DNA of 64,000 nt from positions 32,693 through 96,692 of the forward strand of contig CAZPGE010000004.1 in NCBI GenBank assembly GCA_964586255.1, in the 5' to 3' direction. A program made the translations under genes and the position numbers. Under the pieces are notes generated by a model. It searched no databases, had not been told where the DNA came from, and worked only from the letters and a program-made list of their open reading frames with translations. This DNA is from an uncultured Candidatus Saccharibacteria bacterium. Lineage in GTDB: Bacteria > Patescibacteriota > Minisyncoccia > Phycocordibacterales > UBA2100. Within the stretch, counting starts at the first letter, position 1; each line of letters begins with the position of its first letter. Below are positions 1 to 64,000 of this stretch, piece by piece.

Positions 1-969
1 GATGAAAACCCCTCCGATGTGCTGCGCAATAACATCATCACGCTTGTCGGCCTCTTCCGCATCATGCTCGGCGGGCTCACGCCCGAGGAAGACGCCATTA
101 TCGACAAGGCCATCACCGAGACGTACGCCCTCAAAGACATCACGCCGGAGGCCAATTTCGCCGCTGTAGAGCCGCCGCTTCTCTCCGACTTTGAGCTCGT
201 GCTCTCCGGTATGGAAGGCTCAGAGAGTCTCGTGCAGCGCCTCTCCAAGTACACCAAGGGTACCTGGTCAGGCTTTATGAACAGACCGACCAACGTCGAC
301 ATGAACAAAAAGCTCGTCGTCTTTTCCGTGCGCGACATGGAAGACGACCTCAAGCCGGTCGCGATGTACATCATTACGCACCACATCTGGAATACGGTGC
401 GCAAAGAACTACGCAAGCGCCTGCTTGTCATCGATGAAGCTTGGTGGATGATGCGCTCCGAAGATACCGCATCCTTCCTTTTCTCAATTGCGAAGCGAGG
501 TCGTAAATACTATCTAGGCATCTCGACGATTACGCAGGACGTGTCCGACTTCTTGAACTCTCCGTATGGCATCCCGATGATTACAAACTCGTCGATTCAG
601 CTTCTTCTGCGCCAATCGCCAACCTCAGTCGACTTGGTGCAATCCACATTCAAACTTTCCGACGAAGAGAAGTATCTCCTTCTCGAGAGTGATGTAGGGG
701 AGGGCATCTTCTTCGCAGGTCTCAAGCATGTCGCGATTAAGGTCATCGCGTCGTACACCGAAGACCAGATTATTACTTCTGACCCGTCACAAATTCTCGC
801 CATCAAGAAGGCGAAACAAGATCTTGATGCCGTGGACACGCCGACATCCGCAGGCGCTGCTGCTGCCCCCGCACCCGCCCCGATGCTTTCTTCTGCCCCG
901 GCTGCACCGGGCGCTGACACCGCGCCGGTGGGGAAGGCGTTCAGTAGCTCTGACTTGAAAGAGGTATGA
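1..969 (+). CDS. VirB4/TraC-like type IV secretion/conjugation ATPase, C-terminal part (5' end lies outside the window); Ala/Pro-rich tail
   Basis: Reading frame is open from nt 1. Walker-B-like 'LLVIDEAWWMM', 'AKRGRKYYLGISTITQ' and the downstream pattern fit the VirB4 family C-terminal domain. The stop overlaps the next start (ATGA). Confidence 0.6.
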   Translation, partial: DENPSDVLRNNIITLVGLFRIMLGGLTPEEDAIIDKAITETYALKDITPEANFAAVEPPLLSDFELVLSGMEGSESLVQRLSKYTKGTWSGFMNRPTNVDMNKKLVVFSVRDMEDDLKPVAMYIITHHIWNTVRKELRKRLLVIDEAWWMMRSEDTASFLFSIAKRGRKYYLGISTITQDVSDFLNSPYGIPMITNSSIQLLLRQSPTSVDLVQSTFKLSDEEKYLLLESDVGEGIFFAGLKHVAIKVIASYTEDQIITSDPSQILAIKKAKQDLDAVDTPTSAGAAAAPAPAPMLSSAPAAPGADTAPVGKAFSSSDLKEV

Positions 970-1991
970 GAATCGTCGCGCTTTTGGCAATCCTGTTCCT
1001 GGCTTCCCCTGCCTATGCGCAGCAGTTTGATATCCCGGGCGCATCAAATGCGCTCCAGATAGTCACGAGTCCTGCGCAGCCGGCACCGAAAAGCACGGTG
1101 CGTCTCACGCTTCAGAGTCCGATTTTCGACCTCGACGAAGGTGTTATCTCGTGGAGAGTCGACGGAGAACCGCTCTCCGAAGGCATGGGTCTCCGCACGG
1201 TGTCTGTCAACGTCGGTGACGTGGGGCAGTCGATAGATATCTCTGCCACATACGTGAGCGGAGATGACGAGGCACTCGCATTTCTTACCATCACACCCGC
1301 CGGACTTGGCCTCCTCTGGGAAGCTGAGGGCCTGACGCCGGCATTTTACAAGGGGAGGACTCTTCCAGCTGCCGGTGCACGACTTACATTTGTTGCATAC
1401 CCGACCTTCGTCCGGAATGGCGCTCCTGTTGCCGAAAAGGACCTCATCTTCACGTGGCGGCGCGGAGACACGGTACTTGGTACGCTTTCGGGTCGCGGTA
1501 AATCCACGGCAATCATAGACTCGACTGCCTTTTTTGCTTCCGATGTTATATCCGTCGAGGCGCGCACAACAGACGGCTCCATTTCATCCCGTGCGTCGGC
1601 ACGGCTTGTGAGCCCCGAGACCCCCCTGCGGCTCTATGAAAATCACCCGCTCTTCGGACCGCTGTATCACAAGGCATTTGGCGCGACGACCTTTACACCA
1701 GATTCGGAAATGACCTTTATCGCGATACCGTACTTCGCGCCCGCGGCCAACGAGAACAGCTCGGCGCTGCAGTATGAATGGCGAGTCAACCAGCAAAGTG
1801 TTGCGGCCGACACAAAGCGTCCGTCACAGGTAACGATCAACGCATCAGGCTCATCTGGCGTCGCACTCATTGAACTTCTTGTGAGTCATGCCACAAATTT
1901 CTTCTTCGGTTCTGAGGATTCGTGGCAGGTCACATTCTCAAGAGCGGGAGGAACGACCGGGGGAGATTACCCCTTTGGCGCTCAACAATAA
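966..1991 (+). CDS. secreted hypothetical protein (N-terminal signal peptide MRIVALLAILFLASPAYAQQ)
   Basis: Signal-peptide-like N-terminus. Translationally coupled to the VirB4-like gene. No recognisable catalytic motif. Confidence 0.5.
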   Translation: MRIVALLAILFLASPAYAQQFDIPGASNALQIVTSPAQPAPKSTVRLTLQSPIFDLDEGVISWRVDGEPLSEGMGLRTVSVNVGDVGQSIDISATYVSGDDEALAFLTITPAGLGLLWEAEGLTPAFYKGRTLPAAGARLTFVAYPTFVRNGAPVAEKDLIFTWRRGDTVLGTLSGRGKSTAIIDSTAFFASDVISVEARTTDGSISSRASARLVSPETPLRLYENHPLFGPLYHKAFGATTFTPDSEMTFIAIPYFAPAANENSSALQYEWRVNQQSVAADTKRPSQVTINASGSSGVALIELLVSHATNFFFGSEDSWQVTFSRAGGTTGGDYPFGAQQ

Positions 1992-1994
1992 TCT

Positions 1995-3239
1995 ATGAAA
2001 CTCGGCACACCACTACTTCGGTACATAGTCGCGGCCATCATCGTCGTGGTTCTCGGCGGTCTCGGGGGTTGGTACATGTTTATCAATAAGCAAATAGGTT
2101 CTACGGAGGCGCAGGATACCGCGCGCGGGTATGGAGAGGCGGAGACGTTTGGAGGTGGAATCGGGGGCACAATCAACAACCTCGTCGGTGATGTGATTGG
2201 TGGAATACTCAGCAACGACAAGGGGCCGAGTGCTGCGTCTGCACCGAAGCTCTGGCAAATAACACGCACCCCCGTAGCAGGCCATGGCTTCGCGAGTTCG
2301 AGTCCTCGTCTCTATTTCGCAGAACGCGCCTCAGGCAACGTCCTTCTTGCAGACCCCACGACGACAAACGTACAGCGTCTTACCAATACGCTCATTCCCA
2401 AGGTCTTAGAGGCGTACTTCGCGACAGACGGTTCGGTCGTATTGCGCTCTTTAGACGATGACGGGAAGATCCAGTCGTACGCCGCACGAATTGCGACGAG
2501 CACAAGCCCTGCAGCGGGTGACACGCCAAACAAACTGGAGGGTGCATTCCTGCCAGAGGGTATCGTGTCGATGGGAGTGCACTCGACGCCCGACGAGTTG
2601 TTTTTCATCGTGCGGGAGAACAGTGGGTCCGCGGGTATCGTGTCGGGATGGCTCGGTGGAAATCAGAAGCGCACACTCGTATCCGCGCTCTCGGATTGGC
2701 AGGCCATTTTTCTCCAAGATGGCAGCAAATACCTGGTCCAGAAAGCATCGGATGATGTCGCGGGGTATGCATTCAAAATCACCGGGTCCGGGTCCTTGGA
2801 GCGAGTCATGGGGGATTTGCCCGGACTCATCATATTGCCGCGCTCAAACTCGCAGGCGATGCTCTTCAGCACAGCATCAGCCGGCCAGATAGCACTTTTT
2901 GCCCGCGTAAATTCGCAGACTTCTGATGTACGGCTTGCCATCAGGACCCTCGCCGAGAAGTGCGTATGGGCGCCCGATACAAGACTGATTGCCTACTGTG
3001 CAGTGCCGCAAACCGCACCGAGTGGCACCATCCTCCGTGATCGGTACGACGGTAGTGCACACACCGCAGATGCATGGTGGCGCGTCGATGTCTCTGCAAA
3101 TACCGCAGAACAAATATATACACCTGAAATATCGGTGGCGCTCGATGTGGAAAACCCGCAGATAAACAGCGCCGGCACTCACATCGCTTTTATGAATGGG
3201 ACTGACAAGACACTGTGGATGCTAACCCTGAATAAATAG
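1995..3239 (+). CDS. membrane-anchored TolB-like beta-propeller (PD40/WD40-like repeats) protein
   Basis: N-terminal TM helix. Repeated 'SPxL.F..R..G.....D...' and 'GTHIAFMNGTDKTLWML' PD40-like motifs. Lies 4 nt after the previous stop. Confidence 0.45.
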   Translation: MKLGTPLLRYIVAAIIVVVLGGLGGWYMFINKQIGSTEAQDTARGYGEAETFGGGIGGTINNLVGDVIGGILSNDKGPSAASAPKLWQITRTPVAGHGFASSSPRLYFAERASGNVLLADPTTTNVQRLTNTLIPKVLEAYFATDGSVVLRSLDDDGKIQSYAARIATSTSPAAGDTPNKLEGAFLPEGIVSMGVHSTPDELFFIVRENSGSAGIVSGWLGGNQKRTLVSALSDWQAIFLQDGSKYLVQKASDDVAGYAFKITGSGSLERVMGDLPGLIILPRSNSQAMLFSTASAGQIALFARVNSQTSDVRLAIRTLAEKCVWAPDTRLIAYCAVPQTAPSGTILRDRYDGSAHTADAWWRVDVSANTAEQIYTPEISVALDVENPQINSAGTHIAFMNGTDKTLWMLTLNK

Positions 3240-3240
3240 T

Positions 3241-3687
3241 ATGCACGCGCTCCGCATCACGATACAGCTCGCGGTAATCACTCTTGGCGCATGCGCCCTC
3301 GCGCTTCTCAGTGTTGATTTCGCGCACGCACAAGGCAGTTTTGTACCACTCGCACCTGCACCATCAGGCTCGAGATTGGGTCAAATCTACACTTCAAACT
3401 CTCTGACGGGATTCATCAACGGGCTTTTCACGGCAGCCATCGCGGTGGGTGCGATTCTCGCCGTGATGCGACTCGCTTTCGCAGGATACCTCTACATGAC
3501 GACCGATGCTTGGGGCCAAAAGGGAAAGGCGAAAGAGGTGATAGGAGATGTCATTATGGGGCTTCTTCTCCTCCTATCTATTTGGCTCATCTTGAGACAG
3601 ATAAATCCGAAGCTCCTCGACCTCGACATACTACAGAGCCTGAGGCCGACTTCGCAGCTTATTCAGCAAACAGAGAGAGCAACATAG
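3241..3687 (+). CDS. VirB2/TrbC-like pilin-type small membrane protein (signal peptide plus two hydrophobic helices)
   Basis: Signal peptide ending AHA|QG followed by two hydrophobic helices (GLFTAAIAVGAILAVMRLAFAGYLYM; VIGDVIMGLLLLLSIWLIL). This topology is typical of T4SS pilins. It is the last gene of the operon. Confidence 0.4.
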   Translation: MHALRITIQLAVITLGACALALLSVDFAHAQGSFVPLAPAPSGSRLGQIYTSNSLTGFINGLFTAAIAVGAILAVMRLAFAGYLYMTTDAWGQKGKAKEVIGDVIMGLLLLLSIWLILRQINPKLLDLDILQSLRPTSQLIQQTERAT

Positions 3688-3733
3688 CAGATAGCCCACC
3701 TGGTGCGGTGCAGTGTTCAACAAGACCTCGTGA

Positions 3734-4243
3734 TTATTCAGCGGAGTACTTGATGACGACACGCCTGTTTCGTCCCTCGCCCTGTGACTCCGTCTTCACG
3801 TTTGGAGCGTCTTGGAGTGTCGTGTGCACAATGAGTCGCTCGTACGCGCTCATTGGAGTGAGTTCTACGTCGTATTGAAATGAACGTGCTCGCTCAGCCA
3901 TCATCAGCGCCTTCGTCTGTATGTCCCGTATCTGTTTGGCCCGGTAGTCGTTGACGTCGATGAGAAACATCGGCGCCTCTTCACCCGCAGGGAGAGGAGC
4001 ACGCTTCTCGACAATCTTTTTCACAAGCATATCAATAGCCTGGATAGTGTCCCCATGCATGCCGATGAGCCGGCGGGCATCATCGGTCTCGATAGAGTAG
4101 ATAGTCTGGCCGGCCATGTCGGACTTCACAATCTTCGAGTATGAAATCCCGAGCGTATCGAGCATTTCTTTGAGGACATCTTCGACTGCATAGGACACTG
4201 CCATATGGTGCGCACTATACCTCGTGAGGCGGTAAATCGGCAA
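3734..4243 (-). CDS. jag: Jag/KhpB RNA-binding protein (KH + R3H domains)
   Basis: R3H/KH-like motifs ('GMHGDTIQAIDMLVKKIV', 'RRVVIKYSAE'). Conserved position downstream of yidC. TTG start with an AGAGGG RBS; an alternative ATG at 4204 is possible. Confidence 0.75.
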   Translation of the reverse strand: MPIYRLTRYSAHHMAVSYAVEDVLKEMLDTLGISYSKIVKSDMAGQTIYSIETDDARRLIGMHGDTIQAIDMLVKKIVEKRAPLPAGEEAPMFLIDVNDYRAKQIRDIQTKALMMAERARSFQYDVELTPMSAYERLIVHTTLQDAPNVKTESQGEGRNRRVVIKYSAE

Positions 4244-4308
4244 TACAAAGCCCTCTTACGGCGTGTTCTAATATCACCCCCCTCCGTCCGCGCTCTAGAG
4301 CGAGAACG

Positions 4309-5037
4309 CTATTTGTTACCCCCGAATCGACGGCCCGAAAGCAGCTCCTGTCCTATCATAAAAAGGTTACTGGTGAGCCAATAGAGTGGCGCTGCAGCTG
4401 AGATGAAGTACGCGATGCCGGCGACCATGACGGGAAGAATGTACCGCGCCTGAAGATCAAACGTGCGTGCCATCTCTGCAGAGAACGATGCCTCAGCCGC
4501 CACCACAGACCCGCGCGGCCCCATAGAGAGTCGCGTGTAGATGAACTGTGAGATGCCCGCAAGTACGGCGAGCACCATACTCTTGCCCGCCATGTCGATG
4601 AGGCCAAGGAACTCCATGTTCACGTTTGCGGGTACCGGAACGAACGCGTAGAGAATATCGGCGTTGATGGTCGGCAATCCGCCGTTGGCGAACACGAAGT
4701 AGAGTCCGAGTAGAACGGGGAGCTGAATGAGGAGGAGAAGGAGCCCCGCAAACGGACTCACTCCACGCTCGCGGTACAGTGCGAAAATTGCTCGACCCTG
4801 TTCTTCCGGCTTGTCTTTGTATTTTTTCTTGAGCTCCTCAATCTCTGGCGCAACACGTTTCATGTCCATCTGCGCCTTGATCGCTTTGCGAGAAAGCGGG
4901 AAGAGAATAAAGCGGACGATGATAGTGACTATGATAACGGCGACACCCATGTCGTGCGTTGGGACCACGTCAACAAAGTACACGAGCGCGTTGTATATCG
5001 GGTCGTACACGACCGTATGGAAGAGAGTGCGTATCAT
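4309..5037 (-). CDS. yidC: membrane protein insertase YidC (short, Gram-positive/CPR-type)
   Basis: Multi-TM protein with YidC/Oxa1 signature. Part of the rpmH-rnpA-yidC-jag synteny. Confidence 0.85.
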   Translation of the reverse strand: MIRTLFHTVVYDPIYNALVYFVDVVPTHDMGVAVIIVTIIVRFILFPLSRKAIKAQMDMKRVAPEIEELKKKYKDKPEEQGRAIFALYRERGVSPFAGLLLLLIQLPVLLGLYFVFANGGLPTINADILYAFVPVPANVNMEFLGLIDMAGKSMVLAVLAGISQFIYTRLSMGPRGSVVAAEASFSAEMARTFDLQARYILPVMVAGIAYFISAAAPLYWLTSNLFMIGQELLSGRRFGGNK

Positions 5038-5070
5038 AGGGTGGGTTGCGGCGTATTGTACCGCCTCGGC

Positions 5071-5400
5071 TTACCGAGCGCTACGGACCTCGCGCAGTAG
5101 TGCCTCGATGTCGTGTGCAAGCTCCTGGTACGTTGCTTTCGCCGCATCTTTCTTTGCAAGAAACAGGTACACGCCAGGTGGCGTCAATTGTGCGCTCTTC
5201 TCAAGCACGGCGCGACATCGGCGCCGAATAAGGTTGCGCGTCACTGCTTTCATGGCGACCTTTTTTGACACGACGCACGCAAACTGTGCACTGCCCGTGC
5301 GCGATGCCGATATCGACACAGAGAAAAAACCGCCATGTAGACGGCGAGGGGAGCGCAGCTCCCTGATCTCGGCGCCCGTGAGGCGGTTTTTCTTTGGCAT
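5071..5400 (-). CDS. rnpA: ribonuclease P protein component
   Basis: Basic ~109-aa protein with an RnpA-like sequence, located immediately downstream of rpmH. Confidence 0.85.
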   Translation of the reverse strand: MPKKNRLTGAEIRELRSPRRLHGGFFSVSISASRTGSAQFACVVSKKVAMKAVTRNLIRRRCRAVLEKSAQLTPPGVYLFLAKKDAAKATYQELAHDIEALLREVRSAR

Positions 5401-5403
5401 CGT

Positions 5404-5544
5404 TTAAACGGAAGCGGAGAGGCGCTTGCGTCCTTTTGCGCGACGGCGGTTCAGAACCTTGCGGCCCACCGTGGTCGTCGTTCGTGAACGGAAGCCGTGC
5501 GCTTTGGCGCGCTTTTGCTTCTTCGGCTGATAGGTTCGTCTCAT
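5404..5544 (-). CDS. rpmH: 50S ribosomal protein L34 (46 aa; below the ORF-track size cut-off)
   Basis: Translation [46 protein letters not shown] matches the L34 consensus. The stop lies 4 nt before the rnpA start. Confidence 0.85.
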
Positions 5545-5822
5545 GTGCGCGACTATACGTTATATAGCGCCAGATTTCAAGCATTTTCACTCCTTACCCA
5601 TCATTGCAAGAGGGGAGGGGTTTCGTGAGGTGTCGCGCAGGCCGACGGGCCGAGCGGCAGCGCTGCGCGAGCACGCGCAGACAGCGACCTCACGAAACCT
5701 CCTCCCGTTTTGCGATGTCCACACCTTGTCCACAGGTTGTAAACATGGTCTCGCGTAGCGCATTCGCTTCCCAGCGCGAGCGACACGCGTATAATGCGTG
5801 AGCTTCGAAGACTAATGTACCT
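5545..5822. promoter_or_regulatory. rpmH/dnaA divergent intergenic region: candidate oriC part with two tandem DnaA-box-like 9-mers, a 13-17 bp inverted repeat, and a TATAAT -10 element for dnaA
   Basis: ATGTCCACA (5715-5723) and TTGTCCACA (5726-5734) resemble TTATCCACA. Inverted repeat GGTTTCGTGAGGT (5619-5631) / ACCTCACGAAACC (5687-5699). TATAAT at 5790-5795, 28 nt upstream of the dnaA ATG. Confidence 0.45.
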
Positions 5823-7175
5823 ATGATGACCAATCGAGAATTATGGCAGAACGCATTGGTCCAAATAGAACTCGGGACGACGCAGGCGTCGTTTAGAACC
5901 TGGTTTCGCAATACTGACATCGCAAATCGTGACGGGGGAGTCGTCCAAGTCGCCGTCCCGTCAAAGATTGTAAAGGAGTGGCTGCTTGAAAAACACCACA
6001 AGCTTGTTTTGAAGGCACTGCGCAGTCTCGACAACACCATCCGCACCGTTGAGTACGTGGTACACCGCTCCGCGCCGAGCGCCGAGCGAAAAGCTCCGCG
6101 CGCCGAGAAGCCCCAAGAGAATGCGTCGTTCGATTTACAATCTCTCTATATAGATAAGCGCGACAACCTGAACCCGCGTTACACTTTTGAGACATTTGTC
6201 GTCGGTCCCTTCAACCAACTCGCTCACGCGGCGGCAAAAGCGGTGCTCGATAGACCCGGCCTCACGTACAATCCTCTCTTTATCTATGGCTCCACCGGGC
6301 ATGGAAAGACACATCTCATACAAGCAGTGGGCAACTACTTCAAGAAAGCGCACGCCAACAAGAAAGTGCTCTATGTCACATCGGAGCGCTTTGCGGTGGA
6401 TTACATCAACTCCGTGCGTGCGGGACGAGCCAACAACTTCAAAGACCAGTACCGTCAGTACGACGTGCTCATCATGGACGACATCCAGTTCATTGCGAAC
6501 ACAGAAAAGACGCAGGAAGAGCTCTTCCACCTCTTCAACGCACTCCACGACAACAACAAACAAATCGTGTTCTCGAGCGATAAACACCCGTCACTTCTCC
6601 CCGGCTTTGAGGAGCGCCTCAAGGGCCGCTTTGCCGCGGGCGTGATTGCTGAGATACCCGAGCCCGACGTGGAGTCACGCATCGCCATCATCAAGGCGAA
6701 GATTGAGCAGCACGGCTTCTCAATCCCTGAAGACATCATCCAATACATTGCAGAGAACGTACGGGGCAACATACGCGAACTCGAGGGGGTACTCAATATG
6801 ATCGTTTGCAAATCGCAGCTCAAGGGAAAGGCAATATCCCACGCCGACGTGCGAGCGCTCATCAAACACAACGTAAAGCCCAATAGAGGTGTCTCTATAG
6901 ACGAGGTGGTCCGCAGGATAGCGCAATACTACGAAGTGCCGGAGAAGAGCATCTACGAAAAGACTCGCAAAAAGGAGGTGGTGAAGCCCCGTCAAATAAT
7001 CATGTACATGCTCCGAGAAGAATTTAGTGTCTCGTACCCGTCGATAGGAGAGAAACTTGGGGGTCGTGACCACACCACCGTCATCCACTCGTGCGAGAAG
7101 ATAAAGGAAGAGATAAAAATGAACAACGCACTCGAGCAAGAACTCGACCACATCCGTACTCTCATCCACGCATAG
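5823..7175 (+). CDS. dnaA: chromosomal replication initiator DnaA
   Basis: AAA+ Walker A 'GSTGHGKTHL', 'VLIMDDIQF', and a C-terminal DNA-binding domain. Confidence 0.95.
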   Translation: MMTNRELWQNALVQIELGTTQASFRTWFRNTDIANRDGGVVQVAVPSKIVKEWLLEKHHKLVLKALRSLDNTIRTVEYVVHRSAPSAERKAPRAEKPQENASFDLQSLYIDKRDNLNPRYTFETFVVGPFNQLAHAAAKAVLDRPGLTYNPLFIYGSTGHGKTHLIQAVGNYFKKAHANKKVLYVTSERFAVDYINSVRAGRANNFKDQYRQYDVLIMDDIQFIANTEKTQEELFHLFNALHDNNKQIVFSSDKHPSLLPGFEERLKGRFAAGVIAEIPEPDVESRIAIIKAKIEQHGFSIPEDIIQYIAENVRGNIRELEGVLNMIVCKSQLKGKAISHADVRALIKHNVKPNRGVSIDEVVRRIAQYYEVPEKSIYEKTRKKEVVKPRQIIMYMLREEFSVSYPSIGEKLGGRDHTTVIHSCEKIKEEIKMNNALEQELDHIRTLIHA

Positions 7176-7471
7176 TGTATGAACACAGCCTTCATTGGTA
7201 TTTCCGTCGATACACAGCGCGGCGTTGTTCGTGCACCGAAAAAAGTCTCTGTATATCCTGTGGAAAACACGGGGAGAGTGGTCGCACAACTCACGAATAA
7301 GTTTGCCGGAAAAGCCATGGCGCGAGTTACCCCCGTTTCATCCCCGCTTCACGCAAGAGTTTTCAACAGGTCACGTACAACTATTTCATCTAGATTCTGC
7401 GCGATATTTCCGACTTGTCCCCGCTATACACAGGACTAATAGTAGTAATAGAATATATAAGTAAAAAGTAT
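7176..7471. promoter_or_regulatory. dnaA-dnaN intergenic region with a DnaA-box-like site and an AT-rich stretch (possible DNA-unwinding element / second oriC module)
   Basis: TGTGGAAAA (7259-7267) is the reverse complement of TTTTCCACA. AT-rich 7380-7470 lies immediately upstream of dnaN. Confidence 0.3.
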
Positions 7472-8569
7472 ATGAAGATAACAACAACAAAAGAAAAACT
7501 TCTTAACGCGATATTGATGGTAGAGAGAATCACAGGAAAAAAAGAATCTCTCCCGATACTTTCTTGTGTTCTTATCGATACGACGAGTGACATAACACTT
7601 CGCGCTACAAATCTTGAAGCCGGTATTGAAGTGACCGTTCCCGGTGAAATATCAGAAAAAGGAGTTGTAGCTGTTTCAGCTACGATACTTTCACAAACTA
7701 TCCGCTCGATAGGTGGCGATAAAATATCGCTCTCAAGCGAAGAGGGGAATCTTCTTATCGAATCTCGCGGGACCAAGACACTTATAAAGGCAGTGCCTCA
7801 TGAGGAGTTCCCTGTGCTCTCAAGTGAATCAGGAAAATCAAACGTCTCTCTTTCCAGAGAGCGACTCATTCACGGTATTCAATCGGTTTCATACGCTGCA
7901 TCACCTTCGATGATTCGGCCGGACCTCGGAAGTATCTATATTTCTATCCAGGATGGTTCGATGGTCTGTGTCGCGACCGATTCGTTTCGTCTCGCCGAGA
8001 AGGTGGTTTCTGAGACCGGTTCTAAGACGTCGGATGAACTCCTTATCCCTCTCAAGCATGCACTCGAGCTCGTCCATGTACTCGAAAAACTCGATGATGA
8101 GAAGATTTCACTCTCGGCCGATGATTCACAGCTTGTTGTTGTGGGCTCCGGGACACGGTTTGTATCTCGTGTGGTCGATGCCACATTCCCCAACTATAAA
8201 GAAATTATTCCGAAAAAGTTTACGACTGAGGCCACAATGCTCAAAAATGACCTTGGTGAGATGCTCCGCAAAGCACGCGTGTTTTCAGGGAATGAGATGC
8301 ACGTGGGCCTCCATGTGTATCCGAAGAAAAAGATTTTTACTGCGACCGCGCGTAGTGCTGATGTAGGTGAGATGTCCGACTCTATCGATGCGGCCCTCTC
8401 AGGAGAGGATCTCGATATCAATTTCCACATAGGATATCTCGCCGACTGCCTGAGCTCTATCGCATCAGATTCTGTGATACTGAGTTTCTCCGGTGCAGGC
8501 CGTCCACTCGTGATTCGTGGTGTTTCGGATAGCAATTTCACATACCTGGTGATGCCACTCAACCGATAG
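7472..8569 (+). CDS. dnaN: DNA polymerase III beta sliding clamp
   Basis: 366 aa from the ATG at 7472, with three-domain clamp-like sequence. The ORF-track start at 7415 is probably an upstream extension. Confidence 0.9.
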   Translation: MKITTTKEKLLNAILMVERITGKKESLPILSCVLIDTTSDITLRATNLEAGIEVTVPGEISEKGVVAVSATILSQTIRSIGGDKISLSSEEGNLLIESRGTKTLIKAVPHEEFPVLSSESGKSNVSLSRERLIHGIQSVSYAASPSMIRPDLGSIYISIQDGSMVCVATDSFRLAEKVVSETGSKTSDELLIPLKHALELVHVLEKLDDEKISLSADDSQLVVVGSGTRFVSRVVDATFPNYKEIIPKKFTTEATMLKNDLGEMLRKARVFSGNEMHVGLHVYPKKKIFTATARSADVGEMSDSIDAALSGEDLDINFHIGYLADCLSSIASDSVILSFSGAGRPLVIRGVSDSNFTYLVMPLNR

Positions 8570-8586
8570 TCGTACAGGATACGACG

Positions 8587-11001
8587 TTACTGAATTGTGA
8601 GAGGCACGCTCGTCACTTCTGATTGGCCTGTGAGCGTCTGTGCGACCGCTTGCAGCATCGAAGGCCCATATATCGTCGGTACATACGTGATGGCATACGG
8701 CGGCTGCGTAGCGGAGCCTATAAGCTGTCCGTTGAGGTAGTACGCAATAGAAACTATGTTCTGCGGATTCGGATAGTACGCAGAGATAGCGAGAGGCGTC
8801 CATGCGGGAGCAAAGCTACCAGGTGCGGGGGTGAGGATTCGGAATGCCCCGCTGTCAGTTGCTGGGGTAGTCGAGCTCAGCGAGAGCTGGCCCGCTGCCC
8901 ACATCTGCACAGGTGCATCCCAGTACGCGAGCTGCCTGTCGCCACGAGAGGTGCCGCCGGAGCGCGGGGAATCTTTGTTGACCCAGTAGAGAATCTCGTG
9001 CACGCCCTGCCCAGGGTCGCTATTCCATACACCACGGAGGACTGGAGGAAGCGCATCGCGCTCAGGCTCAGGAGAAGGCTCTATGAAGTCCCCCGCAGGG
9101 TATTTCTCCATCGCGTACTCCATAAACTCGTGCCACATCGGCGCGATGATAAACGCGGCGATACGTTTCTCGAGAGGCTCATTGTCGTTGTTGCCAGCCC
9201 ATGCCCCCACGGTCATATGAGGCGTGTAGCCCATTATCCAGACATCCCAGTAGTCGTTGGTGGTACCGGTCTTCGCGGCGACATCTTCACCAGGGAAGTA
9301 GAGCGGTGAGTTGGCGCCAAATTCCGGTGTGCGCGCGACGTTGTCTGAGAGGATGTCGCTAATCTGCCGTGCTGTTTGAGGATCGAGTGCGCGCGATTCT
9401 TCCTGTTTGAATTCTTCAAGTACGTTGCCCTTCATATCTTCGACGCGAAGTATCGCTGTGTGCGGATTACGCATGCCGTCATTGGCGAACACCGAGTACG
9501 CGCTCGTAAGCTCAAGGAGTGTCACATCGCCGCCGCCCAGTACGAGCGAGAGACCGTAGTTGGAGACATCGACGAGTGTGGTGATACCGACACGCTCTGC
9601 GACAGAGACAGCTTCTTTGACGCCCACGAGATAGAGAGTTTTCACTGCGGGTACGTTGAGCGACTGCGCGAGTGCCTCGCGGATAGTGATGGGTCCTTTG
9701 AAATTACCGTCGAAACTTGTTGGCGCGTAGCAAGGTGGTGTCGAGTTGAGTACATCTTGCGGAGCGCAAACGGTTGAGAACTGGGTGGGGAGATCGAAGA
9801 GCATGGTCTCTGGCGTGTATCCTTTTTCGAGCGCCGCTGCGTAGACGAATGGTTTAAATGCGGAGCCCGGTTGTTGGTGCGAAGTCGCTACGTTGACCTT
9901 GCCGTCTATAGTGTCGTCGAAATATCCCCGTGAGCCGACCATCGCGAGGACCTGGCCCGATGTCGGGTCTATCGCGACCATACCTTCGTTTGATGCATTG
10001 AAATTGGCCTCCATGCCAGGCGCATACTTGCCCACGACATCCTCCGCTTTTTTCTGGAGGTCGTAATCAAGTGTCGTAATCGCGCGGAGGCCCTCGCGGT
10101 TGACCGCATCGACACCATACTTACTCTCGAGATATTCGCGGACGTAGAAGACAAAGTGCGGTGCCTTTATTCCTGCCTCCGCCTCGTCTTTAAACTGCAC
10201 CTCTTCACTCGCGGCCTCGTCGTGCTCCTCTTGCGAGATGAATCCATGTTCGAGCATTTTTGCGAGCACCAGGTTTTTCCTGCGCTCGAGGAGGTCACGG
10301 TTGTTGCCATAGGGAGAGTAGCGCGTAGGAGCTTGCGGAAGTGCCGCAAGGTATGCCGCTTGAGCGAGGTCGACATCGCTCGCGTCTACCCCGAAGAAAT
10401 ACTGGCTCGCTTCTTGTATGCCGTATATTGTCCCCCCATACGGATTCTCATTGAGGTACGTCGCGAGTATTTGGTCTTTTGTATAGATGCGCTCCAAGCG
10501 GATAGCGAGAATGATTTCTTTTATCTTACGTGTGACCTTCTTGTCCTGTGTGAGAAGCGCATTTTTTACTACCTGCTGTGTGATGGTCGAACCGCCCTGG
10601 CCGCCGAGGAGGTCGCCGGTGGTGAGGTTGATCCATATTGCGCGGGCGAAGGCGAGCGGGCGGAAACCGAAGTGTTCATAAAATGATGCGTCTTCGATGG
10701 CGATAGTCGCTTTTTGGATATAGGGAGAGATGCTATCGAGCGGCACCGCGGTGCGTCGCATCGAGCCGTGCACATCGTAGAGCACGATGTTGCCCGTGCG
10801 GTCGAAGATCTTTGTCGATTGCGCGACCGCTCGATTCTCGAAATTGTCTATCGAGGGAATAGGCGTGAATGCAGCCCACGCGATGACACTTCCCAGCCCG
10901 AAAAATCCAAGCGCGATGAGGCCGATGAGCGAGAGCTTGAGCCACTCAGGGAGACGAGAGAAAAGGCGAACGGTGCGCCTGTAAAGCCGCTTTATATTCA
11001 T
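8587..11001 (-). CDS. mrcA: class A penicillin-binding protein 1A (GT51 transglycosylase + transpeptidase) with a ~150-aa C-terminal extension
   Basis: 'IAIEDASFYEHFG', 'GGSTITQQVVKN' (GT51 motifs), and the SxxK/SxN/KTG transpeptidase region. Confidence 0.9.
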   Translation of the reverse strand: MNIKRLYRRTVRLFSRLPEWLKLSLIGLIALGFFGLGSVIAWAAFTPIPSIDNFENRAVAQSTKIFDRTGNIVLYDVHGSMRRTAVPLDSISPYIQKATIAIEDASFYEHFGFRPLAFARAIWINLTTGDLLGGQGGSTITQQVVKNALLTQDKKVTRKIKEIILAIRLERIYTKDQILATYLNENPYGGTIYGIQEASQYFFGVDASDVDLAQAAYLAALPQAPTRYSPYGNNRDLLERRKNLVLAKMLEHGFISQEEHDEAASEEVQFKDEAEAGIKAPHFVFYVREYLESKYGVDAVNREGLRAITTLDYDLQKKAEDVVGKYAPGMEANFNASNEGMVAIDPTSGQVLAMVGSRGYFDDTIDGKVNVATSHQQPGSAFKPFVYAAALEKGYTPETMLFDLPTQFSTVCAPQDVLNSTPPCYAPTSFDGNFKGPITIREALAQSLNVPAVKTLYLVGVKEAVSVAERVGITTLVDVSNYGLSLVLGGGDVTLLELTSAYSVFANDGMRNPHTAILRVEDMKGNVLEEFKQEESRALDPQTARQISDILSDNVARTPEFGANSPLYFPGEDVAAKTGTTNDYWDVWIMGYTPHMTVGAWAGNNDNEPLEKRIAAFIIAPMWHEFMEYAMEKYPAGDFIEPSPEPERDALPPVLRGVWNSDPGQGVHEILYWVNKDSPRSGGTSRGDRQLAYWDAPVQMWAAGQLSLSSTTPATDSGAFRILTPAPGSFAPAWTPLAISAYYPNPQNIVSIAYYLNGQLIGSATQPPYAITYVPTIYGPSMLQAVAQTLTGQSEVTSVPLTIQ

Positions 11002-11022
11002 AGAGATACCTGCATTTTAGCG

Positions 11023-11529
11023 CTAATTTGCCTTTGAATGAAGCGCTTTCGCTGCAAGCATCTTGTACATCGCCAAATGCGTGACGCCGACCGCTATCGC
11101 ATCGTATTCATCGTCTAGACGCACAGGCTTCTCAATCTTTACAAGCGCATGAAGCATCTTTATCACCTGCTTTTTGTCAGCACCGCCAAAACCTGCCGCA
11201 GCCGCTTTCACCTCGGAGGGCGAGTACTCAAATACGGCAAGTGACGATTCTCCTGCGATGGAGAGGATGGCGCCGCGCACTTCGGCGACGCGCAGACCCG
11301 TCGTACGACTTTTTGCGAAATACAGTTTCTCCATCGCAAGACAATCCGGCGCATGTGAGCGGATAAGTCGACGGCACTCGGCAGCTACCGTGTTGAGACG
11401 CTCGGTAAATTCCGTGGTCGGAGATGTCTCGATGCAGTCGGAATAGAGGAGGACGTCGGTAGCACCTTGGCGCTCTACGACGGCGACACCGCACCGGCCG
11501 TAGCCCGGGTCGATAGCAAGGACCTTCAT
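11023..11529 (-). CDS. ruvC: crossover junction endodeoxyribonuclease RuvC
   Basis: 'LAIDPGYGRCGVAV' catalytic Asp motif and RuvC length. Confidence 0.9.
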   Translation of the reverse strand: MKVLAIDPGYGRCGVAVVERQGATDVLLYSDCIETSPTTEFTERLNTVAAECRRLIRSHAPDCLAMEKLYFAKSRTTGLRVAEVRGAILSIAGESSLAVFEYSPSEVKAAAAGFGGADKKQVIKMLHALVKIEKPVRLDDEYDAIAVGVTHLAMYKMLAAKALHSKAN

Positions 11530-11568
11530 AGAGAGAAGTGTAGCACCGCGAAGTGGTACGATACGGAG

Positions 11569-12063
11569 ATGCAGCCGTCGAAACTCCGTAGCGCGCTCTT
11601 TTTGCGCAATCTCGTGTTTGGCGTCGAGGATGGTCTCGTCTCCACAGTTGGTCTGCTCTCCGGAATTGCGATTGCAGGCGTCGACCGCGACACGATTTTC
11701 CTGACGGGTGTCGTACTTATTTTTGTCGAGGCGTTCTCCATGGCAGCAGGAAGCTTTCTCTCGGAAGCGTCAGTAGAAGAGATGGACGGCGGTACCGACG
11801 ACACGAGAGGCTCACTCGCTGCGGGCGCCATTATGTTTGCATCGTATTTCGTAGCGGGCTTTGTGCCGCTCTTCCCGTACGTGATCTTCGGTGTCTCGGA
11901 TGCGTTTTGGATATCAATCATCTCTTCGGTCTTCGTCCTCTTTGTCCTTGGATACTGGAGTGCGATGCACACGAAGAAGCCGTGGCGTAAAGCACTGCGC
12001 ATGGGTCTCGTTGGCGGACTTGCGATACTCGTCGGTGCCGCGTCAGGAAGCTTCCTTTCATAA
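11569..12063 (+). CDS. VIT1/CCC1-family membrane protein (putative Fe/Mn transporter)
   Basis: 'LRNLVFGVEDGLVSTVGLLSGIAIAG' VIT-family motif. Start taken at the ATG at 11569, divergent from ruvC. Confidence 0.7.
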   Translation: MQPSKLRSALFLRNLVFGVEDGLVSTVGLLSGIAIAGVDRDTIFLTGVVLIFVEAFSMAAGSFLSEASVEEMDGGTDDTRGSLAAGAIMFASYFVAGFVPLFPYVIFGVSDAFWISIISSVFVLFVLGYWSAMHTKKPWRKALRMGLVGGLAILVGAASGSFLS

Positions 12064-12098
12064 AAAAGAAATGCCCGACATGAAGTCGGGCTTTCGAA
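12064..12098. terminator. bidirectional intrinsic terminator between the convergent VIT gene and the glutaredoxin-like gene
   Basis: A-tract, then GCCCGAC-atgaa-GTCGGGC hairpin, then TTTCG. Confidence 0.5.
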
Positions 12099-12116
12099 TC
12101 TCCTCTGCGTCGGGGC

Positions 12117-12464
12117 TTACCGTACGCAGAGATTCATCTTGATGGCGGTCACGTCGAACCCGAGGATTTTGCCGCGCTCGGTGGCAATCACGGGCACGCC
12201 ACGTCGTGCGATTTCGCGGACCTCCTGGTTGTCGGTCTTTTCGACGTCGATTTCGAAAAAGTCGACACCGATTGCCCTAAGGTACCAACGAGCAGCGTGA
12301 CACTGCGAGCACCAGGTAGTCATGTAGAGCACGACTTCCTGTGTCTGGCAGTGTGCCGTCTGCGCGGAAGCACTGCCCAAGCTCAGCATGGTCGCCAGAA
12401 TGGCGACGAGAATAATACGCATGACAGCGTCTCCATCTAGAGGGAACTGCTTACATAGTACCAT
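12117..12464 (-). CDS. secreted glutaredoxin/NrdH-like thioredoxin-fold protein (CxxC)
   Basis: 'TTWCSQCHAARWYL' CxxC motif plus 'VPVI'. Signal-peptide-like N-terminus. The true start is probably the internal Met ('MRIILVAIL', about 12422). Confidence 0.6.
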   Translation of the reverse strand: MVLCKQFPLDGDAVMRIILVAILATMLSLGSASAQTAHCQTQEVVLYMTTWCSQCHAARWYLRAIGVDFFEIDVEKTDNQEVREIARRGVPVIATERGKILGFDVTAIKMNLCVR

Positions 12465-12520
12465 ATTTCAGCGGAAAAAGCAAGTCCCGGCAGCCCACTA
12501 TTCTGCCCATATATGAAGCC

Positions 12521-12553
12521 AAAAAAACGGACCGTCGCGGTCTGCGACGGCCC
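12521..12553 (-). terminator. intrinsic terminator downstream of the HD-domain gene
   Basis: On the minus strand, a GGGCCGTCGC-loop-GCGACGGTCC hairpin followed by a T-run (seen as A-run 12521-12527 on the plus strand). Confidence 0.5.
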
Positions 12554-12568
12554 ACCCCGCGGGGTCTC

Positions 12569-13291
12569 CTACGCGGCCAAACGCCGCTCGACGATGCTCA
12601 TGGTGTCTTCGAATTCATGCACGAGCATGTGGTACTTCTCGGCCAGGGGCAGGATGAAGTCTTTCGTCTCGGAGAGCTTCCTCCGGATGCGTGCCTCGTC
12701 TTGTCCCCAGATCGTGATGATGTTGTGAAGTCGCTCGGGCAGCTTCACGCAGAGCGCCTTCCTCGGCGCTTTGCTGAGTCGGCGATGATATCGGCGGTCG
12801 ATATCGTCGGACGTCTCGTGGCCTCCGTTGGCGACAGGCTTGGTGACCCACCAGACGAGATTCGCAATCTTCCTGTTGAACTCCGCCGCAATGCGGTTGA
12901 AGTTCCACTCATCGGGGCAGTCCTCGATGCAGTCGTGCATGAGAATCGCACAGATGATGTTGGCGTTGCGGACCCGCATGTACACGATGGCAATCAGCGC
13001 GCTCACCCGGAGATGTTCGAAATACTGATCTCCGTTGTCGCGCATCTTGTTGCGGAAGCTCCGCTCCATCGCGTCGTAGGCGCGCTCGATGAGCAGGTAC
13101 TGCTTGCTCAAGCACGGCCAAATTTCGCCGATGCGGGCGAAGAACGACTCTTTCGTCGCCGCCTTGTCGAGCACTCCTGCAAGTTTTTCCTCGAGCCACC
13201 GGGGCAGGTTGGTCCCCGACAGCAGTTGCTTCTTGGATTCTTTTTGGCGCGTACTCGCGCGGGATTGTATACCCGAATGGCTCTGTGCCAT
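12569..13291 (-). CDS. HD-domain (p)ppGpp hydrolase-like protein (hydrolase domain of the RelA/SpoT family only; small alarmone hydrolase-like)
   Basis: 'ILMHDCIEDC' (HD motif) and 'KLPERLHNIITI' (cf. SpoT 'KLADRLHNMRT'). High-GC gene with strong GC3 bias. Confidence 0.6.
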   Translation of the reverse strand: MAQSHSGIQSRASTRQKESKKQLLSGTNLPRWLEEKLAGVLDKAATKESFFARIGEIWPCLSKQYLLIERAYDAMERSFRNKMRDNGDQYFEHLRVSALIAIVYMRVRNANIICAILMHDCIEDCPDEWNFNRIAAEFNRKIANLVWWVTKPVANGGHETSDDIDRRYHRRLSKAPRKALCVKLPERLHNIITIWGQDEARIRRKLSETKDFILPLAEKYHMLVHEFEDTMSIVERRLAA

Positions 13292-13357
13292 GGTGTCCTC
13301 CCGTCATGCCAAAATGGCTGCGGCGACCATAGCACTGAGTGACCTATGAATCAATGT

Positions 13358-13888
13358 TCACGCAGCGTTGGTGTGTACCTCTTCCACATCGTCGTACGCA
13401 TCGATTTCTTCGAGAATTTTCATGAGTGCCTCGTTCTCGCCTTCGGTGAGCTCCACGGTCGTCTTGGGTTCGTACCCTTCGGCGGTCTTTTCAAAGGCCC
13501 ACATCGCTGAACCGGGGGAAGCAAGCGCGATGCCGTTTTTACTGAGTAGGTGTTTTATCTCCTGCGCCGTCCTGTTGCGGCTATCGGTGAGGACATCTAT
13601 CAAGATAGCGGCGCCGCCCGGACCGTACGCTTCGTACGTAATGCTCTCAAGCGCAGCCGAATCCGCCGCGATACCTTTTGCCACGGCGCGGTCGATAGTG
13701 TCTTTGGGCATGTTTGTTTTCTTGCCGCGCTCAATCGCTGCGCGGAGGCCCGGCGCATTCACATCGCCCTTCGCCAGCTTGCTCTCTACCGCGATGCGCT
13801 TACCCATCTTGCCCCAGAGGTTGCTCTTGGCTTTGTCGGCAGCGCCTTTCTGTCTTTTTATTTGCGCCCATTTGTTGTGACCGGACAT
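13358..13888 (-). CDS. YebC/PmpR-family transcriptional regulator, unusually short (about 176 aa)
   Basis: 'MSGHNKWAQIKRQKGAADKAKSNLWGK' and 'YEAYGPGGAAILIDVLTDSRNRTAQEI' match YebC. The C-terminal domain is about 65 aa shorter than in E. coli YebC. Start taken at the internal ATG. Confidence 0.75.
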   Translation of the reverse strand: MSGHNKWAQIKRQKGAADKAKSNLWGKMGKRIAVESKLAKGDVNAPGLRAAIERGKKTNMPKDTIDRAVAKGIAADSAALESITYEAYGPGGAAILIDVLTDSRNRTAQEIKHLLSKNGIALASPGSAMWAFEKTAEGYEPKTTVELTEGENEALMKILEEIDAYDDVEEVHTNAA

Positions 13889-14027
13889 GAGAGTAGGGTA
13901 TAGGGGAAGGAAAGAAAATGCAAAATACTCCGGTGGGGTGCGTAGAATCCTTGTGTAATGGGGCGCGAGGAGTAGGCTTCCACCCAGGTCTCCCGGCCGG
14001 GAGCTCAAAAAGACTTGTGAGGCCGCA

Positions 14028-14258
14028 ATGCTTGCAATCCATCTTGCCGGAAACGGCCACCTGATGCTGACTGCCCCCGATGGTGCTACGCCATCGGACG
14101 AACAAATTCGTGCCGCCGCTTCCCGGATTTGTCCGGAAAGTAAACTCGAAGTTCTCAATCGTGGGTTCGGGGGAGGAGTCGTCTTCGATTTCCCCGACTC
14201 GTCGCCCGTGGATCACGCGCGTCTCCTGCTGCATCTCGACGCGCACCACATCGAGTAG
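14028..14258 (+). CDS. small acidic protein, paralog 1 of a tandem pair (76 aa)
   Basis: GAGG RBS 6 nt upstream. Conserved about 100-nt upstream leader shared with the 14433 gene. Followed by an intrinsic terminator. C-terminus 'DFPDSSPVDHARLLLHLD' is similar to paralog 2. Confidence 0.45.
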   Translation: MLAIHLAGNGHLMLTAPDGATPSDEQIRAAASRICPESKLEVLNRGFGGGVVFDFPDSSPVDHARLLLHLDAHHIE

Positions 14259-14289
14259 TACTCGCCTGCGTTGGTATTGGTATTGCGTA

Positions 14290-14321
14290 ACCGCCCATGA
14301 AAATGGGCGGTACTCTTTTTA
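14290..14321 (+). terminator. intrinsic terminator after small gene 1
   Basis: ACCGCCCAT-gaaa-ATGGGCGGT hairpin followed by ACTCTTTTTA. Confidence 0.6.
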
Positions 14322-14432
14322 TATACGTGCTGAATACACAGATTTTGCAAAATACTCCTTGTGCTCTTGCTCGCTGGCGGTACGCTTTGTGTAGGTCTCC
14401 CAATCGGGAGCTGAAAAAAGTGCGAGGTAGCC

Positions 14433-14639
14433 ATGTCTGCAATCCGCGCTATCGACGACCAGGCGCCCGACTCGAACGTTTCAATACTGCCGAAAGCAAA
14501 TCTCGGACAGGCAGCGACCCAGGTCAGCTCCAGCTCCGAGACCGACGTGTTCGGGTACGATCCTGATGATACGGATATCATCGATCTCCCCGGTTCGTCC
14601 GTCGGACGATTGCACCTGCTGCGATACCTCGACATCTGA
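14433..14639 (+). CDS. small acidic protein, paralog 2 of a tandem pair (68 aa)
   Basis: Same leader architecture (GCAAAATACTCC ... GGTCTCCCnnnCGGGAGCT ... GAGG-N6-ATG). C-terminus 'DLPGSSVGRLHLLRYLD'. Own terminator. Confidence 0.45.
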   Translation: MSAIRAIDDQAPDSNVSILPKANLGQAATQVSSSSETDVFGYDPDDTDIIDLPGSSVGRLHLLRYLDI

Positions 14640-14670
14640 GTCGAGACGAACTCCACCGGAGTTTACGGAA

Positions 14671-14699
14671 CCGCTCACGAAAGTGAGCGGCCCCCTTTT
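14671..14699 (+). terminator. intrinsic terminator after small gene 2
   Basis: CCGCTCAC-gaaa-GTGAGCGG hairpin followed by CCCCCTTTT. Confidence 0.6.
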
Positions 14700-14767
14700 G
14701 TGGTGTGTGCCAAAAAGAAAAGGCGGCCGCGATGCGGTCGCCCTCGAGTCTCGAAGCCCTGCGGAGC

Positions 14768-15265
14768 TCACGCTCCTTGGAATGCGTCCGCTACCACCTC
14801 CTCGCGCTGCGGCGGCTCCCAGTGGGCCGGCATCACGTTGCATGACGCGAAGTAAAATCCGCAGACGAAAAATATCGTGCCGAATATATTGCACACGTTG
14901 CCCATAATCGGTGTGAAGGGAAACACATTTACGATATTGAAGAGAAGCAGGAACGCAGGCACCACCCTGAAATACCAATGCGCTTTCGCGGGGTTCATGT
15001 GGTGCGGTCGCGTGACCACCAGATGCTCAGCATTCGAGAGCGACATCATCACGCCGAGCCAAGCGAGCCCCATGAGGGGGCCGAAGAATCTCAAAAGCGC
15101 CGGCTCCGTGAGTCCCCATCCGAGAGTGTGACACAGTGCTCCCAGCGTGTAGCCCGTGCGCGAAAGGTCGAAGCAGTTGTACCCGAATCGATACTCGATA
15201 CGCCATGCAAACGGTTCGGCGATTTCGTTGATGATGCGCTCGTCAGTGCGTGCAAAGAAGCCCAT
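14768..15265 (-). CDS. hypothetical integral membrane protein
   Basis: Four to five hydrophobic helices. No recognisable family. Confidence 0.45.
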   Translation of the reverse strand: MGFFARTDERIINEIAEPFAWRIEYRFGYNCFDLSRTGYTLGALCHTLGWGLTEPALLRFFGPLMGLAWLGVMMSLSNAEHLVVTRPHHMNPAKAHWYFRVVPAFLLLFNIVNVFPFTPIMGNVCNIFGTIFFVCGFYFASCNVMPAHWEPPQREEVVADAFQGA

Positions 15266-15640
15266 GGATTCCTCCCCGATTCACTGCGGGGAATATGGCA
15301 TGTGCGAGACTGGCCTGTCAAAGGCAGTGTTTATGCACAGGGATATCCACATACTTATACACTGCATATCCACTCGAAATCCCCCGAAATAGGGGAAAGT
15401 GCTCGATGTGCATGATTGCGCACGCATATATACTCACTTTATCGATGCGCTTTACCGTGCGTCGGTCGCCACCGAGAGACAAGTAGAAATACTTTTCTCC
15501 TCGGAGGCAGTTCCCTGGGTAAGTCCATGCGCAAGCTAGAGACAATGCGGGAGCAGTCGGTCAGAGCATTGAGGTGATAGCTGTAGTACGAGGAGATCGT
15601 ATCAAGCCGGACTGGAGGTATCATTCATCCGAAATGGCCG

Positions 15641-15678
15641 AAAACGAAAAGGGTCTCCGCAAGGAGACCCTTTTCGCT
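15641..15678. terminator. bidirectional intrinsic terminator inside a ~490-bp non-coding stretch
   Basis: A-tract, GGGTCTCC-gcaa-GGAGACCC (15651-15670), then TTTT. Confidence 0.45.
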
Positions 15679-15755
15679 ACCGTGCGTGTGCATTCATTGT
15701 ACAGACCGCATGTGAGGGGACACGCTGCTTATCCCCACACACGCCCGGCCTCAAT

Positions 15756-16097
15756 TTGATGGAAGATAGTTTGGAACATGTGCAGCACCTCTTCGACTCT
15801 TCGGGGTTTTGGATAGCTTTTCGTTTTGATCGCAATATTTTCGATACCGTCGGCAACTGGGTAGGGTGGCTTCCTTTTGAAGATGACCACGCTGAGGTCC
15901 ACGACACCAAGGGTACCTACCTCGGCCACATCTATCCCGGCAATCGCTTCTATCGTAATTTCAGATTCATTCGCCGCGAGGCTATCGAGAAGCCCTCACG
16001 CCCCGCCTACATCCGCCGCCAAACATTCCCCGGCTCTATCGGCCCTTCACGGCTCCCCATCGGCTGCAGCGACATCCGTCTAAGCGCGCATGTGTGA
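15756..16097 (+). CDS. hypothetical protein (113 aa)
   Basis: ORF with gene-like mixed composition. No recognisable motif. Confidence 0.3.
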   Translation: MMEDSLEHVQHLFDSSGFWIAFRFDRNIFDTVGNWVGWLPFEDDHAEVHDTKGTYLGHIYPGNRFYRNFRFIRREAIEKPSRPAYIRRQTFPGSIGPSRLPIGCSDIRLSAHV

Positions 16098-16197
16098 GCT
16101 AAGGAGCGCGGCCCTGATTACTTCTCGGCGCTGAATCTTCCGCAAATCTTCATGGAGAGAGGGTTAGGCTGAGGGCTTACGATAACTTCTTATCTCC

Positions 16198-16560
16198 ATG
16201 ACAACCGATGATTCGCAAAAAGGTGTAAAGCCTCTCTACAGAGGCACGCAGGTAGTGTGGTACATATTCTCAGTCGTCGAAGTGCTCCTGGTATTCCGCT
16301 TCTTGCTCAAGCTTCTTGGTGCAAATCCGGAGGCAGGATTCACCGCGTTTATTTACACGCTCAGCTATCCGCTCGCTGCACCATTTCTCTATGTGGTGCG
16401 TTCGACACAAGTATCGGGAAGTGTGTTTGAATGGACCACTCTGCTCGCCATGCTCGTGTATTGGATAGTCGCCTGGGGGATTGTGCGCCTGTTTGTTATG
16501 GGCAAACCAGTTTCACGCGCAGAGGCCAACGTGAAGCTCCAAGCGCAAGACGTCGCATAG
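16198..16560 (+). CDS. YggT/Ycf19-family small membrane protein
   Basis: 'VVEVLLVFRFLLKLLGANP' is the YggT hallmark. Two TM helices. Confidence 0.6.
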   Translation: MTTDDSQKGVKPLYRGTQVVWYIFSVVEVLLVFRFLLKLLGANPEAGFTAFIYTLSYPLAAPFLYVVRSTQVSGSVFEWTTLLAMLVYWIVAWGIVRLFVMGKPVSRAEANVKLQAQDVA

Positions 16561-16670
16561 CGACTGCTCAAAAAAATTCTTGTCCGCACGACAGTTGCCT
16601 CGATTGCACTTTCTGCTATGGTCGAGGCGGATATACCAGGTCTCGAACATGGTCATGAGGGAGAACCGCG

Positions 16671-16991
16671 ATGAGGAAATGGGGAACGACACAGCTAGGC
16701 TGGGGGCCGCACCGCAGTGTGGCGGGAGGACGAATTCAACGTAAGCTTTCCCGCCTGAGCGTCCGCGGGAAGTCACTTCCCGATGATTCCGGTCTAAAGG
16801 CCATTTTTGACGCGGTCGTCGCAGGCCGTGAGATTCAGATCGTAGAGCGCGACAGTCGATCGGTGACGCTCGAAGCTCCAGACGATGACGCAGTCTGGAA
16901 CCTGCTCTTGCCGAAAATTGCGGAAGCCATCGACGCTCCGGCAATTGCGGAAAGAAAGGCACGGCAGCAGACACGGCGTAGACGGCATTGA
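16671..16991 (+). CDS. hypothetical small basic protein
   Basis: GAGGGAGA RBS upstream. Intrinsic terminator immediately downstream. Confidence 0.35.
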   Translation: MRKWGTTQLGWGPHRSVAGGRIQRKLSRLSVRGKSLPDDSGLKAIFDAVVAGREIQIVERDSRSVTLEAPDDDAVWNLLLPKIAEAIDAPAIAERKARQQTRRRRH

Positions 16992-17007
16992 AGAAATGCC
17001 AAGGAGA

Positions 17008-17033
17008 GCGGGCCTCGTGCCCGCCTTTTTCTT
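17008..17033 (+). terminator. intrinsic terminator (GCGGGC-ctcgt-GCCCGC then CTTTTT)
   Basis: Hairpin plus T-tract. Lies between the convergent 16671 gene and ruvB. Confidence 0.5.
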
Positions 17034-17056
17034 TGGGAAAGTCCCGGAAGGGCGCG

Positions 17057-18076
17057 TTAAGCGATCAATTTCTTTTGGCCTGAGCCTGGCTTTTCGATGC
17101 CGAGATGTGCGTACCCCTTTTCCGTCACGGTGCGTCCCCGAGGAGTCCGTTCGATGAGACCGGTCTGCATGAGGTAGGGCTCGTTGACCTCTTCTATCGT
17201 CGCCTCTTCCTCAGAGAGTGCCGCTGCAATCGTCTTGAGTCCCACGGGACCGCCGCCAAACTTTTCGCAAAGCAGTGTGAGGATGTCGCGGTCGGTCTGG
17301 TTGAGACCGATTTCATCTATCTCAAGAAGTGCGAGTGCCTTTTTCACCGTCTTGATGTGGAGCGTCTCTTCGCTTACCGCGGCGAAGTCTCGCGCGCGCT
17401 TGAGGAGATAGTTGGCGGTGCGTGGCGTGGCGCGTGAACGACGCGCGACTTCGAGAAGTGAGTCGGCATCCATCTCGATGCCGAGGATTTTTGCAGAGCG
17501 ACGAAGTATTTCTGCTATCTCGGCATCGGTGTAGTACTGCAATCGGAATGTGCCGCCGGAGAATCGCGAGCGCAGCGGCGCGGAGAGCATCGATATTCTT
17601 GTTGTTGCAGCAATCAGAGTGAAAGGAGGGAGCTCGAGCTGCACCGTGCGCGCAGCGGGGCCTTTGCCGATGACGATATCGAGCACGCCCGCTTCCATAG
17701 CAGGATAGAGGACCTCTTCTATAGTGCGATTGAGGCGATGTATCTCGTCGATAAAGAGGACATCACCCGGTGAGAGGTTGGTGAGGATGGATGCGAGGTC
17801 GCCCACGCGCTCTATCGCAGGGCCCGATGTGCTGCGCAGGCTCGCACCAATCTCTTTTGCCATGAGATGTGCGAGCGTGGTCTTACCAAGACCCGGTGGA
17901 CCATAGAGGAGCACGTGCTCTGGCTGATGATTGCGCCCCTTTGCGGCGGTGAGGAGGATGCGAAGGTTCTCTTTGATAGCCTCCTGGCCCACATATTCTT
18001 TCCACGAATCAGGGCGAAGCGCCTGGTCGAGGCTGCGGGGCGACTTTTCTATCTGTTTGTGTTCGGTATCGGTCAT
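17057..18076 (-). CDS. ruvB: Holliday junction branch-migration ATPase RuvB
   Basis: 'LLYGPPGLGKTTLA', 'LFIDEIHRL', sensor/arginine finger, and C-terminal winged helix. Confidence 0.9.
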   Translation of the reverse strand: MTDTEHKQIEKSPRSLDQALRPDSWKEYVGQEAIKENLRILLTAAKGRNHQPEHVLLYGPPGLGKTTLAHLMAKEIGASLRSTSGPAIERVGDLASILTNLSPGDVLFIDEIHRLNRTIEEVLYPAMEAGVLDIVIGKGPAARTVQLELPPFTLIAATTRISMLSAPLRSRFSGGTFRLQYYTDAEIAEILRRSAKILGIEMDADSLLEVARRSRATPRTANYLLKRARDFAAVSEETLHIKTVKKALALLEIDEIGLNQTDRDILTLLCEKFGGGPVGLKTIAAALSEEEATIEEVNEPYLMQTGLIERTPRGRTVTEKGYAHLGIEKPGSGQKKLIA

Positions 18077-18120
18077 ACGGAGGCTCTACGAAGCCCTGAG
18101 GAGGGGAGCGAAGAGGCTGC

Positions 18121-18148
18121 TTGACAAATGGCTCTAATATGCTATATT
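18121..18148 (+). promoter_or_regulatory. sigma70-like promoter (TTGACA, 16-nt spacer, TATATT)
   Basis: Consensus -35 and near-consensus -10. Transcription would run toward the 18413 membrane-protein gene. Confidence 0.35.
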
Positions 18149-18412
18149 GGAGAGAGAAGCGGAATCAACCCCGCTTTTTCCTTTTGTAGAGACGCATAGC
18201 TTCGGGCAATGGTGGTTTTTCCAAGGACGTGGTGGCGCCGCTGCCACTATCCTCAGGTCCAGACTGCAACATTCGCCAGAATGCATTGCCCGAAATTGTG
18301 CGTCTCCAACTCCTGTTTGCAATCTAACACCGCATTGCGCTCGCGCAATGCGGATTTGTGGTCTAAACATATGCACCTGCGTGCGGTGGAGTGCGCCTGC
18401 GCGCTGCTATGA

Positions 18413-18853
18413 TTGCGATACATGCCCACAGCAAAGAAGCAGTCGGCCAATTGGCGCATCGCCGCAGTACACGCCCTCATCGTCGGGCTTGCTGTACCGT
18501 TTGTCGGCGGTTTGGCGCTCACTTTTTTCTACTATTACGCGCTTCCAGTGCTCACCGATACGACATATCTCCTGCTCGGTGTGGGCGAGACGATGATGCT
18601 GACTTTCATCGGCGTCGTACTGGGTGCGAAGTATATTCGTAGAAAATATCGAGTCTCCGACGCATCGTCCATCGTAAATCTTTCGACCGCATACGTCGTC
18701 GTGCTCACGGGTCTGTGGATGAGCGCCGATATGTTCTTCCTCTCGCAGCTTGCAGAAGTGCCTACTATCGAGATGGCAATCGCGTCCGCCGAGTCCGCTC
18801 TGGGAATCTTGGTGTTCTATTTCGCGAGTAAAAAATACATTCGCGCAAACTAG
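18413..18853 (+). CDS. hypothetical integral membrane protein
   Basis: Four hydrophobic helices. No recognisable family. Confidence 0.45.
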   Translation: MRYMPTAKKQSANWRIAAVHALIVGLAVPFVGGLALTFFYYYALPVLTDTTYLLLGVGETMMLTFIGVVLGAKYIRRKYRVSDASSIVNLSTAYVVVLTGLWMSADMFFLSQLAEVPTIEMAIASAESALGILVFYFASKKYIRAN

Positions 18854-18930
18854 CGAATCAATATATTAAAAAGATTTCAGGCGCCGCTTCGAAAGAAGCG
18901 ACGCCCGTTGTACATGTCGTCGATGCCGCG

Positions 18931-19386
18931 TCAGGCGGCGATGGCGATGCGTTCGCTCGTATACATCACGCGCTGCGTGAGCCGGCGTGCGGAGTCCTCG
19001 GCGGCGAGGATGTCGAGCCAGGCCTTGGTCAGGGCGGCGTACTCGGCGTCGGCGCCGCTGGTGCCATGGCTGTAGGCGTAGAAGCCCAGATCGGCGGCCT
19101 GCTTGTAGGTCTCGAGCAAGCGGCCCTTGCCCATGTTGGCATTGAACGAGCCGTAGACCTGACCGACGACGCACCCGCAGTCGTACTTGATGTCGAGCGA
19201 GCCGCCGTCAATCCTGGAGCGCCAGCCGGGTTCGGTGTTGTCCATGAACGCGATGCCGGCCATAGCGCGCTCGTGCACGGTCGGTCCGGAAGAAGCGATT
19301 TGCAACATCTTGCAGTCCCTTTCCTGGTTGCGGGGGCTCCTAGACCCTCCAATCAAATTAGTAGCATCCCCGGGAATATCCCGCAA
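18931..19386 (-). CDS. hypothetical protein (high-GC island gene A)
   Basis: High GC (about 64%) with strong GC3. Terminator hairpin downstream (about 18878-18905). No recognisable family. Confidence 0.4.
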   Translation of the reverse strand: MRDIPGDATNLIGGSRSPRNQERDCKMLQIASSGPTVHERAMAGIAFMDNTEPGWRSRIDGGSLDIKYDCGCVVGQVYGSFNANMGKGRLLETYKQAADLGFYAYSHGTSGADAEYAALTKAWLDILAAEDSARRLTQRVMYTSERIAIAA

Positions 19387-19399
19387 TCATTCCGCGCAC

Positions 19400-19437
19400 C
19401 TACGAAATCGTCTCAAGCATGACCTCATTGTTGAGGT
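19400..19437. repeat. 38-bp direct repeat: duplicated copy of the 3' end of pilB (second copy at 19956-19993, 36/38 identical)
   Basis: CTACGAAATCGTCTCAAGCATGACCTC[A/G]T[T/C]GTTGAGGT. The 19956 copy encodes ...NDEVMLETIS* of pilB. The 19400 copy is non-coding. Confidence 0.65.
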
Positions 19438-19458
19438 TTTGTAATCTAAAAAGAATAG

Positions 19459-19481
19459 GGCGCCGGCAGAGTGCCGGCGCC
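19459..19481 (-). terminator. intrinsic terminator downstream of island gene B
   Basis: GGCGCCGGC-agagt-GCCGGCGCC hairpin followed by a T-run on the minus strand. Confidence 0.5.
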
Positions 19482-19500
19482 TGATTTCGTCCACCTGAGG

Positions 19501-19884
19501 TCAGAGAGACCTGCGCAGATGCGCTTCCCAGAAGGACTGAAGCGTGCCGTACATGGTGTTGGGATCGTTCTCATCCCTCGCAAGCCCGTAGGCGATGCCG
19601 ATGCGATACGACATGTCGGCGCTGAGCAGAGCATCAGCAAACGTGAGGCCCTCCTGGCTGATGATCAGCGCCTTGAGCCTATCCACGTCCTGGAACATTC
19701 CCGTGCGGTGCGCCGTCTCGACGACGGCAAGCATGCACTTGTGCGGGTCGGCCATGACGAGAGGGCAGCGAGATGCGACCTGCCGCCACCACGGCCGCTT
19801 CGTGTCGAAGTGGTTCGCAATACCTCTCAAGACACGGCGCCTTGCAAGGCGGTTTTCGGCTTCCTTCGCTTGAACAGCGTTCAT
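19501..19884 (-). CDS. hypothetical protein (high-GC island gene B, 127 aa)
   Basis: High-GC ORF between the two copies of the pilB 3'-end repeat. Has its own terminator. Confidence 0.4.
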   Translation of the reverse strand: MNAVQAKEAENRLARRRVLRGIANHFDTKRPWWRQVASRCPLVMADPHKCMLAVVETAHRTGMFQDVDRLKALIISQEGLTFADALLSADMSYRIGIAYGLARDENDPNTMYGTLQSFWEAHLRRSL

Positions 19885-19955
19885 CGAGAATCTCCCTTGT
19901 GCTGCGTACTACGAGCAGTGAATAGTAGTATCACCGGGGCTGAGGTAGGTCAACG

Positions 19956-21647
19956 CTACGAAATCGTCTCAAGCATGACCTCGTCGTTGAGGTCGACGAC
20001 GCGGGAGAGTTCGTCGTACGAGGTGACACCTTGGAGTATCTTCACCGCACCGTCTTGTGACATGCGGCGGATTTTCTGATGCTTCGCTGCGGCCCAGATA
20101 TCGCGTTCGCTCGATGAGTGGCGCACGCACTCTTCTATTTCTTTATCCATAAGAATCACTTCCACTACGGCGATGCGTCCTTTGTATCCGAGGCCGCCGC
20201 ATTTGTCGCAGCCTTTGGGGAGCCACATGGTGTCGCGATTTTGCGGGAGCTCATCGGCGTGCGGTATGTGCGCGAGGAGCTGCTCCATCTTCGTCTTGAT
20301 ATCGCCGGTAATCGGTGTCGGTACGCGGCACACGGGGCAGAGGCGGCGCACGAGGCGCTGCGCCATCGCGGTCGTGAGAGCAGCGCCGAGGATGTCCGGC
20401 GCGACACCCATATCGACGAGGCGGGGGAATGTACCTGCTGCATCGTTGGTGTGTAGCGTGGAGAACACGAGGTGACCGGTAAGCGATGCGTTGACCGCCG
20501 TCGAAGCGACTTCAGCATCGCGGATTTCGCCGACCATGATGATGTCGGGGTCTTGGCGGAGTGTGGAGCGGAGGCCCTGTGCAAAGGTGTAATCCCGTGA
20601 GACTTGTGTCTGCACGATACCGGGCAGGTGGTATTCGACCGGGTCTTCGATGGTGACTATCTTTATTTCCGGTGAGTGCACTTGGCGCAAGAATGCGTAG
20701 AGTGTCGTCGTCTTACCGCTGCCGGTCGGTCCTGTGTTGAGAATCATACCGTTGGGCTTTGCGATTTCTTTCGCGAAAATATCCATGAGGTATTTGTCGA
20801 AGCCGAGCGCTTCCATCGGGAGTGCAATCGTCGTCGGGTCGAGGAGGCGCATGACGATAGTCTCTGCGTACGAGCCTGGGAGTACCGATGCGCGTATTTC
20901 GACTTCTTTACCACCCACCACGATAGAGAAGCGGCCGTCTTGTGCCGCGTTTTTGATGTTGAGCTTGAGGCCCGAGAGCAGCTTGAGGCGGCTCGACACG
21001 AGTGAGTATGTGGCGGCGTCAAACATGAGCACCTCCACGAGCACGCCGTCGAGGCGATAGCGCATACGCACACCTTCTTCTTCCGGCTCGAGGTGCACGT
21101 CGGATGCACCGAGCGCGAGTGCGCCGGCCATGATGATTTCGAGCACGCGTGAGATGCGGTGCGCGTCTTTGCTGCCCGTGTGGCTCGCAATCTCTGTCTT
21201 TACATCCTGGAGCGTCTTGAGCTTCTCAAGCATTTGTTGAATCGTCTCGTTGGAGAGGGTGAGGATGCCTGCTTCCGTCTCGGTCGCGTATGAAAGGTCG
21301 TGAAAGCGGTCCCACGCGTGTTCGAGCGAGGCCTGAGAGACGATAAAGCGCCGCACCTCGTAGCCGAGGCGTTCGATAGTCTGGAGCGACTTGAGCGAAT
21401 CCTCGCGCTCTGGAGCGCGCATTCCTACGAAAATGATTTTATTCACCTTGCGAAAAGGGGCGATCTCCACCGCGCGCGCCTCGTCCTCAGGTACGAGCTT
21501 GAGCGCATCGGTATCGATGGATTTGCTCGTAAGGTCGACGTACTCGACGCCGTATCGATGCGAGAGCATCTCGGCGAGCTGCTCCTCCTCTTTTGCGCGC
21601 AGCTCAGTCAGGCGCTCCGCTGCTTTCTTGTCGTTGAACGTCGCCAT
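19956..21647 (-). CDS. pilB: type IV pilus assembly ATPase PilB (GspE family)
   Basis: 'GPTGSGKTTTL' Walker A, Asp/His boxes, and a tetracysteine 'CPVC...CDKCGG'. ATG at 21647; the ORF track extends to an upstream GTG at 21665. Confidence 0.85.
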   Translation of the reverse strand: MATFNDKKAAERLTELRAKEEEQLAEMLSHRYGVEYVDLTSKSIDTDALKLVPEDEARAVEIAPFRKVNKIIFVGMRAPEREDSLKSLQTIERLGYEVRRFIVSQASLEHAWDRFHDLSYATETEAGILTLSNETIQQMLEKLKTLQDVKTEIASHTGSKDAHRISRVLEIIMAGALALGASDVHLEPEEEGVRMRYRLDGVLVEVLMFDAATYSLVSSRLKLLSGLKLNIKNAAQDGRFSIVVGGKEVEIRASVLPGSYAETIVMRLLDPTTIALPMEALGFDKYLMDIFAKEIAKPNGMILNTGPTGSGKTTTLYAFLRQVHSPEIKIVTIEDPVEYHLPGIVQTQVSRDYTFAQGLRSTLRQDPDIIMVGEIRDAEVASTAVNASLTGHLVFSTLHTNDAAGTFPRLVDMGVAPDILGAALTTAMAQRLVRRLCPVCRVPTPITGDIKTKMEQLLAHIPHADELPQNRDTMWLPKGCDKCGGLGYKGRIAVVEVILMDKEIEECVRHSSSERDIWAAAKHQKIRRMSQDGAVKILQGVTSYDELSRVVDLNDEVMLETIS

Positions 21648-21703
21648 GGCGCTATTGTAACGCACTTCGCTCGTGAACGAGGTGTTACAATTTGCTCATC
21701 TAT

Positions 21704-23602
21704 ATGAGTGAGGCCCCCAAAAGAGAACGACGTTTGAGCACTGAGCCTCACGAAGAATTTGGATTGGGTCACGAAGCGCCCGTGAGCGACTTGGTGAGTG
21801 TTAATCGGAACGGAGAAGAGGTCTGGGTACATCCCGACGAAGTGGCGCAAGTGCTGAGTGACGCCAAAAAGGCACCTTCTCCCAGTGAGTCGGGACCATC
21901 GCCTGACTCGAAGCGAACGGGACCCGAAATCCCCGCCGGAAAGAAGCCGAGAGAAGCGTTTCTGAGTGGGGTGCGTGAAGTCGGTCGCAACTTTGGACCC
22001 GGCGGACACAAGGTAAAAGACGAGAGCGTCTTTAGGGCGGCACTCGGGAAGTATGCCGACTACCGTACACGGTGGGGAGGCGCGGAAGCGTTTGCCGCGG
22101 CCGTGAACGATCTCGAAGTTGACGATGTGAAAGCATTCCGCGAACGCACTACGGAGCTTGAACAGGAGCTTGCCGATAAAAACCTCTCCAAGCCCGAAGC
22201 ACCGGAAAGTTCGACGAACTCTCGCCCAGGAGAAGCGCCTGACGCTACAGGGCGCATGACAGAAGAGGAGCTGCTTAAAGGTCTTGAGGGACTATCGGAG
22301 CCAGAGGCAGCGTCCAATACCATCCCGCCCCACTTCGAGACAGCATATAAGCGACTCGTAGAGAAATTTAGAAAAGATGGAACGCGTCGTGAGGATCAAA
22401 TACCGCTCGCATCGAGAGGTGTGATTGGGAATAGTGAGTACGCAGCGTTCAAAGCATTCGTCGACGAGCGAGACGCAGCGGCTGAGCGAGCAAAACAGGC
22501 AGCAAAGAGCGCGAGAAAAAGCGATGGCGGAAGTGCGGGAAAAGAAAAGGGTCCTGCACCGAAGGAGTCGGCCAAAGACAGAGATGCGCGACTCGCGGTT
22601 CTCGCCGACGATTTCGACAAGAAGGCCGGAGCCGATAATTCGATCGCTATGGACTTGTTTCAAGACATCGACGCGACACTCTCAGATGAAGAGAGAGGTA
22701 TCTTTATCGAAAAAGTACGAGGCCTCGGCTGGAAAATAAACGGCGATGTCCATCAAGTGCCCGGAGCTCTCGAGCTCATACCGCTTGGTAACACGGCAGA
22801 GAAGCTTACCGAAGCGCTCGGAGCGCCAGCAGGTAAAGTCGACGGGATTCCGTTTTGGGTACTTGAAAATGGTGATGGCGTAATGCTCAGTGGTGGCCCG
22901 CAAGAGGGGCGCTATCCGCAGCGATATCAAGACGGTGGGTTCTCGGAAATCCGGGGCTCACTCTATGAATACAAAGACGGGAAATTCCGAAAAATAAGTG
23001 AAAAAGAAGTCGCGGCGCGTCGTGCTGCTGCTATCGCCGTAAATGAGCAAGACAAGGCTGCGTCGAAAGAGCAGCTAAGAGAAAAGGCTAAGCGAGAGCG
23101 TACACAACCAGAGCCGGAAAGAGATCGCATAGAGCCAGAGGAGCGCGCGGCTGAGCGACCGGCACGCGACGAAACTCGTAGGGAGCGCCCTGAGGCGCGC
23201 AGGGAGGAGCGCGCCGAGAGGGAAAGCTCAGAGAAATCGCGCTCGTTTGAGGAGGCGCTCAAGATATTTGTGAAGACCTACAGCAAAGAAAAAAGAAATG
23301 CGGGGAGAGCCTTCCGCGATGCGATAAGCGGCTTGTCGGACAAAAATAGAAAGAGACTCATCGAATTTGCCGTCGAGACCACTGATATACCACGCCCAAT
23401 TCTCGAGCGCATACATCGTGACGTCGGTGATGAGAGCGAACGTGACGAAAGTAGCGATGGAGTAGCGCGCCCGGCACCGGTAGAGCGTGAAGTCGACAGG
23501 ATGCTCTCCGGTCGCGCGCAGCCACGTGTGAGCGAGCGTAGGGAATCACGAGAGAGTGAAAATATCGACGACGAGATAGATAGAATGCTCGGACTCAAAT
23601 AG
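21704..23602 (+). CDS. hypothetical highly charged (E/R/K-rich) protein, about 632 aa
   Basis: Long ORF, divergent from pilB. Low-complexity ER-rich segment. No recognisable domain. Confidence 0.5.
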   Translation: MSEAPKRERRLSTEPHEEFGLGHEAPVSDLVSVNRNGEEVWVHPDEVAQVLSDAKKAPSPSESGPSPDSKRTGPEIPAGKKPREAFLSGVREVGRNFGPGGHKVKDESVFRAALGKYADYRTRWGGAEAFAAAVNDLEVDDVKAFRERTTELEQELADKNLSKPEAPESSTNSRPGEAPDATGRMTEEELLKGLEGLSEPEAASNTIPPHFETAYKRLVEKFRKDGTRREDQIPLASRGVIGNSEYAAFKAFVDERDAAAERAKQAAKSARKSDGGSAGKEKGPAPKESAKDRDARLAVLADDFDKKAGADNSIAMDLFQDIDATLSDEERGIFIEKVRGLGWKINGDVHQVPGALELIPLGNTAEKLTEALGAPAGKVDGIPFWVLENGDGVMLSGGPQEGRYPQRYQDGGFSEIRGSLYEYKDGKFRKISEKEVAARRAAAIAVNEQDKAASKEQLREKAKRERTQPEPERDRIEPEERAAERPARDETRRERPEARREERAERESSEKSRSFEEALKIFVKTYSKEKRNAGRAFRDAISGLSDKNRKRLIEFAVETTDIPRPILERIHRDVGDESERDESSDGVARPAPVEREVDRMLSGRAQPRVSERRESRESENIDDEIDRMLGLK

Positions 23603-23624
23603 CGGTGAGCGCGTTTGATATGCT

Positions 23625-24077
23625 GTGCGGATGACTCGCACTATCAAGACTCGTGAAGAGATGCTCGCTTTCGCGGGTGAGACCATCGGCCCGCTCGCGC
23701 CGAGAGTGCTCGCGACAGTCATCACGCTCTCTGGTGAGCTTGGCGCTGGGAAAACCACGTTTGCTCAGGGCGCTGCTCTTACCTTGGGAGTCACGGAGAC
23801 CGTACAGAGTCCGACCTTTGTGCTCGAAAAGATTTATGCTCTCGAAAATCAGAAGTTTACGCACCTTGTCCATATAGACGCGTATCGCCTCAAAAGTGCG
23901 CACGAACTCCGGGTGCTGGGGTGGGAAGAGCTCGCGCGCGAGCCCGGCAACCTCATACTTATAGAGTGGCCCGAGCGCGTGGCCGAATGTATGCCGAAAG
24001 ACGCCATCCGTCTGCGGTTCGACATCGACGGGGATGCGCGTATCATCACGATTAATGACGGCCAAAAAAACAGTTAA
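23625..24077 (+). CDS. tsaE: tRNA threonylcarbamoyladenosine biosynthesis ATPase TsaE
   Basis: 'LSGELGAGKTTFAQG' P-loop and TsaE/YjeE length. Confidence 0.8.
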   Translation: MRMTRTIKTREEMLAFAGETIGPLAPRVLATVITLSGELGAGKTTFAQGAALTLGVTETVQSPTFVLEKIYALENQKFTHLVHIDAYRLKSAHELRVLGWEELAREPGNLILIEWPERVAECMPKDAIRLRFDIDGDARIITINDGQKNS

Positions 24078-26475
24078 ACGGGAGCCGAAAGGTGAGAAAC
24101 CGGAGTCTGAGCGACAAAGCAGGCTCGTGATTCTCGACTCGCACGCGATACTCCATCGCGCATACCATGCGCTGCCGGATTTCTCTTCGAACAAGGGTGA
24201 GCCGACAGGCGCGCTCTATGGTCTCATCCTCATGCTCCTTAAAATCGTGTCAGAGCTGAAGCCGGATTACATCGTGGCCGCGAGAGACCTGCCGGGCCAG
24301 ACGGTGCGGCACGAGATGTTTGAAGCATACAAAGCCAAGAGGGTAAAAGCGGAGGATGAGCTGATTGCGCAGCTCATTCGCGCACCAAAAGTATTCGAAG
24401 CCTTTGGCGTACCCGTGTACTCATGCGAGGGGTACGAGGCCGATGACGTGCTCGGCACGATTGTGAAGCAGGTGAGTCAGCGCTCCGACCTCGAAGTGAT
24501 TATCGCATCGGGCGATATGGATACACTCCAGCTTGTGGGCCCGCGCACGCGCGTATTCACGTTGCGCAAAGGTCTTTCAGATATTGTCATGTACGACGAG
24601 CAGGCGGTGGTAGATAGGTACGGATTTACTGCGGCGCAGGTGGTGGATTACAAGGCGCTTCGAGGCGACCCGTCCGACAACATCCCCGGCATCAAAGGTA
24701 TCGGCGAGAAGACTGCGACCGAGCTCATCAAAGAATTCGGCACACTCGAATCAATTTATCGTGAGCTCGAAAAAGGTCCCGAGGCTCTCGAGAAGCGCGG
24801 CGTGAAGCCACGCATCGTGCAATTGCTCCTTGCGGGCAAGTCCGATGCGGCATTTTCGAAGCAACTGGCGACAATCCATCCTGAAGTGCCAATACACTTC
24901 GAACTTCCGAAGCGCCATTGGCATATCGAGGACCATGCCGGTACCATCGTGCCGATTCTCGACGAGCTCGAATTCCGAGCGCTCAAAGAGCGTTTGCGCG
25001 AGTCGCTCAAGATTGTGGCTGAAGAAAAGCCCGCGGATTTTTCCGGCAAGGAAGTCGACACGCAAGCACTGCAGGAGACATCGATCGCGCTCTGGCTATT
25101 GCGCAGTGACCTCACCACGCCCGATGTGCAAGATATTTTGAATTTTGCGGGTACCGACGATTTTGAAAAGGCGCGCGAATCGATTTTCAAGACACTCCGT
25201 GAGACGGGGGAGCTCATCGCGGTGTATGAATCTATCGAGAAGCCGCTTATGGCGATTGTGCGCAAGATGAACGAAGTCGGCATTCGCGTCGATGCAGAAT
25301 ATCTCAAAAAGCTTTCGAAGGAATACACCAAAGGTCTGGGCGAAATAGCGGGTCGCATCTACCAGCATGCGGGCCACGAGTTCAACATCAATTCTCCAAA
25401 GCAGCTTGGCGACGTCCTCTTCGATGAGCTCAAGATTGGTTCGGGCAAACAGAAAAAAACTGCCACGGGTGCGAGGACCACAAAGGAGGAGGAGCTTTCG
25501 AAAATGGCCGACTTGCACCCCATCATCGGGGATATCCTGGCATACCGCGAACTCCAAAAGCTCCTTTCGACGTATATAGAGAAAATACCCGCGCTTATCG
25601 GCAAAGACGGCAGACTGCATGCGGAATTCTTGCAGGCAGGGACCACGACCGGCCGCATGTCGAGTCAGAATCCAAATCTCCAGAACATACCGATTCGCAC
25701 CGAGTATGGAAAGCGGATTCGCGAAGCATTTGTGGCTGACAAAGGGTATCTGCTTGCTGCCATCGACTATTCACAGATAGAACTGCGCATCGCGGCAGGG
25801 CTCTCGGGCGATGAGAAGCTCACGGAGATATTTAAAAAGGGCGGCGATGTGCACACGGCAGTGGCAGCACAGGTGTTCTCGGTACCTCCCGAGCACGTCG
25901 ATAGAGAAATGCGCCGACGCGCAAAGGTAATCAACTTCGGCATCCTCTACGGCATGGGAGTCAACGCGCTCCGAGCAAATCTCGGTTCGAGTGTTTCTCG
26001 TGAAGAGGCCTCGAAGTTTCTCGAAGACTATTTCAAAAACTTCTCGGGCATAGCGAGGTACATGGAAAACACGAAAGCGGAGGCTGCGCGGCTCGGCTAC
26101 ACAGAGACACTTTTCGGACGTCGCAGGTATTTCCCGGGCTTTCAGTCGGTGCTGCCAAATCTTCGTGCACAAGCGGAGCGCATGGCTATCAACGCGCCGA
26201 TACAAGGCACGCAGGCCGATATCATCAAGCGCGCGATGGTAGAAGCGGACACGCTTATTGCAAAAGAAAAGTGGGAGGATAAGGCGCGCCTTCTCCTTCA
26301 GGTCCACGACGAACTTGTGTACGAAGTGGAAGAAAAAGATGCAGAAGAGATTGCGCGCACGCTCCGCAATGTGATGGAAAATGTCGTTGATCCGAAGCTC
26401 CTCGGGGGCGTGCCCATCGTCGCTGAGATAGCGCTCGGCAAAGATTGGGGCAACACAAAAAGAATCGAGCGATAG
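24055..26475 (+). CDS. polA: DNA polymerase I (5'-3' exonuclease + polymerase domains)
   Basis: 5'-nuclease N-terminus. 'RMSSQNPNLQNIP' (motif A region) and 'QVHDELVYEV' (motif C). Confidence 0.9.
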   Translation: MTAKKTVKREPKGEKPESERQSRLVILDSHAILHRAYHALPDFSSNKGEPTGALYGLILMLLKIVSELKPDYIVAARDLPGQTVRHEMFEAYKAKRVKAEDELIAQLIRAPKVFEAFGVPVYSCEGYEADDVLGTIVKQVSQRSDLEVIIASGDMDTLQLVGPRTRVFTLRKGLSDIVMYDEQAVVDRYGFTAAQVVDYKALRGDPSDNIPGIKGIGEKTATELIKEFGTLESIYRELEKGPEALEKRGVKPRIVQLLLAGKSDAAFSKQLATIHPEVPIHFELPKRHWHIEDHAGTIVPILDELEFRALKERLRESLKIVAEEKPADFSGKEVDTQALQETSIALWLLRSDLTTPDVQDILNFAGTDDFEKARESIFKTLRETGELIAVYESIEKPLMAIVRKMNEVGIRVDAEYLKKLSKEYTKGLGEIAGRIYQHAGHEFNINSPKQLGDVLFDELKIGSGKQKKTATGARTTKEEELSKMADLHPIIGDILAYRELQKLLSTYIEKIPALIGKDGRLHAEFLQAGTTTGRMSSQNPNLQNIPIRTEYGKRIREAFVADKGYLLAAIDYSQIELRIAAGLSGDEKLTEIFKKGGDVHTAVAAQVFSVPPEHVDREMRRRAKVINFGILYGMGVNALRANLGSSVSREEASKFLEDYFKNFSGIARYMENTKAEAARLGYTETLFGRRRYFPGFQSVLPNLRAQAERMAINAPIQGTQADIIKRAMVEADTLIAKEKWEDKARLLLQVHDELVYEVEEKDAEEIARTLRNVMENVVDPKLLGGVPIVAEIALGKDWGNTKRIER

Positions 26476-26477
26476 GT

Positions 26478-27104
26478 ATGTTGTACTTCTATAGCGGGAC
26501 CGATACAGACAAGGCGAGAAATGCTCTCAACGGTTCTGTTGAAAAGCTGGCAAAAAAGACTCCCGTGGTTCGTATCACTGATGTGCATACGAGAGCAGAT
26601 GTAGACGCTGCACTTCAGGGTGGGGGCATGTTTGGAGGGGAGCGCGTTGTCGTTTTTGACAATGTCTATGCGAACGACGACTTACGAGAAGTTCTTGCAG
26701 AATCGCTACCAAGGATTGCTAAGTCTAAAGATATTTTTTTCATGATTGAGGGCGCGCTTGATGTCGCTACGCGAAAGTCGGTGGAGAAGTATGCGACCGA
26801 ATTTGAGCGCTTTGATGCGAAGAAAGCTGCCAAAGAGGAGACGATTTTCTCGCTCGCCAACGCGCTTCAGGCAGGGAAGAAGAAAGACCTGTGGGTCGGC
26901 TATCAGCGAGAGCTCCATAGTGGCAAAGCTCCGGAGGCGATACATGGCGTGCTTTTTTGGGCTGCAAAGCAGCTCCTCTTAAAATCTGATACACCAAGAG
27001 CCCGAGAGCTTGTGGCGGAGCTCGCCGCGCTGCCGCACGAAGCGAGGCGACAAGGCTTTGAGCTCGAATATGCACTCGAACACTTTGTCCTCTCACGCAC
27101 GTGA
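26478..27104 (+). CDS. holA: DNA polymerase III delta subunit-like protein (short HolA-like)
   Basis: Position and pattern ('VVVFDNVY...', 'LLK...AELAALPHEARRQGFELEYALE') resemble short delta subunits. Weak call. Confidence 0.45.
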   Translation: MLYFYSGTDTDKARNALNGSVEKLAKKTPVVRITDVHTRADVDAALQGGGMFGGERVVVFDNVYANDDLREVLAESLPRIAKSKDIFFMIEGALDVATRKSVEKYATEFERFDAKKAAKEETIFSLANALQAGKKKDLWVGYQRELHSGKAPEAIHGVLFWAAKQLLLKSDTPRARELVAELAALPHEARRQGFELEYALEHFVLSRT

Positions 27105-27121
27105 TAGTATTTATCTCACGT

Positions 27122-28870
27122 ATGCTCAAACAAATGCGAACAGCTTTTGTTGTCGTCTTTCTTAGTATCGTCGTCTCTGCTGTGTTTCTAGGCGCCCTTT
27201 CTTACATGCCACGTGAGACTGGGGCACTCTTCATGGACGCAGACATGATGTATTGCATCGGCTTGCCGTGCCCGTGTGGCAAAGGACCAGGTGGGAATCC
27301 CCCATCACCTTGCGGGGGCGTGGGGAAAGGCGTCCTTCAATGTCCATGCAAAGATTTGACAAGCGGATTCAGTACTACGGGGAAATGCTCTGCAGTCGGC
27401 GTTTGTACAGCTTCGGGCACGAGCGGTAAGGATGGTTTCGGTCTCGACCAAGTTTCGAAGATTCTCGGCGATCTCATGGGGAAGCTCATGGGGCAAAAAG
27501 GGGGGGATACGGCGCAACCGCCTCCACCGCCGGGCGGAGACACAGCCAGCAAGATTCCCCCCACATGTACACTCACCTCTAGTACGGTTTCTTCCAATGC
27601 ATCGTCCACCACAGCGACGCTCTCGTGGTCGAGCTCGTATGAAGCTACGAGCGCTTCGATAACGCCCAACATTGGCACCGTCTCAGTCAATGGCTCCCAA
27701 TCGATTACTATCACTGAGACGACCCCATACTCCATGTCGGTGACTGGGCCAGGAGGTACAGGGTACTGCTCTTCGATTGTGGTGGGTTTTGGCGACGGAA
27801 GCACAGACAAGTGCTCGGGCATCTTCGCAGATATCTATGGATGTGAAGATGATGGCGACGATGACGAAGAAACACCGGACACCAGCACTACGACCCCGGG
27901 TCTTTCGGCGAGTCCAACAGGTGGCACGGCACCTCTCACTGTCGTATTCACAGGCAATGCAGGCAGTGCGGGGTACACCATCAAGTATGGTGACGGTAAG
28001 ACCAATGCGGTCGGTTGCGAACACGGAAGCTGCTCACCGAGCGCTTCGCCACTCACCATCAACAGGAGTCACGTGTATGAACAGCCAGGTACGTACACCG
28101 CGAAGCTTCTCAAGCACTTCACCTCCGTGCAATCAAATTGCGCGGGCGAGGATTGCAACGCAATCGATTCCGTCACGATTACAGTCACCGCGCAGCAGAC
28201 TACTTCCGGTACGACGAACACGACAAGCTCAACAACCGTCCCTGTGTTCTCGAACCCCGCGTACCTATTGCCGGGCTTAAGGGGAGATATCAAAATGTTG
28301 AATTCTGGCGGCACGGTCGTCGTGGGTGCGCGCAATCAAAACAACACGGAGGTAGCAGGATTTTACGGCGGCACTACGTTCTCCGGGCCTGCGACTGGCG
28401 TGGTGGCGACGCTCTGCCGCACGCGACCGTGGGCAGGTAACTTCCTCTCGTATATACTCCCGGCCAATTTCTTTGACAGTCTCTGTGTCGCACGCGGCTA
28501 CACCGTCGGTGCGCCTGCTACTCAGCAGACAAGCGGCAGCGCGCAGACGACGGGCACGTCTCAGGCCAAGCCAAAGCCGACACAGAAGCCCGCAACTTCG
28601 ACCCCATCTGTATCCAATGTTCCTCCCAAAGTGCGGGTATGGGCAGTGCCGTCTACGGTGCCACTTGGCTCTCGTGCTTCGGTATTCTGGACTTCGCAGG
28701 GTGTGGCGAGCTGTCTCGTGGCGAGCCCAGACGGAAGTTTCTCTCAGACGACACTCTCTGGAGGTGCGTCCACTGTATCTCTCACGGGACCGACCACGTT
28801 TACGATTTCATGCCTCACCGCAGATGGGACTCCCATCACTGACTTCGTGACAATCAATCTCGCGATCTAG
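27122..28870 (+). CDS. Cys-rich, Ser/Thr-rich cell-surface protein with an N-terminal membrane anchor and Ig-like C-terminal modules
   Basis: N-terminal TM. Many Cys, a poly-P/G linker and an acidic DDGDDDEE stretch. The C-terminal about 85-aa module ('VWAVPSTVPLGSRASVFWTSQGVASCLVASP...ISCLTADG') is homologous to modules in the 35720 protein. Confidence 0.5.
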   Translation: MLKQMRTAFVVVFLSIVVSAVFLGALSYMPRETGALFMDADMMYCIGLPCPCGKGPGGNPPSPCGGVGKGVLQCPCKDLTSGFSTTGKCSAVGVCTASGTSGKDGFGLDQVSKILGDLMGKLMGQKGGDTAQPPPPPGGDTASKIPPTCTLTSSTVSSNASSTTATLSWSSSYEATSASITPNIGTVSVNGSQSITITETTPYSMSVTGPGGTGYCSSIVVGFGDGSTDKCSGIFADIYGCEDDGDDDEETPDTSTTTPGLSASPTGGTAPLTVVFTGNAGSAGYTIKYGDGKTNAVGCEHGSCSPSASPLTINRSHVYEQPGTYTAKLLKHFTSVQSNCAGEDCNAIDSVTITVTAQQTTSGTTNTTSSTTVPVFSNPAYLLPGLRGDIKMLNSGGTVVVGARNQNNTEVAGFYGGTTFSGPATGVVATLCRTRPWAGNFLSYILPANFFDSLCVARGYTVGAPATQQTSGSAQTTGTSQAKPKPTQKPATSTPSVSNVPPKVRVWAVPSTVPLGSRASVFWTSQGVASCLVASPDGSFSQTTLSGGASTVSLTGPTTFTISCLTADGTPITDFVTINLAI

Positions 28871-29635
28871 CTAGAGGACGATAAAGAAGAATGCCGCTGC
28901 CGCGAGGATACGGTAGATGCCAAACGGTATAAACGTGTGGTTGCGGACGAAGTGCAAGAGAAACTTGATTGAGAGGAGCGCGACGACAAATGAGACGATA
29001 AATCCTATGGCGAGCGCGCCCAGGTGCTCTGACGTAAACGCCGGAAGATTCTTCACAAGATCAAGACCTGTTGCCGCAGCCATGGTGGGTACGGCAAGCA
29101 AAAAAGAAAATTCCACAATTGTGCGTCGGGGGATACCTATCATCAGTCCGCCGAGTATCGTGGCAGCAGAGCGGGATACACCGGGGACAATCGCTATCGA
29201 TTGAAAGAGTCCCACGATAAATGACTGTGTGTACGAAATATGCGAGACCGGAAGCTCCTCCGGCGTCTCGCGGTAGAGCAGCTCAAATACGATGAGCACG
29301 ATGCCCCCTAGAAAAAGAGAAGAGAGGACGATGAGTGGGCTATCGAGCAGGTACGATTTGAGAAAAGGATATGCGGCAAGGCCGATGATGCCCGTCGGTA
29401 TAAAACCAACGACGAGTTTCTTGAGAATTTCAATATCGAGAAGAAGTCGCCAGTAAAGCGCGACGACGGAGAGGATGGCGCCAAACTGAATAGATATTTC
29501 AAATGACTTGAGAAAGTCTGAAGAGGGGATGCCGAGGAGTTCGCTCGCGAGGATAAGGTGACCTGTCGATGAGATAGGAAGAAATTCCGTGACCCCCTCT
29601 ATGATGCCGAGCAGTGCCGCCTGAAGTAAGTCCAT
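28871..29635 (-). CDS. uppP: undecaprenyl-diphosphate phosphatase
   Basis: 'GVTEFLPISSTGHLIL' and 'AAMVGTASK...RRGIPI' are BacA/UppP motifs. Confidence 0.85.
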   Translation of the reverse strand: MDLLQAALLGIIEGVTEFLPISSTGHLILASELLGIPSSDFLKSFEISIQFGAILSVVALYWRLLLDIEILKKLVVGFIPTGIIGLAAYPFLKSYLLDSPLIVLSSLFLGGIVLIVFELLYRETPEELPVSHISYTQSFIVGLFQSIAIVPGVSRSAATILGGLMIGIPRRTIVEFSFLLAVPTMAAATGLDLVKNLPAFTSEHLGALAIGFIVSFVVALLSIKFLLHFVRNHTFIPFGIYRILAAAAFFFIVL

Positions 29636-29691
29636 ACGTGGGTTGCATTATATATGAAGCTCCAGGGCTCTTGTGTTATATTTCGCCCTAA

Positions 29692-29764
29692 CCGCCCGTA
29701 GCTCAGTCGGTAGAGCACCTGCCTTTTAAGCAGAGGGTCGTTGGTTCGATTCCAACCGGGCGGA
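29692..29764 (+). tRNA. tRNA-Lys (anticodon TTT)
   Basis: Cloverleaf: acceptor CCGCCCG/CGGGCGG, D-arm GCTC/GAGC, anticodon loop CTTTTAA, T-arm GTTGG-TTCGATT-CCAAC, discriminator A. No encoded CCA. Confidence 0.85.
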
Positions 29765-29902
29765 CTGAAACGAAGTGTAAGAACGCCCGGTTGCGAAGGG
29801 GGTCGGGGAAACAGCTGTTTCCCCGTGGAGGAAGGCAGCCGCGCAGCGGCGTTGGAAAACCGTGGGTTTCCAAGGCAACTGGGGCGGACATGACGTCACA
29901 AA

Positions 29903-29923
29903 CAGTGCCTGCGCACTGTTTTT
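29903..29923. terminator. intrinsic terminator-like hairpin (CAGTGC-ctgc-GCACTG then TTTTT), nested in a larger inverted repeat
   Basis: Stem-loop plus T-tract, preceded by an A-rich run. Lies within the structured GC-rich region 3' of tRNA-Lys. Confidence 0.45.
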
Positions 29924-30063
29924 GCATTCATGTCCGGGCCGGAGCGTTGTCGCACAAGCTTGTGCGACCGCGAGGCGGGGGCTGCGACCGAGGCGAGTGA
30001 CGACGAGTCGAGAGTCGTGGCCGACTGGCTCGTCTGAATCATCGGACGAAGTCGCGTAACTCT

Positions 30064-30306
30064 CTACTCGCCCTTCTCTTCTAGAATCTCGGCAGCCTTA
30101 AGGGCACTGTCCTGCAGGTCTGCAATTTTGGCATCAGCGAGGCGTGCTGTTACCGCATCGGAAAAAGAAGCAAGCAGCATCTCGCTCTGCGTATCTTCCG
30201 GTAGTTCGGAAAAGTGTTCGAGCATAAAATCCTTGAGCGCAGATTCGTCGCCGGCGTCCAAAAGGCGATCTATCTCGGCGCGAAGTTGTTCTTGATTTAG
30301 GGCCAT
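30064..30306 (-). CDS. hypothetical small acidic protein (80 aa)
   Basis: Overlaps the upstream gene end by 10 nt (operon-like). Helical, acidic. Confidence 0.45.
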   Translation of the reverse strand: MALNQEQLRAEIDRLLDAGDESALKDFMLEHFSELPEDTQSEMLLASFSDAVTARLADAKIADLQDSALKAAEILEEKGE

Positions 30307-31487
30307 AGTGATGCAGCGTGAGTTTTAATGTCTGGTTTTGATTTGAGGAATAGATTGAGAAGCGCCGTAAAGATGCCTTTACCAACCTTTTTCTTTTGAA
30401 GAGTTACTTCAGAATCTACAAATGAGTCGATGAATGCGCTCTTCTCTGCGGGGGAGTACGCCGACAGGCTCTTCTTCTTGAGTCGTTTACTCTCCGCTTT
30501 CAGCGCTTCACCAAAGCGCTTCTTCACTGCCCCCTCCTCAAACTCTTCTCGTGCTGCTCGGAGGTCTTGGATGGTGTTGACGTTGGTTTCAGGCATGTCC
30601 TTCATCTTCCCGCCCTCTATCATGACGCGCTGCATCTCGAGCCGCATTTCAGGGGTGATAGAGGCCTTGAGGACCTTTGCGATATCAGCTAAGTGAAGGT
30701 TGCTCTTTTGGAGTAGATCGCGCTGGTGTTGAAATGACTCGACAAGAGTGCGGGCGCGTCGATGAGAAATAGCGCTCCCGCTGACGATGTCGGCGACTCT
30801 CATCATAATGTTCATGCTTTCTCGCGCGGTACGTTCAATCATCGACTTCTCACCTGAGTCGAATCCGCTCGAAAGGCCCAGACTCTTTGTGACGTACCGC
30901 GCGAGCTCACTTTCTGGGATTCCCGTCTTTTCTAAAGCGGCAGAGACTTTCGTATTCACGCTCCGTGCCCAACCGCCCTCGCTGAGGGTACGCTCTTCCG
31001 ACATCGACTTAACAAGTTTTGAGTATGCCTTTGCATCTTCTCGCGAGAGTGTATCGAGTCGGCTCTTGAGAAAATCGTGGGCCCTTTCAAGTCCAATCTG
31101 TTTGACCATGAGGCCAACACTCTTGTCCGTATCGGCAATGTCGCGGACGTAGTCCGGTGTAAAAATCTGCTCGAGCCGGCCCATCTCGGCACTGCGTATG
31201 TTGTAACCTTTGACCGACTCATCGACGTAGGTCTGCTGGCTTTCTGTCAAAAGACGCTTGTTTTCAAGAGCATCAATGATTGGCTTTGCCTTGCGGCTGT
31301 CTTTCGCTCCGAGAAACTGCAGAAACTTGGCCTGCTCCTCAGGATCCTGCCAGATATCCTCCTGCGACTTTGCGTGTTCGCCGAGCTCCATCTGCTCGCC
31401 GGAAAGAGGGTCTTTGACAGCAGCTTTCTCAGCCTTTTCCTCGATACTTCTCCGTACTTTGCGGAGTTCTATTCCCATACGCAGCAT
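30297..31487 (-). CDS. hypothetical alpha-helical protein (396 aa)
   Basis: Long ORF with no recognisable motif. Confidence 0.5.
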   Translation of the reverse strand: MLRMGIELRKVRRSIEEKAEKAAVKDPLSGEQMELGEHAKSQEDIWQDPEEQAKFLQFLGAKDSRKAKPIIDALENKRLLTESQQTYVDESVKGYNIRSAEMGRLEQIFTPDYVRDIADTDKSVGLMVKQIGLERAHDFLKSRLDTLSREDAKAYSKLVKSMSEERTLSEGGWARSVNTKVSAALEKTGIPESELARYVTKSLGLSSGFDSGEKSMIERTARESMNIMMRVADIVSGSAISHRRARTLVESFQHQRDLLQKSNLHLADIAKVLKASITPEMRLEMQRVMIEGGKMKDMPETNVNTIQDLRAAREEFEEGAVKKRFGEALKAESKRLKKKSLSAYSPAEKSAFIDSFVDSEVTLQKKKVGKGIFTALLNLFLKSKPDIKTHAASLWP

Positions 31488-31543
31488 TGTGGCATGCGAA
31501 AAGTGTCCCGCAATGCTGGAGCTGTGTAGAGAACTAAGAGGCC

Positions 31544-31888
31544 TTAGAGGGGGAGGTCGAGCGCGAAGGCGCCGGGACCGGTAACAACGAGGGAGAGCGC
31601 GATGATGAGTGCGAGGGCGACAGAGCTTTTCGGGAATATGCGCATGTCATGAAAGAACATACTTGCAAAGAGCCACGCAGCTGCGAAAAGTGCCACAGGC
31701 TGTGTCCACGCCCCTACCATGAGAGATACTGCCGTCGCGGCCTCAATGAGAGCCCAAATACGCGGGAGTGTTTCTGGACGCGATACATGTGCCCATGCAG
31801 TGAAGAGAAGAGTGGCAGCGAGCGAGAGTCTGAGCGCGAGCGCGGCAAACGGTGCGAGAAAGAGTATTTCAGGAAATATCGAAAGCAT
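31544..31888 (-). CDS. DoxX-family membrane protein
   Basis: Four TM helices. DoxX-like 'GAFALDLPL' C-terminus. Confidence 0.65.
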   Translation of the reverse strand: MLSIFPEILFLAPFAALALRLSLAATLLFTAWAHVSRPETLPRIWALIEAATAVSLMVGAWTQPVALFAAAWLFASMFFHDMRIFPKSSVALALIIALSLVVTGPGAFALDLPL

Positions 31889-31955
31889 ACCGGCAAGTAT
31901 AACGCAGTGGAGAGGAGAAGTGAACGAGTATGAGCGGGTATGCTAGTCTCTCGCT

Positions 31956-32426
31956 ATGAAAGAAGTGGCAGTACTTTTGCACAACATTCGGAGCGCATAC
32001 AATGTGGGCTCGATATTCCGCACCTGTGATGCGGCGGGCGTCACGCATGTCTATTTGAGCGGCTATACGCCGCGTCCCATCGACCGATTCGGTCGATCGC
32101 AGAAAGATATCGCCAAGACGGCTCTTGGTGCCGAGACGTCAGTACCGTGGCACTTTGTGAAATCTCCCGGCCCACTTCTGCGCGCAGCGCGCGCAGACGG
32201 GTGGTGTATTGTCGGCATCGAGCAACATGCGCACTCGACTGATTATCGGGCGCTCAAGAAAGGGGAGCGGACACTTTTTATTCTTGGCAATGAAGTGCGA
32301 GGCATTTCTTCACAGTTGCTCGCGAATTGCGACGAAATCGTCGAGATACCCATGCATGGGAAGAAAGAGTCACTCAATGTTTCGGTCGCCGCCGGTGTAG
32401 TGCTCTTTGGTACGCTCGAGAATTAG
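31956..32426 (+). CDS. SpoU/TrmH-family RNA 2'-O-methyltransferase (TrmL-like size)
   Basis: 'NVGSIFRTCDAAGV', 'LGNEVRGIS' and 'IPMHGKKESLNVSVAAGVVLF' are SPOUT motifs. Confidence 0.75.
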   Translation: MKEVAVLLHNIRSAYNVGSIFRTCDAAGVTHVYLSGYTPRPIDRFGRSQKDIAKTALGAETSVPWHFVKSPGPLLRAARADGWCIVGIEQHAHSTDYRALKKGERTLFILGNEVRGISSQLLANCDEIVEIPMHGKKESLNVSVAAGVVLFGTLEN

Positions 32427-33397
32427 TACGTTACAGAATCGACCGTCTGGCCGTTTTCATCGAGTAGACGGATGACATCGTGCGTGTTACCCCACAGCTC
32501 GACTGGTGAACCAAGGTAGAGCCGCCATGTATCAAGGGCAAAATTTGCTTCATGGCGATATGTCTGTACGCAGCCGTTGTACGAGAATGTGTTAGCGATA
32601 TATATGCGACACGCAGGTGCGAGCGATGTAGGAATGGTCGTCGGGTACGTGCACTGGGGAAGAGATTGCACATAATCTACGCAGTCACCACCGTACCGTA
32701 AAAGATTTTGATCGGTAAGCGACATGCTCTCTGCGGGTGAGGGGCATGCATTGGCGAGCGACGGCTCAAACGAGAGATTCTGTGCAAGGTATCCGGTGCA
32801 CCTGTTTTCACGGAACGAGACGCCGGCAGGGGAGAAGCCCGAAATCACAATAGCGCTCGTGCCCGGCTCAAGCGAAACAGTGCGGACGTTGTTGAGTGTG
32901 CCATGCTCGTATACCGTCGTGGCAAGAGGAATCGGAGCGATAGCTCCGGTGAGCATGCTCATGAGTGACCACCCGGCGAGAGATGCGCCTCCAGAAGCAT
33001 CGATGACGAGATATTCATTTGAAGCGGCTGCTTCTGTTGCCGCAGCGCGAGAGAGGGAGACCTTACCCGCATATGGCGACCGCCCGAGCTTAGCAACGTC
33101 TTTTTGGATTGAATCGTACTGGCGCTGCATTTCGTCGAGGCGTTCTTCGGCGCTCATGTTTTCATATGCCTCACCCTCTTGTGCGAGGCCCTCGATATCT
33201 GGGCCCTGAGGGATGGGGAGCTGCCAGGGGAGCTCAATTTTGTAGGTGGATGTGCTGGTGCCCCACAAAATGTCGATAGGATTGGCTATCGTTTTGACGA
33301 AGCTCACGATGCGCGATGCGCCACCAACCCACAGCCAGGCGCCCGCGAGAAGTATCACCATCCCAATAAGGACGTACCAGAGGACAGTGCGTACCAT
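32423..33397 (-). CDS. hypothetical membrane-anchored protein
   Basis: N-terminal TM (MVRTVLWYVLIGMVILLAGAWLWVGG). The start is taken at the internal Met so that it abuts the Mur ligase stop. Confidence 0.45.
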   Translation of the reverse strand: MVRTVLWYVLIGMVILLAGAWLWVGGASRIVSFVKTIANPIDILWGTSTSTYKIELPWQLPIPQGPDIEGLAQEGEAYENMSAEERLDEMQRQYDSIQKDVAKLGRSPYAGKVSLSRAAATEAAASNEYLVIDASGGASLAGWSLMSMLTGAIAPIPLATTVYEHGTLNNVRTVSLEPGTSAIVISGFSPAGVSFRENRCTGYLAQNLSFEPSLANACPSPAESMSLTDQNLLRYGGDCVDYVQSLPQCTYPTTIPTSLAPACRIYIANTFSYNGCVQTYRHEANFALDTWRLYLGSPVELWGNTHDVIRLLDENGQTVDSVTY

Positions 33398-33404
33398 GCA
33401 CGTA

Positions 33405-34640
33405 TTATAACGCTCCTCCGCGGAGTCGTTGTATCTCTTCTCGGGCAACCTCGGCGTCGCTCCACGGTATCTTCGCGCCGCCTTTTCCGTAGATAGGATC
33501 GATGCCTTTGCCTGTTATGAGGACAGTGTCGCCCGCACGTGCGATTGAAAAAGCCCTACGTATCGCCTCGCGCCGGTCGAGAATAATCTCAGGTCGCTTG
33601 GTCATCCCGGAAGCTATTTCATCGACGATTTTCTGGGGGTCTTCGTCGTACGGGTCGTCGTTGGTGAGTATCACGACCTCACACTTTTCCTCAGCGGTCT
33701 TACCCATGACCGGTCGCTTCCACGTATCGCGGCCGCCTCCCGCTGAACCGAGAAGACATATTTTTCTTCCTGGATACGCATCACAGAGGGCTGCGAGTGA
33801 GTCGGGTGTATGCGCGTAGTCCACGACGACGATAAAGTCTTGCCCTGCTTCGATGCGCTCGGCTCTCCCGGGGATGCGTGTAAGCGAGGCGAGCCCCTTT
33901 TGTATCGCATTGAGGTCCGCACCAAACGCGTACGCGACCTCGGCAGCGGCAAGTGCGTTCTTGAGAGAAAATTCTCCGGGCTGAGGGACGTCGATGACGC
34001 GTCCTTCGTAGGTGAATGTGCCACCGTCTGCCGATGCGTGCCAGGGTTCTTGTTTGGTGAGAGAAAATGCGATGCGAGATTCTATGGGCAGTGCGAGGTA
34101 TCGAGCAGATTCTTTGTCGTCGGCGCTTGCTATCACGGCTCGAGGGCGCTTCGCCGAGTTTGCAAGCGCGAGTCCGAGCTCGTACTTCGCATCTGCGTAC
34201 GCTTCATACGATCCGTGCGACTCGATGTGTTCGGGGGCAAGGTTGAGAAACACGAGTGCGTCGAGTTCGATTCCTCGATGTCGATGCTGTCGCGCACCCT
34301 CAGACGTCATTTCTATGACAGCGTACGTACATTTCTCGCGCACAGCATCACGCAAGAATTTTTGAAGCCGAGCTCTACCGGGCATCGAGCGCCCGATAGT
34401 GTTGCGCTGCTTCTTCTGCCCAATCTTGATTCGAATCGAATTTATGAGCGCAGTTTTCTCGCCCGTAGCCTCGAGTATGGAAGATATCATCTCACTTGTG
34501 CTGGTCTTGCCTTTCGTTCCCGTGACCGCGATGACTTTTATAGAACGAGAGGGGAAGCCATAAAGAAATGCACCGCCAAGCGCTATCGCGAGATGGTACG
34601 CGGAGATGAGAGAGTCGGGCAAGAATCTTCTCAAGAACAT
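33405..34640 (-). CDS. Mur ligase family protein (MurE-like, short N-terminal domain)
   Basis: 'VTGTKGKTSTSEM' P-loop. C-terminal 'TNDDPYDEDPQKI' and 'TGKG' resemble MurE motifs. Confidence 0.6.
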   Translation of the reverse strand: MFLRRFLPDSLISAYHLAIALGGAFLYGFPSRSIKVIAVTGTKGKTSTSEMISSILEATGEKTALINSIRIKIGQKKQRNTIGRSMPGRARLQKFLRDAVREKCTYAVIEMTSEGARQHRHRGIELDALVFLNLAPEHIESHGSYEAYADAKYELGLALANSAKRPRAVIASADDKESARYLALPIESRIAFSLTKQEPWHASADGGTFTYEGRVIDVPQPGEFSLKNALAAAEVAYAFGADLNAIQKGLASLTRIPGRAERIEAGQDFIVVVDYAHTPDSLAALCDAYPGRKICLLGSAGGGRDTWKRPVMGKTAEEKCEVVILTNDDPYDEDPQKIVDEIASGMTKRPEIILDRREAIRRAFSIARAGDTVLITGKGIDPIYGKGGAKIPWSDAEVAREEIQRLRGGAL

Positions 34641-34641
34641 A

Positions 34642-35208
34642 TTACTTTCCGAGCATCTTTAGTGCTGCTCGCAATCTGTCGTTGCCCCCTTCGATGTCTT
34701 GAGGGACGTTGCGGAGCGCGTCACGAGCTTCGGCGGCGGAGTACCCGAGACTCCGCATTGCTTCAAGTGCCTCTTCATCGCCCTTGAGCGCACCGGAAGA
34801 TGCAACGTCTGCGGCGCTCATTTTGTCTTTGAGTTCGAGCACTATTTTTTCCGCGGTCTTCTTGCCTATGCCTGAGACATTGGTGAGATAGCTTGCGTTG
34901 CCGGATGCGATGGCGCTTCTCAGTGTCTCGACAGACGCGATATCGAGTACGCCGAGCGCGGACTTTGGGCCGATGCCAGACACCGTGAGGAGGAGCTCGA
35001 AAAATCGCAGCTCTTCCTCATGGACGAAGCCATAGAGGTCGAGCGCATCTTCCCGTACGGCGAGATGGGTCCAAAAAGTCTGCTCTCCCTCTGTAGAGCG
35101 CAGGATGGTTTCCTTGAGTGTAAACACTTTGTATCCGATGCCCTGTACATCAATAATGAGATGCGTCGGACGTGTAGCTTTTATAGAGCCTCGGATGTAG
35201 CCAATCAT
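34642..35208 (-). CDS. ruvA: Holliday junction DNA helicase subunit RuvA
   Basis: 'MIGYIRG...', HhH motifs 'VSGIGPKSALGVL' and 'VSGIGKKTAEKIVLEL'. Start taken at the internal ATG. Confidence 0.85.
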   Translation of the reverse strand: MIGYIRGSIKATRPTHLIIDVQGIGYKVFTLKETILRSTEGEQTFWTHLAVREDALDLYGFVHEEELRFFELLLTVSGIGPKSALGVLDIASVETLRSAIASGNASYLTNVSGIGKKTAEKIVLELKDKMSAADVASSGALKGDEEALEAMRSLGYSAAEARDALRNVPQDIEGGNDRLRAALKMLGK

Positions 35209-35285
35209 GGGGCAATCATAGCATCGGCCTCGCCTGCGGGCGGATTCTTGCGCAGACCACAGAATTAATGTAGCATCGCTAGGCA

Positions 35286-35552
35286 ATGGCAAATACAACG
35301 TCAGCAAAGAAGGCACAACGAGCGGCAGAGAAGCGCCGCGTCTTCAACGCGCGCCGCAAGAAGGCGATGAAAGATACGCTCAAGACGGTTGAGAAACTCC
35401 TCGTGGCCAAGAAGGGCGCGGATGCTGCAAAGGCACTCCCTGACCTCTATCAGGCAATCGACAAGGCTGCCAAAAACGGCACTATCAAGCCCAACACTGC
35501 ATCCCGCATGAAGTCCCGCATCTCCAAGCAGGTTGGCGCTCTCACTAAGTAA
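35286..35552 (+). CDS. rpsT: 30S ribosomal protein S20
   Basis: 'MANTTSAKKAQRAAEKRRVFNARRK' is S20-like. Confidence 0.85.
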   Translation: MANTTSAKKAQRAAEKRRVFNARRKKAMKDTLKTVEKLLVAKKGADAAKALPDLYQAIDKAAKNGTIKPNTASRMKSRISKQVGALTK

Positions 35553-35608
35553 TTTCCAGCAGTTTTTGCTGGATTTACATACGAGTCTAGGATAGACTCG
35601 TCTTCAAC

Positions 35609-35680
35609 GCTCCCGTCGTTCAACGGATAGGACGCATCCTTGCGGAGGATGTAATGTAGGTTCGATTCCTGCCGGGAGCA
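35609..35680 (+). tRNA. tRNA-Arg (anticodon GCG as read; unusual)
   Basis: Cloverleaf: acceptor GCTCCCG/CGGGAGC, D-loop AACGGATA, anticodon stem CATCC/GGATG, loop TTGCGGA, T-arm GTAGG-TTCGATT-CCTGC. Preceded by the rpsT terminator hairpin GAGTCTA-ggat-TAGACTC. Confidence 0.7.
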
Positions 35681-35719
35681 CAGATATGAGCGCAGCGAAA
35701 TAGTTGTGCTCGCAGAGAA

Positions 35720-38197
35720 GTGCGGGAGATTCCTGCAAAAAAGCAAAGAAAGAGGTTCTTTTCCCCACGCGTTTCATTGCGTCGCCTCGGCGCAGGGCGC
35801 ATCATGGTGGACATGAGGAAGCGCTTTACGAGTCGCGGTTATTCTATTCTTGCCGCGCTCGTATTCGTCGCGCTCTTGGGGAGCATCACGGTCGCCGTAA
35901 ATTTCGCCACTCCATCAGTCAATCGGATGGCGATGTCAGCACTTGCTCCCGCGACGGGCAACGTACCTACGAGTGCGCCTGCAAGCACGGGAAAGGAGAG
36001 CGGACAGAAACAGCAATGCCAACCCGGATACGATTATGTAGTGAACAAAGATTCGAAAGGAAAACCCCAGGTTGCTGCGCAGCCAGTCTGTCCGCCTCCG
36101 GGCGAAGCTCCCAAGGGTCCCGAACAGATAAAGAGCACTCAGCAGGGTGCGGCGGCGCTCGCCCTCGCGCCAGGCACATTCGGGGAGCGCAACGACCCGG
36201 TGCGATGCGAGCTTGATGCCAAGACCAAGCAGTACAAACCTAAGAGCGACTATAAGTGCAAGGTCAAATACTGCATACCGGTTGGCGGCAACAAAAGTGA
36301 GTGTAAAGAAGTAGATAATTTGTTTGGAGCGAATAGCAGTATCGATCCTTCGGCCGTAGAGAAAGAATTGAGAGAGCCTTTGATCAAAGATATTTTAAAG
36401 AATACCGACCCATCTGAGCATCAAAAACTTCTGGGCGAAATGGGGGTATCTTCAGCGGATCAAGACATATTGAAAAAAGCATATGAGGAAGACAAGACGG
36501 AGACAAAGGCTGAGATTGCACGGAATAACAACAGATTGTCCGAAATAGAACAGGCGCTTTCAAATTGCGCATACGGTGGATGTGATGAAGGGCGCAATGC
36601 GCGAGATGCAAAGTTGCTAGAGGCCGAAAAAGCGGCGCTCGACGCAAGAAATGAGTCACTGCAGAAGCGTCTCAGTGTTCTCTCAGCTGCTGAACAACAG
36701 CATCTTAAGCCCGGCGTAGTGCCTGGCACCGACCAACCGGGCGTTGCGCAGGTCTGCAGCACGGCAGGTGGATGTGTAGGGCCAGATGGCAGACCGGTGC
36801 CCAAAAACACTTTCCGTGATCCGGGACCTGCTGCGCCGCAGGGACCCGCGGGGCCTGATTCGCCAGCACCGAGAAGTGGAGGTAATCCGATGGGATCTCT
36901 TGGCTCGCTCTTGCAAGGGCTCTTGAAGGGATTGAGCGGCTCAGGTGCGGGACAGGGTGCTCCATGCGCGTCTGATCCAAACGCGTATCAGCAACAACAG
37001 CAGCAGTATCAGATGCAGATGCAGCAGTACAACTACCAGCTGCAGCAATATAATTACCAACAGCAACAAGCGGCCACGTTTGGCGGCCCGCAGCCCCTTG
37101 CCCCTGTGCCTCCAGCGGCATGCACGCCGAACGCGGATTCAAATACATGTCCTGCCGCTCCTGTGCAGCCGAAGACGGGATGCGCCAATGGCTCATGGAA
37201 GCCCGTGACTACACAGGGGTCAAATGGACGCCAGTGCACTACAAACTGGCAGTGCACGCCAAGCAACGCGGTCACGCCGACCGCGGAACTCTCATGCCAG
37301 CCAAAGGTCGCCGATGTGGGAATGTCAGTGGCCATATCTTTTTCATGCGCCAACGCGACAGGAAGCTCGGGTGCTGGCGGGGGATTCTCCACCGACAATC
37401 AAACATCGGGTTCGACGACGACCGTGATAGCGACCCCGCCGACGGGTGCTACGGGCATCACGTACGCGCTCACATGCCGCAACGAGAATCTGACTGCTCG
37501 CGCTGAATGTAGTGTGCAGATATCAAAACCGACCATCGTGTTACTTGCCAATCCGAAGAATGTTGTCTCTGGGGAGTCCTCGAGAGTCGGATGGGTGACC
37601 AGTGGCATGCAGTCGTGCGTCGTATCGAGCCCTCAGATGCCGGGTTTCACTACGCAAAACGCGAGCAATAAAAACGTAAATGGTGTCGCAACAACCTCGC
37701 CACTCACACGCAATACCACGGTGGTACTGACATGCCAGACTATCGGGGGTAGCACAAAAGCGGCTTCGACCACAATAGTGGTGGGCAACAGCACATCGAC
37801 ATCGGTCATGACGGTCTCGTCGACTATTGATGGTCGGACGGATGTAAAACATGGCGCCTCTACGACGATTTCATGGCAGACACCTTCGGCACCGTCCAAC
37901 TCTGCGGTCGCGCTCTGGCTCGTCGATTCTCAGAGTGGTCAGGCGACAGGACTCATCCACCGCTCGGCAAACACGTCGGGCTCGTACGTGTGGGCGATTC
38001 CGGCCACGAGCTCACCATGCGCAGTCGATTCTCCTGCAGTTTGTGGTGCGGATCTCGTCGTTGGTCGCACGTATTCGATACAGGCGTCGCTTTTCACACC
38101 TCCCAATGCGTATCTTGGCGGACTTCCGCCAGCAGACCCTATAACACCGACGTACCTCGACGAAGCATCTACGGCGAACTTCAAGGTGAGTAACTAG
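35720..38197 (+). CDS. large Cys-rich, Q/N-rich cell-surface protein with repeated Ig-like modules (N-terminal membrane anchor)
   Basis: GTG start per the ORF track; an alternative ATG is at about 35804. Poly-Q/N tract QQQQQYQMQMQQYNYQLQQYNYQQQQ. Repeated modules 'V.W.SxG..SCxV.SP...........LTC.T.GG' are shared with the 27122 protein. Confidence 0.5.
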   Translation: MREIPAKKQRKRFFSPRVSLRRLGAGRIMVDMRKRFTSRGYSILAALVFVALLGSITVAVNFATPSVNRMAMSALAPATGNVPTSAPASTGKESGQKQQCQPGYDYVVNKDSKGKPQVAAQPVCPPPGEAPKGPEQIKSTQQGAAALALAPGTFGERNDPVRCELDAKTKQYKPKSDYKCKVKYCIPVGGNKSECKEVDNLFGANSSIDPSAVEKELREPLIKDILKNTDPSEHQKLLGEMGVSSADQDILKKAYEEDKTETKAEIARNNNRLSEIEQALSNCAYGGCDEGRNARDAKLLEAEKAALDARNESLQKRLSVLSAAEQQHLKPGVVPGTDQPGVAQVCSTAGGCVGPDGRPVPKNTFRDPGPAAPQGPAGPDSPAPRSGGNPMGSLGSLLQGLLKGLSGSGAGQGAPCASDPNAYQQQQQQYQMQMQQYNYQLQQYNYQQQQAATFGGPQPLAPVPPAACTPNADSNTCPAAPVQPKTGCANGSWKPVTTQGSNGRQCTTNWQCTPSNAVTPTAELSCQPKVADVGMSVAISFSCANATGSSGAGGGFSTDNQTSGSTTTVIATPPTGATGITYALTCRNENLTARAECSVQISKPTIVLLANPKNVVSGESSRVGWVTSGMQSCVVSSPQMPGFTTQNASNKNVNGVATTSPLTRNTTVVLTCQTIGGSTKAASTTIVVGNSTSTSVMTVSSTIDGRTDVKHGASTTISWQTPSAPSNSAVALWLVDSQSGQATGLIHRSANTSGSYVWAIPATSSPCAVDSPAVCGADLVVGRTYSIQASLFTPPNAYLGGLPPADPITPTYLDEASTANFKVSN

Positions 38198-38664
38198 AGT
38201 CCGAAGAATTCTACAACTTTGTGTGTGAACGGTTCTTGCATGTGTCGTTCCTCGATGCGCTCTTTAAGATATGCGCGCACAAGTGATGGCTCTATGTGTT
38301 CTATCGGCAGAATCATATTGGGCGAGAGCCACTTCGTCGTGTCGATGAGGAGCATAGGGCTATCATCATGGTCGTCTTCGACCCAGAACGCGAGTATTTC
38401 ACGATACGGATGCATTTTTCCGTTGATACGGATTCCCTTATCCGAAAGTTCAAAATGCGCAATCTCCGGCGGAGTGCGAGAGATAAGCGCAAGTGTTCCG
38501 GCGGCCAGGAGTATCAGAAGCGCAAAAAAGAAATCCTGAAAAAGCACGCTTGTTACAGCGACAGAGATGGCGACAACACCAAGCGCCCAATACCAATCAC
38601 TGCCTCTTTCGATGTGCTCGTGTTCGTATGCGCTCCACCGAAGGACGACATTTTCTTCAGACAT
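38194..38664 (-). CDS. hypothetical membrane protein
   Basis: Start taken at the internal ATG (MSEENVV...). The ORF-track N-terminal extension runs through tRNA-Ser. Confidence 0.4.
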   Translation of the reverse strand: MSEENVVLRWSAYEHEHIERGSDWYWALGVVAISVAVTSVLFQDFFFALLILLAAGTLALISRTPPEIAHFELSDKGIRINGKMHPYREILAFWVEDDHDDSPMLLIDTTKWLSPNMILPIEHIEPSLVRAYLKERIEERHMQEPFTHKVVEFFGL

Positions 38665-38740
38665 AACGTAAGATTTATACGCATTGTACCATCGGACGCT
38701 GTACGAGGACCTGAAACGTGGTACAACGTCAGCTACAGAG

Positions 38741-38825
38741 GGAGGGGTGGCAGAGTGGTCTAATGCACCTGTCTTGAAAACAGGAGTGGGGCAACCCACC
38801 GTGAGTTCGAATCTCACCCCCTCCG
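38741..38825 (+). tRNA. tRNA-Ser (anticodon TGA), type II with a long variable arm
   Basis: Acceptor GGAGGGG/CCCCTCC, anticodon loop CTTGAAA, variable arm GTGGGGCAACCCAC, T-arm GTGAG-TTCGAAT-CTCAC, discriminator G. Confidence 0.85.
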
Positions 38826-38896
38826 CCTTCGCCTCGCAGTAGCTCGGCTTCGGCGTGACGCAGTCCGCAGAAGAAGAGCGAAGGCGGGAAAATAAT

Positions 38897-39139
38897 ATGT
38901 ATTACGCATATAGTCTAAGATGCAAAGATGGTTTCTATGTTGGCTGTACTGATGATATTCAAGAGCGATTAGAGCGTCACCAAAAGGGGCAGGTCCCTGC
39001 AACCGTAGATCGTCTGCCTGTCGCGCTTGAGTTCTACTTTGCCATTGAAGATAAGTACAAAGCTTTTGAGTTTGAGAAATATCTTAAGTCGGGTTCAGGT
39101 CGAGCATTTATCAACAAACATTTTGTTAAGATGAGCTAA
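38897..39139 (+). CDS. GIY-YIG nuclease-superfamily small protein (UPF0213-like), AT-rich
   Basis: 'MYYAYSLRCKDGFYVGCTDDIQERLERHQKG' shows the GIY...YIG motif. About 42% GC against about 57% for the flanks. Immediately 3' of tRNA-Ser. Confidence 0.65.
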   Translation: MYYAYSLRCKDGFYVGCTDDIQERLERHQKGQVPATVDRLPVALEFYFAIEDKYKAFEFEKYLKSGSGRAFINKHFVKMS

Positions 39140-39202
39140 CTTCCTCGAAGGGTAGTGTCAGAAGAAGAATGTTCCGCCGTATCTGACCCATAGAGATGGA
39201 GA

Positions 39203-39577
39203 ATGGAAAAAATAAAACCGCCCTATCAAAGTCGCATGAACACATTTAAAGGAATTGTGCAGGAGGGCTCCAAGCGAGCGCGGGCACTTGGGTATCCGAC
39301 CGCAAATATCAAGCAAGACGACCGCTCGATAAGCGGTGTGTATGCCGCAATCGTGCGTATCGACAAGGCGATGTATCATGCGGTGGCTTTTGCAGACCCT
39401 GCGAGGCAGCTTCTCGAAGCGCACATATTTGGAGTCAACGAATCGATGTACGGCCGGAATATGTCGATAGAGTTGATGCAGAAAATTCGCGAAACGGTGC
39501 GGTTCGAAGACGACGAAGCGCTTCGTCTTGCTATCGAAGAAGATATTGCAAAAGTCCGCGAATACTTTAATACATAG
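39203..39577 (+). CDS. monofunctional riboflavin kinase
   Basis: 'FKGIVQEGSKRARALGYPTANI' is a riboflavin kinase motif. The true start may be the internal Met (about 39236). Confidence 0.7.
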   Translation: MEKIKPPYQSRMNTFKGIVQEGSKRARALGYPTANIKQDDRSISGVYAAIVRIDKAMYHAVAFADPARQLLEAHIFGVNESMYGRNMSIELMQKIRETVRFEDDEALRLAIEEDIAKVREYFNT

Positions 39578-39582
39578 TGTAT

Positions 39583-40167
39583 ATGTTTGCCGGCATCATA
39601 GAAAAAAAGGCACGGGTTCTCAGTGCCGAGAAAAGTGGGCGGATTCTCCGCGTGCGCGTGGAAAAGCCACGTGCATGGAAGCTCGCACTCGGACAGAGTG
39701 TCAATATTGATGGCGTATGCTCGACGGTCGTCCACACTTTGGCCGCATCTTTCGATGTCGAATACATGCCCGAGACGCTCTCAAAGACGGCGGCCGGCTC
39801 GCTTGCGAAAGGGCGAGTGGTCAATCTCGAGCGCTCGCTCACGTATGGTCAGCGGATTGATGGGCATCCGGTGCAAGGTCATGTCGATACTTCGACACCG
39901 GTACACGAAATCCGTTCGCTTGGAAAATCGAAAGAGATTACCATCAAGCCGAGTGTACTTCTCGCTAGGCAGGCAGCGCTTCACGGTTCGATTGCTCTCA
40001 ATGGCGTGAGCCTCACGATTGCACGCAAACACGGGCCCAACATTACGGTCGCGCTTATCCCACACACGCTCTCTTCGACAAATCTCGGGGCGCTCAAGGT
40101 GGAGGATGAAGTTAATGTCGAATTCGACCACTCCGCCGCTTATCTGGCTGGGCTGCAAAAGAAGTGA
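39583..40167 (+). CDS. ribE: riboflavin synthase alpha subunit
   Basis: 'MFAGIIE' N-terminus and a duplicated lumazine-binding repeat ('GQSVNIDGVCSTV' / 'SIALNGVSLTI'). Confidence 0.8.
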   Translation: MFAGIIEKKARVLSAEKSGRILRVRVEKPRAWKLALGQSVNIDGVCSTVVHTLAASFDVEYMPETLSKTAAGSLAKGRVVNLERSLTYGQRIDGHPVQGHVDTSTPVHEIRSLGKSKEITIKPSVLLARQAALHGSIALNGVSLTIARKHGPNITVALIPHTLSSTNLGALKVEDEVNVEFDHSAAYLAGLQKK

Positions 40168-40179
40168 TACGGTGCCTGT

Positions 40180-40644
40180 ATGTTACGAAAAGAATTTCTC
40201 AAAAAGGCGCAGGTGCAAGATGCGTCAAAGCTGAAAATCGGCATTGCGGTCGCCGATTTTAATCCCGACATCACGGGGAGTATGCTGAGCGGCGCTCTCG
40301 AAGTACTCGGAGAATGGGGCGTCAAAGAAAAAAACATCACCGTATACCATGTATACGGCTCTTTCGACCTCACGTATGCGAGCGAGCTACTGCTGCGAAG
40401 CAAAAAGCCGGATGCGATTATTACGATCGGCTGCATCGTGAAAGGTGAGACCGACCACGACAAACACATCGCGTCTGCGGTATTCAATGGCCTCACGAAT
40501 CTCACTATCAAGTATGGGAAGCCGATTTCACTCGGTATCCTGACGACGAACAATCTTGCACAGGCAAAAGAGCGCTCGCGCGGCAAGACAAATCACGGCG
40601 AAAAGGCAGCCATCGCCGCCATGCGTGCCGCCCTCCTCAAGTAA
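40180..40644 (+). CDS. ribH: 6,7-dimethyl-8-ribityllumazine synthase
   Basis: 'KIGIAVADFNPDIT', 'VYHVYGSFDL' and 'IITIGCIVKGETDH' match the lumazine synthase family. Confidence 0.85.
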   Translation: MLRKEFLKKAQVQDASKLKIGIAVADFNPDITGSMLSGALEVLGEWGVKEKNITVYHVYGSFDLTYASELLLRSKKPDAIITIGCIVKGETDHDKHIASAVFNGLTNLTIKYGKPISLGILTTNNLAQAKERSRGKTNHGEKAAIAAMRAALLK

Positions 40645-41058
40645 ATGACGCGCGTCATGGTCTTTGGGACGTACGACATGCTCCACGAGGGGCATCTCGA
40701 CTTTTTCCGCCAGGCGCGCTCACTGGCTCCGGACTCAGCACTCATAGTCTCCGTTGCGCGCGATACGGCCGTCGCGCGAATAAAAGGCGCCAGTCCGCGC
40801 CGCTCGGAAGAGAAGCGACTTGCACTCGTGAGCGCGTGCGAGCTTGTTGATGAAGCAGTTCTCGGGGATACAGAGGGGTACATTGCGCATATTCTTGAAG
40901 CGCGACCCGAGATTATCGCGCTAGGCTATGACCAAGAGGGAGAATATGTGCAATCGCTTGAAGATGATTTGCGACGTGCGGGACTTGTCACCACAGTGAC
41001 GCGGCTTGCCGCATACAAACCGGATGTGTACAAAACCTCCTTCTTGTCGCAGGATTAA
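40645..41058 (+). CDS. cytidylyltransferase-fold FAD synthetase, archaeal RibL-like (FMN adenylyltransferase)
   Basis: '[14 protein letters not shown]' (HxGH nucleotidyltransferase motif) and '[15 protein letters not shown]'. Gene context is the riboflavin cluster. Architecture resembles archaeal RibL. Confidence 0.55.
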
Positions 41059-41061
41059 TGT

Positions 41062-41475
41062 ATGAGGTACTTGGGAATTGATTTTGGCGCGAAGCGCATA
41101 GGCGTCGCAATATCCGACGAGGGCGGTTCAATCGCATTTCCGCGTGCGGTTCTCGACAATACCAAGCAGACACTCTCGCTTCTCAAGAAAGATATCGAAG
41201 AACAAAAAATTGGCTGCATCGTCGTGGGAGACACGATGAGCTACTCAGGACTCCGCAATCCTGTGACAGACGATGTCGACACATTTATAGACGCGCTAAA
41301 GAGGGAGACGGGGATACCTGTCGAGCGTGCATTTGAGGCGGGGAGTTCAATCGAGGCATCGCGGTATGCGCCGGATGGCGCACCACACGACGACTCGGTG
41401 GCGGCAGCCGTAATACTCCAACGATTTCTCGAAATGAAGGTGCGCTCCGATGACCATTCTCCAGGACACGAATAA
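41062..41475 (+). CDS. ruvX: YqgF/RuvX-family putative pre-16S rRNA nuclease / Holliday junction resolvase-like protein
   Basis: 'MRYLGIDFGAKRIGVAISD' with catalytic Asp, and 'GCIVVGDT'. Confidence 0.8.
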   Translation: MRYLGIDFGAKRIGVAISDEGGSIAFPRAVLDNTKQTLSLLKKDIEEQKIGCIVVGDTMSYSGLRNPVTDDVDTFIDALKRETGIPVERAFEAGSSIEASRYAPDGAPHDDSVAAAVILQRFLEMKVRSDDHSPGHE

Positions 41476-41576
41476 CTTTCTGCTGAAAGTTTTCTCTGCT
41501 CGCACTGTCGTGCTTCGCACGGTCCTGTCAAACGGTCATGCTCCGCTAAATCAGGGAAATGCGCTAGAATCAATTC

Positions 41577-41909
41577 ATGGCTGATGAGATTACATACGAC
41601 GATTTTGCAAAATTGGAGATTCGTATAGGCACCGTGATTGCAGCGGAGTTGGTGCCCGATACAGACAAGCTCATCAAATGCACGATAGATTTCGGCGAGT
41701 TTGGTGAGCGCACGATTGTTTCCGGCATCGCAGAGTGGAAGAAACCCGAGGAGCTCGTCGGAAAACAGCTCCCATACATCGTGAATTTGGCACCGCGCGT
41801 GTTGCGTGGCGTGGAAAGCCAGGGAATGTTGCTCGCACTCTCTGATTCAGAAGGACTTGCGCTGTTACAGCCAGAAAGATTTGTAGAAAAAGGTACGAAA
41901 GCAAAGTAG
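41577..41909 (+). CDS. tRNA-binding domain protein (CsaA/Trbp111-like OB fold)
   Basis: 'LEIRIGTVIAAELVPDTDKLIKCTIDFGE...' resembles the MetRS C-terminal/EMAP-II tRNA-binding domain. Confidence 0.65.
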   Translation: MADEITYDDFAKLEIRIGTVIAAELVPDTDKLIKCTIDFGEFGERTIVSGIAEWKKPEELVGKQLPYIVNLAPRVLRGVESQGMLLALSDSEGLALLQPERFVEKGTKAK

Positions 41910-41938
41910 CGCGAATTTCTCTTGGTATAATTGCTCGT

Positions 41939-43075
41939 ATGAGTTTGTCCTCAGGGCAGTCTGCTTTTGCACAGCGGACACGTTCTCTATCTCACGCACT
42001 CACGCGTGCCTTCCCCACACCATCGCTGCTTACGCCTCCGGCGGCAGGCATCGATATCTCGGACTCTTCCATAAAATGGATGGTCCTTTCCCCGCATCCC
42101 GAGACCCATCGCATCATCACATACGGCGAAATGCCGCTTGAGCAGGGGATAGTGACTGGCGGGATTGTTCGCGATGTGGCCAAGCTCTCAGCAGTCCTGC
42201 GCCAGGTCCGCTCGGAGCTTGGAGGCGTATCGAGCGTACACGCCGCACTTCCCGAAGAAGCAGCGTATGTGTTTGGCATGCATGTGCCACGAGGGACAGC
42301 GCGCCAACAGACGCTCCGCATGATTGAGTTTGAATTCGAGGATCGTGTGCCCATACCGCCATCTGCGGCTGTGTACGATTACAGCGTCATTCTTCCTCGC
42401 GACACCGAAGTTGATGATGAGATAAGCGTCGTGGTGTTTCCGCGAGAGATTGCGGAGGCATACACAGAGGCGTTTGAGAAAGCGGGGATAACACTCCTCT
42501 CTCTCGAGATTGAAGCTCGTTCTATCGCGCGGGCGGTCTCTTTGCGCACTTCTGATGAGCCCATCACCTTGCTTGTCGACTTTGGTCGCGCGCGAACAGG
42601 TTTTGCGGTTGTGAAGCACGGATATCCCATTTTCACTTCAACCGTCGAGGTGGGGGGTGATCTCATGACGTCGGCACTTATGCAGTCGCTCTCGCTGACC
42701 CCCGAAGACGCAGAGTTGTTCAAGAACGAGCACGGCCTTGTTCCTACTGAGGGAAAACTCGCGAAAGGTCTCGAGGTCGTGAGTGGCGTCGCTTCCGCGC
42801 TCGCAGAGGAAGTCGCGCGGCATTACCACTATTGGGATACGCGTCGCAACGATAAGGGTGAGCGCATGACCCCTGTAGGAAAAATTATTCTCATAGGAGG
42901 AAGTGCGAACTTGCGCGGACTGCCTGAGTATATTGCGGGTAAAGTGCACGCACCCACAGAGATAGGAAATGTATGGCAACACGTAACGAAGTTTGAAGAC
43001 TATGTCCCGCCGATAGATAAGCGAGAATCATTGCAATTCGCGACTGCTGTAGGTCTTGCATTGCGCGGCATCTAA
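41939..43075 (+). CDS. pilM: type IV pilus assembly protein PilM (actin-like ATPase)
   Basis: Actin-fold motifs ('GIDISDSSIKWMVL', 'LLVDFGRARTGFAVV', 'IILIGGSANLRGL'), followed by pilN/O-like genes. Confidence 0.8.
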   Translation: MSLSSGQSAFAQRTRSLSHALTRAFPTPSLLTPPAAGIDISDSSIKWMVLSPHPETHRIITYGEMPLEQGIVTGGIVRDVAKLSAVLRQVRSELGGVSSVHAALPEEAAYVFGMHVPRGTARQQTLRMIEFEFEDRVPIPPSAAVYDYSVILPRDTEVDDEISVVVFPREIAEAYTEAFEKAGITLLSLEIEARSIARAVSLRTSDEPITLLVDFGRARTGFAVVKHGYPIFTSTVEVGGDLMTSALMQSLSLTPEDAELFKNEHGLVPTEGKLAKGLEVVSGVASALAEEVARHYHYWDTRRNDKGERMTPVGKIILIGGSANLRGLPEYIAGKVHAPTEIGNVWQHVTKFEDYVPPIDKRESLQFATAVGLALRGI

Positions 43076-43077
43076 AT

Positions 43078-43596
43078 ATGGCAAACGTACTACCAATCGC
43101 ATCGCAAAAGAAAGTATGGGCCATGTATCGCTCAAGGCTCATTCTCGTGACAAGTCTCGTACTCCTCGGGCTTGCTGCCGCTACTGCGCTCACGCTTTTC
43201 CCAAGCTACGTCGCACTGCAGATAGTGACCTCTTCTGAGGCGAATGCGAATGCGGCTCCTGAGGAAGACAGAACAAGCGCGTTTGCACTCGAGAGAAGCC
43301 AGTTTCTGATTCGTGAGTTGAGGCCAATTTTGGGAGCGACATCGTCGCCGATGAGTGCGGTGGAATCAGCGCTCGCGGTCAAGCCAGCCGGTGTGCGCAT
43401 TACACGAGTAATCTACATGGGTGGTGAAGGCGAGGGGCGGGTCACTCTAGTCGGCGCCGCGAGTCGTGACCAGGTCAGTGCGTACAAAGACGCGCTCACC
43501 AACTCAGGCCTCTATACATCCGTATCAGTTCCGGTAGGCGCGCTTGTTGGCTCGGAGGGGGGAGGGTTCTCGATTGTGTTCTCAGGCGCATTCTAA
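43078..43596 (+). CDS. pilN: PilN-like pilus assembly protein (single N-terminal TM)
   Basis: Single TM near the N-terminus, located immediately after pilM. Confidence 0.6.
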   Translation: MANVLPIASQKKVWAMYRSRLILVTSLVLLGLAAATALTLFPSYVALQIVTSSEANANAAPEEDRTSAFALERSQFLIRELRPILGATSSPMSAVESALAVKPAGVRITRVIYMGGEGEGRVTLVGAASRDQVSAYKDALTNSGLYTSVSVPVGALVGSEGGGFSIVFSGAF

Positions 43597-43599
43597 ATT

Positions 43600-44151
43600 A
43601 TGCACAAAACCATTACATATCTTTCGTGGCTCGCGCTCGCGCTCGCGTTCGTCTCATGGGGTGGTGTAGTGTACGGAAGTCTGTGGTTGCGGGATGAAGC
43701 GCGTGTGAGAGGGGCGAGCGTCCAGAGCGCTGAACAGAAGACTGCGCAGGCTGCGTACGCCTCGCGCCTCAAATCACTGGCGCGCGAGACAGAAACTGAC
43801 CGTGCGAACCTTGAGACTTTATCGCGCAGCGAAATCGTGGCCATCGCCAATGCCATCGAGGCAGCAGGTCGTAGTATCGGTGTTGCGGCAAAAGTGAATG
43901 CTGCGATACCGGCGGGCAATGCAAAAGATATTCCTGGCGGTGCGCCTTTGAACAGTGTTGCATTCATCGTTCAGGGAGAGGGCTCGTTCTCGGGTGTCGT
44001 CCAGCTCGTGCGCGTGCTTGAAAAATTCCCGGGTTTTTCGCAGGTAGAACAATTTGAGTTTGAGCGAGCTCAATCTATTGAAGGAGCGAAGCAGCCGTGG
44101 CGAACAACTATACGTCTTCGGATTTATACGACCGCTGATATCGCATCATGA
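43600..44151 (+). CDS. pilO: PilO-like pilus assembly protein
   Basis: N-terminal TM and coiled segment. Position within the pilMNO operon. Confidence 0.55.
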   Translation: MHKTITYLSWLALALAFVSWGGVVYGSLWLRDEARVRGASVQSAEQKTAQAAYASRLKSLARETETDRANLETLSRSEIVAIANAIEAAGRSIGVAAKVNAAIPAGNAKDIPGGAPLNSVAFIVQGEGSFSGVVQLVRVLEKFPGFSQVEQFEFERAQSIEGAKQPWRTTIRLRIYTTADIAS

Positions 44152-44480
44152 ACTCTCTAACGCACATATGGAATTCCCTGAGGACCTTTTATGAGGCCCG
44201 TCACGAACCGGAGAATATGCGCCCTCTTGCAGAGGTGTATTGGCGCGTGCTTCTCGTGTCCGCGCTCGTCGCCCTTGCCGGGATACTTGCGTTTGGTGTG
44301 TGGGAATTTATCGGCGTCACACAGAAGCTCAATGCGGGCGCAGGCCTCAAGAGCTCGGAGCAATCGGACGTACTTTCGAGAAAGGAGCTTACTGAAGTGC
44401 TCGATCTCTACCAGGCGCGCCAAGCCGAATTTGATGCAGCGAAAAGGAGCAGGGCGACAGTACCTGACCCTTCCAGATAA
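44148..44480 (+). CDS. small membrane protein (possible pilus-assembly accessory, PilP-position)
   Basis: Overlaps the pilO stop. Single TM. Confidence 0.4.
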   Translation: MNSLTHIWNSLRTFYEARHEPENMRPLAEVYWRVLLVSALVALAGILAFGVWEFIGVTQKLNAGAGLKSSEQSDVLSRKELTEVLDLYQARQAEFDAAKRSRATVPDPSR

Positions 44481-44528
44481 TTGACCGCGCCCGTCTGTGC
44501 GGTTACGCTGTGCATGTTCTCGGAGTCT

Positions 44529-44600
44529 GCCCTCGTAGCACAATGGATAGTGCAGGACTCTTCTAAGGTCTTGATGGGGGTTCGATTCCCTCCGAGGGCA
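44529..44600 (+). tRNA. tRNA-Arg (anticodon TCT)
   Basis: Acceptor GCCCTCG/CGAGGGC, D-loop AATGGATA, anticodon loop CTTCTAA, T-loop TTCGATT. Confidence 0.85.
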
Positions 44601-44604
44601 ATAG

Positions 44605-44678
44605 GCGCGCTTAGCTCAGTTGGTTAGAGCATCTCGTTTACACCGAGAGGGTCGGGGGTTCGAATCCCTCAGCGCGCA
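44605..44678 (+). tRNA. tRNA-Val (anticodon TAC)
   Basis: Acceptor GCGCGCT/AGCGCGC, anticodon stem TCTCG/CGAGA, loop TTTACAC, T-loop TTCGAAT. Lies 4 nt after tRNA-Arg. Confidence 0.85.
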
Positions 44679-44724
44679 CCGGAATTTGCCGTTTGTGGGG
44701 CGTGGTGTTATAGTGCCGCGACGT

Positions 44725-45183
44725 ATGGCATTCACAATATCGCCGGTAGACGTGGAATCGCGCAAAAACCTCGACCTTAGGCCGGGCGATACGGTGCGTG
44801 TACACCAGAAAATAGAGGAAAAAGGCAAGACAAGAATCCAGATTTTTGAGGGTCTTGTGCTCGCGCGCAAGCATGGCACTGAGGCTGGAGGCACCTTTAC
44901 GGTCCGCCGTGTCTCAAGCGGTGTGGGCATCGAGAAGATTTTCCCACTCTACACTCCGATGATCGACAAGATTGAGGTGGTGAAGCGTGCAATCGTCCGC
45001 CGCGCGAAGCTCTACTACATCCGCGAGAAGGTCGCGCGTGAAGCACGCCGTATGCTCCGCCGCACCAAGATGGTGGTCAATGTTTCAGGCACGACCAAGA
45101 TTGTCGCGGCAGAGGACGCACCCATCGAGCCTTCAGCAGAGGAGGCTGCTGTGCAGGAGGCTGCTGCGGAGAAGGCAGAATAA
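44725..45183 (+). CDS. rplS: 50S ribosomal protein L19
   Basis: '[29 protein letters not shown]' matches L19. Confidence 0.9.
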
Positions 45184-45203
45184 ATCCCATACATTAAAAA
45201 GAA

Positions 45204-45236
45204 GGGGACCGGATATCCGGTCCTTTTCTTTTTTGT
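45204..45236. terminator. bidirectional intrinsic terminator after rplS (GGACCGG-atat-CCGGTCC flanked by A- and T-tracts)
   Basis: Perfect hairpin with a long T-run. Confidence 0.6.
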
Positions 45237-45267
45237 ATTCAGTGCTGATTAATAAGAGGGGCGAAAA

Positions 45268-45858
45268 ATGTCTATGCGGTATAGTGAAGACGTGGAAAAA
45301 TACGACGAATCTAAAATTGGCCGCCGCATCGCTTGGGGTCGTTCTCATTCTGTGTATCACTACGGTGAAACTGAAGTCATTCGATTTCCTCGTGCAGAAC
45401 GTTGGCTCGCATGGTTGCTTCGCGACGGATTAAGCCTTCGCGAGAGGTTCACCCGCGATATTTCGGTATGCGAGCAATACCTAGGGAACTATGTTTTAAC
45501 AACTCGCGTAGTGGAAAGTTCGCAAGGGCAAATCGCCACAATACAACCCTATATTTCGGGTCGTTACTTTTCGAAAAATGACCTGCAAAACGAAGCAATA
45601 AAAGCTCAATTTCAAGACTTGATTGCTCGATACGAAACAATGTATGCGGCGGGATACCTAGTGGACCTTATTGGACAAGGTGGAGTGTTGCGGCGACGCT
45701 TGAGTAATATCCTCGTGCTCGGCGATAATAATCTAAAATTATTCGATGCGGGCCTCGCAGATATGCGAATAATCGACAGGGCGCCGTATATCATTCAATC
45801 CGCCACAAAGCTGATTCTTAAACGACAGCGTTCGACGCTCCGATACCTGCTTTCTTGA
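45268..45858 (+). CDS. hypothetical protein with an atypical protein-kinase-like core (catalytic-loop/DFG-like 'NILVLGDNNLKLFDAGLA'); AT-rich gene
   Basis: Gly-rich N-terminal segment and 'LKLFDAGLA' resembling a kinase DFG region. GC is clearly lower than the flanks. Confidence 0.4.
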   Translation: MSMRYSEDVEKYDESKIGRRIAWGRSHSVYHYGETEVIRFPRAERWLAWLLRDGLSLRERFTRDISVCEQYLGNYVLTTRVVESSQGQIATIQPYISGRYFSKNDLQNEAIKAQFQDLIARYETMYAAGYLVDLIGQGGVLRRRLSNILVLGDNNLKLFDAGLADMRIIDRAPYIIQSATKLILKRQRSTLRYLLS

Positions 45859-46012
45859 TTTCAGCGGGAGACTCGGTCACGCGTTAGCCTGAAGACTCGA
45901 CCAAGAGCTCGTTTGGTCGCCGTCGCGACCAAACTCCTCTCGGCCCTGTTCGCGCCGTCCCATCTGCTGATGGGTCCCGCGTCGCTCACTTTCTCGTCTC
46001 CCCCCGCTGAAA

Positions 46013-46049
46013 ACAGCACGACGCCGGAGACATGCTCCGGCGTCGGCTG
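46013..46049. terminator. bidirectional intrinsic terminator (GACGCCGGAG-acatg-CTCCGGCGTC then GGCTGTTTT)
   Basis: 10-bp stem. T-tracts on both strands. Separates the kinase-like gene from tRNA-Leu. Confidence 0.55.
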
Positions 46050-46055
46050 TTTTAG

Positions 46056-46140
46056 TGCGCGGGGGGAGACTCGAACTCCCATGCCCTTAACGGGCGCTAC
46101 CACCTCAAGGTAGTACGTCTACCAATTTCGCCACCCGCGC
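46056..46140 (-). tRNA. tRNA-Leu (anticodon GAG), type II
   Basis: Minus strand: acceptor GCGCGGG/CCCGCGC, D-loop AAATTGGTAGA, anticodon loop TTGAGGT, long variable arm, T-arm GGGAG-TTCGAGT-CTCCC. Confidence 0.85.
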
Positions 46141-46245
46141 GTGGGGCGCATGATAGCAAAAGAGGTGCCATATGGCGAGCGAGCCTTGACCTCAGCGCGC
46201 ATTGCCTGTATACCCGATGCAGTGAATCGGCAATGGAGCTTCGTC

Positions 46246-46551
46246 ATGTTTGGAATTGTCATATCGCTTTTGGCTGCAGTGTGGGCCGGCCGGAGTGCGA
46301 GAACATCCTTTTCAAGGGGTCAGCGGTACCCGTTGATCCGCGCGTCAATCACGACATGCGGCCTCTCGGCGTTCGGTGGCTTCCTCGACGTCGTCTCTGG
46401 CACCTGGCGAGCACTCGGCGTTCTCGCTATCCATTCGGACACGGGAGCGTTTGTGACGTACCTGCTCGGGTACGTGGCCGTGTCCCTGTACCTGATGCTC
46501 GCGGTGTACTATGGCCGCGTCGTGCCGATTACTTTCAGCGCCGCTCGCTGA
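46246..46551 (+). CDS. hypothetical small membrane protein
   Basis: Three hydrophobic helices. Start taken at the internal Met because the ORF-track start (GTG 46141) abuts tRNA-Leu. Confidence 0.4.
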   Translation: MFGIVISLLAAVWAGRSARTSFSRGQRYPLIRASITTCGLSAFGGFLDVVSGTWRALGVLAIHSDTGAFVTYLLGYVAVSLYLMLAVYYGRVVPITFSAAR

Positions 46552-46605
46552 AATCCGCCGGGGTTCTGCCAACGCAGGACCCCGGCGTTTGCTATCATTG
46601 CGTGC

Positions 46606-47166
46606 ATGGCACTCTTCACCGGAAAAGGCGACGGTGGTTCCACCAAACTTTTTGATTCGGAGCCCGGCAAACGGGTTTCAAAGGCAGCGCCTGTCTTTGA
46701 GTGCCTCGGCATGCTCGACGAGCTCAATACGCTTGTCGGTTGGTGCAAAGCGGGAAGCCCTGACGACTTTATAGTGCAGGAGCAAAAATTGCGCATGGTG
46801 CTGCACGACGTGCAAAATCATCTTTTTACGATTCAGGCGGAAGTCGCCGGCGCAGAAAAATCCATCCCGCTTTCGAGTGTCGAAGCACTTGGAGTGTTTA
46901 TCAATAGGATAGAAGCAGAGATGCCCCCCATCACCACCTTTCTTGTGCCGGGCGCCACGGAGCTCTCTTCGAGACTCGACATCGCGCGCGCGGTGGCACG
47001 GCGTGCTGAGCGGAGACTCGTCACTTTGCACGAAAGCGGGGAGCGGCAGGTGAGCGAATCGAGTCGCTCATATGCCAACAGGCTTTCTTCGCTCCTTTAT
47101 GCGCTCACGCGTCTGGTGAATCACAAATCAGGAGTACAGGAAAATCCTCCCTCATATCTCTCATGA
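46606..47166 (+). CDS. PduO-type ATP:cob(I)alamin adenosyltransferase
   Basis: 'FTGKGDGGSTKL' N-terminus plus 'ECLGMLDELNTLVGW' resemble PduO/YvqK-type adenosyltransferases. Confidence 0.7.
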   Translation: MALFTGKGDGGSTKLFDSEPGKRVSKAAPVFECLGMLDELNTLVGWCKAGSPDDFIVQEQKLRMVLHDVQNHLFTIQAEVAGAEKSIPLSSVEALGVFINRIEAEMPPITTFLVPGATELSSRLDIARAVARRAERRLVTLHESGERQVSESSRSYANRLSSLLYALTRLVNHKSGVQENPPSYLS

Positions 47167-48260
47167 TTCGAAAATATTTACCAAAAAACACCGAGGAGCT
47201 CATCCACTGGTATGAGCGGTACGTATCTCCGTTTGCACTCCTCGGTGGCTTTCTTCTCGACAATTTCGTATTCCTCGACCGCATAGACTCTCTACAGAGC
47301 TACGTGCTCCTCACCTCCTATATGGCCCTCGCTGCGGGCGGCATTGTGCTCATTCACCTCATAGAGACGGGGCGGCTTCGAGAGAGGATGGTGCTTTCCG
47401 TTGCGCCATTTGTACCAGTAGTCATCCAATTTGCTTTTGGAGGTCTCTTCAGCGGCTTTTTGGCTGTATATTCGCGTAGCGCATCGGTCGCGGTGAGTTG
47501 GATTTTCGTGATTGCTATCGCAGCGCTCCTCATCGGTAATGAGCGCTTTCGACAGCACTATATGAAGCTGCCGTTTCAGATAAGTGCGTACTTTATCGTA
47601 CTGTTCTCTTTTTTCATTTTCTTTTTGCCCATTCTATTTCACCGGATTGGCTCCTTGATGTTCGTGCTTAGCGGCATCGCCACGCTCATTGTCACCCTGC
47701 TTTTGCTCTACGCCATTCGCACTCTCGTGCCTGAGGTCTGGAAAGAGGAGCGCACCCGTGTCGCTCGAGCGATTACGGTGATATTTCTTATGTTCAACTT
47801 GTTGTATTTCACGAATGCCATACCGCCGCTTCCGCTCGCACTGAAAGATGCGGGCGTGTATCACGGCGTAACTCGCGTGGGTGATGAGTACGTACTGCAA
47901 GCGGAGCCTGTGCCGTGGTACAAGCGCTACCTGCTCTACAATACACTCTTTCACCGCGAGGTCGGCAAGCCGGTCCATGTCTTCTCCGCAATATACGCGC
48001 CCTCTGGCCTTACTACTCCCGTTCTGCACCAATGGCAGCATAAGAACGAGGAGGGAGAATGGATTACAGAGAGCGTGGTCCCATTCACTATCTCGGGAGG
48101 GAGAGAGGGGGGATATCGCGGATACTCTACAAAGAATGCTCTGGCCGAGGGAAAGTGGCGCGTGAATGTGCTTACGAAGAATGGACAAATCATCGGGAGG
48201 GTAGCGTTCACCGTGATTGCTGCGTCTTCTACCCCGCTCGTGGTGGAGATACGACGATAG
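47163..48260 (+). CDS. hypothetical polytopic membrane protein with a C-terminal soluble domain
   Basis: About 7 TM helices, then a beta-rich C-terminal domain. Confidence 0.5.
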   Translation: MIRKYLPKNTEELIHWYERYVSPFALLGGFLLDNFVFLDRIDSLQSYVLLTSYMALAAGGIVLIHLIETGRLRERMVLSVAPFVPVVIQFAFGGLFSGFLAVYSRSASVAVSWIFVIAIAALLIGNERFRQHYMKLPFQISAYFIVLFSFFIFFLPILFHRIGSLMFVLSGIATLIVTLLLLYAIRTLVPEVWKEERTRVARAITVIFLMFNLLYFTNAIPPLPLALKDAGVYHGVTRVGDEYVLQAEPVPWYKRYLLYNTLFHREVGKPVHVFSAIYAPSGLTTPVLHQWQHKNEEGEWITESVVPFTISGGREGGYRGYSTKNALAEGKWRVNVLTKNGQIIGRVAFTVIAASSTPLVVEIRR

Positions 48261-48349
48261 CTCAATCCACCGAGGTACCTTGACGCCATTTTCATGAGGC
48301 TCACAATTGCCGTATCAGGGTCGAGATACGTGAAATCTTATTCATAAAC

Positions 48350-48778
48350 GTGCTCAATAATACTCAGCAACATATGGCTAAAAAATTGGCTCTCGCAGTG
48401 GGCGTCATTCTCACCGCTGTCGGTGTTCTCGGGTTTGTGCCGGGGGTAACAAGTGCTGACGGACTCCTTCTCGGAATCTTTGAGGTAGACACCATTCACA
48501 ACATCGTACATATCCTCACGGGCGTTCTTGCGCTCATCGCAGCGATGGGATCGGGCGCGTATGTCGGCCTGTACTTCAAAGTGTTTGGCGTAGTGTACGC
48601 ACTTGTCGCAGCCTTGGGGCTCGCGATGGGCAGTCCGATACTCGGACTCATCAGTGCCAACACGGCAGACCATGTCCTTCATATCGCGCTTGCGGCGCTT
48701 TTCCTGTATGCCGGCTTCGGCATGAAATCGGAATCAGCTCCCGCAATGAGCGGCATGTCTGCGAATCCCGTAATGTAG
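48350..48778 (+). CDS. DUF4383-like small membrane protein
   Basis: 'MAKKLALAVGVILTAVGVLGFVPG' N-terminus is typical of DUF4383. Four TM helices. Confidence 0.5.
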   Translation: MLNNTQQHMAKKLALAVGVILTAVGVLGFVPGVTSADGLLLGIFEVDTIHNIVHILTGVLALIAAMGSGAYVGLYFKVFGVVYALVAALGLAMGSPILGLISANTADHVLHIALAALFLYAGFGMKSESAPAMSGMSANPVM

Positions 48779-48868
48779 GCGGAATCTATTATGAAGAAGC
48801 GCCTGCCCGTGGCTGGCGCTTCTTTCGTGCTAAACGCCGGTTTTTTTGCTATAAATCGCCGTGTAGAT

Positions 48869-48941
48869 GGCGACTGTGGTGTAACGGTTAACACTGGAGC
48901 TTGTGGAGCTCTCGATCAGGGTTCGATTCCCTGCAGCCGCC
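48869..48941 (+). tRNA. tRNA-His (anticodon GTG) with encoded G-1
   Basis: G-1 plus acceptor GCGACTG/CAGCCGC (one A-C mismatch), D-loop AACGGTTA, anticodon loop TTGTGGA, T-arm CAGGG-TTCGATT-CCCTG, discriminator C. Confidence 0.8.
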
Positions 48942-49128
48942 CAAAAAATAACAAAGCAGATGCGAAGCATTTGCGAGTTCTATTTTTCGGAGTGGCTGCA
49001 GGGAATCGAACGGCGGAGCGTGGTGAGGCCAGCAGGCCGAACCGCGAGCCGGTGCCCAACCCGAGTCGCGCGACGGTGCGACGAGAGGTGAGGGAGATTC
49101 CCGCTTAGGTAGCTCATGAACGGGTCTT

Positions 49129-49614
49129 TTGCGCGGGTATAATACCCCCATCTCTATGAAAAAAGGTGAAGATTTCATCGGCATCACGGTTTCTTTCCTT
49201 TGTCATGATGGTAAGGGCAATGTGCTCCTCTCAAAGCGAGGCGAAAACGCTCGCGATGAACATGGGCGCTGGGACTGCGGAGGAGGGGGCGTAGAGTTTG
49301 GCGATACGGTTGAGGCTACGTTGCGGAAGGAGATTCAGGAAGAATATTGTACAGACGTGCTCGATGCGGAGTTCCTGGGGTTTCGTGATGTATTCCGAGA
49401 AAAAGACGGACGCAAGACTCACTGGGTGTCGCTTGATTACCTCGTGCTCGTCGACGCGGAGATGTGGGGTAATGGAGAGCCGCACAAGCTCGAAGAAGTA
49501 AAGTGGTTCCCTTTTGCTGCATTGCCCGAGCCGATGCATTCACAATGGCCGATGTTTCTCGAACAGTATGCGCCAAAGCTGATACAATTGAAAAATGGAA
49601 CAAGAGCTCAGTGA
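49129..49614 (+). CDS. NUDIX hydrolase
   Basis: Nudix box 'GGGVEFGDTVEATLRKEIQEE'. A TATAAT-like -10 lies upstream. Confidence 0.75.
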   Translation: MRGYNTPISMKKGEDFIGITVSFLCHDGKGNVLLSKRGENARDEHGRWDCGGGGVEFGDTVEATLRKEIQEEYCTDVLDAEFLGFRDVFREKDGRKTHWVSLDYLVLVDAEMWGNGEPHKLEEVKWFPFAALPEPMHSQWPMFLEQYAPKLIQLKNGTRAQ

Positions 49615-49792
49615 ACGTTTGCGAGCACTAGAGGCCAAGATTGATGCGACGTTTGTGAGTGCCGAAAAGACCCGCAAATATTTCCTCACCATCATTATTG
49701 TCAGCGTGATTGCTTTCGTGCTCCCGCTCATAGGCCTTGCGTTTGCGGTGCCAGCAATGCTTTCTTCGTATAGCGAGCTGCTCACGCTGTAA
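49595..49792 (+). CDS. hypothetical small membrane protein (65 aa)
   Basis: Single TM helix. Overlaps the NUDIX stop. Confidence 0.3.
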   Translation: MEQELSERLRALEAKIDATFVSAEKTRKYFLTIIIVSVIAFVLPLIGLAFAVPAMLSSYSELLTL

Positions 49793-49859
49793 GGAATTGA
49801 GGGGCATTACGTCGTAGTGGTATACTAAAGTTCTTAACCGGATTTTCACCTATTCTCGT

Positions 49860-50687
49860 ATGCCAGAAAGAAATGCGTTTGCCGAGACTATTCAGTCAAA
49901 TTATTGGTATCGCGTAGCAGGGCTTGCCGTGCTCGCACTCCTCGCCCTGTATCTTTTTGTATTGGTCATCAGCGAATTTAAAGCGATGAGATACATAGGG
50001 AGCGGCGTGAGCGCATCTAATACCATCACGGTTTCCGGCGAAGGCGAGGTCACCGCGGTACCTGACATGGCGACATTTAGCGTGACCATCCAGGAGCGCG
50101 CGTCGACCGTGAAAGCGGCGCAAGAACTCGCTACGAAAAAGACCAATGACATCGTCGCGTACCTCAAAGATCAGGACATCGACGAAAAGGATGTTCAGAC
50201 GAGTGATTACAGCGTGTATCCCGAGTATGACTACGAGACAAAGGCATGTGCGCCAGGCGAATACTGCGTACCGGGCAAGCAGGTACTCCGCGGATACCAG
50301 GTGTCACAGACACTCACTGTAAAGGTGCGTGATACGGAGCAGGCGGGAGACCTTCTCACAGGCGTAGGTGAGCGCGGTGCTACCCAGGTCAGCGGTCTAT
50401 CATTTACCATCGACGATGAGGAAGCGCTAAAAGCATCTGCTCGCGACGAGGCCATTGCACAGGCAAAAGACAAGGCAGACGAGCTCGCGCGAGCTCTTGG
50501 GGTCAATGTGGTGCGCGTAGTCGGATTCTCAGAGAATGATTACTATCCTCCGATGCCGTATGCGTACGGTCGCGGTGGAGCCACTATGGATACGGCAGTA
50601 GCGCAGGAAGCAAAAGCAGCCCCGGAGATTCCGACAGGGGAAAACAAGATCGTTTCCAACGTGACCATTACTTACGAGATAAGGTAG
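49860..50687 (+). CDS. SIMPL/DUF541-domain protein
   Basis: N-terminal TM. 'ITVSGEGEVTAVPDMATFSVTIQE' and the overall pattern match SIMPL family proteins. Confidence 0.65.
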   Translation: MPERNAFAETIQSNYWYRVAGLAVLALLALYLFVLVISEFKAMRYIGSGVSASNTITVSGEGEVTAVPDMATFSVTIQERASTVKAAQELATKKTNDIVAYLKDQDIDEKDVQTSDYSVYPEYDYETKACAPGEYCVPGKQVLRGYQVSQTLTVKVRDTEQAGDLLTGVGERGATQVSGLSFTIDDEEALKASARDEAIAQAKDKADELARALGVNVVRVVGFSENDYYPPMPYAYGRGGATMDTAVAQEAKAAPEIPTGENKIVSNVTITYEIR

Positions 50688-50695
50688 TCAATTCT

Positions 50696-50989
50696 ATGGG
50701 TTCTAAACAGATGCGCGCGAGAGCGCAGCGTGCCGCTCGCGTTTTCAAACTTGCCTCGAGCGCCTCGCGCTCGCATATTCTGCTCGTTCTTGCCGAGAAG
50801 TCGGCGTTGCCGGTGCAGCAGATTGCAGACTCTGTGGGCATGACACATTCGGCGGTCAGTCACCAGCTCGGGCTTCTCTCGAGTGCGAAAATCGTAGCCT
50901 TCAAAAAGGAGGGAAGGATAGTGCGCTATTCCATTGCGTCGAATGCGGAAGCGAAGGCGCTTGTGAAATTCGTCCGGGCCCTTGCTTGA
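50696..50989 (+). CDS. ArsR/SmtB-family transcriptional regulator
   Basis: HTH 'LPVQQIADSVGMTHSAVSHQLGLL'. Confidence 0.75.
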   Translation: MGSKQMRARAQRAARVFKLASSASRSHILLVLAEKSALPVQQIADSVGMTHSAVSHQLGLLSSAKIVAFKKEGRIVRYSIASNAEAKALVKFVRALA

Positions 50990-51016
50990 CTCGGGACCCC
51001 AAGCGGATTACTATAT

Positions 51017-51040
51017 TTTAAACCCCGCGAGGGGTTTTAA
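51017..51040. terminator. bidirectional intrinsic terminator (TTTTAAA-CCCC-gcga-GGGG-TTTTAAAA)
   Basis: Short GC stem flanked by A/T tracts, lying between arsR and secE. Confidence 0.45.
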
Positions 51041-51067
51041 AATTGGCTTAAAATATCATTAATTTCT

Positions 51068-51328
51068 ATGGGACTCGGACAATATCTCAAAGATACGCAG
51101 GCAGAGCTTCGTCATGTGGCATGGCCGACGCGTGCGCAGACGATTATCTTCACCGTGCTTGTGGCACTGGTCTCTGTCTTTGTTGCCCTGTACCTTGGTC
51201 TTTTTGACTACGTGTTCACCACGAGCCTCACCAACTTCCTCGGCACACTCCCTGCAGCAGAGGTCGCGCCTGCGGCCACGTCTTCACCCGTTGTCGACGT
51301 AATCGTCGGTACGAGCACAATCCAGTAA
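51068..51328 (+). CDS. secE: preprotein translocase subunit SecE (with a C-terminal extension)
   Basis: 'VAWPTRAQTIIFTVLVALVSVFVALYLGLFD' with a single TM. Immediately upstream of nusG. Confidence 0.8.
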   Translation: MGLGQYLKDTQAELRHVAWPTRAQTIIFTVLVALVSVFVALYLGLFDYVFTTSLTNFLGTLPAAEVAPAATSSPVVDVIVGTSTIQ

Positions 51329-51332
51329 ATAT

Positions 51333-51878
51333 ATGGCTAAGCAAACATACGGTTCAGAGAGAAAGTGGTATGCGGTACACACGTATTCAGGATATGAGGA
51401 CGCGGTAGCACGCAACTTGAAGCAGCGCATCGATTCTTTCGGCATGGGAGAGCAAATCTTCAATGTCGTAGTCCCGATTGAAAAGAAAATAAAAATCAAG
51501 AACGGCCGCAAGACTGAAGCTAAAGAGAAGATATTCCCCGGATACGTACTCGTCGACATGATAGCGACCGACGATGCGTGGAGCGTGGTGCGCAACACGC
51601 CGCAGGTTACCGGCTTCGTCGGTACCGCCAATCAGGCTGTCCCTCTCTCGCAGGAGGAAGTAGATAAGATTCTCAAGAGAAGCGAAGGCGATACCGTCCG
51701 CCATGCGATAGATCTTGCGGAAGGAGATGCAGTCATTATTATCGACGGCCCGTTCAAGGATCTCGAGGGTAAAGTAGGCGAGATTGACGAAGAGCGCGGA
51801 AAAGTTAAAGTGCTCGTACCTATGTTCGGTCGTGAGACTCCTGTGGAGCTCGAAGCCGACCAGGTGCAGCGCGTATAA
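51333..51878 (+). CDS. nusG: transcription termination/antitermination factor NusG
   Basis: NGN domain '[15 protein letters not shown]' and KOW '[18 protein letters not shown]'. Confidence 0.9.
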
Positions 51879-51885
51879 ATCATGT

Positions 51886-52311
51886 ATGGCAAAAGAAGTC
51901 ACAAAAATAATTAAGCTCCAGATTGAAGCAGGTAAAGCGACTCCGGCTCCTCCGGTCGGTACGGCTCTTGGTCCCGCGGGCGTCAACATCGGTGAATTCG
52001 TCAACCAGTTCAACACCCTGACGCGTCCGCTCATGGGTTCGACGCTCCCTGTCGTCCTCTCAGTGTACAAGGACCGTACCTTTAGCTTCATCGTGCGAAA
52101 GCCGCCAGCGTCTCGCGCCATCCTTAAGATGCTTGGTCTCGAGAAGGGTTCTCAGCGCCCACACACGGACAAGGTGGGGAAGCTTACGAACGCGCAGCTC
52201 GAGCAGCTCGCCAACGACAAGATGGAAGATCTCAATGCGACTGATATCGAACAGGCGAAGAAGATTATCGCCGGGACTGCCCGATCAATGGGGATTGACG
52301 TGCAAAAGTAA
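51886..52311 (+). CDS. rplK: 50S ribosomal protein L11
   Basis: '[27 protein letters not shown]' matches L11. Start at the internal ATG (51886). Confidence 0.9.
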
Positions 52312-52412
52312 CGTCAATCGACCTTTCGAGATATTTTTGAGCGAATGCGAAAAAAATATCCGAAAGGTGTACTGTTCCTGTAAGGAATCGACACTCAGAA
52401 ATAGAAAGAAAA

Positions 52413-52440
52413 GCCCCGGACAGACCGGGGCCTTTCTTTT
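52413..52440 (+). terminator. intrinsic terminator after rplK (GCCCCGG-acaga-CCGGGGC then CTTTCTTTT)
   Basis: Hairpin plus T-tract preceded by an A-run. No rplA follows. Confidence 0.5.
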
Positions 52441-52482
52441 GCGCTTGCGCTGGAGGCTCGCAGCTGTTTTAGTGAGTCGTAC

Positions 52483-53115
52483 ATGAGCAAACTTATCGTC
52501 TTCGAAGGCATAGACGGCGCTGGCAAGGCCACGCAAGTAAAACTCTTGGCCAAACGGCTTCGTGCACAGGGAAAGCATGTGACCGTTTTCGCTTCGCCAC
52601 GATACGACCTCCCCACGGGAAAGCTCGTGCGTTCCGCGCTCCACGGCGCGTTCGGAGACTTTGTAGGACTCTCCCCGTATTTCTCGGCGCTCCCGTACCT
52701 CGTGGATTTCGCCGCATGGCGAGATGAAATCCAAGACGCGCTCAAAAAAGGGGTCGTGATTTGCGACAGGTATGTGCCGAGCACAGTCGCGTATCACAGC
52801 GCCAAGCTCTCAGGGAAGAAGACGGCGGATTTCGTCCGCTTTGTCGAAGATATTGCGTACCTCCGGCTGAAGCTCCCCAAGCCGAGTCTCGTCGTATACC
52901 TGCATGTACCGGTAGCGGAAGCTCAGAAACTCACTCGCACGCGAAAGCGAAAGCGCGACCAGCATGAAAGAGATGACTCATACCAAAAGCGCGTGGCAGC
53001 GATGTATGCGGCGCTCTGCAAGAGGCCCCATTGGAAGTCGGTCGACTGTATTGAAGCTGGCGCGATGCGCTCACCCGAGGCTATCCATGAGGAAATCATA
53101 AGACTCACGAGATAA
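52483..53115 (+). CDS. tmk: thymidylate kinase
   Basis: 'IVFEGIDGAGKATQ' P-loop and 'DRYVPSTVAYH' DRY-like motif. Confidence 0.85.
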   Translation: MSKLIVFEGIDGAGKATQVKLLAKRLRAQGKHVTVFASPRYDLPTGKLVRSALHGAFGDFVGLSPYFSALPYLVDFAAWRDEIQDALKKGVVICDRYVPSTVAYHSAKLSGKKTADFVRFVEDIAYLRLKLPKPSLVVYLHVPVAEAQKLTRTRKRKRDQHERDDSYQKRVAAMYAALCKRPHWKSVDCIEAGAMRSPEAIHEEIIRLTR

Positions 53116-53139
53116 TCGACTCCCTGCTACAATGCCCGC

Positions 53140-54804
53140 ATGAATGTCCGCGAGAGTTTGCATGTAAAGTTGGCAGAGGCATTGAGGGCCGCCGGTGTTG
53201 AGGAGACTGTCGTGCATGTGGAGCATCCAGCGGATTTTTCCCATGGGGATTATGCGACTGGAGCGGCGCTCCAGTACGCCAAACACGTCGGTCTTACGCC
53301 GAGAGGGCTCGCTGAGCGCATCGTCGCTGCTATCGCCGATGTGCCAGGCGTTGCTTCTATAGAGATAGCGGGCCCTGGCTTCATCAATTTTAGACTTTCG
53401 GGCGACGCGCTCGCTGAGTCGGTAGTCGCAGCAAGGGAGAGCGACATGTGGGGCTCTATAGACACGTACGGCGGCAAAAAAGTGATGGTTGAGTATACCG
53501 ACCCGAATCCGTTTAAGGAGTTCCACATCGGACATCTCATGAGCAATGCCATCGGAGAATCGCTCTCTCGACTTTTTCAATTTTCCGGCGCAGAAGTGCG
53601 CCGCGCCAACTACCAGGGGGATGTGGGTCCGCATGTCGCAAAAGCGATATGGGGAATCAAGAGACTCTCGCTCGACCCAGGAAGTGCCGCATCGCTCGGT
53701 ATGGCATACGCAGCGGGAGCGAAAGCATACGAAGAAGATGCAGTCGCAAAAGAAGAAATCGAAGCGATAAACAAAGCCGTATACGAACACACCGATGCGG
53801 AAATCGACGATATCTATAACAAGGGTCGCGAAGCGTCCCTGAAGCACTTTGAAGAGCTGTATGAAATGCTCGGTACGAAATTCGACCATTACTTTTTTGA
53901 GAGCGAGACTGCGATTCGTGGAGTAGCTCTTGTCCGCTCACGCCCAGACATATTTGTGGAGAGTGACGGCGCCACAGTGTACAAGGGGGAGGACGAAGGG
54001 TTGCACACACGAGTATTTCTCACCTCCAAGGGGTTGCCCACGTACGAGACCAAGGACCTCGGCCTCGCACAGATGAAGGCCGAAGTATGGGATGCGGACA
54101 TGCTTGTGACGGTCACTGCAAATGAACAGAAAGATTATTTCAAGGTCATGCTCGCCGCTATGCACAAAGTCCTGCCCGACGTCGCCGCAAAAGTGGTACA
54201 CGTGACCCACGGCATGATGCGGTTCGCCGAGGGGAAGATGTCGTCGCGTACCGGCAATGTGGTCACGGGCGAGTCACTTTTAAACGAACTTATTGAAGTC
54301 GCCAAAGTCCGCGCACAAGAGAGTCGCGCAGAAAGCCCCGAGAGGCTCGCGAGAGATGTCGCGGTAGCTGCCATCAAATATCAAATTCTCAAGCAGGGCT
54401 CGGGAAAAGATATTATTTTCGACCGCGAGCGAGCACTTTCCGTGGATGGTGACTCAGGACCGTATGTGCAGTACGCGCACGCACGTACACATCAAATAGT
54501 GGAGAAAGCGTTGGTGTCGAATGTGGTGCCGTATTTCGATGCTGTCGCGCCAACCCATGACATAGCGCGCCTCCTACATCGCTTTCCAGAAATCGTGGAG
54601 TATGCGACAGAACAAAAAGAGCCACATATCGTGACGAGCTACCTCATAGAGCTCGCGGCGGCGTTCAATAGCTGGTATGCACAAGAACAGATACTCGACG
54701 GTACGCCTGCGGCGGCTCACAAGGTGGCTCTCACCGATGCGGTACGCCGCACGCTCAAAAATGGGCTTTGGATACTCGGCATGCCGGCGCCGGAGAAGAT
54801 GTAG
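53140..54804 (+). CDS. argS: arginine--tRNA ligase
   Basis: Class I 'HIGH'-like 'NPFKEFHIGHLMSNAIGE'. The C-terminal DALR anticodon-binding domain contains 'KMSSRTG'. Confidence 0.9.
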   Translation: MNVRESLHVKLAEALRAAGVEETVVHVEHPADFSHGDYATGAALQYAKHVGLTPRGLAERIVAAIADVPGVASIEIAGPGFINFRLSGDALAESVVAARESDMWGSIDTYGGKKVMVEYTDPNPFKEFHIGHLMSNAIGESLSRLFQFSGAEVRRANYQGDVGPHVAKAIWGIKRLSLDPGSAASLGMAYAAGAKAYEEDAVAKEEIEAINKAVYEHTDAEIDDIYNKGREASLKHFEELYEMLGTKFDHYFFESETAIRGVALVRSRPDIFVESDGATVYKGEDEGLHTRVFLTSKGLPTYETKDLGLAQMKAEVWDADMLVTVTANEQKDYFKVMLAAMHKVLPDVAAKVVHVTHGMMRFAEGKMSSRTGNVVTGESLLNELIEVAKVRAQESRAESPERLARDVAVAAIKYQILKQGSGKDIIFDRERALSVDGDSGPYVQYAHARTHQIVEKALVSNVVPYFDAVAPTHDIARLLHRFPEIVEYATEQKEPHIVTSYLIELAAAFNSWYAQEQILDGTPAAAHKVALTDAVRRTLKNGLWILGMPAPEKM

Positions 54805-54894
54805 CGCGGGCGCTTGCGAAAAAGTTTCTCAGGTATAGGCTGGTGCCAGCGTTGCGTAATCGTCAACAACCGCAACAGCTGCAAAGAGGCTGAA

Positions 54895-55071
54895 ATGTCA
54901 GACAGACTTACTGACGCAGCCCGCGAGCGAATCGAGAGGTTCGCAAGCGAGCATGGTACCGAGATGCCGCCGATTCCGCATCTCGACTTCGGATCGGAGG
55001 CTCTCGCCGACGGCGTGCGCGCCCGCATCGAGGACCACACGACCAAGAACGGTGCGCCAGCGCGCACCTGA
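54895..55071 (+). CDS. hypothetical small protein (58 aa)
   Basis: Short ORF followed by a strong intrinsic terminator. Weak call. Confidence 0.3.
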   Translation: MSDRLTDAARERIERFASEHGTEMPPIPHLDFGSEALADGVRARIEDHTTKNGAPART

Positions 55072-55094
55072 CGTACTTCTCCCGGGGGTACAAG

Positions 55095-55126
55095 GCCGGC
55101 GCTTTTTGCGCCGGCTTTTGTTTTTT
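55095..55126 (+). terminator. intrinsic terminator (GCCGGCGC-ttttt-GCGCCGGC then TTTTGTTTTTT)
   Basis: Perfect 8-bp GC stem followed by a long T-run. Confidence 0.6.
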
Positions 55127-55152
55127 GCCTGTCTGCCGTACGGCAGGCTACA

Positions 55153-58100
55153 ATGACCCACATGTCCGAATCTCAGAAAAGCGACGTATCTAAGCGCGAA
55201 GAGGCTACACTCGCGTTTTGGAAAGAACACCAGATTTTCGAAAAATCGGTCAAAAAACACGCGCCTTTGGGCGAATATGTCTTTTACGACGGGCCACCAT
55301 TTGCTACAGGACTCCCGCACTATGGGCATATCGTGGCATCGGTCATAAAAGATGTGATACCTCGCTACTTCACGATGCGAGGCTACAGCGTGCCGCGCGT
55401 GTGGGGCTGGGACTGTCACGGACTTCCGATTGAAAATATCGTTGAAAAAGAGCTTGGTTTCAAACACAAGAAAGACATCTTGGAGATGGGTGTCGCGAAG
55501 TTCAACGAGCTCTGCCGCTCGAAAGTATTCACGTATGCGGATGAGTGGAAGAAGGTAATCCCGCGTATCGGTCGCTGGGCAGATATGGAGAAGCCGTATT
55601 TCACGATGAGCCGCGACTTTATGGAAAGCGTGTGGTGGGCTTTCAAACAGATATACGACAAAGGTCTCGTCTACGAAGACTATCGCTCAATGCATATCTG
55701 TCCGCGCTGCGAGACGACGCTTTCACAAAGCGAAGTCGCAGAAGGGTACAAAGATGTGAAAGACCTTGCTGTCACAGCGAAATTTAAGATAAAGAACCCG
55801 GAAAAGATTGGTTTGTCTGGAGATGTGTACATCCTTGCGTGGACGACAACGCCATGGACGCTGCCTGGCAATGTCGCGCTCGCCGTTGGGAATGAAATTG
55901 AATACGTAAAAGTTACCAATAAAGGTGCACATTCAACTTCAGTAACGATGGAATTGAAAAGCGGTGAAGTAACGAGACAAGTAAATCTTTCACCTGGAGT
56001 GTACATAATGTCTAAGGATTTCTTCCAGAGGAACGTCTATTCAAATGCGGGCGTCATGGAAGTTCGATACATGCTCGGAGATCCCGAAGAGACAAAACGT
56101 AACGTTCTAAAATATGCAAATGATTTTCAAGGATTTGCGGCGGTGTATGGCGTTGAGATTGTTAAAGGTGTGTCACTTGCAGGTCTCGCGTACGAACCAC
56201 TTTTCGACAGTTACTCTTCTGATACCAACCTCAAAAACAAAGAGAATGGCTGGAAAGTGTATGCAGCGGATTTCGTTACGACTGAAGATGGTACGGGTGT
56301 GGTCCATATCGCGCCCGCGTTTGGTTCCGACGACATGGCGCTCGGGAAAAAAGAGAATCTCCCGTTTGTGCAGCACGTCAGGATGGACGGTATCATAAGG
56401 CCCGAGGTGAAGGAGCTTGCCGGTCTTTCGGTAAAGCCGATAGATGATATTCAGTCGACGGATGTTGCAGTTATCAAATATCTGGCGGAAAAGGGACTGC
56501 TTTTTTCAAAGGAAAAATACGAGCACTCGTATCCGCATTGTTGGCGTTGCGATACGCCACTCATCAACTACGCGACCTCGTCGTGGTTTGTGAAAATCGA
56601 AGACCAGAAATCTGCACTTCTCAAAAATGCCGCGCCCATCAACTGGTCTCCAGCGCACATCAAAGAGGGGCGGTGGGGCAAGTGGCTCGAAGGTGCGCGT
56701 GACTGGTCTATATCACGCCAGCGCTTCTGGGCGAGCGTGATACCGATATGGGTCTGCGAAAAGTGCAAAGCGAAGCGGGTATTTGGCAGTGCCACAGAGC
56801 TCGAGGAAGCCAGTGGGAAAAAGATAGACGACTTGCACAAACATATCGTCGATGAGATTTCGTTTTCTTGCTCAGAGTGCGATGGCGTGATGCGACGCAT
56901 CCCCGATGTGCTCGATACGTGGTTTGACTCAGGCTCGATGCCGTATGGCCAGGCGCACTATCCCTTTGAGAACAAAGCTGCTTTTGAGAAGACGTTTCCG
57001 GCGCAATTCATCGCAGAAGGACAGGATCAGACACGCGCATGGTTTTACTACCTGCACGTGCTCTCCACGTCTATCTTCGGCAGGAATGCGTTTCAAAACG
57101 TAATCGTGAACGGCATCGTGCTCGCCGAGGATGGCAAGAAAATGTCAAAGCGCTTGCAAAACTACCCTGACCCGATGGAGATCGTGGAAAAATACGGCGC
57201 AGATGCGCTCCGCTATTACATGCTCTCGTCACCCGTCGTACAGGCTGAGAATCTCAATTTTTCTGAAAAAGGAGTTGATGAGGCGCTCAAAAAGAATATC
57301 GGACGTCTCGGCAACGTGCTCGCGTTCTACCAGCTGTACGCCGATGGTACGGTGCGCGATTGGAAGAGTGAGCACGTACTCGATACATGGATTATCGCGC
57401 GACTTGATTCGCTTATCGAAGAAGTCACCAAGGCGTTTGATGCGTACCAGCTCGACGCGGCGACGCGCCCGCTCGCACTCTTCATCGATGACCTCTCTGT
57501 ATGGTATCTGCGCCGCTCTCGCGACCGCTTTAAAGAAGATGGGGATGATAAAAAGGCGGCGCTCGCGACGCTGCGTTTTGTACTGCATAGGCTCTCACTC
57601 GTGATGGCGCCGTCGATGCCTTTCTTCGCAGAGCACCTCTTTCAGGCCGTGCGAGAGGGTGAGGATGAGGAGAGTGCACACCTTGCCTCATGGCCATCGG
57701 TCTCGTACCAGCCACGCTTCTGGGCGAAGCTCTTTGGGGGAAAGGACTCACGCTTGGTGCTCGAGGCGATGCAGGTTGCACGCAATGTCGTATCAAGCGC
57801 TCTTGAAGAGCGCGATACGGCTGGCATAAAAGTACGTCAGCCGCTCTCCAAGCTCTCCATACCATCTTCCCTCAAACTCGCGGAGGAGTACCTCGCAATC
57901 ATTGCCGACGAGGTGAATGTGAAAAAAGTGGAGAGGCTTGGCGATGCTATAAGACTTGATGTTGAGATTACCGACGAATTGAAAGAGGAGGGAGTTGTGA
58001 GGGATACTATTCGCGAAATACAGGCATTTCGTAAAGAGCAGGGACTCAAGCCAGGAACATCTGCCACATATACGTTTGTAAAAGACGAACCTCGACGGAG

Positions 58101-58167
58101 TGTTATAGAGAAGAATCGCACGAAGATAGAAGACACGACATCGACAATGATTGTGTTTGTGGAATAG
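55153..58167 (+). CDS. ileS: isoleucine--tRNA ligase, type 2 (eukaryote/archaea-like form)
   Basis: 'GPPFATGLPHYGHI' (type-2 HIGH region), 'KMSKRLQNYPDP' (KMSKS), CP1 editing domain. 1004 aa. Confidence 0.9.
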   Translation: MTHMSESQKSDVSKREEATLAFWKEHQIFEKSVKKHAPLGEYVFYDGPPFATGLPHYGHIVASVIKDVIPRYFTMRGYSVPRVWGWDCHGLPIENIVEKELGFKHKKDILEMGVAKFNELCRSKVFTYADEWKKVIPRIGRWADMEKPYFTMSRDFMESVWWAFKQIYDKGLVYEDYRSMHICPRCETTLSQSEVAEGYKDVKDLAVTAKFKIKNPEKIGLSGDVYILAWTTTPWTLPGNVALAVGNEIEYVKVTNKGAHSTSVTMELKSGEVTRQVNLSPGVYIMSKDFFQRNVYSNAGVMEVRYMLGDPEETKRNVLKYANDFQGFAAVYGVEIVKGVSLAGLAYEPLFDSYSSDTNLKNKENGWKVYAADFVTTEDGTGVVHIAPAFGSDDMALGKKENLPFVQHVRMDGIIRPEVKELAGLSVKPIDDIQSTDVAVIKYLAEKGLLFSKEKYEHSYPHCWRCDTPLINYATSSWFVKIEDQKSALLKNAAPINWSPAHIKEGRWGKWLEGARDWSISRQRFWASVIPIWVCEKCKAKRVFGSATELEEASGKKIDDLHKHIVDEISFSCSECDGVMRRIPDVLDTWFDSGSMPYGQAHYPFENKAAFEKTFPAQFIAEGQDQTRAWFYYLHVLSTSIFGRNAFQNVIVNGIVLAEDGKKMSKRLQNYPDPMEIVEKYGADALRYYMLSSPVVQAENLNFSEKGVDEALKKNIGRLGNVLAFYQLYADGTVRDWKSEHVLDTWIIARLDSLIEEVTKAFDAYQLDAATRPLALFIDDLSVWYLRRSRDRFKEDGDDKKAALATLRFVLHRLSLVMAPSMPFFAEHLFQAVREGEDEESAHLASWPSVSYQPRFWAKLFGGKDSRLVLEAMQVARNVVSSALEERDTAGIKVRQPLSKLSIPSSLKLAEEYLAIIADEVNVKKVERLGDAIRLDVEITDELKEEGVVRDTIREIQAFRKEQGLKPGTSATYTFVKDEPRRSVIEKNRTKIEDTTSTMIVFVE

Positions 58168-58169
58168 TC

Positions 58170-58742
58170 ATGTACCAGAAATACAACACCGAAGCGCTGG
58201 TCTTGGGGAGTCGAGAGAGCGGGGAGAGCGACCGCACGATGGTGCTCTTCACAAAGGACTTTGGACTCGTTCGCGCTCGTGCGACTGCCGTGCGGAGCGA
58301 AAAATCAAAGATGCGCTATGCGCTGCAAAACTACTCGCTCGCCAATGTCTCGCTCGTGCGAGGAAAGAAGAGTTGGCGAGTGGCGGGCGCGACCGCGCTC
58401 AAGCTTGCGACTGGTGATGTCCGCGCTGTCGGCACATTTGCTCGTTCGTCGGAGCTCGTCGTCAGGCTCGTCCATGGCGAAGAGCAGAATCCGTACCTCT
58501 ATGCGGCTCTCGTGGAGGCACACAGTGCTCTCATGCGAGACAATGTTGAGGCGTTCGGGACCATAGAAATCGTCTGTGTAGCCCGAGTCCTGTATTCGCT
58601 CGGCTACATTTCTGCGGAAGCTCTCGAGACAGCGCTGTTTACGCATACTGCATATACGGGTGAACATCTCATGGAAGCAGAGACCATGCGCGACAAACTA
58701 CTTTCTTCTATCAATAAGGCCATTGCGGAAACACAGCTCTAA
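58170..58742 (+). CDS. recO: DNA repair protein RecO (short form)
   Basis: N-terminal OB-fold 'TEALVLGSRESGESDRTMVLFTKDFGLV' is RecO-like. Abuts the ileS stop. Confidence 0.65.
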   Translation: MYQKYNTEALVLGSRESGESDRTMVLFTKDFGLVRARATAVRSEKSKMRYALQNYSLANVSLVRGKKSWRVAGATALKLATGDVRAVGTFARSSELVVRLVHGEEQNPYLYAALVEAHSALMRDNVEAFGTIEIVCVARVLYSLGYISAEALETALFTHTAYTGEHLMEAETMRDKLLSSINKAIAETQL

Positions 58743-58757
58743 AGCTAATCTCTCCGT

Positions 58758-59195
58758 ATGATAACCATTTCTCAACTTACAGAAGCGACAGCGAACTCTA
58801 TTGCCGAACTTAATACGCTCATGCGCGAACTCCGCACCGAACAATCCGGCGATGCCATTAACAGTGTCGACGACATGACGCTGCTGCTGAGCGATAAAAA
58901 TATTGTCGTCATGACGGTGAAAGACGACGAAAAGATTGTTGGTGTTGCCACTCTGTATATAGTGCCCAAAATCGGGAAGACCGTCGCGTACATCGAAGAT
59001 GTCGTCGTGAGTAGCGCGTATCGTGGACAGGGGTTGGGCGAGAAACTCGTGCGCAAAGTCATCGAAACCGCGAGAAGTAGGCATGTCAAAAGTGTAGGGC
59101 TTACCTCGCGTCCGGCACGAGAAGCAGCAAATAAGCTCTACCAAAAGATTGGCTTCAATCGCAAGGAGACGAACGTCTACAAGCTCGCTCTCTAA
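58758..59195 (+). CDS. GNAT-family N-acetyltransferase
   Basis: Acetyl-CoA binding motif 'VVVSSAYRGQGLGEKLVRKVIETAR'. Confidence 0.75.
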   Translation: MITISQLTEATANSIAELNTLMRELRTEQSGDAINSVDDMTLLLSDKNIVVMTVKDDEKIVGVATLYIVPKIGKTVAYIEDVVVSSAYRGQGLGEKLVRKVIETARSRHVKSVGLTSRPAREAANKLYQKIGFNRKETNVYKLAL

Positions 59196-59199
59196 CCAT

Positions 59200-60354
59200 A
59201 TGGCGCGGGTGAAGATAAGCGAATATAAGGCGAAGAAGATTCTCTTTGGGGAGGCGTACGATGGTCTACAGTTGCGCACAGGCGAGTCCATGAATATCCC
59301 GGATGGACACTGGGTGGCGAAAGTCGACCAGGGCGTCAAGAAGCGCTTCAAGCAAGGGCTTGTCGCTGTCGACAAACCGAAGGCTGAGATACTCACTGCA
59401 ATCGCCGAGTGGGAGAAAAAAGGATTCACGCAATTCGTCCTTGAGCCGTATTTTGAACACGAGGAGACAGAGGAGCAGTACCTCTCTCTCGAGAGAGTCC
59501 GAGGAGGAGTGCGCGTGCTGCATGCGTCGGGAGGAGGGATCAATATAGAGGAGCACCCTGAAGCGGTCGGACGTTACATTATATCTGAGGAAGCTGATAT
59601 CGCAGGAATTGCGAAAAAGACCAAGGTTCCGGAGTCTTTCCTGTCGCGCCTGTACGCAATATTCAATGCGAGCCACTTTTCATTCTTGGAGATTAATCCG
59701 CTCATCGTGCGAAGTGAAGACGTGTATGCGCTCGATGCGGCCGTGCTCGTCGACAGTGCGGCGGAGTTTTTCGTTTCTGGCATCTGGAGCGACGATGACG
59801 TCGTGAAGACAAAAGCGAAACATGTCGCCGAGGAGCGCGTAGAAGCGCTTGCGGCGACCACACCCGCGGCTCTCAAGCTCTCCGTAATCAATCCCAACGG
59901 CGCGCTCTTCTTCCTGCTCTCAGGTGGAGGCGGAAGTATCGTAATTGCTGATGAGGCACAGCTTGAGGGTGTCGGACACCTCATAGCGAATTACGGAGAA
60001 TACAGCGGCGGTCCGACTCGCGAAGAAACATACCTGTATTCAAAAGAGATAATCGGCATGATGATTGAATCGAAGGCGCACAAGAAAGCGCTCGTGATTG
60101 CGGGCGGGGTCGCAAATTTTACCGATGTGAAAAAGACTTTTCTCGGTATCATAGATGCGCTCAAAGAGCGCTCGGAAGAATTGCGGACGCAGGGTACAAA
60201 GATATTTGTTCGGCGTGGTGGTCCCAATGAAAAGGTGGGCTTGCAGCTCATGCGCGATTTCTTACAAAACGAAGGGCTTCTAGGCGCAGTCTACGGCTCG
60301 GACGTCGTCATTACACAAGCGGTGGACGATGCCATTCAATATATCCGCATATGA
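59200..60354 (+). CDS. aclB: ATP-citrate lyase beta subunit (ATP-grasp, citrate-binding)
   Basis: Strong similarity to the ACLY N-terminal half: 'FSFLEINPLIV...VYALDAAVLVD', 'ANYGEYSGGPTREETYLYSKEI', 'IAGGVANFTDVKKTF', 'IFVRRGGPNEKVGLQLM'. ATG at 59200; the ORF track extends upstream. Confidence 0.8.
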   Translation: MARVKISEYKAKKILFGEAYDGLQLRTGESMNIPDGHWVAKVDQGVKKRFKQGLVAVDKPKAEILTAIAEWEKKGFTQFVLEPYFEHEETEEQYLSLERVRGGVRVLHASGGGINIEEHPEAVGRYIISEEADIAGIAKKTKVPESFLSRLYAIFNASHFSFLEINPLIVRSEDVYALDAAVLVDSAAEFFVSGIWSDDDVVKTKAKHVAEERVEALAATTPAALKLSVINPNGALFFLLSGGGGSIVIADEAQLEGVGHLIANYGEYSGGPTREETYLYSKEIIGMMIESKAHKKALVIAGGVANFTDVKKTFLGIIDALKERSEELRTQGTKIFVRRGGPNEKVGLQLMRDFLQNEGLLGAVYGSDVVITQAVDDAIQYIRI

Positions 60355-62150
60355 AAACTATACTTGAAGAAGTGAGAGCGGGTGCAGACGGAATCCTCGT
60401 CGTCGGAAATCATCCGCAGATTGTGCAGGCGATTCTCGATTTCGATTACTTGGCAAGCAAGGAGAGCCCTTCGGTCGTCGGAGTTATCTCGGGTACACGC
60501 AAAGCGCAAAAGTTCTTTTACGGTACGGGAGAAGTGCTCGTACCGTGCTTCGGCAGTGTTCGTTTGATGCCTGAGACGCTGCGACCGCGTGTGAAATGGA
60601 TGCTTAACGCACAGTCGGGTCGGCGTACCTTCGAGTCGACCGTCGCCTTCTTTGAGACTTTTCCCGACGCACTCGGAGGTCACTTGTTTGCGGAAAACGT
60701 GCCGGAGATTCATGCGACCGAATTAATACGCCGTTTCGGAAAAAAATATGTCATCGCGGGACCGTCCGGCGTGGGCATCCTCGTGTCCGGTGCACTCAAG
60801 CTAGGTGCGATAGGCGGTACCGACGCGTCGCAAATACGAGCGAGCAAGCTCGCATCGCGGGGCTCTGTCGCCGTCGTATCGACTTCAGGGGGCATGACCA
60901 ACGAACTTATTCGTGCGGTCTCGGGTGCTGGAAAACGCGTGTCATTCTCGATATCGATAGGCGGAGACCGGTTCCCAGTGACAGGTCTCTCTGACGTGCT
61001 CCGCTTGGCTGAGAGCGACGTTGATACAAAAGCCATCGTCTATTTCGGGGAGCTCGGTGGCTCTGACGAATACGAGATAGTGGAGATGCTTGAGAAAAAA
61101 GAGCTGACGAAACCCATAATTTGTTACATTGCGGGAGTTATCGACGAAGCATTCGATGAGCACATGCAGTTTGGACACGCGAAGGCGCTCGTGGCTACAA
61201 AGGACCAAAGTGCGCGCGCGAAGCGAAGCGCTCTCGCGTCGGCTGGTGCCACGGCGCCCGAGACATTCCCCGGGTTTCTCAAGGCACTTACTGAGCTGCC
61301 GCTTCCGGATATTCGTGATACCGTCGTGGATATGGATCCACTTGAGAATCGTAAAGCGAGCATCCTTTCGACGAGAGAGATAGTTGATTTGGATACAGTG
61401 CCTGTTTTTGTACAAGCAGGTGCACTCGTAAAGCAAAAAGAAAATGCATTTGCGGGGGCGACGATGCAGGCTCTTCTCGGGCATGAAGTGTCGCCTGAGA
61501 CTGCTGCATTTGTAGAAAATATATTTGAACTCCTTATCGACCATGGGGGCCATGTCTCCGGCGCAGTCAATACGATGGTGAGTGCTCGCGCAGGAAAGGA
61601 CATGGTGTCGTCGCTCGCATCAGGTCTCCTTACGATAGGTCCACGCTTTGGCGGCGCGGTCAATGAAGCGGCGCGTGCATGGCTCGAGGGCAGCGAATCG
61701 GCCGTGCCCGCGATGGAGTATGTGGAGAAAAAGACTCGTGCGGGAGCACTCCTGAGCGGCATTGGCCACCGCAAATACCGCGTAGGGATTCCTGATCCGC
61801 GTGTTGCAGCGCTTTCAGAGTTTGCATCGCTGCTCAAAAAGCATCCATACTACGATTTTGCACGCGAAGTGGAGAAGGTGACGACCGGGAAGAACGGCAA
61901 CCTCATACTCAATGTCGATGGTGTTATGGCCGCGCTCCTTCTCGACATGCTCGCCGAGAAAGAAGGCGTATCAAAAGAAGAGCTTCACGAGCTTGTGGAT
62001 GCGGAATTTTTCAACGCACTCTTCATAATTCCGCGATCTGTGGGCTTTATCGCTCATTTTCTCGAACAGAAACGCAACGACGAAGGGCTCTTCCGTCTTC
62101 CTGACGAGCTCCTCTTTGAGAAGAAAAGCGAAAAAAAGAAGAAGAATTAG
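60351..62150 (+). CDS. aclA: ATP-citrate lyase alpha subunit (CoA-binding + phosphohistidine domain + citrate-synthase-like C-terminal domain)
   Basis: 'STSGGMTNE' (SucD-like), phospho-His loop 'QFGHAKALV', C-terminal 'SGIGHRKYRVGIPDPRV' (citrate-synthase-like). Start overlaps the aclB stop (ATGA). Confidence 0.8.
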   Translation: MKTILEEVRAGADGILVVGNHPQIVQAILDFDYLASKESPSVVGVISGTRKAQKFFYGTGEVLVPCFGSVRLMPETLRPRVKWMLNAQSGRRTFESTVAFFETFPDALGGHLFAENVPEIHATELIRRFGKKYVIAGPSGVGILVSGALKLGAIGGTDASQIRASKLASRGSVAVVSTSGGMTNELIRAVSGAGKRVSFSISIGGDRFPVTGLSDVLRLAESDVDTKAIVYFGELGGSDEYEIVEMLEKKELTKPIICYIAGVIDEAFDEHMQFGHAKALVATKDQSARAKRSALASAGATAPETFPGFLKALTELPLPDIRDTVVDMDPLENRKASILSTREIVDLDTVPVFVQAGALVKQKENAFAGATMQALLGHEVSPETAAFVENIFELLIDHGGHVSGAVNTMVSARAGKDMVSSLASGLLTIGPRFGGAVNEAARAWLEGSESAVPAMEYVEKKTRAGALLSGIGHRKYRVGIPDPRVAALSEFASLLKKHPYYDFAREVEKVTTGKNGNLILNVDGVMAALLLDMLAEKEGVSKEELHELVDAEFFNALFIIPRSVGFIAHFLEQKRNDEGLFRLPDELLFEKKSEKKKKN

Positions 62151-62186
62151 GGCGAGCAGGGTCTTCGGAGTGGTAGAATTGTCTGA

Positions 62187-64000
62187 ATGGACGACTTTGA
62201 GCAGGAGAAGATAGAGCGCTTACGAAGGGCGATGTATAGCCGGTCTCTCTCAGGGAATCTCAAAGAGCGTCCGCGCCGCGACTTTGCGGGCGTCGACCCA
62301 CTTGTAGGCGAAGACTGGGCGGAAGACGATGAGCCTCTTTCAGGTTCGCGTGTGGCGCCGCGCGTCATCGGGTACACACGCAAAGCGCTGTGGTGGTTCT
62401 TGGGCGCATCGATAGCATTTTTTATCGTTGCCCTCGGATTCTTCGTGTACTACTTCACGCTCGGTGGCGGAAGTGCCGCAGCTGCACCCGGAAATATAGA
62501 CATCACGATTTCAGGCCCACCGCAGATTGCGAGCGGGGAACCTACGAAACTTCAGGTTGAGGTGACCAACCGCAACAAAGTCTCACTCGAGCTCGCAGAC
62601 CTTATCATCACGTATCCTGATGGTACGCGTTCACCGCTCGACTTCCAGACCGACTTTCCAAGCCAACGCATCACACTCGGCTCAATCGAGCCGGGAGGTC
62701 GCAGGCAGGGCACCGTCACCGCCGTATTTTCGGGTGAGAGTGGTGTCGCGGAACAAGTGCATGTGGAGCTTGAATACCGCGTGCAAGGCTCGAGCGCGAT
62801 ATTTGTCGCTAAAGAGGATTACAGTCTTGTGCTCAGTACATCGCCAATTACACTTTCAATCGACGGCAACACACAGACGACATCCGGCCAGCCAGTACAA
62901 TTCACCATCAATGCATCCTCTAATGCGAGTGCGCCTCTTCGCGATGTGCTCGTGAGTGTCGCGTACCCGTTTGGTTTTAAATTCACCTCGTCGACGCCGG
63001 CCCCCGTCGGACAAGGTCTCTGGGCGATAGGCGATCTTGCACCAGGAGAGAGGAAGTCGATATTTGTAAGTGGCGTGCTCTCGGGTGAGAGTGGCGATGA
63101 GCGGGTCTTCCGCATCACGACGGGGACCCGTCCTTCTGCTGACGTGACGACGATTTCCAACGTGCTGGCCACCAATTCGTACGAGGTGCAGATATCGCAG
63201 GCGTTCTTGGGTCTTGCGGTGACGGTCAATAAGCAGAGCGGCTCAAACGTCGTCGCTGCGCCGAGTGAAAACGTGCTTGTCACCGTCTCGTACCAAAACA
63301 ATCTCTCCACTGAGATAACTGATGCCATCGTCGTCGCTCGGCTTACCGGGCTCTCTATTGATGGCGCATCGGTGCATTCGATAGACGGATTCTATCGCTC
63401 CACCGACGAGACGGTCTTGTGGGACAAAACGACAACGGGTGGTGCACTTGCGTCACTTGCACCGGGCGCAAAGGGGACGCTGTCGTTTTCTTTTCAAATG
63501 CCCTCTAACGAAGAGCTCAAAAATATTGTAAATCCCAAGCTCTCACTTAGTATCAATGCTGCGGGCAAACGTGTTTCTGAGAGCGGCGTCCCGCAAAGTC
63601 TCCAATCGGCAGTGCGACAGGACGTGAAGCTCGCCTCTGACCTTCAGCTCAACGCGCAGGGGCTCTACTATGCAAACCCATTTGGTTCTACGGGCCCGAT
63701 ACCTCCAAAGGCCGGTACCGAGACCACCTATGCGCTCGTACTCACTATCACCAATACCACCAACAAGCTCACGGGCGCGAAAGTGACCGCGGCGCTCCCT
63801 TCGTATGTGCGATGGATTGGCTCGTATGCTCCGGCAAGCGAACAGCTCAAATTTAATGAGACAGACGGAACGTTTACGTGGACAATCGGAGATATCGGGG
63901 AGAATGTAGGAGTCGGAGGCAATCAGCCGAAACAAATTGCCATCGGCATTGCGCTGACCCCATCGACCAGTCAGATAGGACAGCAGCCGGCTTTGTTGCA
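62187..64000 (+). CDS. large cell-surface protein with repeated CARDB/DUF11-like beta-sandwich modules (partial; continues beyond the window end)
   Basis: ATG at 62187 and an open frame to nt 64000, checked codon by codon. N-terminal TM 'ALWWFLGASIAFFIVALGFFVYYF'. Repeated 'LAPGERKSIFVSGVL' and 'LAPGAKGTLSFSFQM'-type motifs. Not in the ORF track because no stop lies in the window. Confidence 0.55.
   Translation, partial: MDDFEQEKIERLRRAMYSRSLSGNLKERPRRDFAGVDPLVGEDWAEDDEPLSGSRVAPRVIGYTRKALWWFLGASIAFFIVALGFFVYYFTLGGGSAAAAPGNIDITISGPPQIASGEPTKLQVEVTNRNKVSLELADLIITYPDGTRSPLDFQTDFPSQRITLGSIEPGGRRQGTVTAVFSGESGVAEQVHVELEYRVQGSSAIFVAKEDYSLVLSTSPITLSIDGNTQTTSGQPVQFTINASSNASAPLRDVLVSVAYPFGFKFTSSTPAPVGQGLWAIGDLAPGERKSIFVSGVLSGESGDERVFRITTGTRPSADVTTISNVLATNSYEVQISQAFLGLAVTVNKQSGSNVVAAPSENVLVTVSYQNNLSTEITDAIVVARLTGLSIDGASVHSIDGFYRSTDETVLWDKTTTGGALASLAPGAKGTLSFSFQMPSNEELKNIVNPKLSLSINAAGKRVSESGVPQSLQSAVRQDVKLASDLQLNAQGLYYANPFGSTGPIPPKAGTETTYALVLTITNTTNKLTGAKVTAALPSYVRWIGSYAPASEQLKFNETDGTFTWTIGDIGENVGVGGNQPKQIAIGIALTPSTSQIGQQPALL

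Follow-up and report, generated by a model that had tools for sequence, protein, structure and literature searches.

The T-loop and the 3' end of tRNA-like genes are a classical target of integrating elements, and integrases of the T-loop class leave behind a directly repeated tRNA tail, beginning in the T-loop. In islands that target tRNA or tmRNA genes in this manner, in CIMEs, which are cis-mobilisable elements lacking an integrase, and in the ssrA islands of Dehalococcoides (PMC3146451), such a repeat bounds the insert while the gene stays intact. These islands and CIMEs accrete in tandem and may hold cargo between the repeats. Integron attC sites and the CTX-phage attP hairpin (XerCD) are imperfect palindromes of ~60-140 nt that fold on one strand, with a stem that recreates the duplex recombination site, a variable or branched terminal structure and extrahelical or mismatched bases; they are non-coding, come as arrays of units and are served by a recombinase encoded elsewhere. 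MITEs and REP/BIME sequences are short, non-coding, multi-copy, hairpin-forming, GC-rich, intergenic and variable between strains. Plant mitochondrial t-elements, mascRNA, viral TLS and bacterial YrlA are RNAs with an acceptor-like helix stacked on a T-stem-like helix, found beside or co-transcribed with other RNAs. Finally, the inverted terminal repeat of parvoviruses such as AAV forms a hairpin shaped like a T or Y, ~110-125 nt in length, that has a long stem, two small arms and GAGC/GCGAG-type motifs.

We analysed a stretch of 64,000 nucleotides (hereafter, the window), in which positions 48994-49102, downstream of a tRNA-His gene, are one copy of a multi-copy family of non-coding modules of Kaiserbacteria-like Patescibacteria. 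The family is large within Patescibacteria/CPR and apparently undescribed. No account of such an element turned up in a full-text literature search; the paper that comes closest deals with group I introns at anticodon-loop position 35/36 of Patescibacteria tRNAs. A complete unit consists, in this order, of the tRNA or tmRNA gene, a trailer with a terminator hairpin, a segment A' complementary to the gene's T-loop, T-stem 3' strand and often acceptor 3' strand, a conserved core of ~90 nt with two hairpin arms, and A2, in which the gene's tail is repeated directly from T-loop nt 56/57 onward. Since A' pairs with A2 on the tRNA-sense strand, the element folds into a Y shape, and its hairpin stem reproduces the 3' end of the target gene in double-stranded form.

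This architecture resembles each of the described systems in part. As in the tRNA-targeting islands, units with an intact tRNA gene are bounded by a direct repeat starting in the T-loop, of which the window copy keeps 7 nt. Unlike the islands, the insert is only ~150-190 nt, has a structured core, no genes and an extra inverted copy of the target, and one core serves ~35 different tRNAs; no recombinase domain was found in 20 window ORFs or in the cargo between two copies at locus L196. Folding on one strand is shared with attC sites and the CTX attP hairpin, the recombinase of our family being assumed by analogy. However, the closing stems have no R''/R' boxes and there is no integrase nearby, so that strand-specific folding alone is common to both: the family is devoid of integron integrase, attI context and RYYYAAC/GTTRRRY boxes, its stem copies the 3' end of the adjacent tRNA and therefore differs from locus to locus, and its target is a tRNA or tmRNA gene. 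In contrast to MITEs and REP/BIME sequences, the terminal inverted repeats come from the target and are not element-specific, the duplication varies from 7 to >80 nt with one end fixed, the core is a three-way junction, and copies are tied to tRNA-like 3' ends in a single orientation; no transposase partner was found by clustering the neighbouring genes. Compared with t-elements and the other tRNA-like RNAs, a 90-nt junction takes the place of the T-loop, the copy of the adjacent tRNA is exact, the discriminator is often paired and processing is putative. The likeness to the AAV repeat is one of shape only, as the family is chromosomal and tRNA-linked, has no Rep/HUH gene and shows no flip/flop, being present in one orientation.

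The tRNA-His locus and the fold of its core

The features of this locus and of the other modules in the window are collected in Table 1.

Table 1. Features of the tRNA-associated modules in the window
Feature	Positions	Strand	Evidence or remark
tRNA-Lys	29692-29765	+	
Variant module after tRNA-Lys	29784-29889	+	fold z = -3.1
Second tRNA-Lys module, canonical core	29928-30025	+	R1 58.1 bits, E = 1.3e-12
tRNA-Leu element, second core subfamily	45864-46007	-	
tRNA-Leu(GAG), then bidirectional-looking terminator hairpin	46055-46140	-	
tRNA-His(GTG), intact	48870-48942	+	ARAGORN; Rfam RF00005, 56.9 bits
A, 3' part of tRNA-His from the T-loop, source of the copied sequence	48921-48942	+	
T, trailer with terminator-like hairpin and T-run	48943-48993	+	terminator scan
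A', complement of the tRNA-His 3' end	48984-49011	+	exact for tRNA nt 53-70 at 48994-49011
Canonical ~106-nt core, three-way junction	48997-49102	+	covariance model R1, 110.6 bits, E = 5e-26
P1 helix GGGAATC/GATTCCC	49001-49007 with 49096-49102	+	
Junction GAA	49008-49010	+	
P2 arm, tandem G.A pairs, loop AGCA	49011-49051	+	
Junction GU	49052-49053	+	
P3 arm, loop GACG	49054-49095	+	
A2 remnant GATTCCC, direct tail copy from T-loop nt 57	49096-49102	+	homologues with complete A2

The 18-mer GTTCGATTCCCTGCAGCC of tRNA-His (48921-48938) recurs as an exact reverse complement at 48994-49011, one nucleotide inside each end of the interval given by a previous sequence-only reading (48993-49012). We calculate that chance alone would place an exact 18-mer reverse complement of a 73-nt tRNA within ~260 nt about 2e-7 times. 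If mismatches are allowed, the inverted repeat extends to 28 nt at 86% identity (48921-48948 versus 48984-49011), the outer part of A', toward the discriminator and trailer, being an imperfect complement. The trailer carries a terminator-like hairpin at 48956-48974 (GCAGATGC-GAA-GCATTTGC) and, by sequence comparison, is homologous to the spacer of the tRNA-His element at locus L020. Only 7 nt of A2 (GATTCCC) are left in the window copy, its acceptor part having been lost. The pair that closes the segment, GGGAATC with GATTCCC, was correctly recognised by the sequence-only reading, although the second strand lies at 49096-49102 and not at 49097-49103. Its description of a GC-rich segment (~68%) and of the internal hairpins GGCC-agca-GGCC and GTCGC/GCGAC likewise held up: the GC content is 0.69 at 49000-49099 (a segment of ~70%) versus 0.54 for the whole window, and both hairpins are part of the minimum-energy fold.

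The fold itself is strongly strand-dependent. For 48990-49115, the + strand reaches -67.6 kcal/mol (z = -5.4, with 0 of 200 shuffles as good) versus -46.6 kcal/mol (z = -1.2) for the minus strand. The segment 48997-49102 aligns without indels with 18 homologues, and the covariance model R1, built from 19 homologues, matches it over the full length, again with no indels. In the 19 sequences, 92.1% of cells are paired and 25 of the 37 pairs show double changes; none of 500 shuffles matched this, and slid controls gave 34-43%. When 90 distinct sequences were considered, 90.7% of cells were paired and compensatory changes were seen at 33 of 37 pairs. The metagenome matches had been gathered with a core-derived pattern, and the 92-sequence alignment was fitted to the model; because the collecting pattern was taken from the core, the apparent conservation of pattern positions is biased. 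Tandem G.A pairs are numerous and conserved, as are the junction and loop nucleotides. Non-canonical pairs favour the tRNA strand as well (G.U 101 versus A.C 36; G.A 218 versus C.T 8). This asymmetry, together with the poor minus-strand fold, led us to reject a minus-strand gene with a tRNA-like 3' end. A kissing interaction between the P2 loop (GCAG) and the loop (CUGC) of P0, a small conserved hairpin that sometimes interrupts A' between two tRNA-specific segments, showed no consistent covariation on inspection. The tRNA-His and tRNA-Leu copies of the window differ from those of locus L001 almost only in ways that preserve the structure: the fold of the window copy remains under constraint.

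Database searches assign the locus to no known family. A scan against Rfam, which the sequence-only reading had proposed, gave nothing beyond tRNA-His. At the gathering threshold, Rfam 15, with its self-cleaving ribozymes, introns and riboswitches, found only tRNAs and one unrelated group I intron in the window and eight canonical loci, and an E-value scan of 48800-49250 gave nothing meaningful. The promoter scan of the locus revealed no promoter for the tRNA-His element, and none of the 20 window ORFs tested has a recombinase domain.

A family of units downstream of tRNA and tmRNA genes

More than 100 copies were found in metagenomes and Kaiserbacteria-like genomes, and modules with other cores in further Paceibacteria. 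Among the metagenomes, the 0.1-um fractions of CPR-rich Hainich groundwater yielded many matches. For 76 of 125 pattern matches a tRNA gene lies within 400 nt upstream, always on the same strand and representing ~35 anticodons; the other matches mostly fall by chance in GC-rich coding DNA, lie at contig edges or belong to copies that follow tmRNA genes. Normal tmRNA genes (ARAGORN) precede some of the homologous elements. Copies with a detected tRNA or tmRNA gene lie 18-111 nt downstream of it on the same strand, with two outliers, and all nine R1 matches in relatives are directly 3' of a tRNA. In an unbiased set of 100 tRNAs from NusG-anchored loci, a direct copy (at least 14 of 16 nt) was present downstream in 10 and upstream in none. 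The sequence-only reading would have counted membership in a widespread dispersed repeat against itself. The core does belong to such a repeat; the inverted copy, in contrast, is specific to its locus and corresponds to whichever tRNA lies beside it.

Across the family, A' is the reverse complement of the tRNA 3' strand and not a copy of the 5' strand. Together with a conserved GAAC it is complementary to tRNA nt 53-73, i.e. 4 nt beyond its match with A2, and the acceptor mimic often pairs past the discriminator into the trailer. In 29 of 68 units A2 matches the tail at 19 of 19 positions (38-46 nt past the core pattern in all but one of the 29), and it is truncated in roughly 40% of copies. 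The perfect direct repeats measure 19-21 nt and sometimes run into the trailer; their left boundary is sharp. A terminator hairpin precedes most copies, and the terminator palindrome often spans exactly the distance from the tRNA end to the acceptor mimic. The whole unit, from terminator loop to Y end, can be folded as a single continuous rod. Many copies combine an acceptor-strand mimic, one hairpin and a T-stem mimic in a tRNA-like layout. There is a helix that copies the T-stem, and often the acceptor stem too, with the core in place of the T-loop.

The window holds further members. The sequence-only reading had noted a weaker analogue at tRNA-Leu, which proved to be real: GTCTCCCCCCGC (45996-46007), located 48 nt downstream of the minus-strand gene, is the reverse complement of 46059-46070. 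Here A' is GCGGGGGGAGAC (46007-45996, minus strand), the core occupies 45892-46004 and an A2-like GAGTCTTC is found at 45891-45898, followed by a second, core-less remnant, GCGTGACC|GAGTCTCCCGC, at 45864-45882. R1 gives this element 13.9 bits (E = 0.25), the architecture being the same, and its fold has z = -3.8. In blastn it is 79% identical over 95 nt (E = 3e-16) to the tRNA-His element of L017 and 90% identical to L001, and a complete copy of its core subfamily occurs in L015. Another case, absent from the sequence-only reading, is the variant module after tRNA-Lys, where A' (CGCCCGGTTG, 29784-29793) is complementary to the tRNA-Lys 3' end and is followed by hairpins and a degenerate direct copy, CAACTGGGGCGGAC, at 29876-29889. 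Relic-like remnants are also seen at tRNA-Arg and tRNA-Ser of the window.

Copies come and go among close relatives and mark rearrangement breakpoints. The tRNA-His element, present with a homologous spacer in the window, L001 and L020, is absent from the relatives L002-L006, and the tRNA-Val element of L001, L002 and L014 is missing from the window; orthologous tRNA-His and tRNA-Val sites are thus polymorphic for presence. Altogether, the element was present in L001, L020, L016, L017, L026, L053, L125 and L150. The similarity between the window and L001 stops at A2 (49105), where L001 has 486 extra nucleotides, and the flanks of the two copies are completely diverged. L168 holds identical units in tandem; in L117 and L085 the second unit is truncated. 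Simple target-site duplication was rejected, as the extended repeats are truncated second tandem units. In L196, two copies bracket a 6.2-kb segment carrying genes for a MazF-like protein and a DinG-like helicase but no integrase. Two cores on one contig (L155, after tRNA-Arg and tRNA-Lys) differ at only two positions.

Candidate explanations of the unit

The best reading, which we hold tentatively and with somewhat less than even confidence, is a small non-coding module that inserts specifically at tRNA-like 3' ends and could act at the DNA or RNA level, by a mechanism that we infer. The terminator, A' and core, enclosed by two copies of the tRNA tail, would constitute a miniature non-autonomous module that enters and leaves at the T-loop/3' end of tRNA-like genes. 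When folded, its single strand would offer a recombinase encoded elsewhere a replica of the target duplex, much as integron attC sites and the CTX-phage attP hairpin do. Cores within one genome might be homogenised by gene conversion, and units might be lost by recombination between the two direct repeats. A non-autonomous module agrees with the non-coding nature of the units, with the lack of a recombinase among the 20 window ORFs and with the gene neighbourhoods: clustering of 480 ORFs within 4 kb of 92 elements yielded housekeeping families only, with no recurrent neighbour gene family. Since most of its A2 is gone, the window tRNA-His copy is probably immobile. No recombinase, circular form or pair of empty and filled alleles from one population was found, and mobility is accordingly deduced from distribution only. 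Several observations speak against an insertion module. The match of A' and A2 to each of ~35 tRNAs is more than simple site-specific recombination can account for. The conservation of the fold in situ and the many tandem G.A motifs look more like functional RNA than selfish DNA. Serine recombinase genes occur in only 4-5 element-bearing loci, outside the units. Copies are lacking in viral and plasmid collections: a pattern search of IMG/VR and searches of INPHARED and PLSDB gave no matches save one chance match in a Kitasatospora plasmid, and a phage or plasmid origin was rejected on these grounds. The suggestion of the sequence-only reading that the locus is an att-site scar stands in part. 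Complete members are bounded, like att sites, by a perfect 19-21-nt repeat starting in the T-loop, but there is no integrase, and the insert is a conserved ~106-nt non-coding core with a terminator. The element is not a random scar of a conventional island, and the inverted copy itself is unexplained by integrase chemistry.

A rather unlikely but serious rival is a structured non-coding RNA that serves the host, transcribed from weak promoters or together with the tRNA through a leaky terminator, and mimicking the top half of a tRNA. An acceptor-like and a T-stem-like helix would stack coaxially, with the three-way junction replacing the T-loop, and RNase P, RNase Z and the CCA-adding enzyme might trim the product. 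Such an RNA may act on tRNA metabolism, for instance by serving as a decoy or sensor, by signalling processing or insulation, or by binding proteins as a scaffold through K-turn-like G.A motifs; its tRNA identity would be a by-product of local duplication, with pairing kept by selection. The very strong covariation, the strand asymmetry and the conserved tandem G.A pairs, junction and loop nucleotides all agree with this rival, and so do the structure-preserving differences between the window and L001 despite their diverged flanks, the tRNA-like layout of many copies and the invariable position of copies, co-oriented with and directly downstream of a transcribed tRNA or tmRNA gene. The other candidate of the sequence-only reading, a small structured RNA, is borne out in part, in that a conserved, covarying three-way junction exists on the tRNA-sense strand. 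Against a host RNA, the terminator ahead of most copies looks like a canonical intrinsic one, and most copies lack a promoter-like site, a -10-like hexamer being present upstream of 12 of 86 copies (14%) versus 103 of 251 tRNAs, with no positional peak. Moreover, the acceptor mimic paired through the discriminator into the trailer is unlike a tRNA end, A2 is often truncated, and the element is dispensable, as it is missing at the same tRNA in close relatives. The tandem units, the truncated ones and the A2 breakpoints resemble mobile DNA, and a host RNA gives no reason why the helix has to copy the adjacent tRNA.

It is tempting to speculate that the core is a new catalytic or guide RNA acting on tRNA 3' halves, although we consider this quite unlikely. 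A' with its GAAC would pair with nt 53-73 and the core would cut and join at C56|G57. The unit could then be a silent mobile 'T-loop intron' or viroid-like module, or a trans-splicing cassette from which a tRNA with a damaged T-loop or acceptor region receives A2 as a spare 3' half. If true, the most reduced bacteria would have an unknown ribozyme class, or a system in which RNA guides the repair or parasitism of tRNAs.

An RNA-level selfish element, intron-like or viroid-like, is distinctly improbable. Here the unit from nt 57 to the core end would be excised or circularised from read-through transcripts, with A' as a guide pairing with the tRNA 3' half and the core cleaving and ligating at C56|G57, a site present both in the real T-loop and at the junction of core and A2. 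As removal of the unit regenerates a normal tRNA, the element would be phenotypically silent. Unit boundaries at the same T-loop nucleotide on both sides, the 4 nt by which A' and GAAC extend the complementarity to the tRNA beyond that to A2, head-to-tail tandem units and the continuous rod fold are in line with such an element. Nonetheless, Rfam offers no ribozyme or intron match, and a hammerhead-type junction was rejected by eye, since GAA(C/A), G(U) and none misfit CUGANGA/GAA/H in any permutation. A length of 106 nt is far below the size of a group I intron, and a terminator lies upstream. A DNA copy would require reverse transcription, but no reverse transcriptase gene was seen in the loci, and the group I intron paper mentioned above reports that no group II introns were found in Patescibacteria. 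We also set aside IS200/IS605-like elements, casposons, group I/II introns, retrons, T-boxes and TIGR arrays, since the family lacks the flanks, sizes, proteins or Rfam matches that these would require.

A passive by-product with no function of its own has a very low probability. It would be either the decayed attL...attR junction of an integrase island or a direct-inverted-direct triplication caused by template switching at the terminator and T-arm hairpins. The direct repeat starting in the T-loop fits T-loop-class integrases, the terminator palindrome often fills exactly the stretch between tRNA end and acceptor mimic, and the remnants at tRNA-Arg and tRNA-Ser look like relics. However, this leaves unexplained both the structure-preserving divergence and a ~90-nt core conserved at ~35 tRNAs in many genomes with 33 of 37 pairs covarying, and in our view the covariation already refutes it.

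A second tRNA-like gene, be it a tRNA pseudogene or the coding piece of a two-piece (permuted) tmRNA using the T-arm and acceptor of tRNA-His, is hardly credible: a weak tmRNA_permuted match (RF04321; 17.8 bits, E = 0.13) over T-arm, spacer and complement, and a GUGGCUG able to pair with CAGCCGC of the tRNA, might hint at it, but the score is far below the gathering score of 47, neither ARAGORN nor Rfam calls a tRNA or tRNA pseudogene on either strand of 48990-49110 at E <= 10, ARAGORN calls no tmRNA and there is no plausible tag reading frame, and the same architecture follows 35 kinds of tRNA and genuine tmRNA genes, which refutes this explanation and agrees with the sequence-only reading that only the upstream tRNA-His is a tRNA and that the segment is no tmRNA.

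Meaning for reduced genomes

If the family is as it appears, about 1 in 10 tRNA genes of Patescibacteria, judging by the 100-tRNA sample, are followed by a Y-shaped structure disguised as the tail of the adjacent tRNA or tmRNA. With >100 copies and 33 of 37 covarying pairs, it is a new, unannotated motif of high information content, ready for an Rfam-type model. An insertion module, if true, would be a new case of selfish or semi-selfish elements exploiting the universally conserved T-arm, possibly through a folded strand, a mechanism so far known, to our knowledge, only from integrons and CTX-type phages. It would also account for breakpoints, inversions and small islands beside tRNA genes in streamlined genomes, and would explain the 'orphan' tRNA 3'-end fragments and the GC-rich spikes downstream of tRNA genes in CPR bacteria.

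The element downstream of tRNA-His and related modules

The window has a GC content of 54% and seven called tRNA genes, and the element downstream of its tRNA-His gene belongs to a large family of structured non-coding modules. The 18-mer GTTCGATTCCCTGCAGCC, which covers nt 53-70 of this tRNA (48921-48938; T-loop through acceptor 3' strand), has its exact reverse complement at 48994-49011, and the inverted repeat reaches 28 nt if mismatches are allowed. The sequence-only reading had recognized this exact inverted copy, although its coordinates were 1 nt off. It was also right that GGGAATC (49001-49007) pairs with GATTCCC around two hairpins, except that the latter lies, again by 1 nt, at 49096-49102. 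The GC-rich structured segment of ~110 nt that it described, starting with the tail complement, is borne out: the GC content is 69-70%, and the region folds on the tRNA strand at -67.6 kcal/mol (z = -5.4); the opposite strand does not fold notably well (z = -1.2). A second tRNA or tmRNA, which that reading had dismissed, is effectively excluded; a weak match to tmRNA_permuted (17.8 bits) is explained by the succession of T-arm, acceptor, spacer and complementary strand.

The weaker analogue proposed at tRNA-Leu (minus strand) is likewise real, with a 12-nt complement of the tRNA's own 3' end located 48 nt downstream, past a terminator hairpin. At tRNA-Lys there is such a complement of 10 nt, 19 nt downstream. 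Both complements are followed by a GC-rich, well-folding segment, at the end of which the tRNA's own tail is repeated in direct but degenerate form. Over 95 nt, the tRNA-Leu element shares 79% identity with the one at tRNA-His of a relative (L017), and another relative (L015) has a complete Leu-type subfamily copy, whose tail repeat is perfect and whose trailer is duplicated. A core-less remnant past the tRNA-Leu element suggests that a tandem unit formerly stood there; a fuller version of it is found in L001, the locus nearest to the window.

Coordinates of the features (R1, covariance model of the core built from 19 homologues)
Locus	Feature	Position	Strand	Remarks
Window	TraG-like P-loop ORF	19-966	+	window start
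Window	dnaA/dnaN	5823-8566	+	
Window	tRNA-Lys	29692-29765	+	two tandem modules downstream, spanning 29784-30025
Window	tRNA-Lys variant module	29784-29889	+	own complement and degenerate tail copy; terminator hairpin next
Window	tRNA-Lys second module	29928-30025	+	canonical core; R1 58.1 bits
Window	Downstream of tRNA-Arg(GCG)	35706-35736	+	GTGCTCGC ... GGGA, then directly GATTCCTGC; looks like a relic with core deleted, leaving final core nt and a 9-nt direct T-loop/T-stem copy
Window	tRNA-Ser(TGA) palindrome	38823-38887	+	10 nt, CCGCCTTCGC / GCGAAGGCGG, across tRNA end and trailer, ~45 nt enclosed; next ORF GIY-YIG nuclease-like by eye (MYYAYSLRCKDGFYVGCTDDIQERLERHQKGQ...)
Window	Core-less remnant past tRNA-Leu element	45864-45882	-	GCGTGACC (core end), GAGTCTCCCGC (tail copy)
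Window	tRNA-Leu module	45892-46004	-	R1 13.9 bits; divergent subfamily, architecture unchanged
Window	tRNA-His(GTG)	48870-48942	+	tRNA gene call
Window	tRNA-His core	48997-49102	+	R1 110.6 bits, full length, no indels
Window	ORF resembling ATP-citrate-lyase citrate-binding and ATP-grasp domains	59149-60351	+	unusual for CPR genome
L087	tmRNA-linked element	8667-9231		
L103	tmRNA-linked element	944-1501		
L169	tmRNA-linked element	94-673		
L155	Group I intron	6418-6645	-	Rfam 81 bits
L162	Serine recombinase	11372-12973		
L106	Serine recombinase	8075-9652		
L167	Serine recombinase	1130-1705		
L196	Two element copies and the segment they flank	1551-7990		
L070	tRNA-Ile(TAT) tail duplication	15843-16040		longer repeat from near anticodon arm, past long hairpin
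L073	tRNA-Ile(TAT) tail duplication	6488-6680		

Core structure and layout of the unit

A three-way junction was predicted by RNAalifold from 30 copies, with 21 of 29 pairs compensatory, and was then refined by hand into a closing helix (P1) and two arms, of which P2 has a K-turn-like tandem G.A motif and P3 more tandem G.A pairs. In 19 sequences, 92.1% of cells are paired and 25 of 37 pairs show double changes; none of 500 shuffles was as good, and slid controls gave 34-43%. For 90 distinct model-aligned sequences the values are 90.7%, 33 of 37, 0 of 500 and 30-44%, respectively, although this alignment was fitted to the model, which biases its counts towards the structure. G.U pairs outnumber A.C (101 vs 36) and G.A outnumber C.T (218 vs 8), and therefore the folding strand is the tRNA-sense strand.

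The metagenome search used the pattern TCGAAMGSCGGAGCG...CGAGSCGG, derived from the conserved core, so that the metagenome set is pattern-selected. The pattern matches at least 120 metagenome contigs, many of which come from 0.1-um groundwater fractions, and no match was found in viral contigs; the genome matches are Kaiserbacteria/Parcubacteria. Among the matches listed, 76 of 125 are preceded by a tRNA at a distance of up to 400 nt, without exception on the strand of the match, and ~35 different anticodons are represented; the remaining listed matches are chance matches in GC-rich coding DNA, contig edges, orphan copies and tmRNA-linked copies. Genuine tmRNA (ssrA) genes also carry the element downstream, and it is then the tmRNA tail that is directly repeated. 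All copies beside a detected tRNA or tmRNA gene are on its 3' side and co-oriented with it, and the closing helix of every copy is a replica of the neighbouring gene's tail.

In the canonical unit, the tRNA is followed by a spacer of ~20-110 nt, usually a terminator hairpin and often a perfect palindrome starting at the tRNA end. Next come, both optional, an acceptor-strand complement and a conserved hairpin (P0), then the T-stem/T-loop complement, whose last nucleotides are TCGAA, and the core; the unit is completed by a direct tail copy that begins at T-loop nt 56/57 of the tRNA. This copy is perfect (19/19) in 29 of 68 units, and many others are cut back to the T-stem part. Identical units stand in tandem at one locus (L168), and the second unit is truncated at two (L117 and L085). 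Of 100 tRNAs sampled without bias, 10 have a direct tail copy (at least 14/16 nt) downstream and none has one upstream. On one tRNA-rich metagenome contig (L155), which also has a group I intron, the tRNA-Arg and tRNA-Lys cores show two differences and the tRNA-specific flanks are wholly unlike. The downstream tail duplications at tRNA-Ile(TAT) in more distant Patescibacteria are of other kinds and do not belong to this family.

Presence and absence among relatives

Relatives were taken as species-genome loci anchored on NusG, which in L001 is 100% identical to that of the window; by this comparison the window comes from a Candidatus Kaiserbacteria/Parcubacteria bacterium. Among 114 tRNAs of these loci and the window, a minority have tail complements of at least 11 nt downstream; in the controls (upstream; tRNA 5' half) complements do not exceed 10 nt. 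Each long complement in the relatives fits its own tRNA's sequence (21, 17, 15 and 14 nt at tRNA-His of L016, L017, L026 and L053; 13 nt at tRNA-Leu of L055), and at tRNA-His of L017 the core is followed by a direct tail copy of 39 nt including the trailer. Cores are homologous between different tRNAs, and all R1 matches in relatives lie immediately 3' of tRNAs.

Orthologous tRNAs of close relatives have the element in some cases and lack it in others. It is absent from tRNA-His in L002-L006, the closest relatives after L001, and in L004 a Nudix gene begins immediately past this tRNA. Homology between the window and L020 in the tRNA-His spacer suggests common ancestry and intervening losses. 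The window and L001 are similar across both the Leu and the His element, up to 49105, within the direct tail copy; beyond this point L001 has 486 additional nt. The tRNA pair Arg(TCT)-Val(TAC) is inverted between the two (44528-44680 vs 67-218 in L001), and tRNA-Val has an element in L001 (cut by the contig end) and none in the window. The copies shared with L001 show few differences, nearly all of them structure-preserving; in one changed pair both sides are substituted, a true compensatory change.

Possible nature of the unit

Our leading, though tentative, reading is that the unit is a very small, non-autonomous insertion module directed at the T-loop/3' end of tRNA-like genes. In favour of this are the direct repeats that begin in the T-loop, the accretion of units in tandem, the patchy distribution and the breakpoints at the repeat, as well as the lack of a promoter and a terminator travelling with the unit. 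A -10-like hexamer is found upstream of 12 of 86 copies vs 103 of 251 tRNAs. Integron attC sites and the CTX-phage attP hairpin are folded-hairpin recombination sites, and the strand-specific Y-shaped fold of the element may be likened to them: folded on one strand, it would present the target in double-stranded copy to a trans-acting recombinase. Near-identical cores with differing flanks would result from gene conversion limited to the core, and recombination between both tail copies would lead to precise loss of the unit. None of the 20 tested window ORFs is a recombinase, and no recurrent gene family adjoins the elements. Serine recombinase genes of large and small types occur outside the units in a few element loci, 0.3-3 kb upstream of element-bearing tRNAs, too few loci for an association. 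The presence of dnaA and dnaN indicates that the window is chromosomal and near the origin. At L196, a 6.2-kb segment between two copies of the same element, each with a tRNA-Glu tail repeat, has genes for a PemK/MazF-like toxin and a DinG/Rad3-like helicase but none for an integrase; the segment may be a small island, the element serving as its end.

The main rival to the insertion module, a true RNA that functions in tRNA biology, seems somewhat less likely: the covariation quality, the G.A motifs and constraint in situ argue for it, but terminators lie upstream of the element, promoters are missing, ends are truncated and the element is dispensable. An RNA-level selfish element, cutting and joining between C56 and G57, is improbable, and a passive scar is effectively excluded. 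None of the models considered accounts for the way in which complement and direct copy come to fit the individual tRNA. The complement represents the tRNA 3' strand, reverse-complemented, and is not a copy of the 5' strand, and the conserved P0 hairpin is placed between two tRNA-specific segments. Since no Rfam family matches the element and full-text literature searches found no description of such an element (the nearest published topic being group I introns of tRNA genes in Patescibacteria), we regard it as a type of element not described before, one merging traits of att-flanked mini-elements and folded-hairpin recombination sites.

Follow-up and report, generated by a model that had tools for sequence, protein, structure and literature searches.

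What takes the place of rplA when it does not follow rplK, and what has become of ribosomal protein L1? The question is raised by a 64,000 nt stretch of DNA, termed here the window, that carries the gene for ribosomal protein L11. As in the canonical secE-nusG-rplK-rplA-rplJ-rplL(-rpoB-rpoC) cluster of Escherichia coli, secE, nusG and rplK are adjacent and on the same strand. However, the cluster in the window ends at rplK. A predicted terminator and the unrelated genes tmk, argS and ileS come next, and rplA, rplJ and rplL are not within 10 kb. The spacer that follows rplK also contains a structured sequence that overlaps the rplK stop codon.

Gene order and source of the locus

The initial annotation described a secE-nusG-rplK order that stops after L11 and continues with tmk, argS and ileS. 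Gene identities obtained from Pfam and NCBIfam profile searches are the same:

51068-51328, + strand: secE (PF00584, E 2.8e-15; TIGR00964)
51333-51878, + strand: nusG (TIGR00922, 194 bits)
51886-52311, + strand: rplK, ribosomal protein L11, 141 aa (TIGR01632, 180 bits; PF03946, PF00298)
52483-53115, + strand: tmk, dTMP kinase (PF02223, TIGR00041)
53140-54804, + strand: argS (TIGR00456, 356 bits)
55153-58167, + strand: ileS (PF00133, E 3e-137)

The gap between rplK and tmk is 171 nt, and the segment originally singled out, 51886-52482, consists exactly of rplK and this spacer. The rplK start lies only 7 nt from the end of nusG, which suggests that rplK is co-transcribed with secE-nusG. Past ileS, the open reading frame listing and profile searches show recO, a GNAT gene and two ATP-citrate-lyase-like genes. 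The last two are adjacent (59149-62150) and display ATP-citrate-lyase/citryl-CoA-type domains, Citrate_synth_N and Citrate_bind in one gene and Ligase_CoA and Citrate_synt in the next. Genes of this type are unexpected in a metabolically reduced Parcubacterium.

'Parcubacteria group bacterium Athens0416_74' (GCA_007375785.1) and the window encode the same L11 sequence (100% identity). Among named organisms, Candidatus Kaiserbacteria and Paceibacterota MAGs come closest, with 72-83% identity in L11 and up to 99% in NusG. Kaiserbacteria are listed as c__Paceibacteria; o__UBA9983_A in the supplementary genome table of PMC12641178. As placed by similarity and shared synteny, the source is a Kaiserbacteria-like member of the Paceibacteria (Parcubacteria, CPR). 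Translation signals are in keeping with this placement. A Shine-Dalgarno-like 4-mer is present at -18 to -4 in 5 of 46 window gene starts (11%, with start codons assigned approximately) versus 16% of random windows, i.e., there is no Shine-Dalgarno enrichment upstream of the 46 genes. A published overlap of lineages that lack the anti-Shine-Dalgarno motif with those that lack uL1 agrees with this (PMC9297842).

A scan with L11, with one genome taken per GTDB species, yielded 80 loci, 78 of the Parcubacteria type and two outgroups (L076 and L081). Across the 78 loci the order SIMPL-(arsR)-secE-nusG-rplK-(tmk)-argS-ileS-recO is conserved as a whole or in parts, and SIMPL-secE-nusG-rplK followed by (tmk-)argS-ileS-recO can serve as a quick synteny marker of the lineage. 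In about ten relatives argS begins 12-28 nt after rplK without a terminator between them, which indicates that the end of the operon is not fixed across the lineage. At the other side of rplK, three loci (L012, L026 and L038) have 2-2.7 kb between nusG and rplK; the tight 7-nt coupling is thus not universal in the lineage.

Several other parts of the window and its flanks may be mentioned. A typical origin neighborhood is found at 3734-8569, with jag (R3H) and yidC on the minus strand, then dnaA (5823-7175) and dnaN (7472-8569). Judged from this gene neighborhood, the replication origin is probably near 5.1-5.8 kb of the window. Adjoining the origin region is a same-strand run of genes (19-3687) with weak type-IV-secretion/conjugation-like matches (PrgI, TraC-like, TraG/VirB4-type P-loop ATPase and T4SS pilin); its other open reading frames are without Pfam match, and the run reaches ~8 kb further upstream (L086 1-11693). 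No rRNA genes are detected in the window by Rfam cmscan. About 9-10 kb past the right end of the window (L088 19422-21361), rpsF-ssb-rpsR is followed by a 193-aa open reading frame without a Pfam match. The usual occupant of this slot is rplI (L9), and the reading frame may encode a divergent L9 or else an unrelated protein.

The fate of rplA

With L1, L10 and L7/L12 probes, tblastn finds no match in the 64-kb window, and a small HMM search in all six frames finds none of the three in the window or in the 10-kb extensions on either side, which belong to the 178.8-kb source contig. The probes are E. coli and Thermus sequences plus two outgroup sequences, and they detect all four positive controls, although a very divergent L1 might escape. 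Two of the controls are the outgroups L076 and L081, which display an L11-L1-L10-L12 order. The other two, L289 and L290, are from other organisms and were obtained via an L12 search; here the order is rpmG-(secE)-nusG-rplK-rplA-rplJ-rplL, with rpoB-rpoC next in one of them.

The break is a property of the lineage. Within 10 kb of rplK, none of the 78 related species loci has rplA, rplJ or rplL, and no weak matches appear in either the probe search or the six-frame HMM search. Metagenomes add ~45 rplK loci from the lineage, and L1 is not found at these either. The spacers after rplK, in the window and 89 loci, show no rplA remnant with tblastn or the L1 HMM, even at E ≤ 10, the outgroups aside. 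The absence of rplJ and rplL from this position as well shows that the ancestral cluster was split after rplK, a rearrangement that certainly took place whatever the fate of rplA.

L10 and L7/L12 are indispensable proteins, so that rplJ-rplL must be situated elsewhere. An IMG/VR scan with an L12 alignment did not find the rplJ-rplL locus of the L1-less lineage and yielded nothing but lone L12 homologs. When the L12 alignment was used in a protein search, all matches were from Nitrospirota. A search seeded with the L270 rplL fragment gave mostly truncated proteins, and the two contigs that were looked up display the canonical order. The lone L12 homologs in IMG/VR are probably phage-borne. About a dozen IMG/VR contigs classified as viral (L090-L109), up to 529 kb in length, encode full-length L7/L12 homologs, and genes for L10, L11 and L1 are not adjacent to these.

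The absence of L1 is a documented trait in this part of the tree. The OD1-L1 group was named for rpL1 missing in all its members (PMC5220378, citing Brown et al. 2015). Tsurumaki et al. found uL1 to be missing in a Parcubacteria subgroup and confirmed this on complete genomes (PMC9297842). The uL1-less lineages largely overlap those without the anti-Shine-Dalgarno motif (PMC9297842). Paceibacteria have been described as without rplA and der, yet 23S rRNA helix 78 (H78) is kept and helices 76-78 are retained (PMC12641178). The organism described here shares with uL1-lacking Parcubacteria (OD1-L1/Paceibacteria) its phylogenetic neighborhood, the rplA-free rplK end and the absence of Shine-Dalgarno motifs, and there is no difference within the features compared (placement, rplK neighborhood and Shine-Dalgarno usage).

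An alternative is that rplA was relocated together with rplJ-rplL to another part of the genome, in which case the locus records a rearrangement and not a loss. The cluster was certainly split, with rplJ and rplL gone from the rplK end as well, and the L1 search in the source genome covered the window plus 20 kb, i.e., ~84 kb of an estimated ~1-Mb genome. Nevertheless, relocation is improbable: no L1-like open reading frame or fragment is present in ~2 Mb of related loci, and the three independent surveys report rplA-less genomes in the lineage, complete ones included (PMC5220378, PMC9297842, PMC12641178). On this lineage evidence, it is very probable that L1 is absent from the genome. The initial annotation had left L1 as either encoded elsewhere or absent and had pointed out that a loss would fit a Parcubacteria subgroup; both the placement and the lineage-wide break support the latter. 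The break after rplK in an L1-less lineage is real and is an already-known trait of OD1-L1/Paceibacteria. The finding adds one more genome to this documented Paceibacteria trait and offers no new biology by itself.

An artefactual rplK-tmk junction from assembly or binning, e.g., in a chimeric contig, would be conceivable for a metagenome assembly as source, but this is virtually excluded, and indeed already refuted, by the recurrence of the junction in four assemblies that were made independently for this species and by an equal gene order in dozens of related species and metagenome contigs. An identical L11 is encoded in five independent assemblies (three ENA metagenome assemblies, NCBI GCA_007375785.1 and one from Logan). 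Four of the five run on into tmk and the fifth contig stops 121 nt past rplK. It is this recurrence that shows that the junction did not arise in assembly.

In E. coli, L1 autoregulates the L11 operon via a leader. The 7-nt gap between nusG and rplK, unlike the E. coli L11 operon, includes no separate leader for an L1 repressor and is too short to accommodate an L1-binding leader such as that of E. coli. The sequence of events proposed is that the ancestral secE-nusG-rplK-rplA-rplJ-rplL cluster was split right after rplK in this lineage, with rplA most likely lost from the whole genome and rplJ-rplL relocated elsewhere. rplK would then probably be read from the secE-nusG transcript, without an L1-controlled leader.

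Predicted terminator and three-hairpin element after rplK

The initial annotation placed a strong terminator after rplK (52413-52440). Such a signal is borne out by a terminator scan and by folding, but the spacer had been taken as a terminator only, and a structured element that overlaps the rplK stop codon had been missed. The features of the spacer are:

52291-52389, + strand: three-hairpin element, ~97 nt (covariance model R1, 96.3 bits, E 2e-19)
52384-52404, + strand: relic in-frame copy of the rplK 3' end, GGA ATC GAC ACT CAG AAA TAG (sequence reading)
52405-52441, + strand: predicted intrinsic terminator, with an A-tract, a GC stem at 52413-52431 and a U-rich tail (terminator scan and fold)

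The terminator stem (52413-52431) consists of 7 bp, all GC, with a 5-nt loop, and can be extended to 15 pairs (52405-52439). The hairpin is followed by CTTTCTTTTG; the tail is also given as CUUUCUUUUG. This is a GC-rich stem-loop plus U tract, downstream of the gene and on the same strand, as expected for an intrinsic terminator. The 177-nt spacer has a folding energy of -64 kcal/mol, with z = -5.1 relative to 200 shuffles. Compensatory changes are seen in the terminator stem of two close strains (L002 and L003), and ~20 relatives have a hairpin and T-run at the same place with differing stem sequences. The secE-nusG-rplK transcript probably ends at 52405-52441, and its mRNA would carry the three-hairpin element before the terminator.

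The element begins within rplK. The first stem, P1, is formed by pairing of 52293-52300 (GATTGACG, last rplK codons) with 52312-52319 (CGTCAATC), and the P1 loop (52301-52311) holds the TAA stop of rplK; the last rplK codons, GIDVQK, and the stop codon are thus within the hairpin. The long hairpin P2 (52322-52367), in which one A is bulged, is separated from P3 (52374-52388) by the junction GUACUG; this junction and the closing G.U pair of P3 are invariant. Copies follow the general pattern GGUGAG-P1-CGCAAGACC-P2-AAGGUGUACWG-P3-U, and their median length is 97 nt (~85-105 nt). The core AAGGUGUAC-G does not vary, its base-paired positions included.

Several lines of evidence support the fold. 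The architecture, with compensatory changes, is common to the window and to L021, L025, L063, L073 and L084, where L11 identity is 58-79%. In a MAFFT alignment of 36 sequences, 88% of cells pair compared with 39-49% when the partners are slid, 26 of the 32 pairs change on both sides, and none of 500 shuffles reaches the observed values. The covariance model R1 finds 122 copies at E ≤ 1e-3 in the listed element-bearing loci and no match in 1.27 Mb of unrelated viral loci. Among the 110 distinct sequences found by the model, the paired fraction of cells is 89% and covariation is present at 30 of 32 pairs, in an alignment that is fitted to the model and leans towards structure. G.U pairs exceed A.C pairs by 94 to 40, or by 188 to 40 when the invariant closing pair is included. 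This excess indicates that it is the sense strand that folds, either as RNA or as single-stranded DNA.

The relic that follows the element reads GIDTQK*, compared with GIDVQK* at the actual rplK end. The same layout of element followed by relic is found after rplK in L021, L063, L073 and L084 and in many metagenome loci. In L021, L188, L202 and L261 the downstream copy encodes an end close to the DSDL* that is typical of the family, and the end joined to rplK departs from it. These ends suggest insertion of the element into the rplK 3' end, with a downstream shift of the original last codons. A repetitive and possibly mobile element would thus have landed in the rplK 3' end, with the displaced original last codons surviving as the relic at 52384-52404.

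Taken as a whole, the locus is likely to represent the 3' end of a Paceibacteria secE-nusG-rplK unit in which the cluster was broken after rplK, rplA was most likely lost and the element was inserted. The element over the rplK stop codon may matter more than the L1 break, and it is the part that deserves follow-up.

Only one copy of the element is present in the window and its extensions (covariance model R1). Rfam 15 has no match to it in the window (cmscan, gathering threshold), and at E ≤ 10 the region 50900-52600 gives only tRNAs or sub-threshold, terminator-like noise. In 20 element loci outside rplK, cmscan finds only tRNAs and one 16S rRNA gene. A published description of the three-hairpin element was not found in the literature searched.

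Several known RNA classes and mechanisms were considered for the element. Hammerhead, twister, pistol and hatchet ribozymes give no Rfam match, nor does a T-box or other leader for tmk-argS-ileS. An L1-binding site does not apply, with no L1 in the lineage and the element 3' of rplK. Integron attC sites are set aside for the absence of R'/R'' core-like sequences (by eye). Translational bypass or readthrough to the second GID...stop copy is rejected, the copy being in frame in the window and out of frame in L084. Closing of a three-way junction with the downstream copy is impossible in L063, where the stems of neighboring units are non-complementary.

Copies, contexts and probable nature of the element

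An exact-pattern scan finds the core AAGGTGTACWGYWYYYGTARRRDRT in at least 120 stretches of JGI metagenome contigs, relative to a rough chance expectation of ~5. Most of the listed copies are next to unrelated genes. Copies not at rplK adjoin tRNA genes; others are found after gatB and after genes for a 2-hydroxyacid dehydrogenase, a ZIP transporter and a methyltransferase, and before msrA. One copy follows a 5S-rRNA-like sequence (flank read by eye). Several contigs have 2-4 copies. L063 displays three tandem units of two sequence types, and L237 has three copies with related 60-70-nt spacers between them.

One possible explanation is that the element is a cis-regulatory 3'-UTR RNA of rplK, e.g., one bound by L11 or another protein that replaces the lost L1 control of L11 synthesis. 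Among the matches listed (at least 120 in total), ~45 lie exactly at the rplK stop codon, with the core 55-60 nt past it. In the rplK copies L11 codons make up P1, with covariation between stem and codons, and the invariance of the paired core suggests sequence-specific recognition. The rplK share is, however, inflated by a search pattern that was derived from rplK copies, and with the covariance model the element is at rplK in only ~7 of the 78 related species loci. Most copies are by unrelated genes (tRNAs, gatB, msrA, the ZIP transporter and others), and these many unrelated contexts make a role as rplK regulator unlikely. We know of no evident resemblance of the element to the L11-binding site of 23S rRNA beyond a GUAA-type loop. 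If the element were regulatory after all, it would bear on how ribosomal protein genes are controlled after loss of the L1 repressor.

The distribution of copies points instead to a repetitive structured element that is probably mobile. Flanking duplications are variable in size, from ~9 to ~70 nt, and are significant in 18-33% of copies; 18% are above the 99th percentile of a mismatched-flank control. In L233 a 46-nt copy of the msrA start flanks the element and in L190 a 28-nt copy of the tRNA-Gln 3' end does so, and tRNA 5' parts are duplicated at the element in L250 and L235. In L200, 24 codons that follow the element repeat the final 22 codons of gatB in diverged form. One complete gene copy survives in each of these examples. 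Insertions near gene ends may survive because the target is duplicated. All-against-all clustering of open reading frames in the 120 metagenome loci listed reveals no recurring transposase-, RT- or nuclease-like neighbor.

These features allow comparisons with known small repeats. REP/BIME, ERIC/IRU and MITEs (Correia, RUP) are likewise short, multi-copy, hairpin-rich and mostly intergenic just after genes, and small bacterial repeats are also sometimes tandem and patchy among close relatives. The element differs from REP, ERIC and MITE sequences in that it is not bounded by terminal inverted repeats or by a target duplication of fixed short length, its flanking duplications being variable and often long. 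Its fold is specific to one strand and includes an invariant single-stranded junction, and no transposase gene is seen at the loci. It does not classify as a MITE: its ends, GGUGAG... and ...GGAAU, are not inverted repeats and the flank duplications vary.

The recently described group I introns in tRNA, rRNA and protein genes of Patescibacteria (PMC13011429) are different and much larger. In common with the element are the host group, the sites in or next to tRNA and protein genes (PMC13011429) and a first stem that pairs with upstream 'exon' sequence, as in P1 of a group I intron. However, at ~97 nt the element is much smaller than a group I core, it has no Rfam group I match, and the neighboring gene is always intact on one side, so splicing is not required. 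A group II intron is rejected on the same grounds of small size, no Rfam match and intact neighboring genes.

A tentative proposal, somewhat less likely than not, is that the element might represent an undescribed Paceibacteria family that multiplies within and between genomes by insertion near gene ends and duplicates ~9-70 nt of target, such that the gene is kept intact. Spread would possibly be through an RNA or single-stranded intermediate. If this is correct, the mode of spread differs from those known for MITEs or REPs in bacteria. The genomes of Patescibacteria are tiny and contain little non-coding DNA, and a many-copy element of ~100 nt is therefore unexpected in them; if mobile, it would constitute a new kind of small bacterial repeat. 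Further positions of the element are L063 10406-10700, L073 4932-5031 and 10406-10506, L084 9645-9742, and loci L169-L288.

Follow-up and report, generated by a model that had tools for sequence, protein, structure and literature searches.

A native two-subunit ATP-citrate lyase in a CPR bacterium and its proposed role in acetyl-CoA supply

The aclB-aclA gene pair

The window, the whole 64-kb stretch of DNA that was analysed, carries two co-directional genes on the forward strand, aclB (59200..60354) and aclA (60351..62150), which overlap by 4 nt as ATGA. The products correspond to the beta subunit of ATP-citrate lyase (ACL), 384 aa with an ATP-grasp and a citrate-binding domain, and to the alpha subunit, 599 aa, in which a CoA-binding/phosphohistidine domain is followed by a citryl-CoA lyase (citrate-synthase-like) module at the C-terminus. 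The aclB-like ORF had been listed as 59149-60354 from a TTG codon; the ATG at 59200, which yields the 384 aa product, agrees with how the gene was called on the source contig and with the 376-400 aa of most homologues. An earlier note on this DNA had recognized the two halves of ACL in overlapping ORFs of about 385 and 599 aa, a reading borne out by the position and orientation of the ORFs, by their lengths and by matches to Pfam models and to human ACLY.

AclB matches the Citrate_bind domain (PF16114) with 171 bits at a cutoff of 26.8 and Citrate_synth_N (PF24948), an ACL-type ATP-grasp domain, with 97.2 bits at a cutoff of 83. AclA matches Ligase_CoA, Succ_CoA_lig and Citrate_synt, with PF00285 (93.9 bits) covering residues 363-582, which places the lyase module as a fusion at the C-terminus of the alpha subunit. 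In the PDB search, human ACLY was matched by AclA residues 16-584 with an E-value of about 7e-101 and, over human residues 55-418, by AclB with about 9e-53, and comparable values were obtained for Methanothrix (Methanosaeta) concilii (1e-96 for AclA against ACLY-B, 9e-50 for AclB). By Pfam and PDB alike, both proteins match ACL along their full length.

Two other identities were considered and rejected. Succinyl-CoA synthetase (SCS) plus citrate synthase reach E-values of only about 1e-18 (SCS-alpha) and 2e-11 (citrate synthase) with AclA, compared with 1e-101 for ACLY, and the NCBIfam models for SCS and citrate synthase stay far under their cutoffs (for example, 100 versus 336 and 62 versus 421 bits). 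Citryl-CoA synthetase/lyase (CCS/CCL) was dismissed likewise, as AclA matches CCS with an E-value of only 3e-15 versus 1e-101 for ACLY. The earlier note had envisaged a placement with SCS plus citrate synthase as the finding that would speak against ACL; in neighbour-joining (NJ) trees, the AclA sequence groups with ACLs.

The residues expected of a functional enzyme are in place. The catalytic histidine and the citryl-CoA lyase aspartate, for which the earlier note had proposed a check, are both present: the phosphohistidine His276 (codon 61176..61178, forward strand as for all residues listed here) corresponds to human H760 within FGHAKA, and the catalytic Asp523 (61917..61919) to human D1026 within LNVDG. 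These two residues, together with Glu115 (60693..60695; human E599) and His398 of the lyase module (61542..61544; human H900), are invariant in 29 diverse homologues, as is His473 of the His473-Arg474 pair (61767..61772; human H975-R976 within GIGHRKY). The motifs that had been read from the sequence could thereby be located, GHAKA at AclA 275-279 and GHRKYRVGIPDPRV at AclA 472-485. In AclB, alignment to 3mwd places the equivalents of human ACLY G309, N346, T348 and R379, which we take to be the citrate-binding residues in human ACLY-citrate structures, in YSGGP (268), ANFT (305) and VRRGGP (337). As judged from its sequence, aclB-aclA is a complete two-subunit ATP-citrate lyase predicted to be catalytically competent. 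The two genes are adjacent and co-oriented in 54 of 56 CPR loci and in 21 of 23 other loci.

Genomic context and origin of the locus

Upstream, on the same strand, the pair is tightly packed behind the genes for an isoleucyl-tRNA synthetase (IleRS, 55153-58167), a RecO-like protein (58170-58742) and a GNAT-family N-acetyltransferase (58758..59195; 145 aa; Pfam Acetyltransf_1, 77 bits), with gaps of 2 nt between IleRS and RecO and 15 nt to the GNAT gene, the stop codon of which lies 4 nt ahead of the aclB start. A terminator-like site (55092-55118) and a promoter-like site (55125-55154) directly precede IleRS, and no strong terminator was found between IleRS and aclA; this arrangement suggests that IleRS and the RecO-like gene are possibly co-transcribed with GNAT-aclBA. 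Directly downstream of aclA follows the gene for a DUF11/NPCBM_assoc surface-like protein (62187..64000, forward strand; 659 aa), which is cut by the window end. The DUF11 protein is kept only in a Kaiserbacteria-like group, and the locus provides no evidence for its functional link to ACL. Apart from these genes, the window, the middle stretch of which was annotated by Pfam, encodes solely functions in replication, translation, the cell wall and pilus/T4SS, in agreement with the reduced, symbiont-type surroundings described before.

The names of close homologues (Ca. Kaiserbacteria, Paceibacterota or Parcubacteria) substantiate the CPR-like genome context proposed in the earlier note. In NJ trees, CPR sequences are monophyletic in AclA and in AclB with a bootstrap of 100 each; the clade, which takes in Kaiser-, Pacei-, Sacchari-, Levy-, Magasanik- and Dojkabacteria and is deeply divergent internally, stands apart from the eukaryote/Asgard/Thermoplasmata/Methanotrichaceae group and from Chlorobiaceae. 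Its affinity to DPANN is weak. The order IleRS-RecO-GNAT-aclBA-DUF11-aaRS-AI-2E-MetRS is found, whole or mostly, in eight related MAGs (L006-L012, L051) with AclA identities of 71-77%, and synteny with CPR housekeeping genes persists across 57-94% AclA identity.

These observations bear on the possibility of an artefact, in which the ACL genes would stem from misbinning, from a chimeric contig or from horizontal transfer in the very recent past and would be uninformative on CPR biology. Titles naming Gammaproteobacteria, Gemmatimonadetes or Dormiibacterota are attached to several GTDB records with members of the CPR ACL clade, which would fit such a reading, but their neighbours are CPR-type, so that these records are more likely mislabelled. 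As the gene order recurs in three independent assemblies, which carry the identical locus, and in the eight related MAGs, contamination and recent transfer are both excluded for the pair; junctions that are 4 nt apart or overlapping, a G+C content of aclBA resembling the rest of the window and the monophyly and deep divergence of the clade likewise speak against an artefact, which is so improbable that it can practically be set aside. The ACL is native to its host, a CPR bacterium of the Kaiserbacteria/Paceibacteria type.

No study devoted to ACL in CPR turned up in the literature search. A passing statement reports aclAB to be enriched in Saccharimonadia MAGs (PMC12577380), a preprint notes CPR sequences within CCS/CCL trees, and ACL phylogenies concerned with eukaryotic origins do not discuss a CPR clade in the main text (PMC11976288). 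KEGG-type pipelines already call the CPR ACL, and the NCBI names of many CPR AclA proteins are 'citrate/2-methylcitrate synthase' or 'hypothetical protein'. As ACL in CPR has previously been mentioned merely in passing, the pair extends a familiar type of enzyme by a new member, possibly with a new role in bacteria.

Neighbours of ACL genes in CPR and other genomes

ACL usually serves as the marker of the reductive TCA (rTCA) cycle. In the classical role it would cleave citrate within a complete or partial rTCA cycle for CO2 fixation; this reading draws on the marker association, on the room left for partner genes outside the about 73 kb of the genome that were inspected and on the partial TCA enzymes of a few Parcubacteria (PMC5220378). 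The full TCA cycle, on the other hand, is reported missing in CPR (PMC9530719), and the CPR clade is distinct from the Chlorobiaceae ACL. The earlier remark that no other rTCA enzyme is visible nearby applies to the 64-kb window and about 9.5 kb outside it, where the search turned up no gene of the rTCA or TCA cycle and none for 2-oxoglutarate:ferredoxin oxidoreductase, fumarate reductase, PFOR, aconitase or isocitrate dehydrogenase (IDH). Since these data cover about 73 kb of a contig of 179 kb, other acetyl-CoA sources or TCA genes may be present elsewhere in the genome.

The comparison of 56 CPR loci (10-kb flanks; 1.01 Mb in total) with 23 non-CPR loci extends this picture. While aconitase or IDH is encoded within two genes of aclBA at 17 of the 23 non-CPR loci, neither occurs at any of the 56 CPR loci, and a classical rTCA role is therefore considered very unlikely. 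Conversely, GNAT, GlmS, GlmM, MurB, AMP- or ADP-forming acetyl-CoA synthetase (ACS) or Tdh/Kbl are encoded within two genes of aclBA at 33 of the 56 CPR loci, with most identities checked by curated models, and at none of the 23 non-CPR loci; the remaining 23 CPR loci are without any of these neighbours. The spacing is often operon-like (-14 to +26 nt, one strand).

GNAT is the most recurrent of these neighbours, located within two genes of aclBA at 20 of the 56 CPR loci and in 7 of 16 AclA lineages. An earlier estimate of its enrichment (20/213 versus 2/711) was biased, as the HMM had been seeded with those same neighbours. An unbiased census with Pfam, covering genes next to aclBA as well as distal ones, agrees: GNAT is the top family among the genes flanking CPR aclBA (14/147), followed by MurB (7/147), and does not appear among the 25 most frequent families in a random sample of 300 distal genes, which means at most two members per 150 distal genes. 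The significance of such enrichment statistics is overstated, as the loci are phylogenetically non-independent.

The GNAT gene adjacent to aclB

For the GNAT, no NCBIfam equivalog reaches its cutoff. In the single-sequence PDB search the first match is 3fb3, which we take to be T. brucei GNA1, and 6yug (GNA1) comes second in single-sequence and profile searches, with other GNATs scoring similarly in each case. The sugar-phosphate-binding residues of C. parvum GNA1 are R73, H81, R113, T117, E119 and R141 (PMC7587441). Upon alignment with this enzyme, T117 and Y127 are kept and R141 is replaced by K, and H81, R113 and E119 are replaced by D, S and R, respectively, with R73 falling in a gap (residues per PMC7587441). 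The AlphaFold single-sequence model is mediocre (pLDDT 66), so that the fold search confirms the GNAT fold only. An assignment as GNA1 is accordingly a lead, as PDB, NCBIfam, residue and fold comparisons do not separate GNA1 from other GNATs. The protein may be an acetyl-CoA consumer or a feedback lysine acetyltransferase.

Proposed role of the CPR ATP-citrate lyase

Gene context suggests that the native CPR ACL probably takes no part in an rTCA cycle and is likelier to cleave citrate of host or environmental origin for acetyl-CoA, feeding the GNAT and the N-acetylation steps of UDP-GlcNAc/UDP-MurNAc synthesis. According to the chemistry of the family, AclB would bind ATP and citrate, and AclA would become phosphorylated at His276 and pass through citryl-phosphate to citryl-CoA, which the C-terminal lyase module (His398, His473, Asp523) would cut into acetyl-CoA and oxaloacetate. 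Citrate would be taken from the host or the environment and used as in the eukaryotic cytosol; no citrate transporter was identified in the about 73 kb of contig read. Acetyl-CoA would then be consumed by the adjacent GNAT and in peptidoglycan precursor synthesis, and oxaloacetate could enter malate or pyruvate fermentation. Against this role speak the restriction of adjacent GNAT genes to 20 of the 56 CPR loci, the 23 loci that have none of the listed neighbours, and the general abundance of cell-wall genes in CPR genomes.

A catabolic use of citrate is an alternative, in which fermentation of the oxaloacetate via malate/pyruvate serves redox balance and energy, with biosynthetic acetyl-CoA being secondary. 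The catalytic direction would be identical to that of acetyl-CoA supply, but cleavage itself yields no net ATP, and the genes that occur most often and lie most closely packed around aclBA encode acetyl-CoA consumers and amino-sugar enzymes (GNAT, GlmS, GlmM, MurB) rather than fermentation functions. The neighbouring AMP-forming ACS and Tdh/Kbl make acetyl-CoA and fit better to a supply module, which renders a primarily catabolic use rather unlikely.

The ACL reaction is near equilibrium and reversible, and its reverse operation, acetyl-CoA + oxaloacetate + ADP + Pi -> citrate + ATP, has been described for Desulfobacter postgatei. In CPR, ACL could act as an ATP-conserving citrate synthase; threonine (via Tdh/Kbl) or pyruvate would supply the acetyl-CoA, and PEP carboxylase the oxaloacetate. 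Tdh-Kbl is indeed operon-adjacent to ACL at two loci (L016, L047), and an archaeal-type PEP carboxylase is encoded 3-4 genes (about 3 kb) upstream on the same strand at three loci of one lineage (L024, L032, L036); an acetyl-CoA synthetase of the ADP-forming type lies near ACL in another lineage. The PEP carboxylase, an oxaloacetate producer, and the ADP-forming synthetase fit other flux directions too. The 56 CPR loci, however, lack an aconitase or IDH that would use the citrate, a fermenter would presumably gain equal ATP via ADP-forming ACS or Pta-AckA with oxaloacetate spared, the AMP-forming ACS next to ACL at one locus (L025) would create a futile sequence, and the GNAT, GlmS, GlmM and MurB neighbours would be left unexplained, all of which makes the reverse direction decidedly improbable.

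Beyond citrate cleavage for acetyl-CoA supply in this host, a more tentative proposal, which we hold to be possible but on balance doubtful, is that an ancient ACL lineage of their own is common to CPR as a group and was redirected from TCA-cycle use to an acetyl-CoA supply operon (GNAT, GlmS, GlmM, MurB, ACS, Tdh/Kbl), with host citrate as the main acetyl donor for peptidoglycan and other acetylations. If true, this would constitute a bacterial counterpart of the eukaryotic route from citrate to cytosolic acetyl-CoA and would name one specific host-derived metabolite on which CPR episymbionts depend. A large part of bacterial diversity belongs to the CPR/Patescibacteria, whose uptake of host metabolites and source of acetyl-CoA are little understood; the conserved CPR-specific ACL clade offers a concrete, testable proposal, namely imported citrate as a source of acetyl-CoA and oxaloacetate. 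With respect to annotation, ACL as an rTCA marker gene in metagenome surveys would mis-score ACL-positive CPR genomes, and NCBI names such as the above citrate/2-methylcitrate synthase can mislead metabolic reconstructions. For phylogenies on the eukaryotic origin of ACL, the clade represents a sizeable bacterial group missing from the main-text discussion (PMC11976288).

Comparison with known systems

The succinyl-CoA synthetase and citrate synthase folds are ancestral to the modules of ACL; AclB is set apart from both enzymes by its ACL-specific Citrate_bind domain. The Hydrogenobacter-type citryl-CoA synthetase and lyase (6hxq, 6hxp) share like two-step chemistry and homologous modules, but consist of three separate proteins with an unfused lyase and show much weaker similarity (E-values of 3e-15, 3e-14 and 2e-12), whereas the lyase is fused to the alpha subunit here, as in true ACL.

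With Chlorobium AclBA (6hxj) of the green sulfur bacteria, the CPR enzyme has the two-subunit aclB-aclA operon, the chemistry and like residues in common. The Chlorobium enzyme is nevertheless more distant (E-values of 1e-60 for AclA and 1e-32 for AclB; about 30% identity of the Chlorobiaceae representative P0185 to the query) and serves an autotrophic rTCA cycle, of which there is no sign at the CPR locus.

As to the GNAT, acsA-acuA and Pat systems encode a GNAT lysine acetyltransferase beside acetyl-CoA synthetase, which it regulates. Tight linkage of a small GNAT gene to the gene of an acetyl-CoA-forming enzyme is equally seen in CPR, but the NCBIfam search gives the CPR GNATs no sequence-level assignment to AcuA or Pat, and the target could just as well be a small amine, for example an amino sugar.

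The best PDB matches are eukaryotic ACLY (human 6hxh/6poe) and archaeal ACLY-A/B (M. concilii 6hxi/6znw), with which CPR AclBA shares the domain order (ATP-grasp, citrate-binding, CoA-binding/phosphohistidine, citryl-CoA lyase module) and all catalytic and citrate-binding residues, at a mere 35-39% or so identity. Unlike in eukaryotic ACLY, the CPR genes are split, not fused, and are without the long eukaryotic linker; and while the ACL of archaeal relatives adjoins aconitase or IDH, that of CPR never does. The cytosolic role of ACLY, supply of acetyl-CoA outside the TCA cycle, is the one proposed here for the CPR enzyme.

Identity of the gene pair

The aclB gene (59200-60354, + strand, 384 aa from its ATG) and the co-directional aclA gene (60351-62150, + strand, 599 aa) overlap by ATGA, in agreement with the earlier note, which had placed two overlapping ORFs of about 385 and 599 aa here. 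While the ORF list starts aclB at a TTG (59149-60354), the gene call of the source contig uses the ATG at 59200, and the resulting length agrees with most homologues (376-400 aa). The AclA motifs quoted in that note, GHAKA and GHRKYRVGIPDPRV, were both found and their positions checked (275-279 and 472-485).

AclB possesses the ACL-type ATP-grasp domain (Pfam PF24948, 97 bits versus a cutoff of 83) and the ACL-specific citrate-binding domain (PF16114, 171 bits versus 26.8), and in the PDB search matches residues 55-418 of human ACLY (E 9e-53). AclA consists of CoA-ligase and SCS-flavodoxin domains followed by a C-terminal citrate-synthase-like domain, with residues 16-584 aligning in a single stretch to human ACLY (E 7e-101); Methanothrix concilii ACLY-B (1e-96) and Chlorobium AclA (1e-60) match as well. 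A succinyl-CoA synthetase (SCS) plus a citrate synthase, the alternative raised with the original assignment, can be dismissed, as the E-values of ACLY are much stronger than those of SCS-alpha (about 1e-18) and citrate synthase (2e-11) and the NCBIfam models for both score far under their cutoffs for the window pair. Citryl-CoA synthetase/lyase (CCS/CCL) is likewise rejected, with the synthetase small subunit reaching only 3e-15 versus 7e-101 for human ACLY.

According to printed alignments with subsequently checked positions, AclA E115, H276, H398, H473-R474 and D523 correspond to human E599, H760 (the phosphohistidine), H900, H975-R976 and D1026, while AclB keeps the equivalents of human G309, N346, T348 and R379. 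E115, H276, H398, H473 and D523, and thus both the catalytic histidine (H276) and the citryl-CoA lyase aspartate (D523), are invariant across 29 homologues in an alignment reaching down to 28% identity. Domains, PDB scores and conserved residues, comprising every sequence-level defining feature tested, together identify the pair as a bona fide two-subunit ACL, which is probably active. As family membership and conserved residues suggest, ATP-dependent phosphorylation of AclA His276 would be followed by formation of citryl-phosphate and then citryl-CoA, to be split by the His398/His473/Asp523 module.

Host and genomic setting

The locus is present in identical form in two assemblies besides the 178.8-kb ENA contig that holds the window, the G+C content of aclBA resembles the remainder of the window, and the gene order IleRS-RecO-GNAT-aclBA-DUF11-aaRS-AI-2E-MetRS is wholly or mostly kept in eight MAGs (L006-L012 and L051; AclA identity 71-77%), which effectively excludes contamination or recent transfer. 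Among the best 120 AclA homologues (67-95% identity), those named are Ca. Kaiserbacteria, Paceibacterota or Parcubacteria, and 'Parcubacteria group bacterium Athens0416_74' is the closest of the GTDB species representatives (AclA 94%). Together with about 9.5 kb outside it, the window encodes dnaA, dnaN, PBP1, RuvABC, PolA, a Mur ligase, BacA, pilus/T4SS parts, a few riboflavin genes and, for translation, ribosomal proteins and tRNA synthetases, and in this region neither central-carbon genes nor, as noted earlier, any other reductive TCA (rTCA) enzyme were found. The reduced, symbiont-type gene content described from the sequence is thus borne out by the replication, translation, cell-wall and pilus/T4SS genes and the Candidate Phyla Radiation (CPR) names of the homologues; as a whole, the observation and its interpretation, ACL in a CPR-type host, both stand.

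With respect to other features, dnaA (5823-7175) and dnaN (7415-8569) coincide with the cumulative GC skew minimum at 6-8 kb, so that the chromosomal replication origin probably lies within the window. A conjugation/T4SS-like cluster (about 1-3700) comprises a TraG-type P-loop ATPase, a TraC-like protein, a T4SS pilin and two domainless ORFs. Flavokinase, riboflavin synthase and lumazine synthase are consecutive at 39236-40644 in a genome otherwise biosynthetically poor, and three large ORFs lack a Pfam match (21692-23602, 636 aa; 27101-28870, 589 aa; 35720-38197, 825 aa). Directly downstream of aclA, a DUF11/NPCBM_assoc surface-like protein (659 aa; 62187-64000, running past the window end) shows conservation in the Kaiserbacteria-like group only.

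Distribution and phylogeny

Scanning GTDB with a single genome for each species identified at least 537 genomes with a relative. The 57 closest matches are CPR-clade sequences, the full-length ones 42-94% identical to the window AclA, titled mostly Kaiser-, Pacei-, Sacchari-, Levy-, Magasanikbacteria or Patescibacteria group. A second tier (35-39% identity) includes Promethearchaeota (Asgard), Thermoplasmata, Methanotrichaceae, Woesearchaeota, Cloacimonadota and Myxococcota, and 50%-identity representatives add Dojkabacteria, Saccharibacteria, a DPANN archaeon (Norongarragalinales) and Chlorobiaceae. Some CPR-clade carriers bear titles such as 'uncultured Gammaproteobacteria' yet have CPR-type neighbours; the records titled Gammaproteobacteria, Gemmatimonadetes, Dormiibacterota or Pseudomonadales (L015, L019, L023, L024, L030, L032, L035, L036, L041, L046, L049, L055 and L057) are probably mislabelled or misbinned.

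In neighbour-joining trees (100 bootstraps; Chlorobiaceae as AclA outgroup), CPR AclA forms a single clade with 100% bootstrap and AclB gives the same split (100/100). The suggested phylogenetic comparison with Chlorobi, archaeal and eukaryotic ACLs thus sets the CPR clade apart, but leaves the deep branching order unsettled in these simple distance trees. A second Saccharibacteria-containing clade and a DPANN sequence are weakly supported neighbours of the CPR AclA clade, and the eukaryote-like, Thermoplasmata, Asgard and Methanotrichaceae sequences are placed away from it. Two Promethearchaeia/Promethearchaeota loci (L066, L067) have a second, shorter pair (AclB-like, 352-372 aa; AclA-like, 289 aa), in L066 beside a full aclBA; this second pair is presumably a paralogue of the SCS or citryl-CoA-synthetase type.

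Gene context and proposed role

ORFs were called and clustered in 79 loci from the GTDB scan, 56 of the CPR clade and 23 outside. The aclB-aclA pair is found in 54/56 and 21/23 of them, respectively, most commonly with a 4-nt overlap. In the non-CPR loci, the neighbours of aclBA include aconitase (NCBIfam, 970 bits) and isocitrate dehydrogenase (647 bits), one or the other within two genes in 17/23 loci; neither occurs in the 56 CPR loci (1.01 Mb covered). Instead, 33 of the 56 have within two genes at least one of GNAT, GlmS (745 bits), GlmM (448 bits), MurB (191 bits), AMP-forming (745 bits) or ADP-forming acetyl-CoA synthetase (ACS), or Tdh with Kbl (Kbl 581 bits; Tdh under its cutoff), versus 0/23 non-CPR loci. 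Many are co-stranded with aclBA at gaps of -14 to +26 nt (GNAT in 15 loci, GlmS 3, GlmM 2, MurB 3, Kbl, Tdh and ACS 1 each); in the window, the GNAT gene (58758-59195, + strand, 145 aa) stops 4 nt upstream of the aclB start. The Tdh/Kbl neighbours belong to L016 (6449-8832) and L047, and the AMP-forming ACS to L025 (7063-8805).

The GNAT neighbours fall into three sequence clusters, each Pfam Acetyltransf_1 or Acetyltransf_3, and lie within two genes in 20/56 CPR loci and 7/16 AclA lineages (60% identity cut). As the HMM of an initial comparison was seeded by the neighbours themselves, the comparison was redone as a Pfam census, in which GNAT ranks first (14) and MurB second (7) among 147 flanking genes, figures that describe a pattern rather than a strict probability as the loci are phylogenetically non-independent. 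Among distal genes drawn at random from these loci (two sets of 150), GNAT is not in the top 25 families and therefore has at most two members per set.

An archaeal-type PEP carboxylase (PF14010, 445 bits) is co-stranded with aclBA and encoded three to four genes upstream of it in a single CPR lineage (L024, L032:4229-5821, L036); as an oxaloacetate producer, it bears on flux direction. Fe/Mn superoxide dismutase, which in three loci (CPR flanks among L043-L060, L065) is encoded no more than two genes away from aclBA, may relate to the oxic adaptations reported for Saccharimonadia (PMC12577380).

The CPR-wide clade, the missing TCA linkage and the linkage to acetyltransferase and amino-sugar genes point to a eukaryote-like role, the supply of acetyl-CoA from citrate, which itself has no visible internal source or sink. 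The acetyl-CoA would be passed to the adjoining GNATs and to the UDP-GlcNAc/UDP-MurNAc pathway (GlmS, GlmM, acetyl-CoA-dependent acetylation, MurB) and the oxaloacetate to malate or pyruvate fermentation, while ACS and Tdh/Kbl, as other acetyl-CoA makers, would fit an 'acetyl-CoA node' gene cluster. Running the enzyme in reverse to gain ATP is chemically possible, but would waste oxaloacetate, make citrate of no use and leave the adjoining acetyl-CoA consumers unexplained.

As to the acceptor, GNA1 enzymes are among the best characterised matches of the window GNAT, including PDB 6yug, generic GNATs score alike, and the sugar-phosphate-binding residues of CpGNA1 are only partly kept. AcuA and Pat are lysine acetyltransferases that regulate acetyl-CoA synthetase, and a similar regulatory function would be an alternative for the GNAT. 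The 6yug sequence table names the molecule 'Diamine acetyltransferase', and the title gives C. parvum GNA1 with acetyl-CoA and glucose-6-P, a mismatch that can mislead searches by sequence only.

Comparison with known systems

CPR AclA is already labelled as ACL by KEGG-type pipelines (JGI names), and NCBI names are often 'citrate/2-methylcitrate synthase' or 'hypothetical protein'. Enrichment of aclAB in Saccharimonadia MAGs is stated in passing in PMC12577380, and a preprint remarks on CPR sequences in CCS/CCL trees. A study of eukaryotic central-carbon origins grouped eukaryotic ACL with DPANN and Thermoplasmatota, the CPR clade being absent from its main-text discussion (PMC11976288), and no dedicated study on ACL in CPR emerged from the literature searched. 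Possibly new are the CPR-wide clade, the consistent lack of linkage to TCA genes (56 loci) and the repeated operon linkage with acetyltransferase and cell-wall amino-sugar genes. Judged from its sequence, the window enzyme is a member of the known ACL family, more like archaeal and eukaryotic ACLY than Chlorobium ACL, and differs from all well-studied prokaryotic ACLs by its context, a symbiont-type genome without rTCA/TCA partners.
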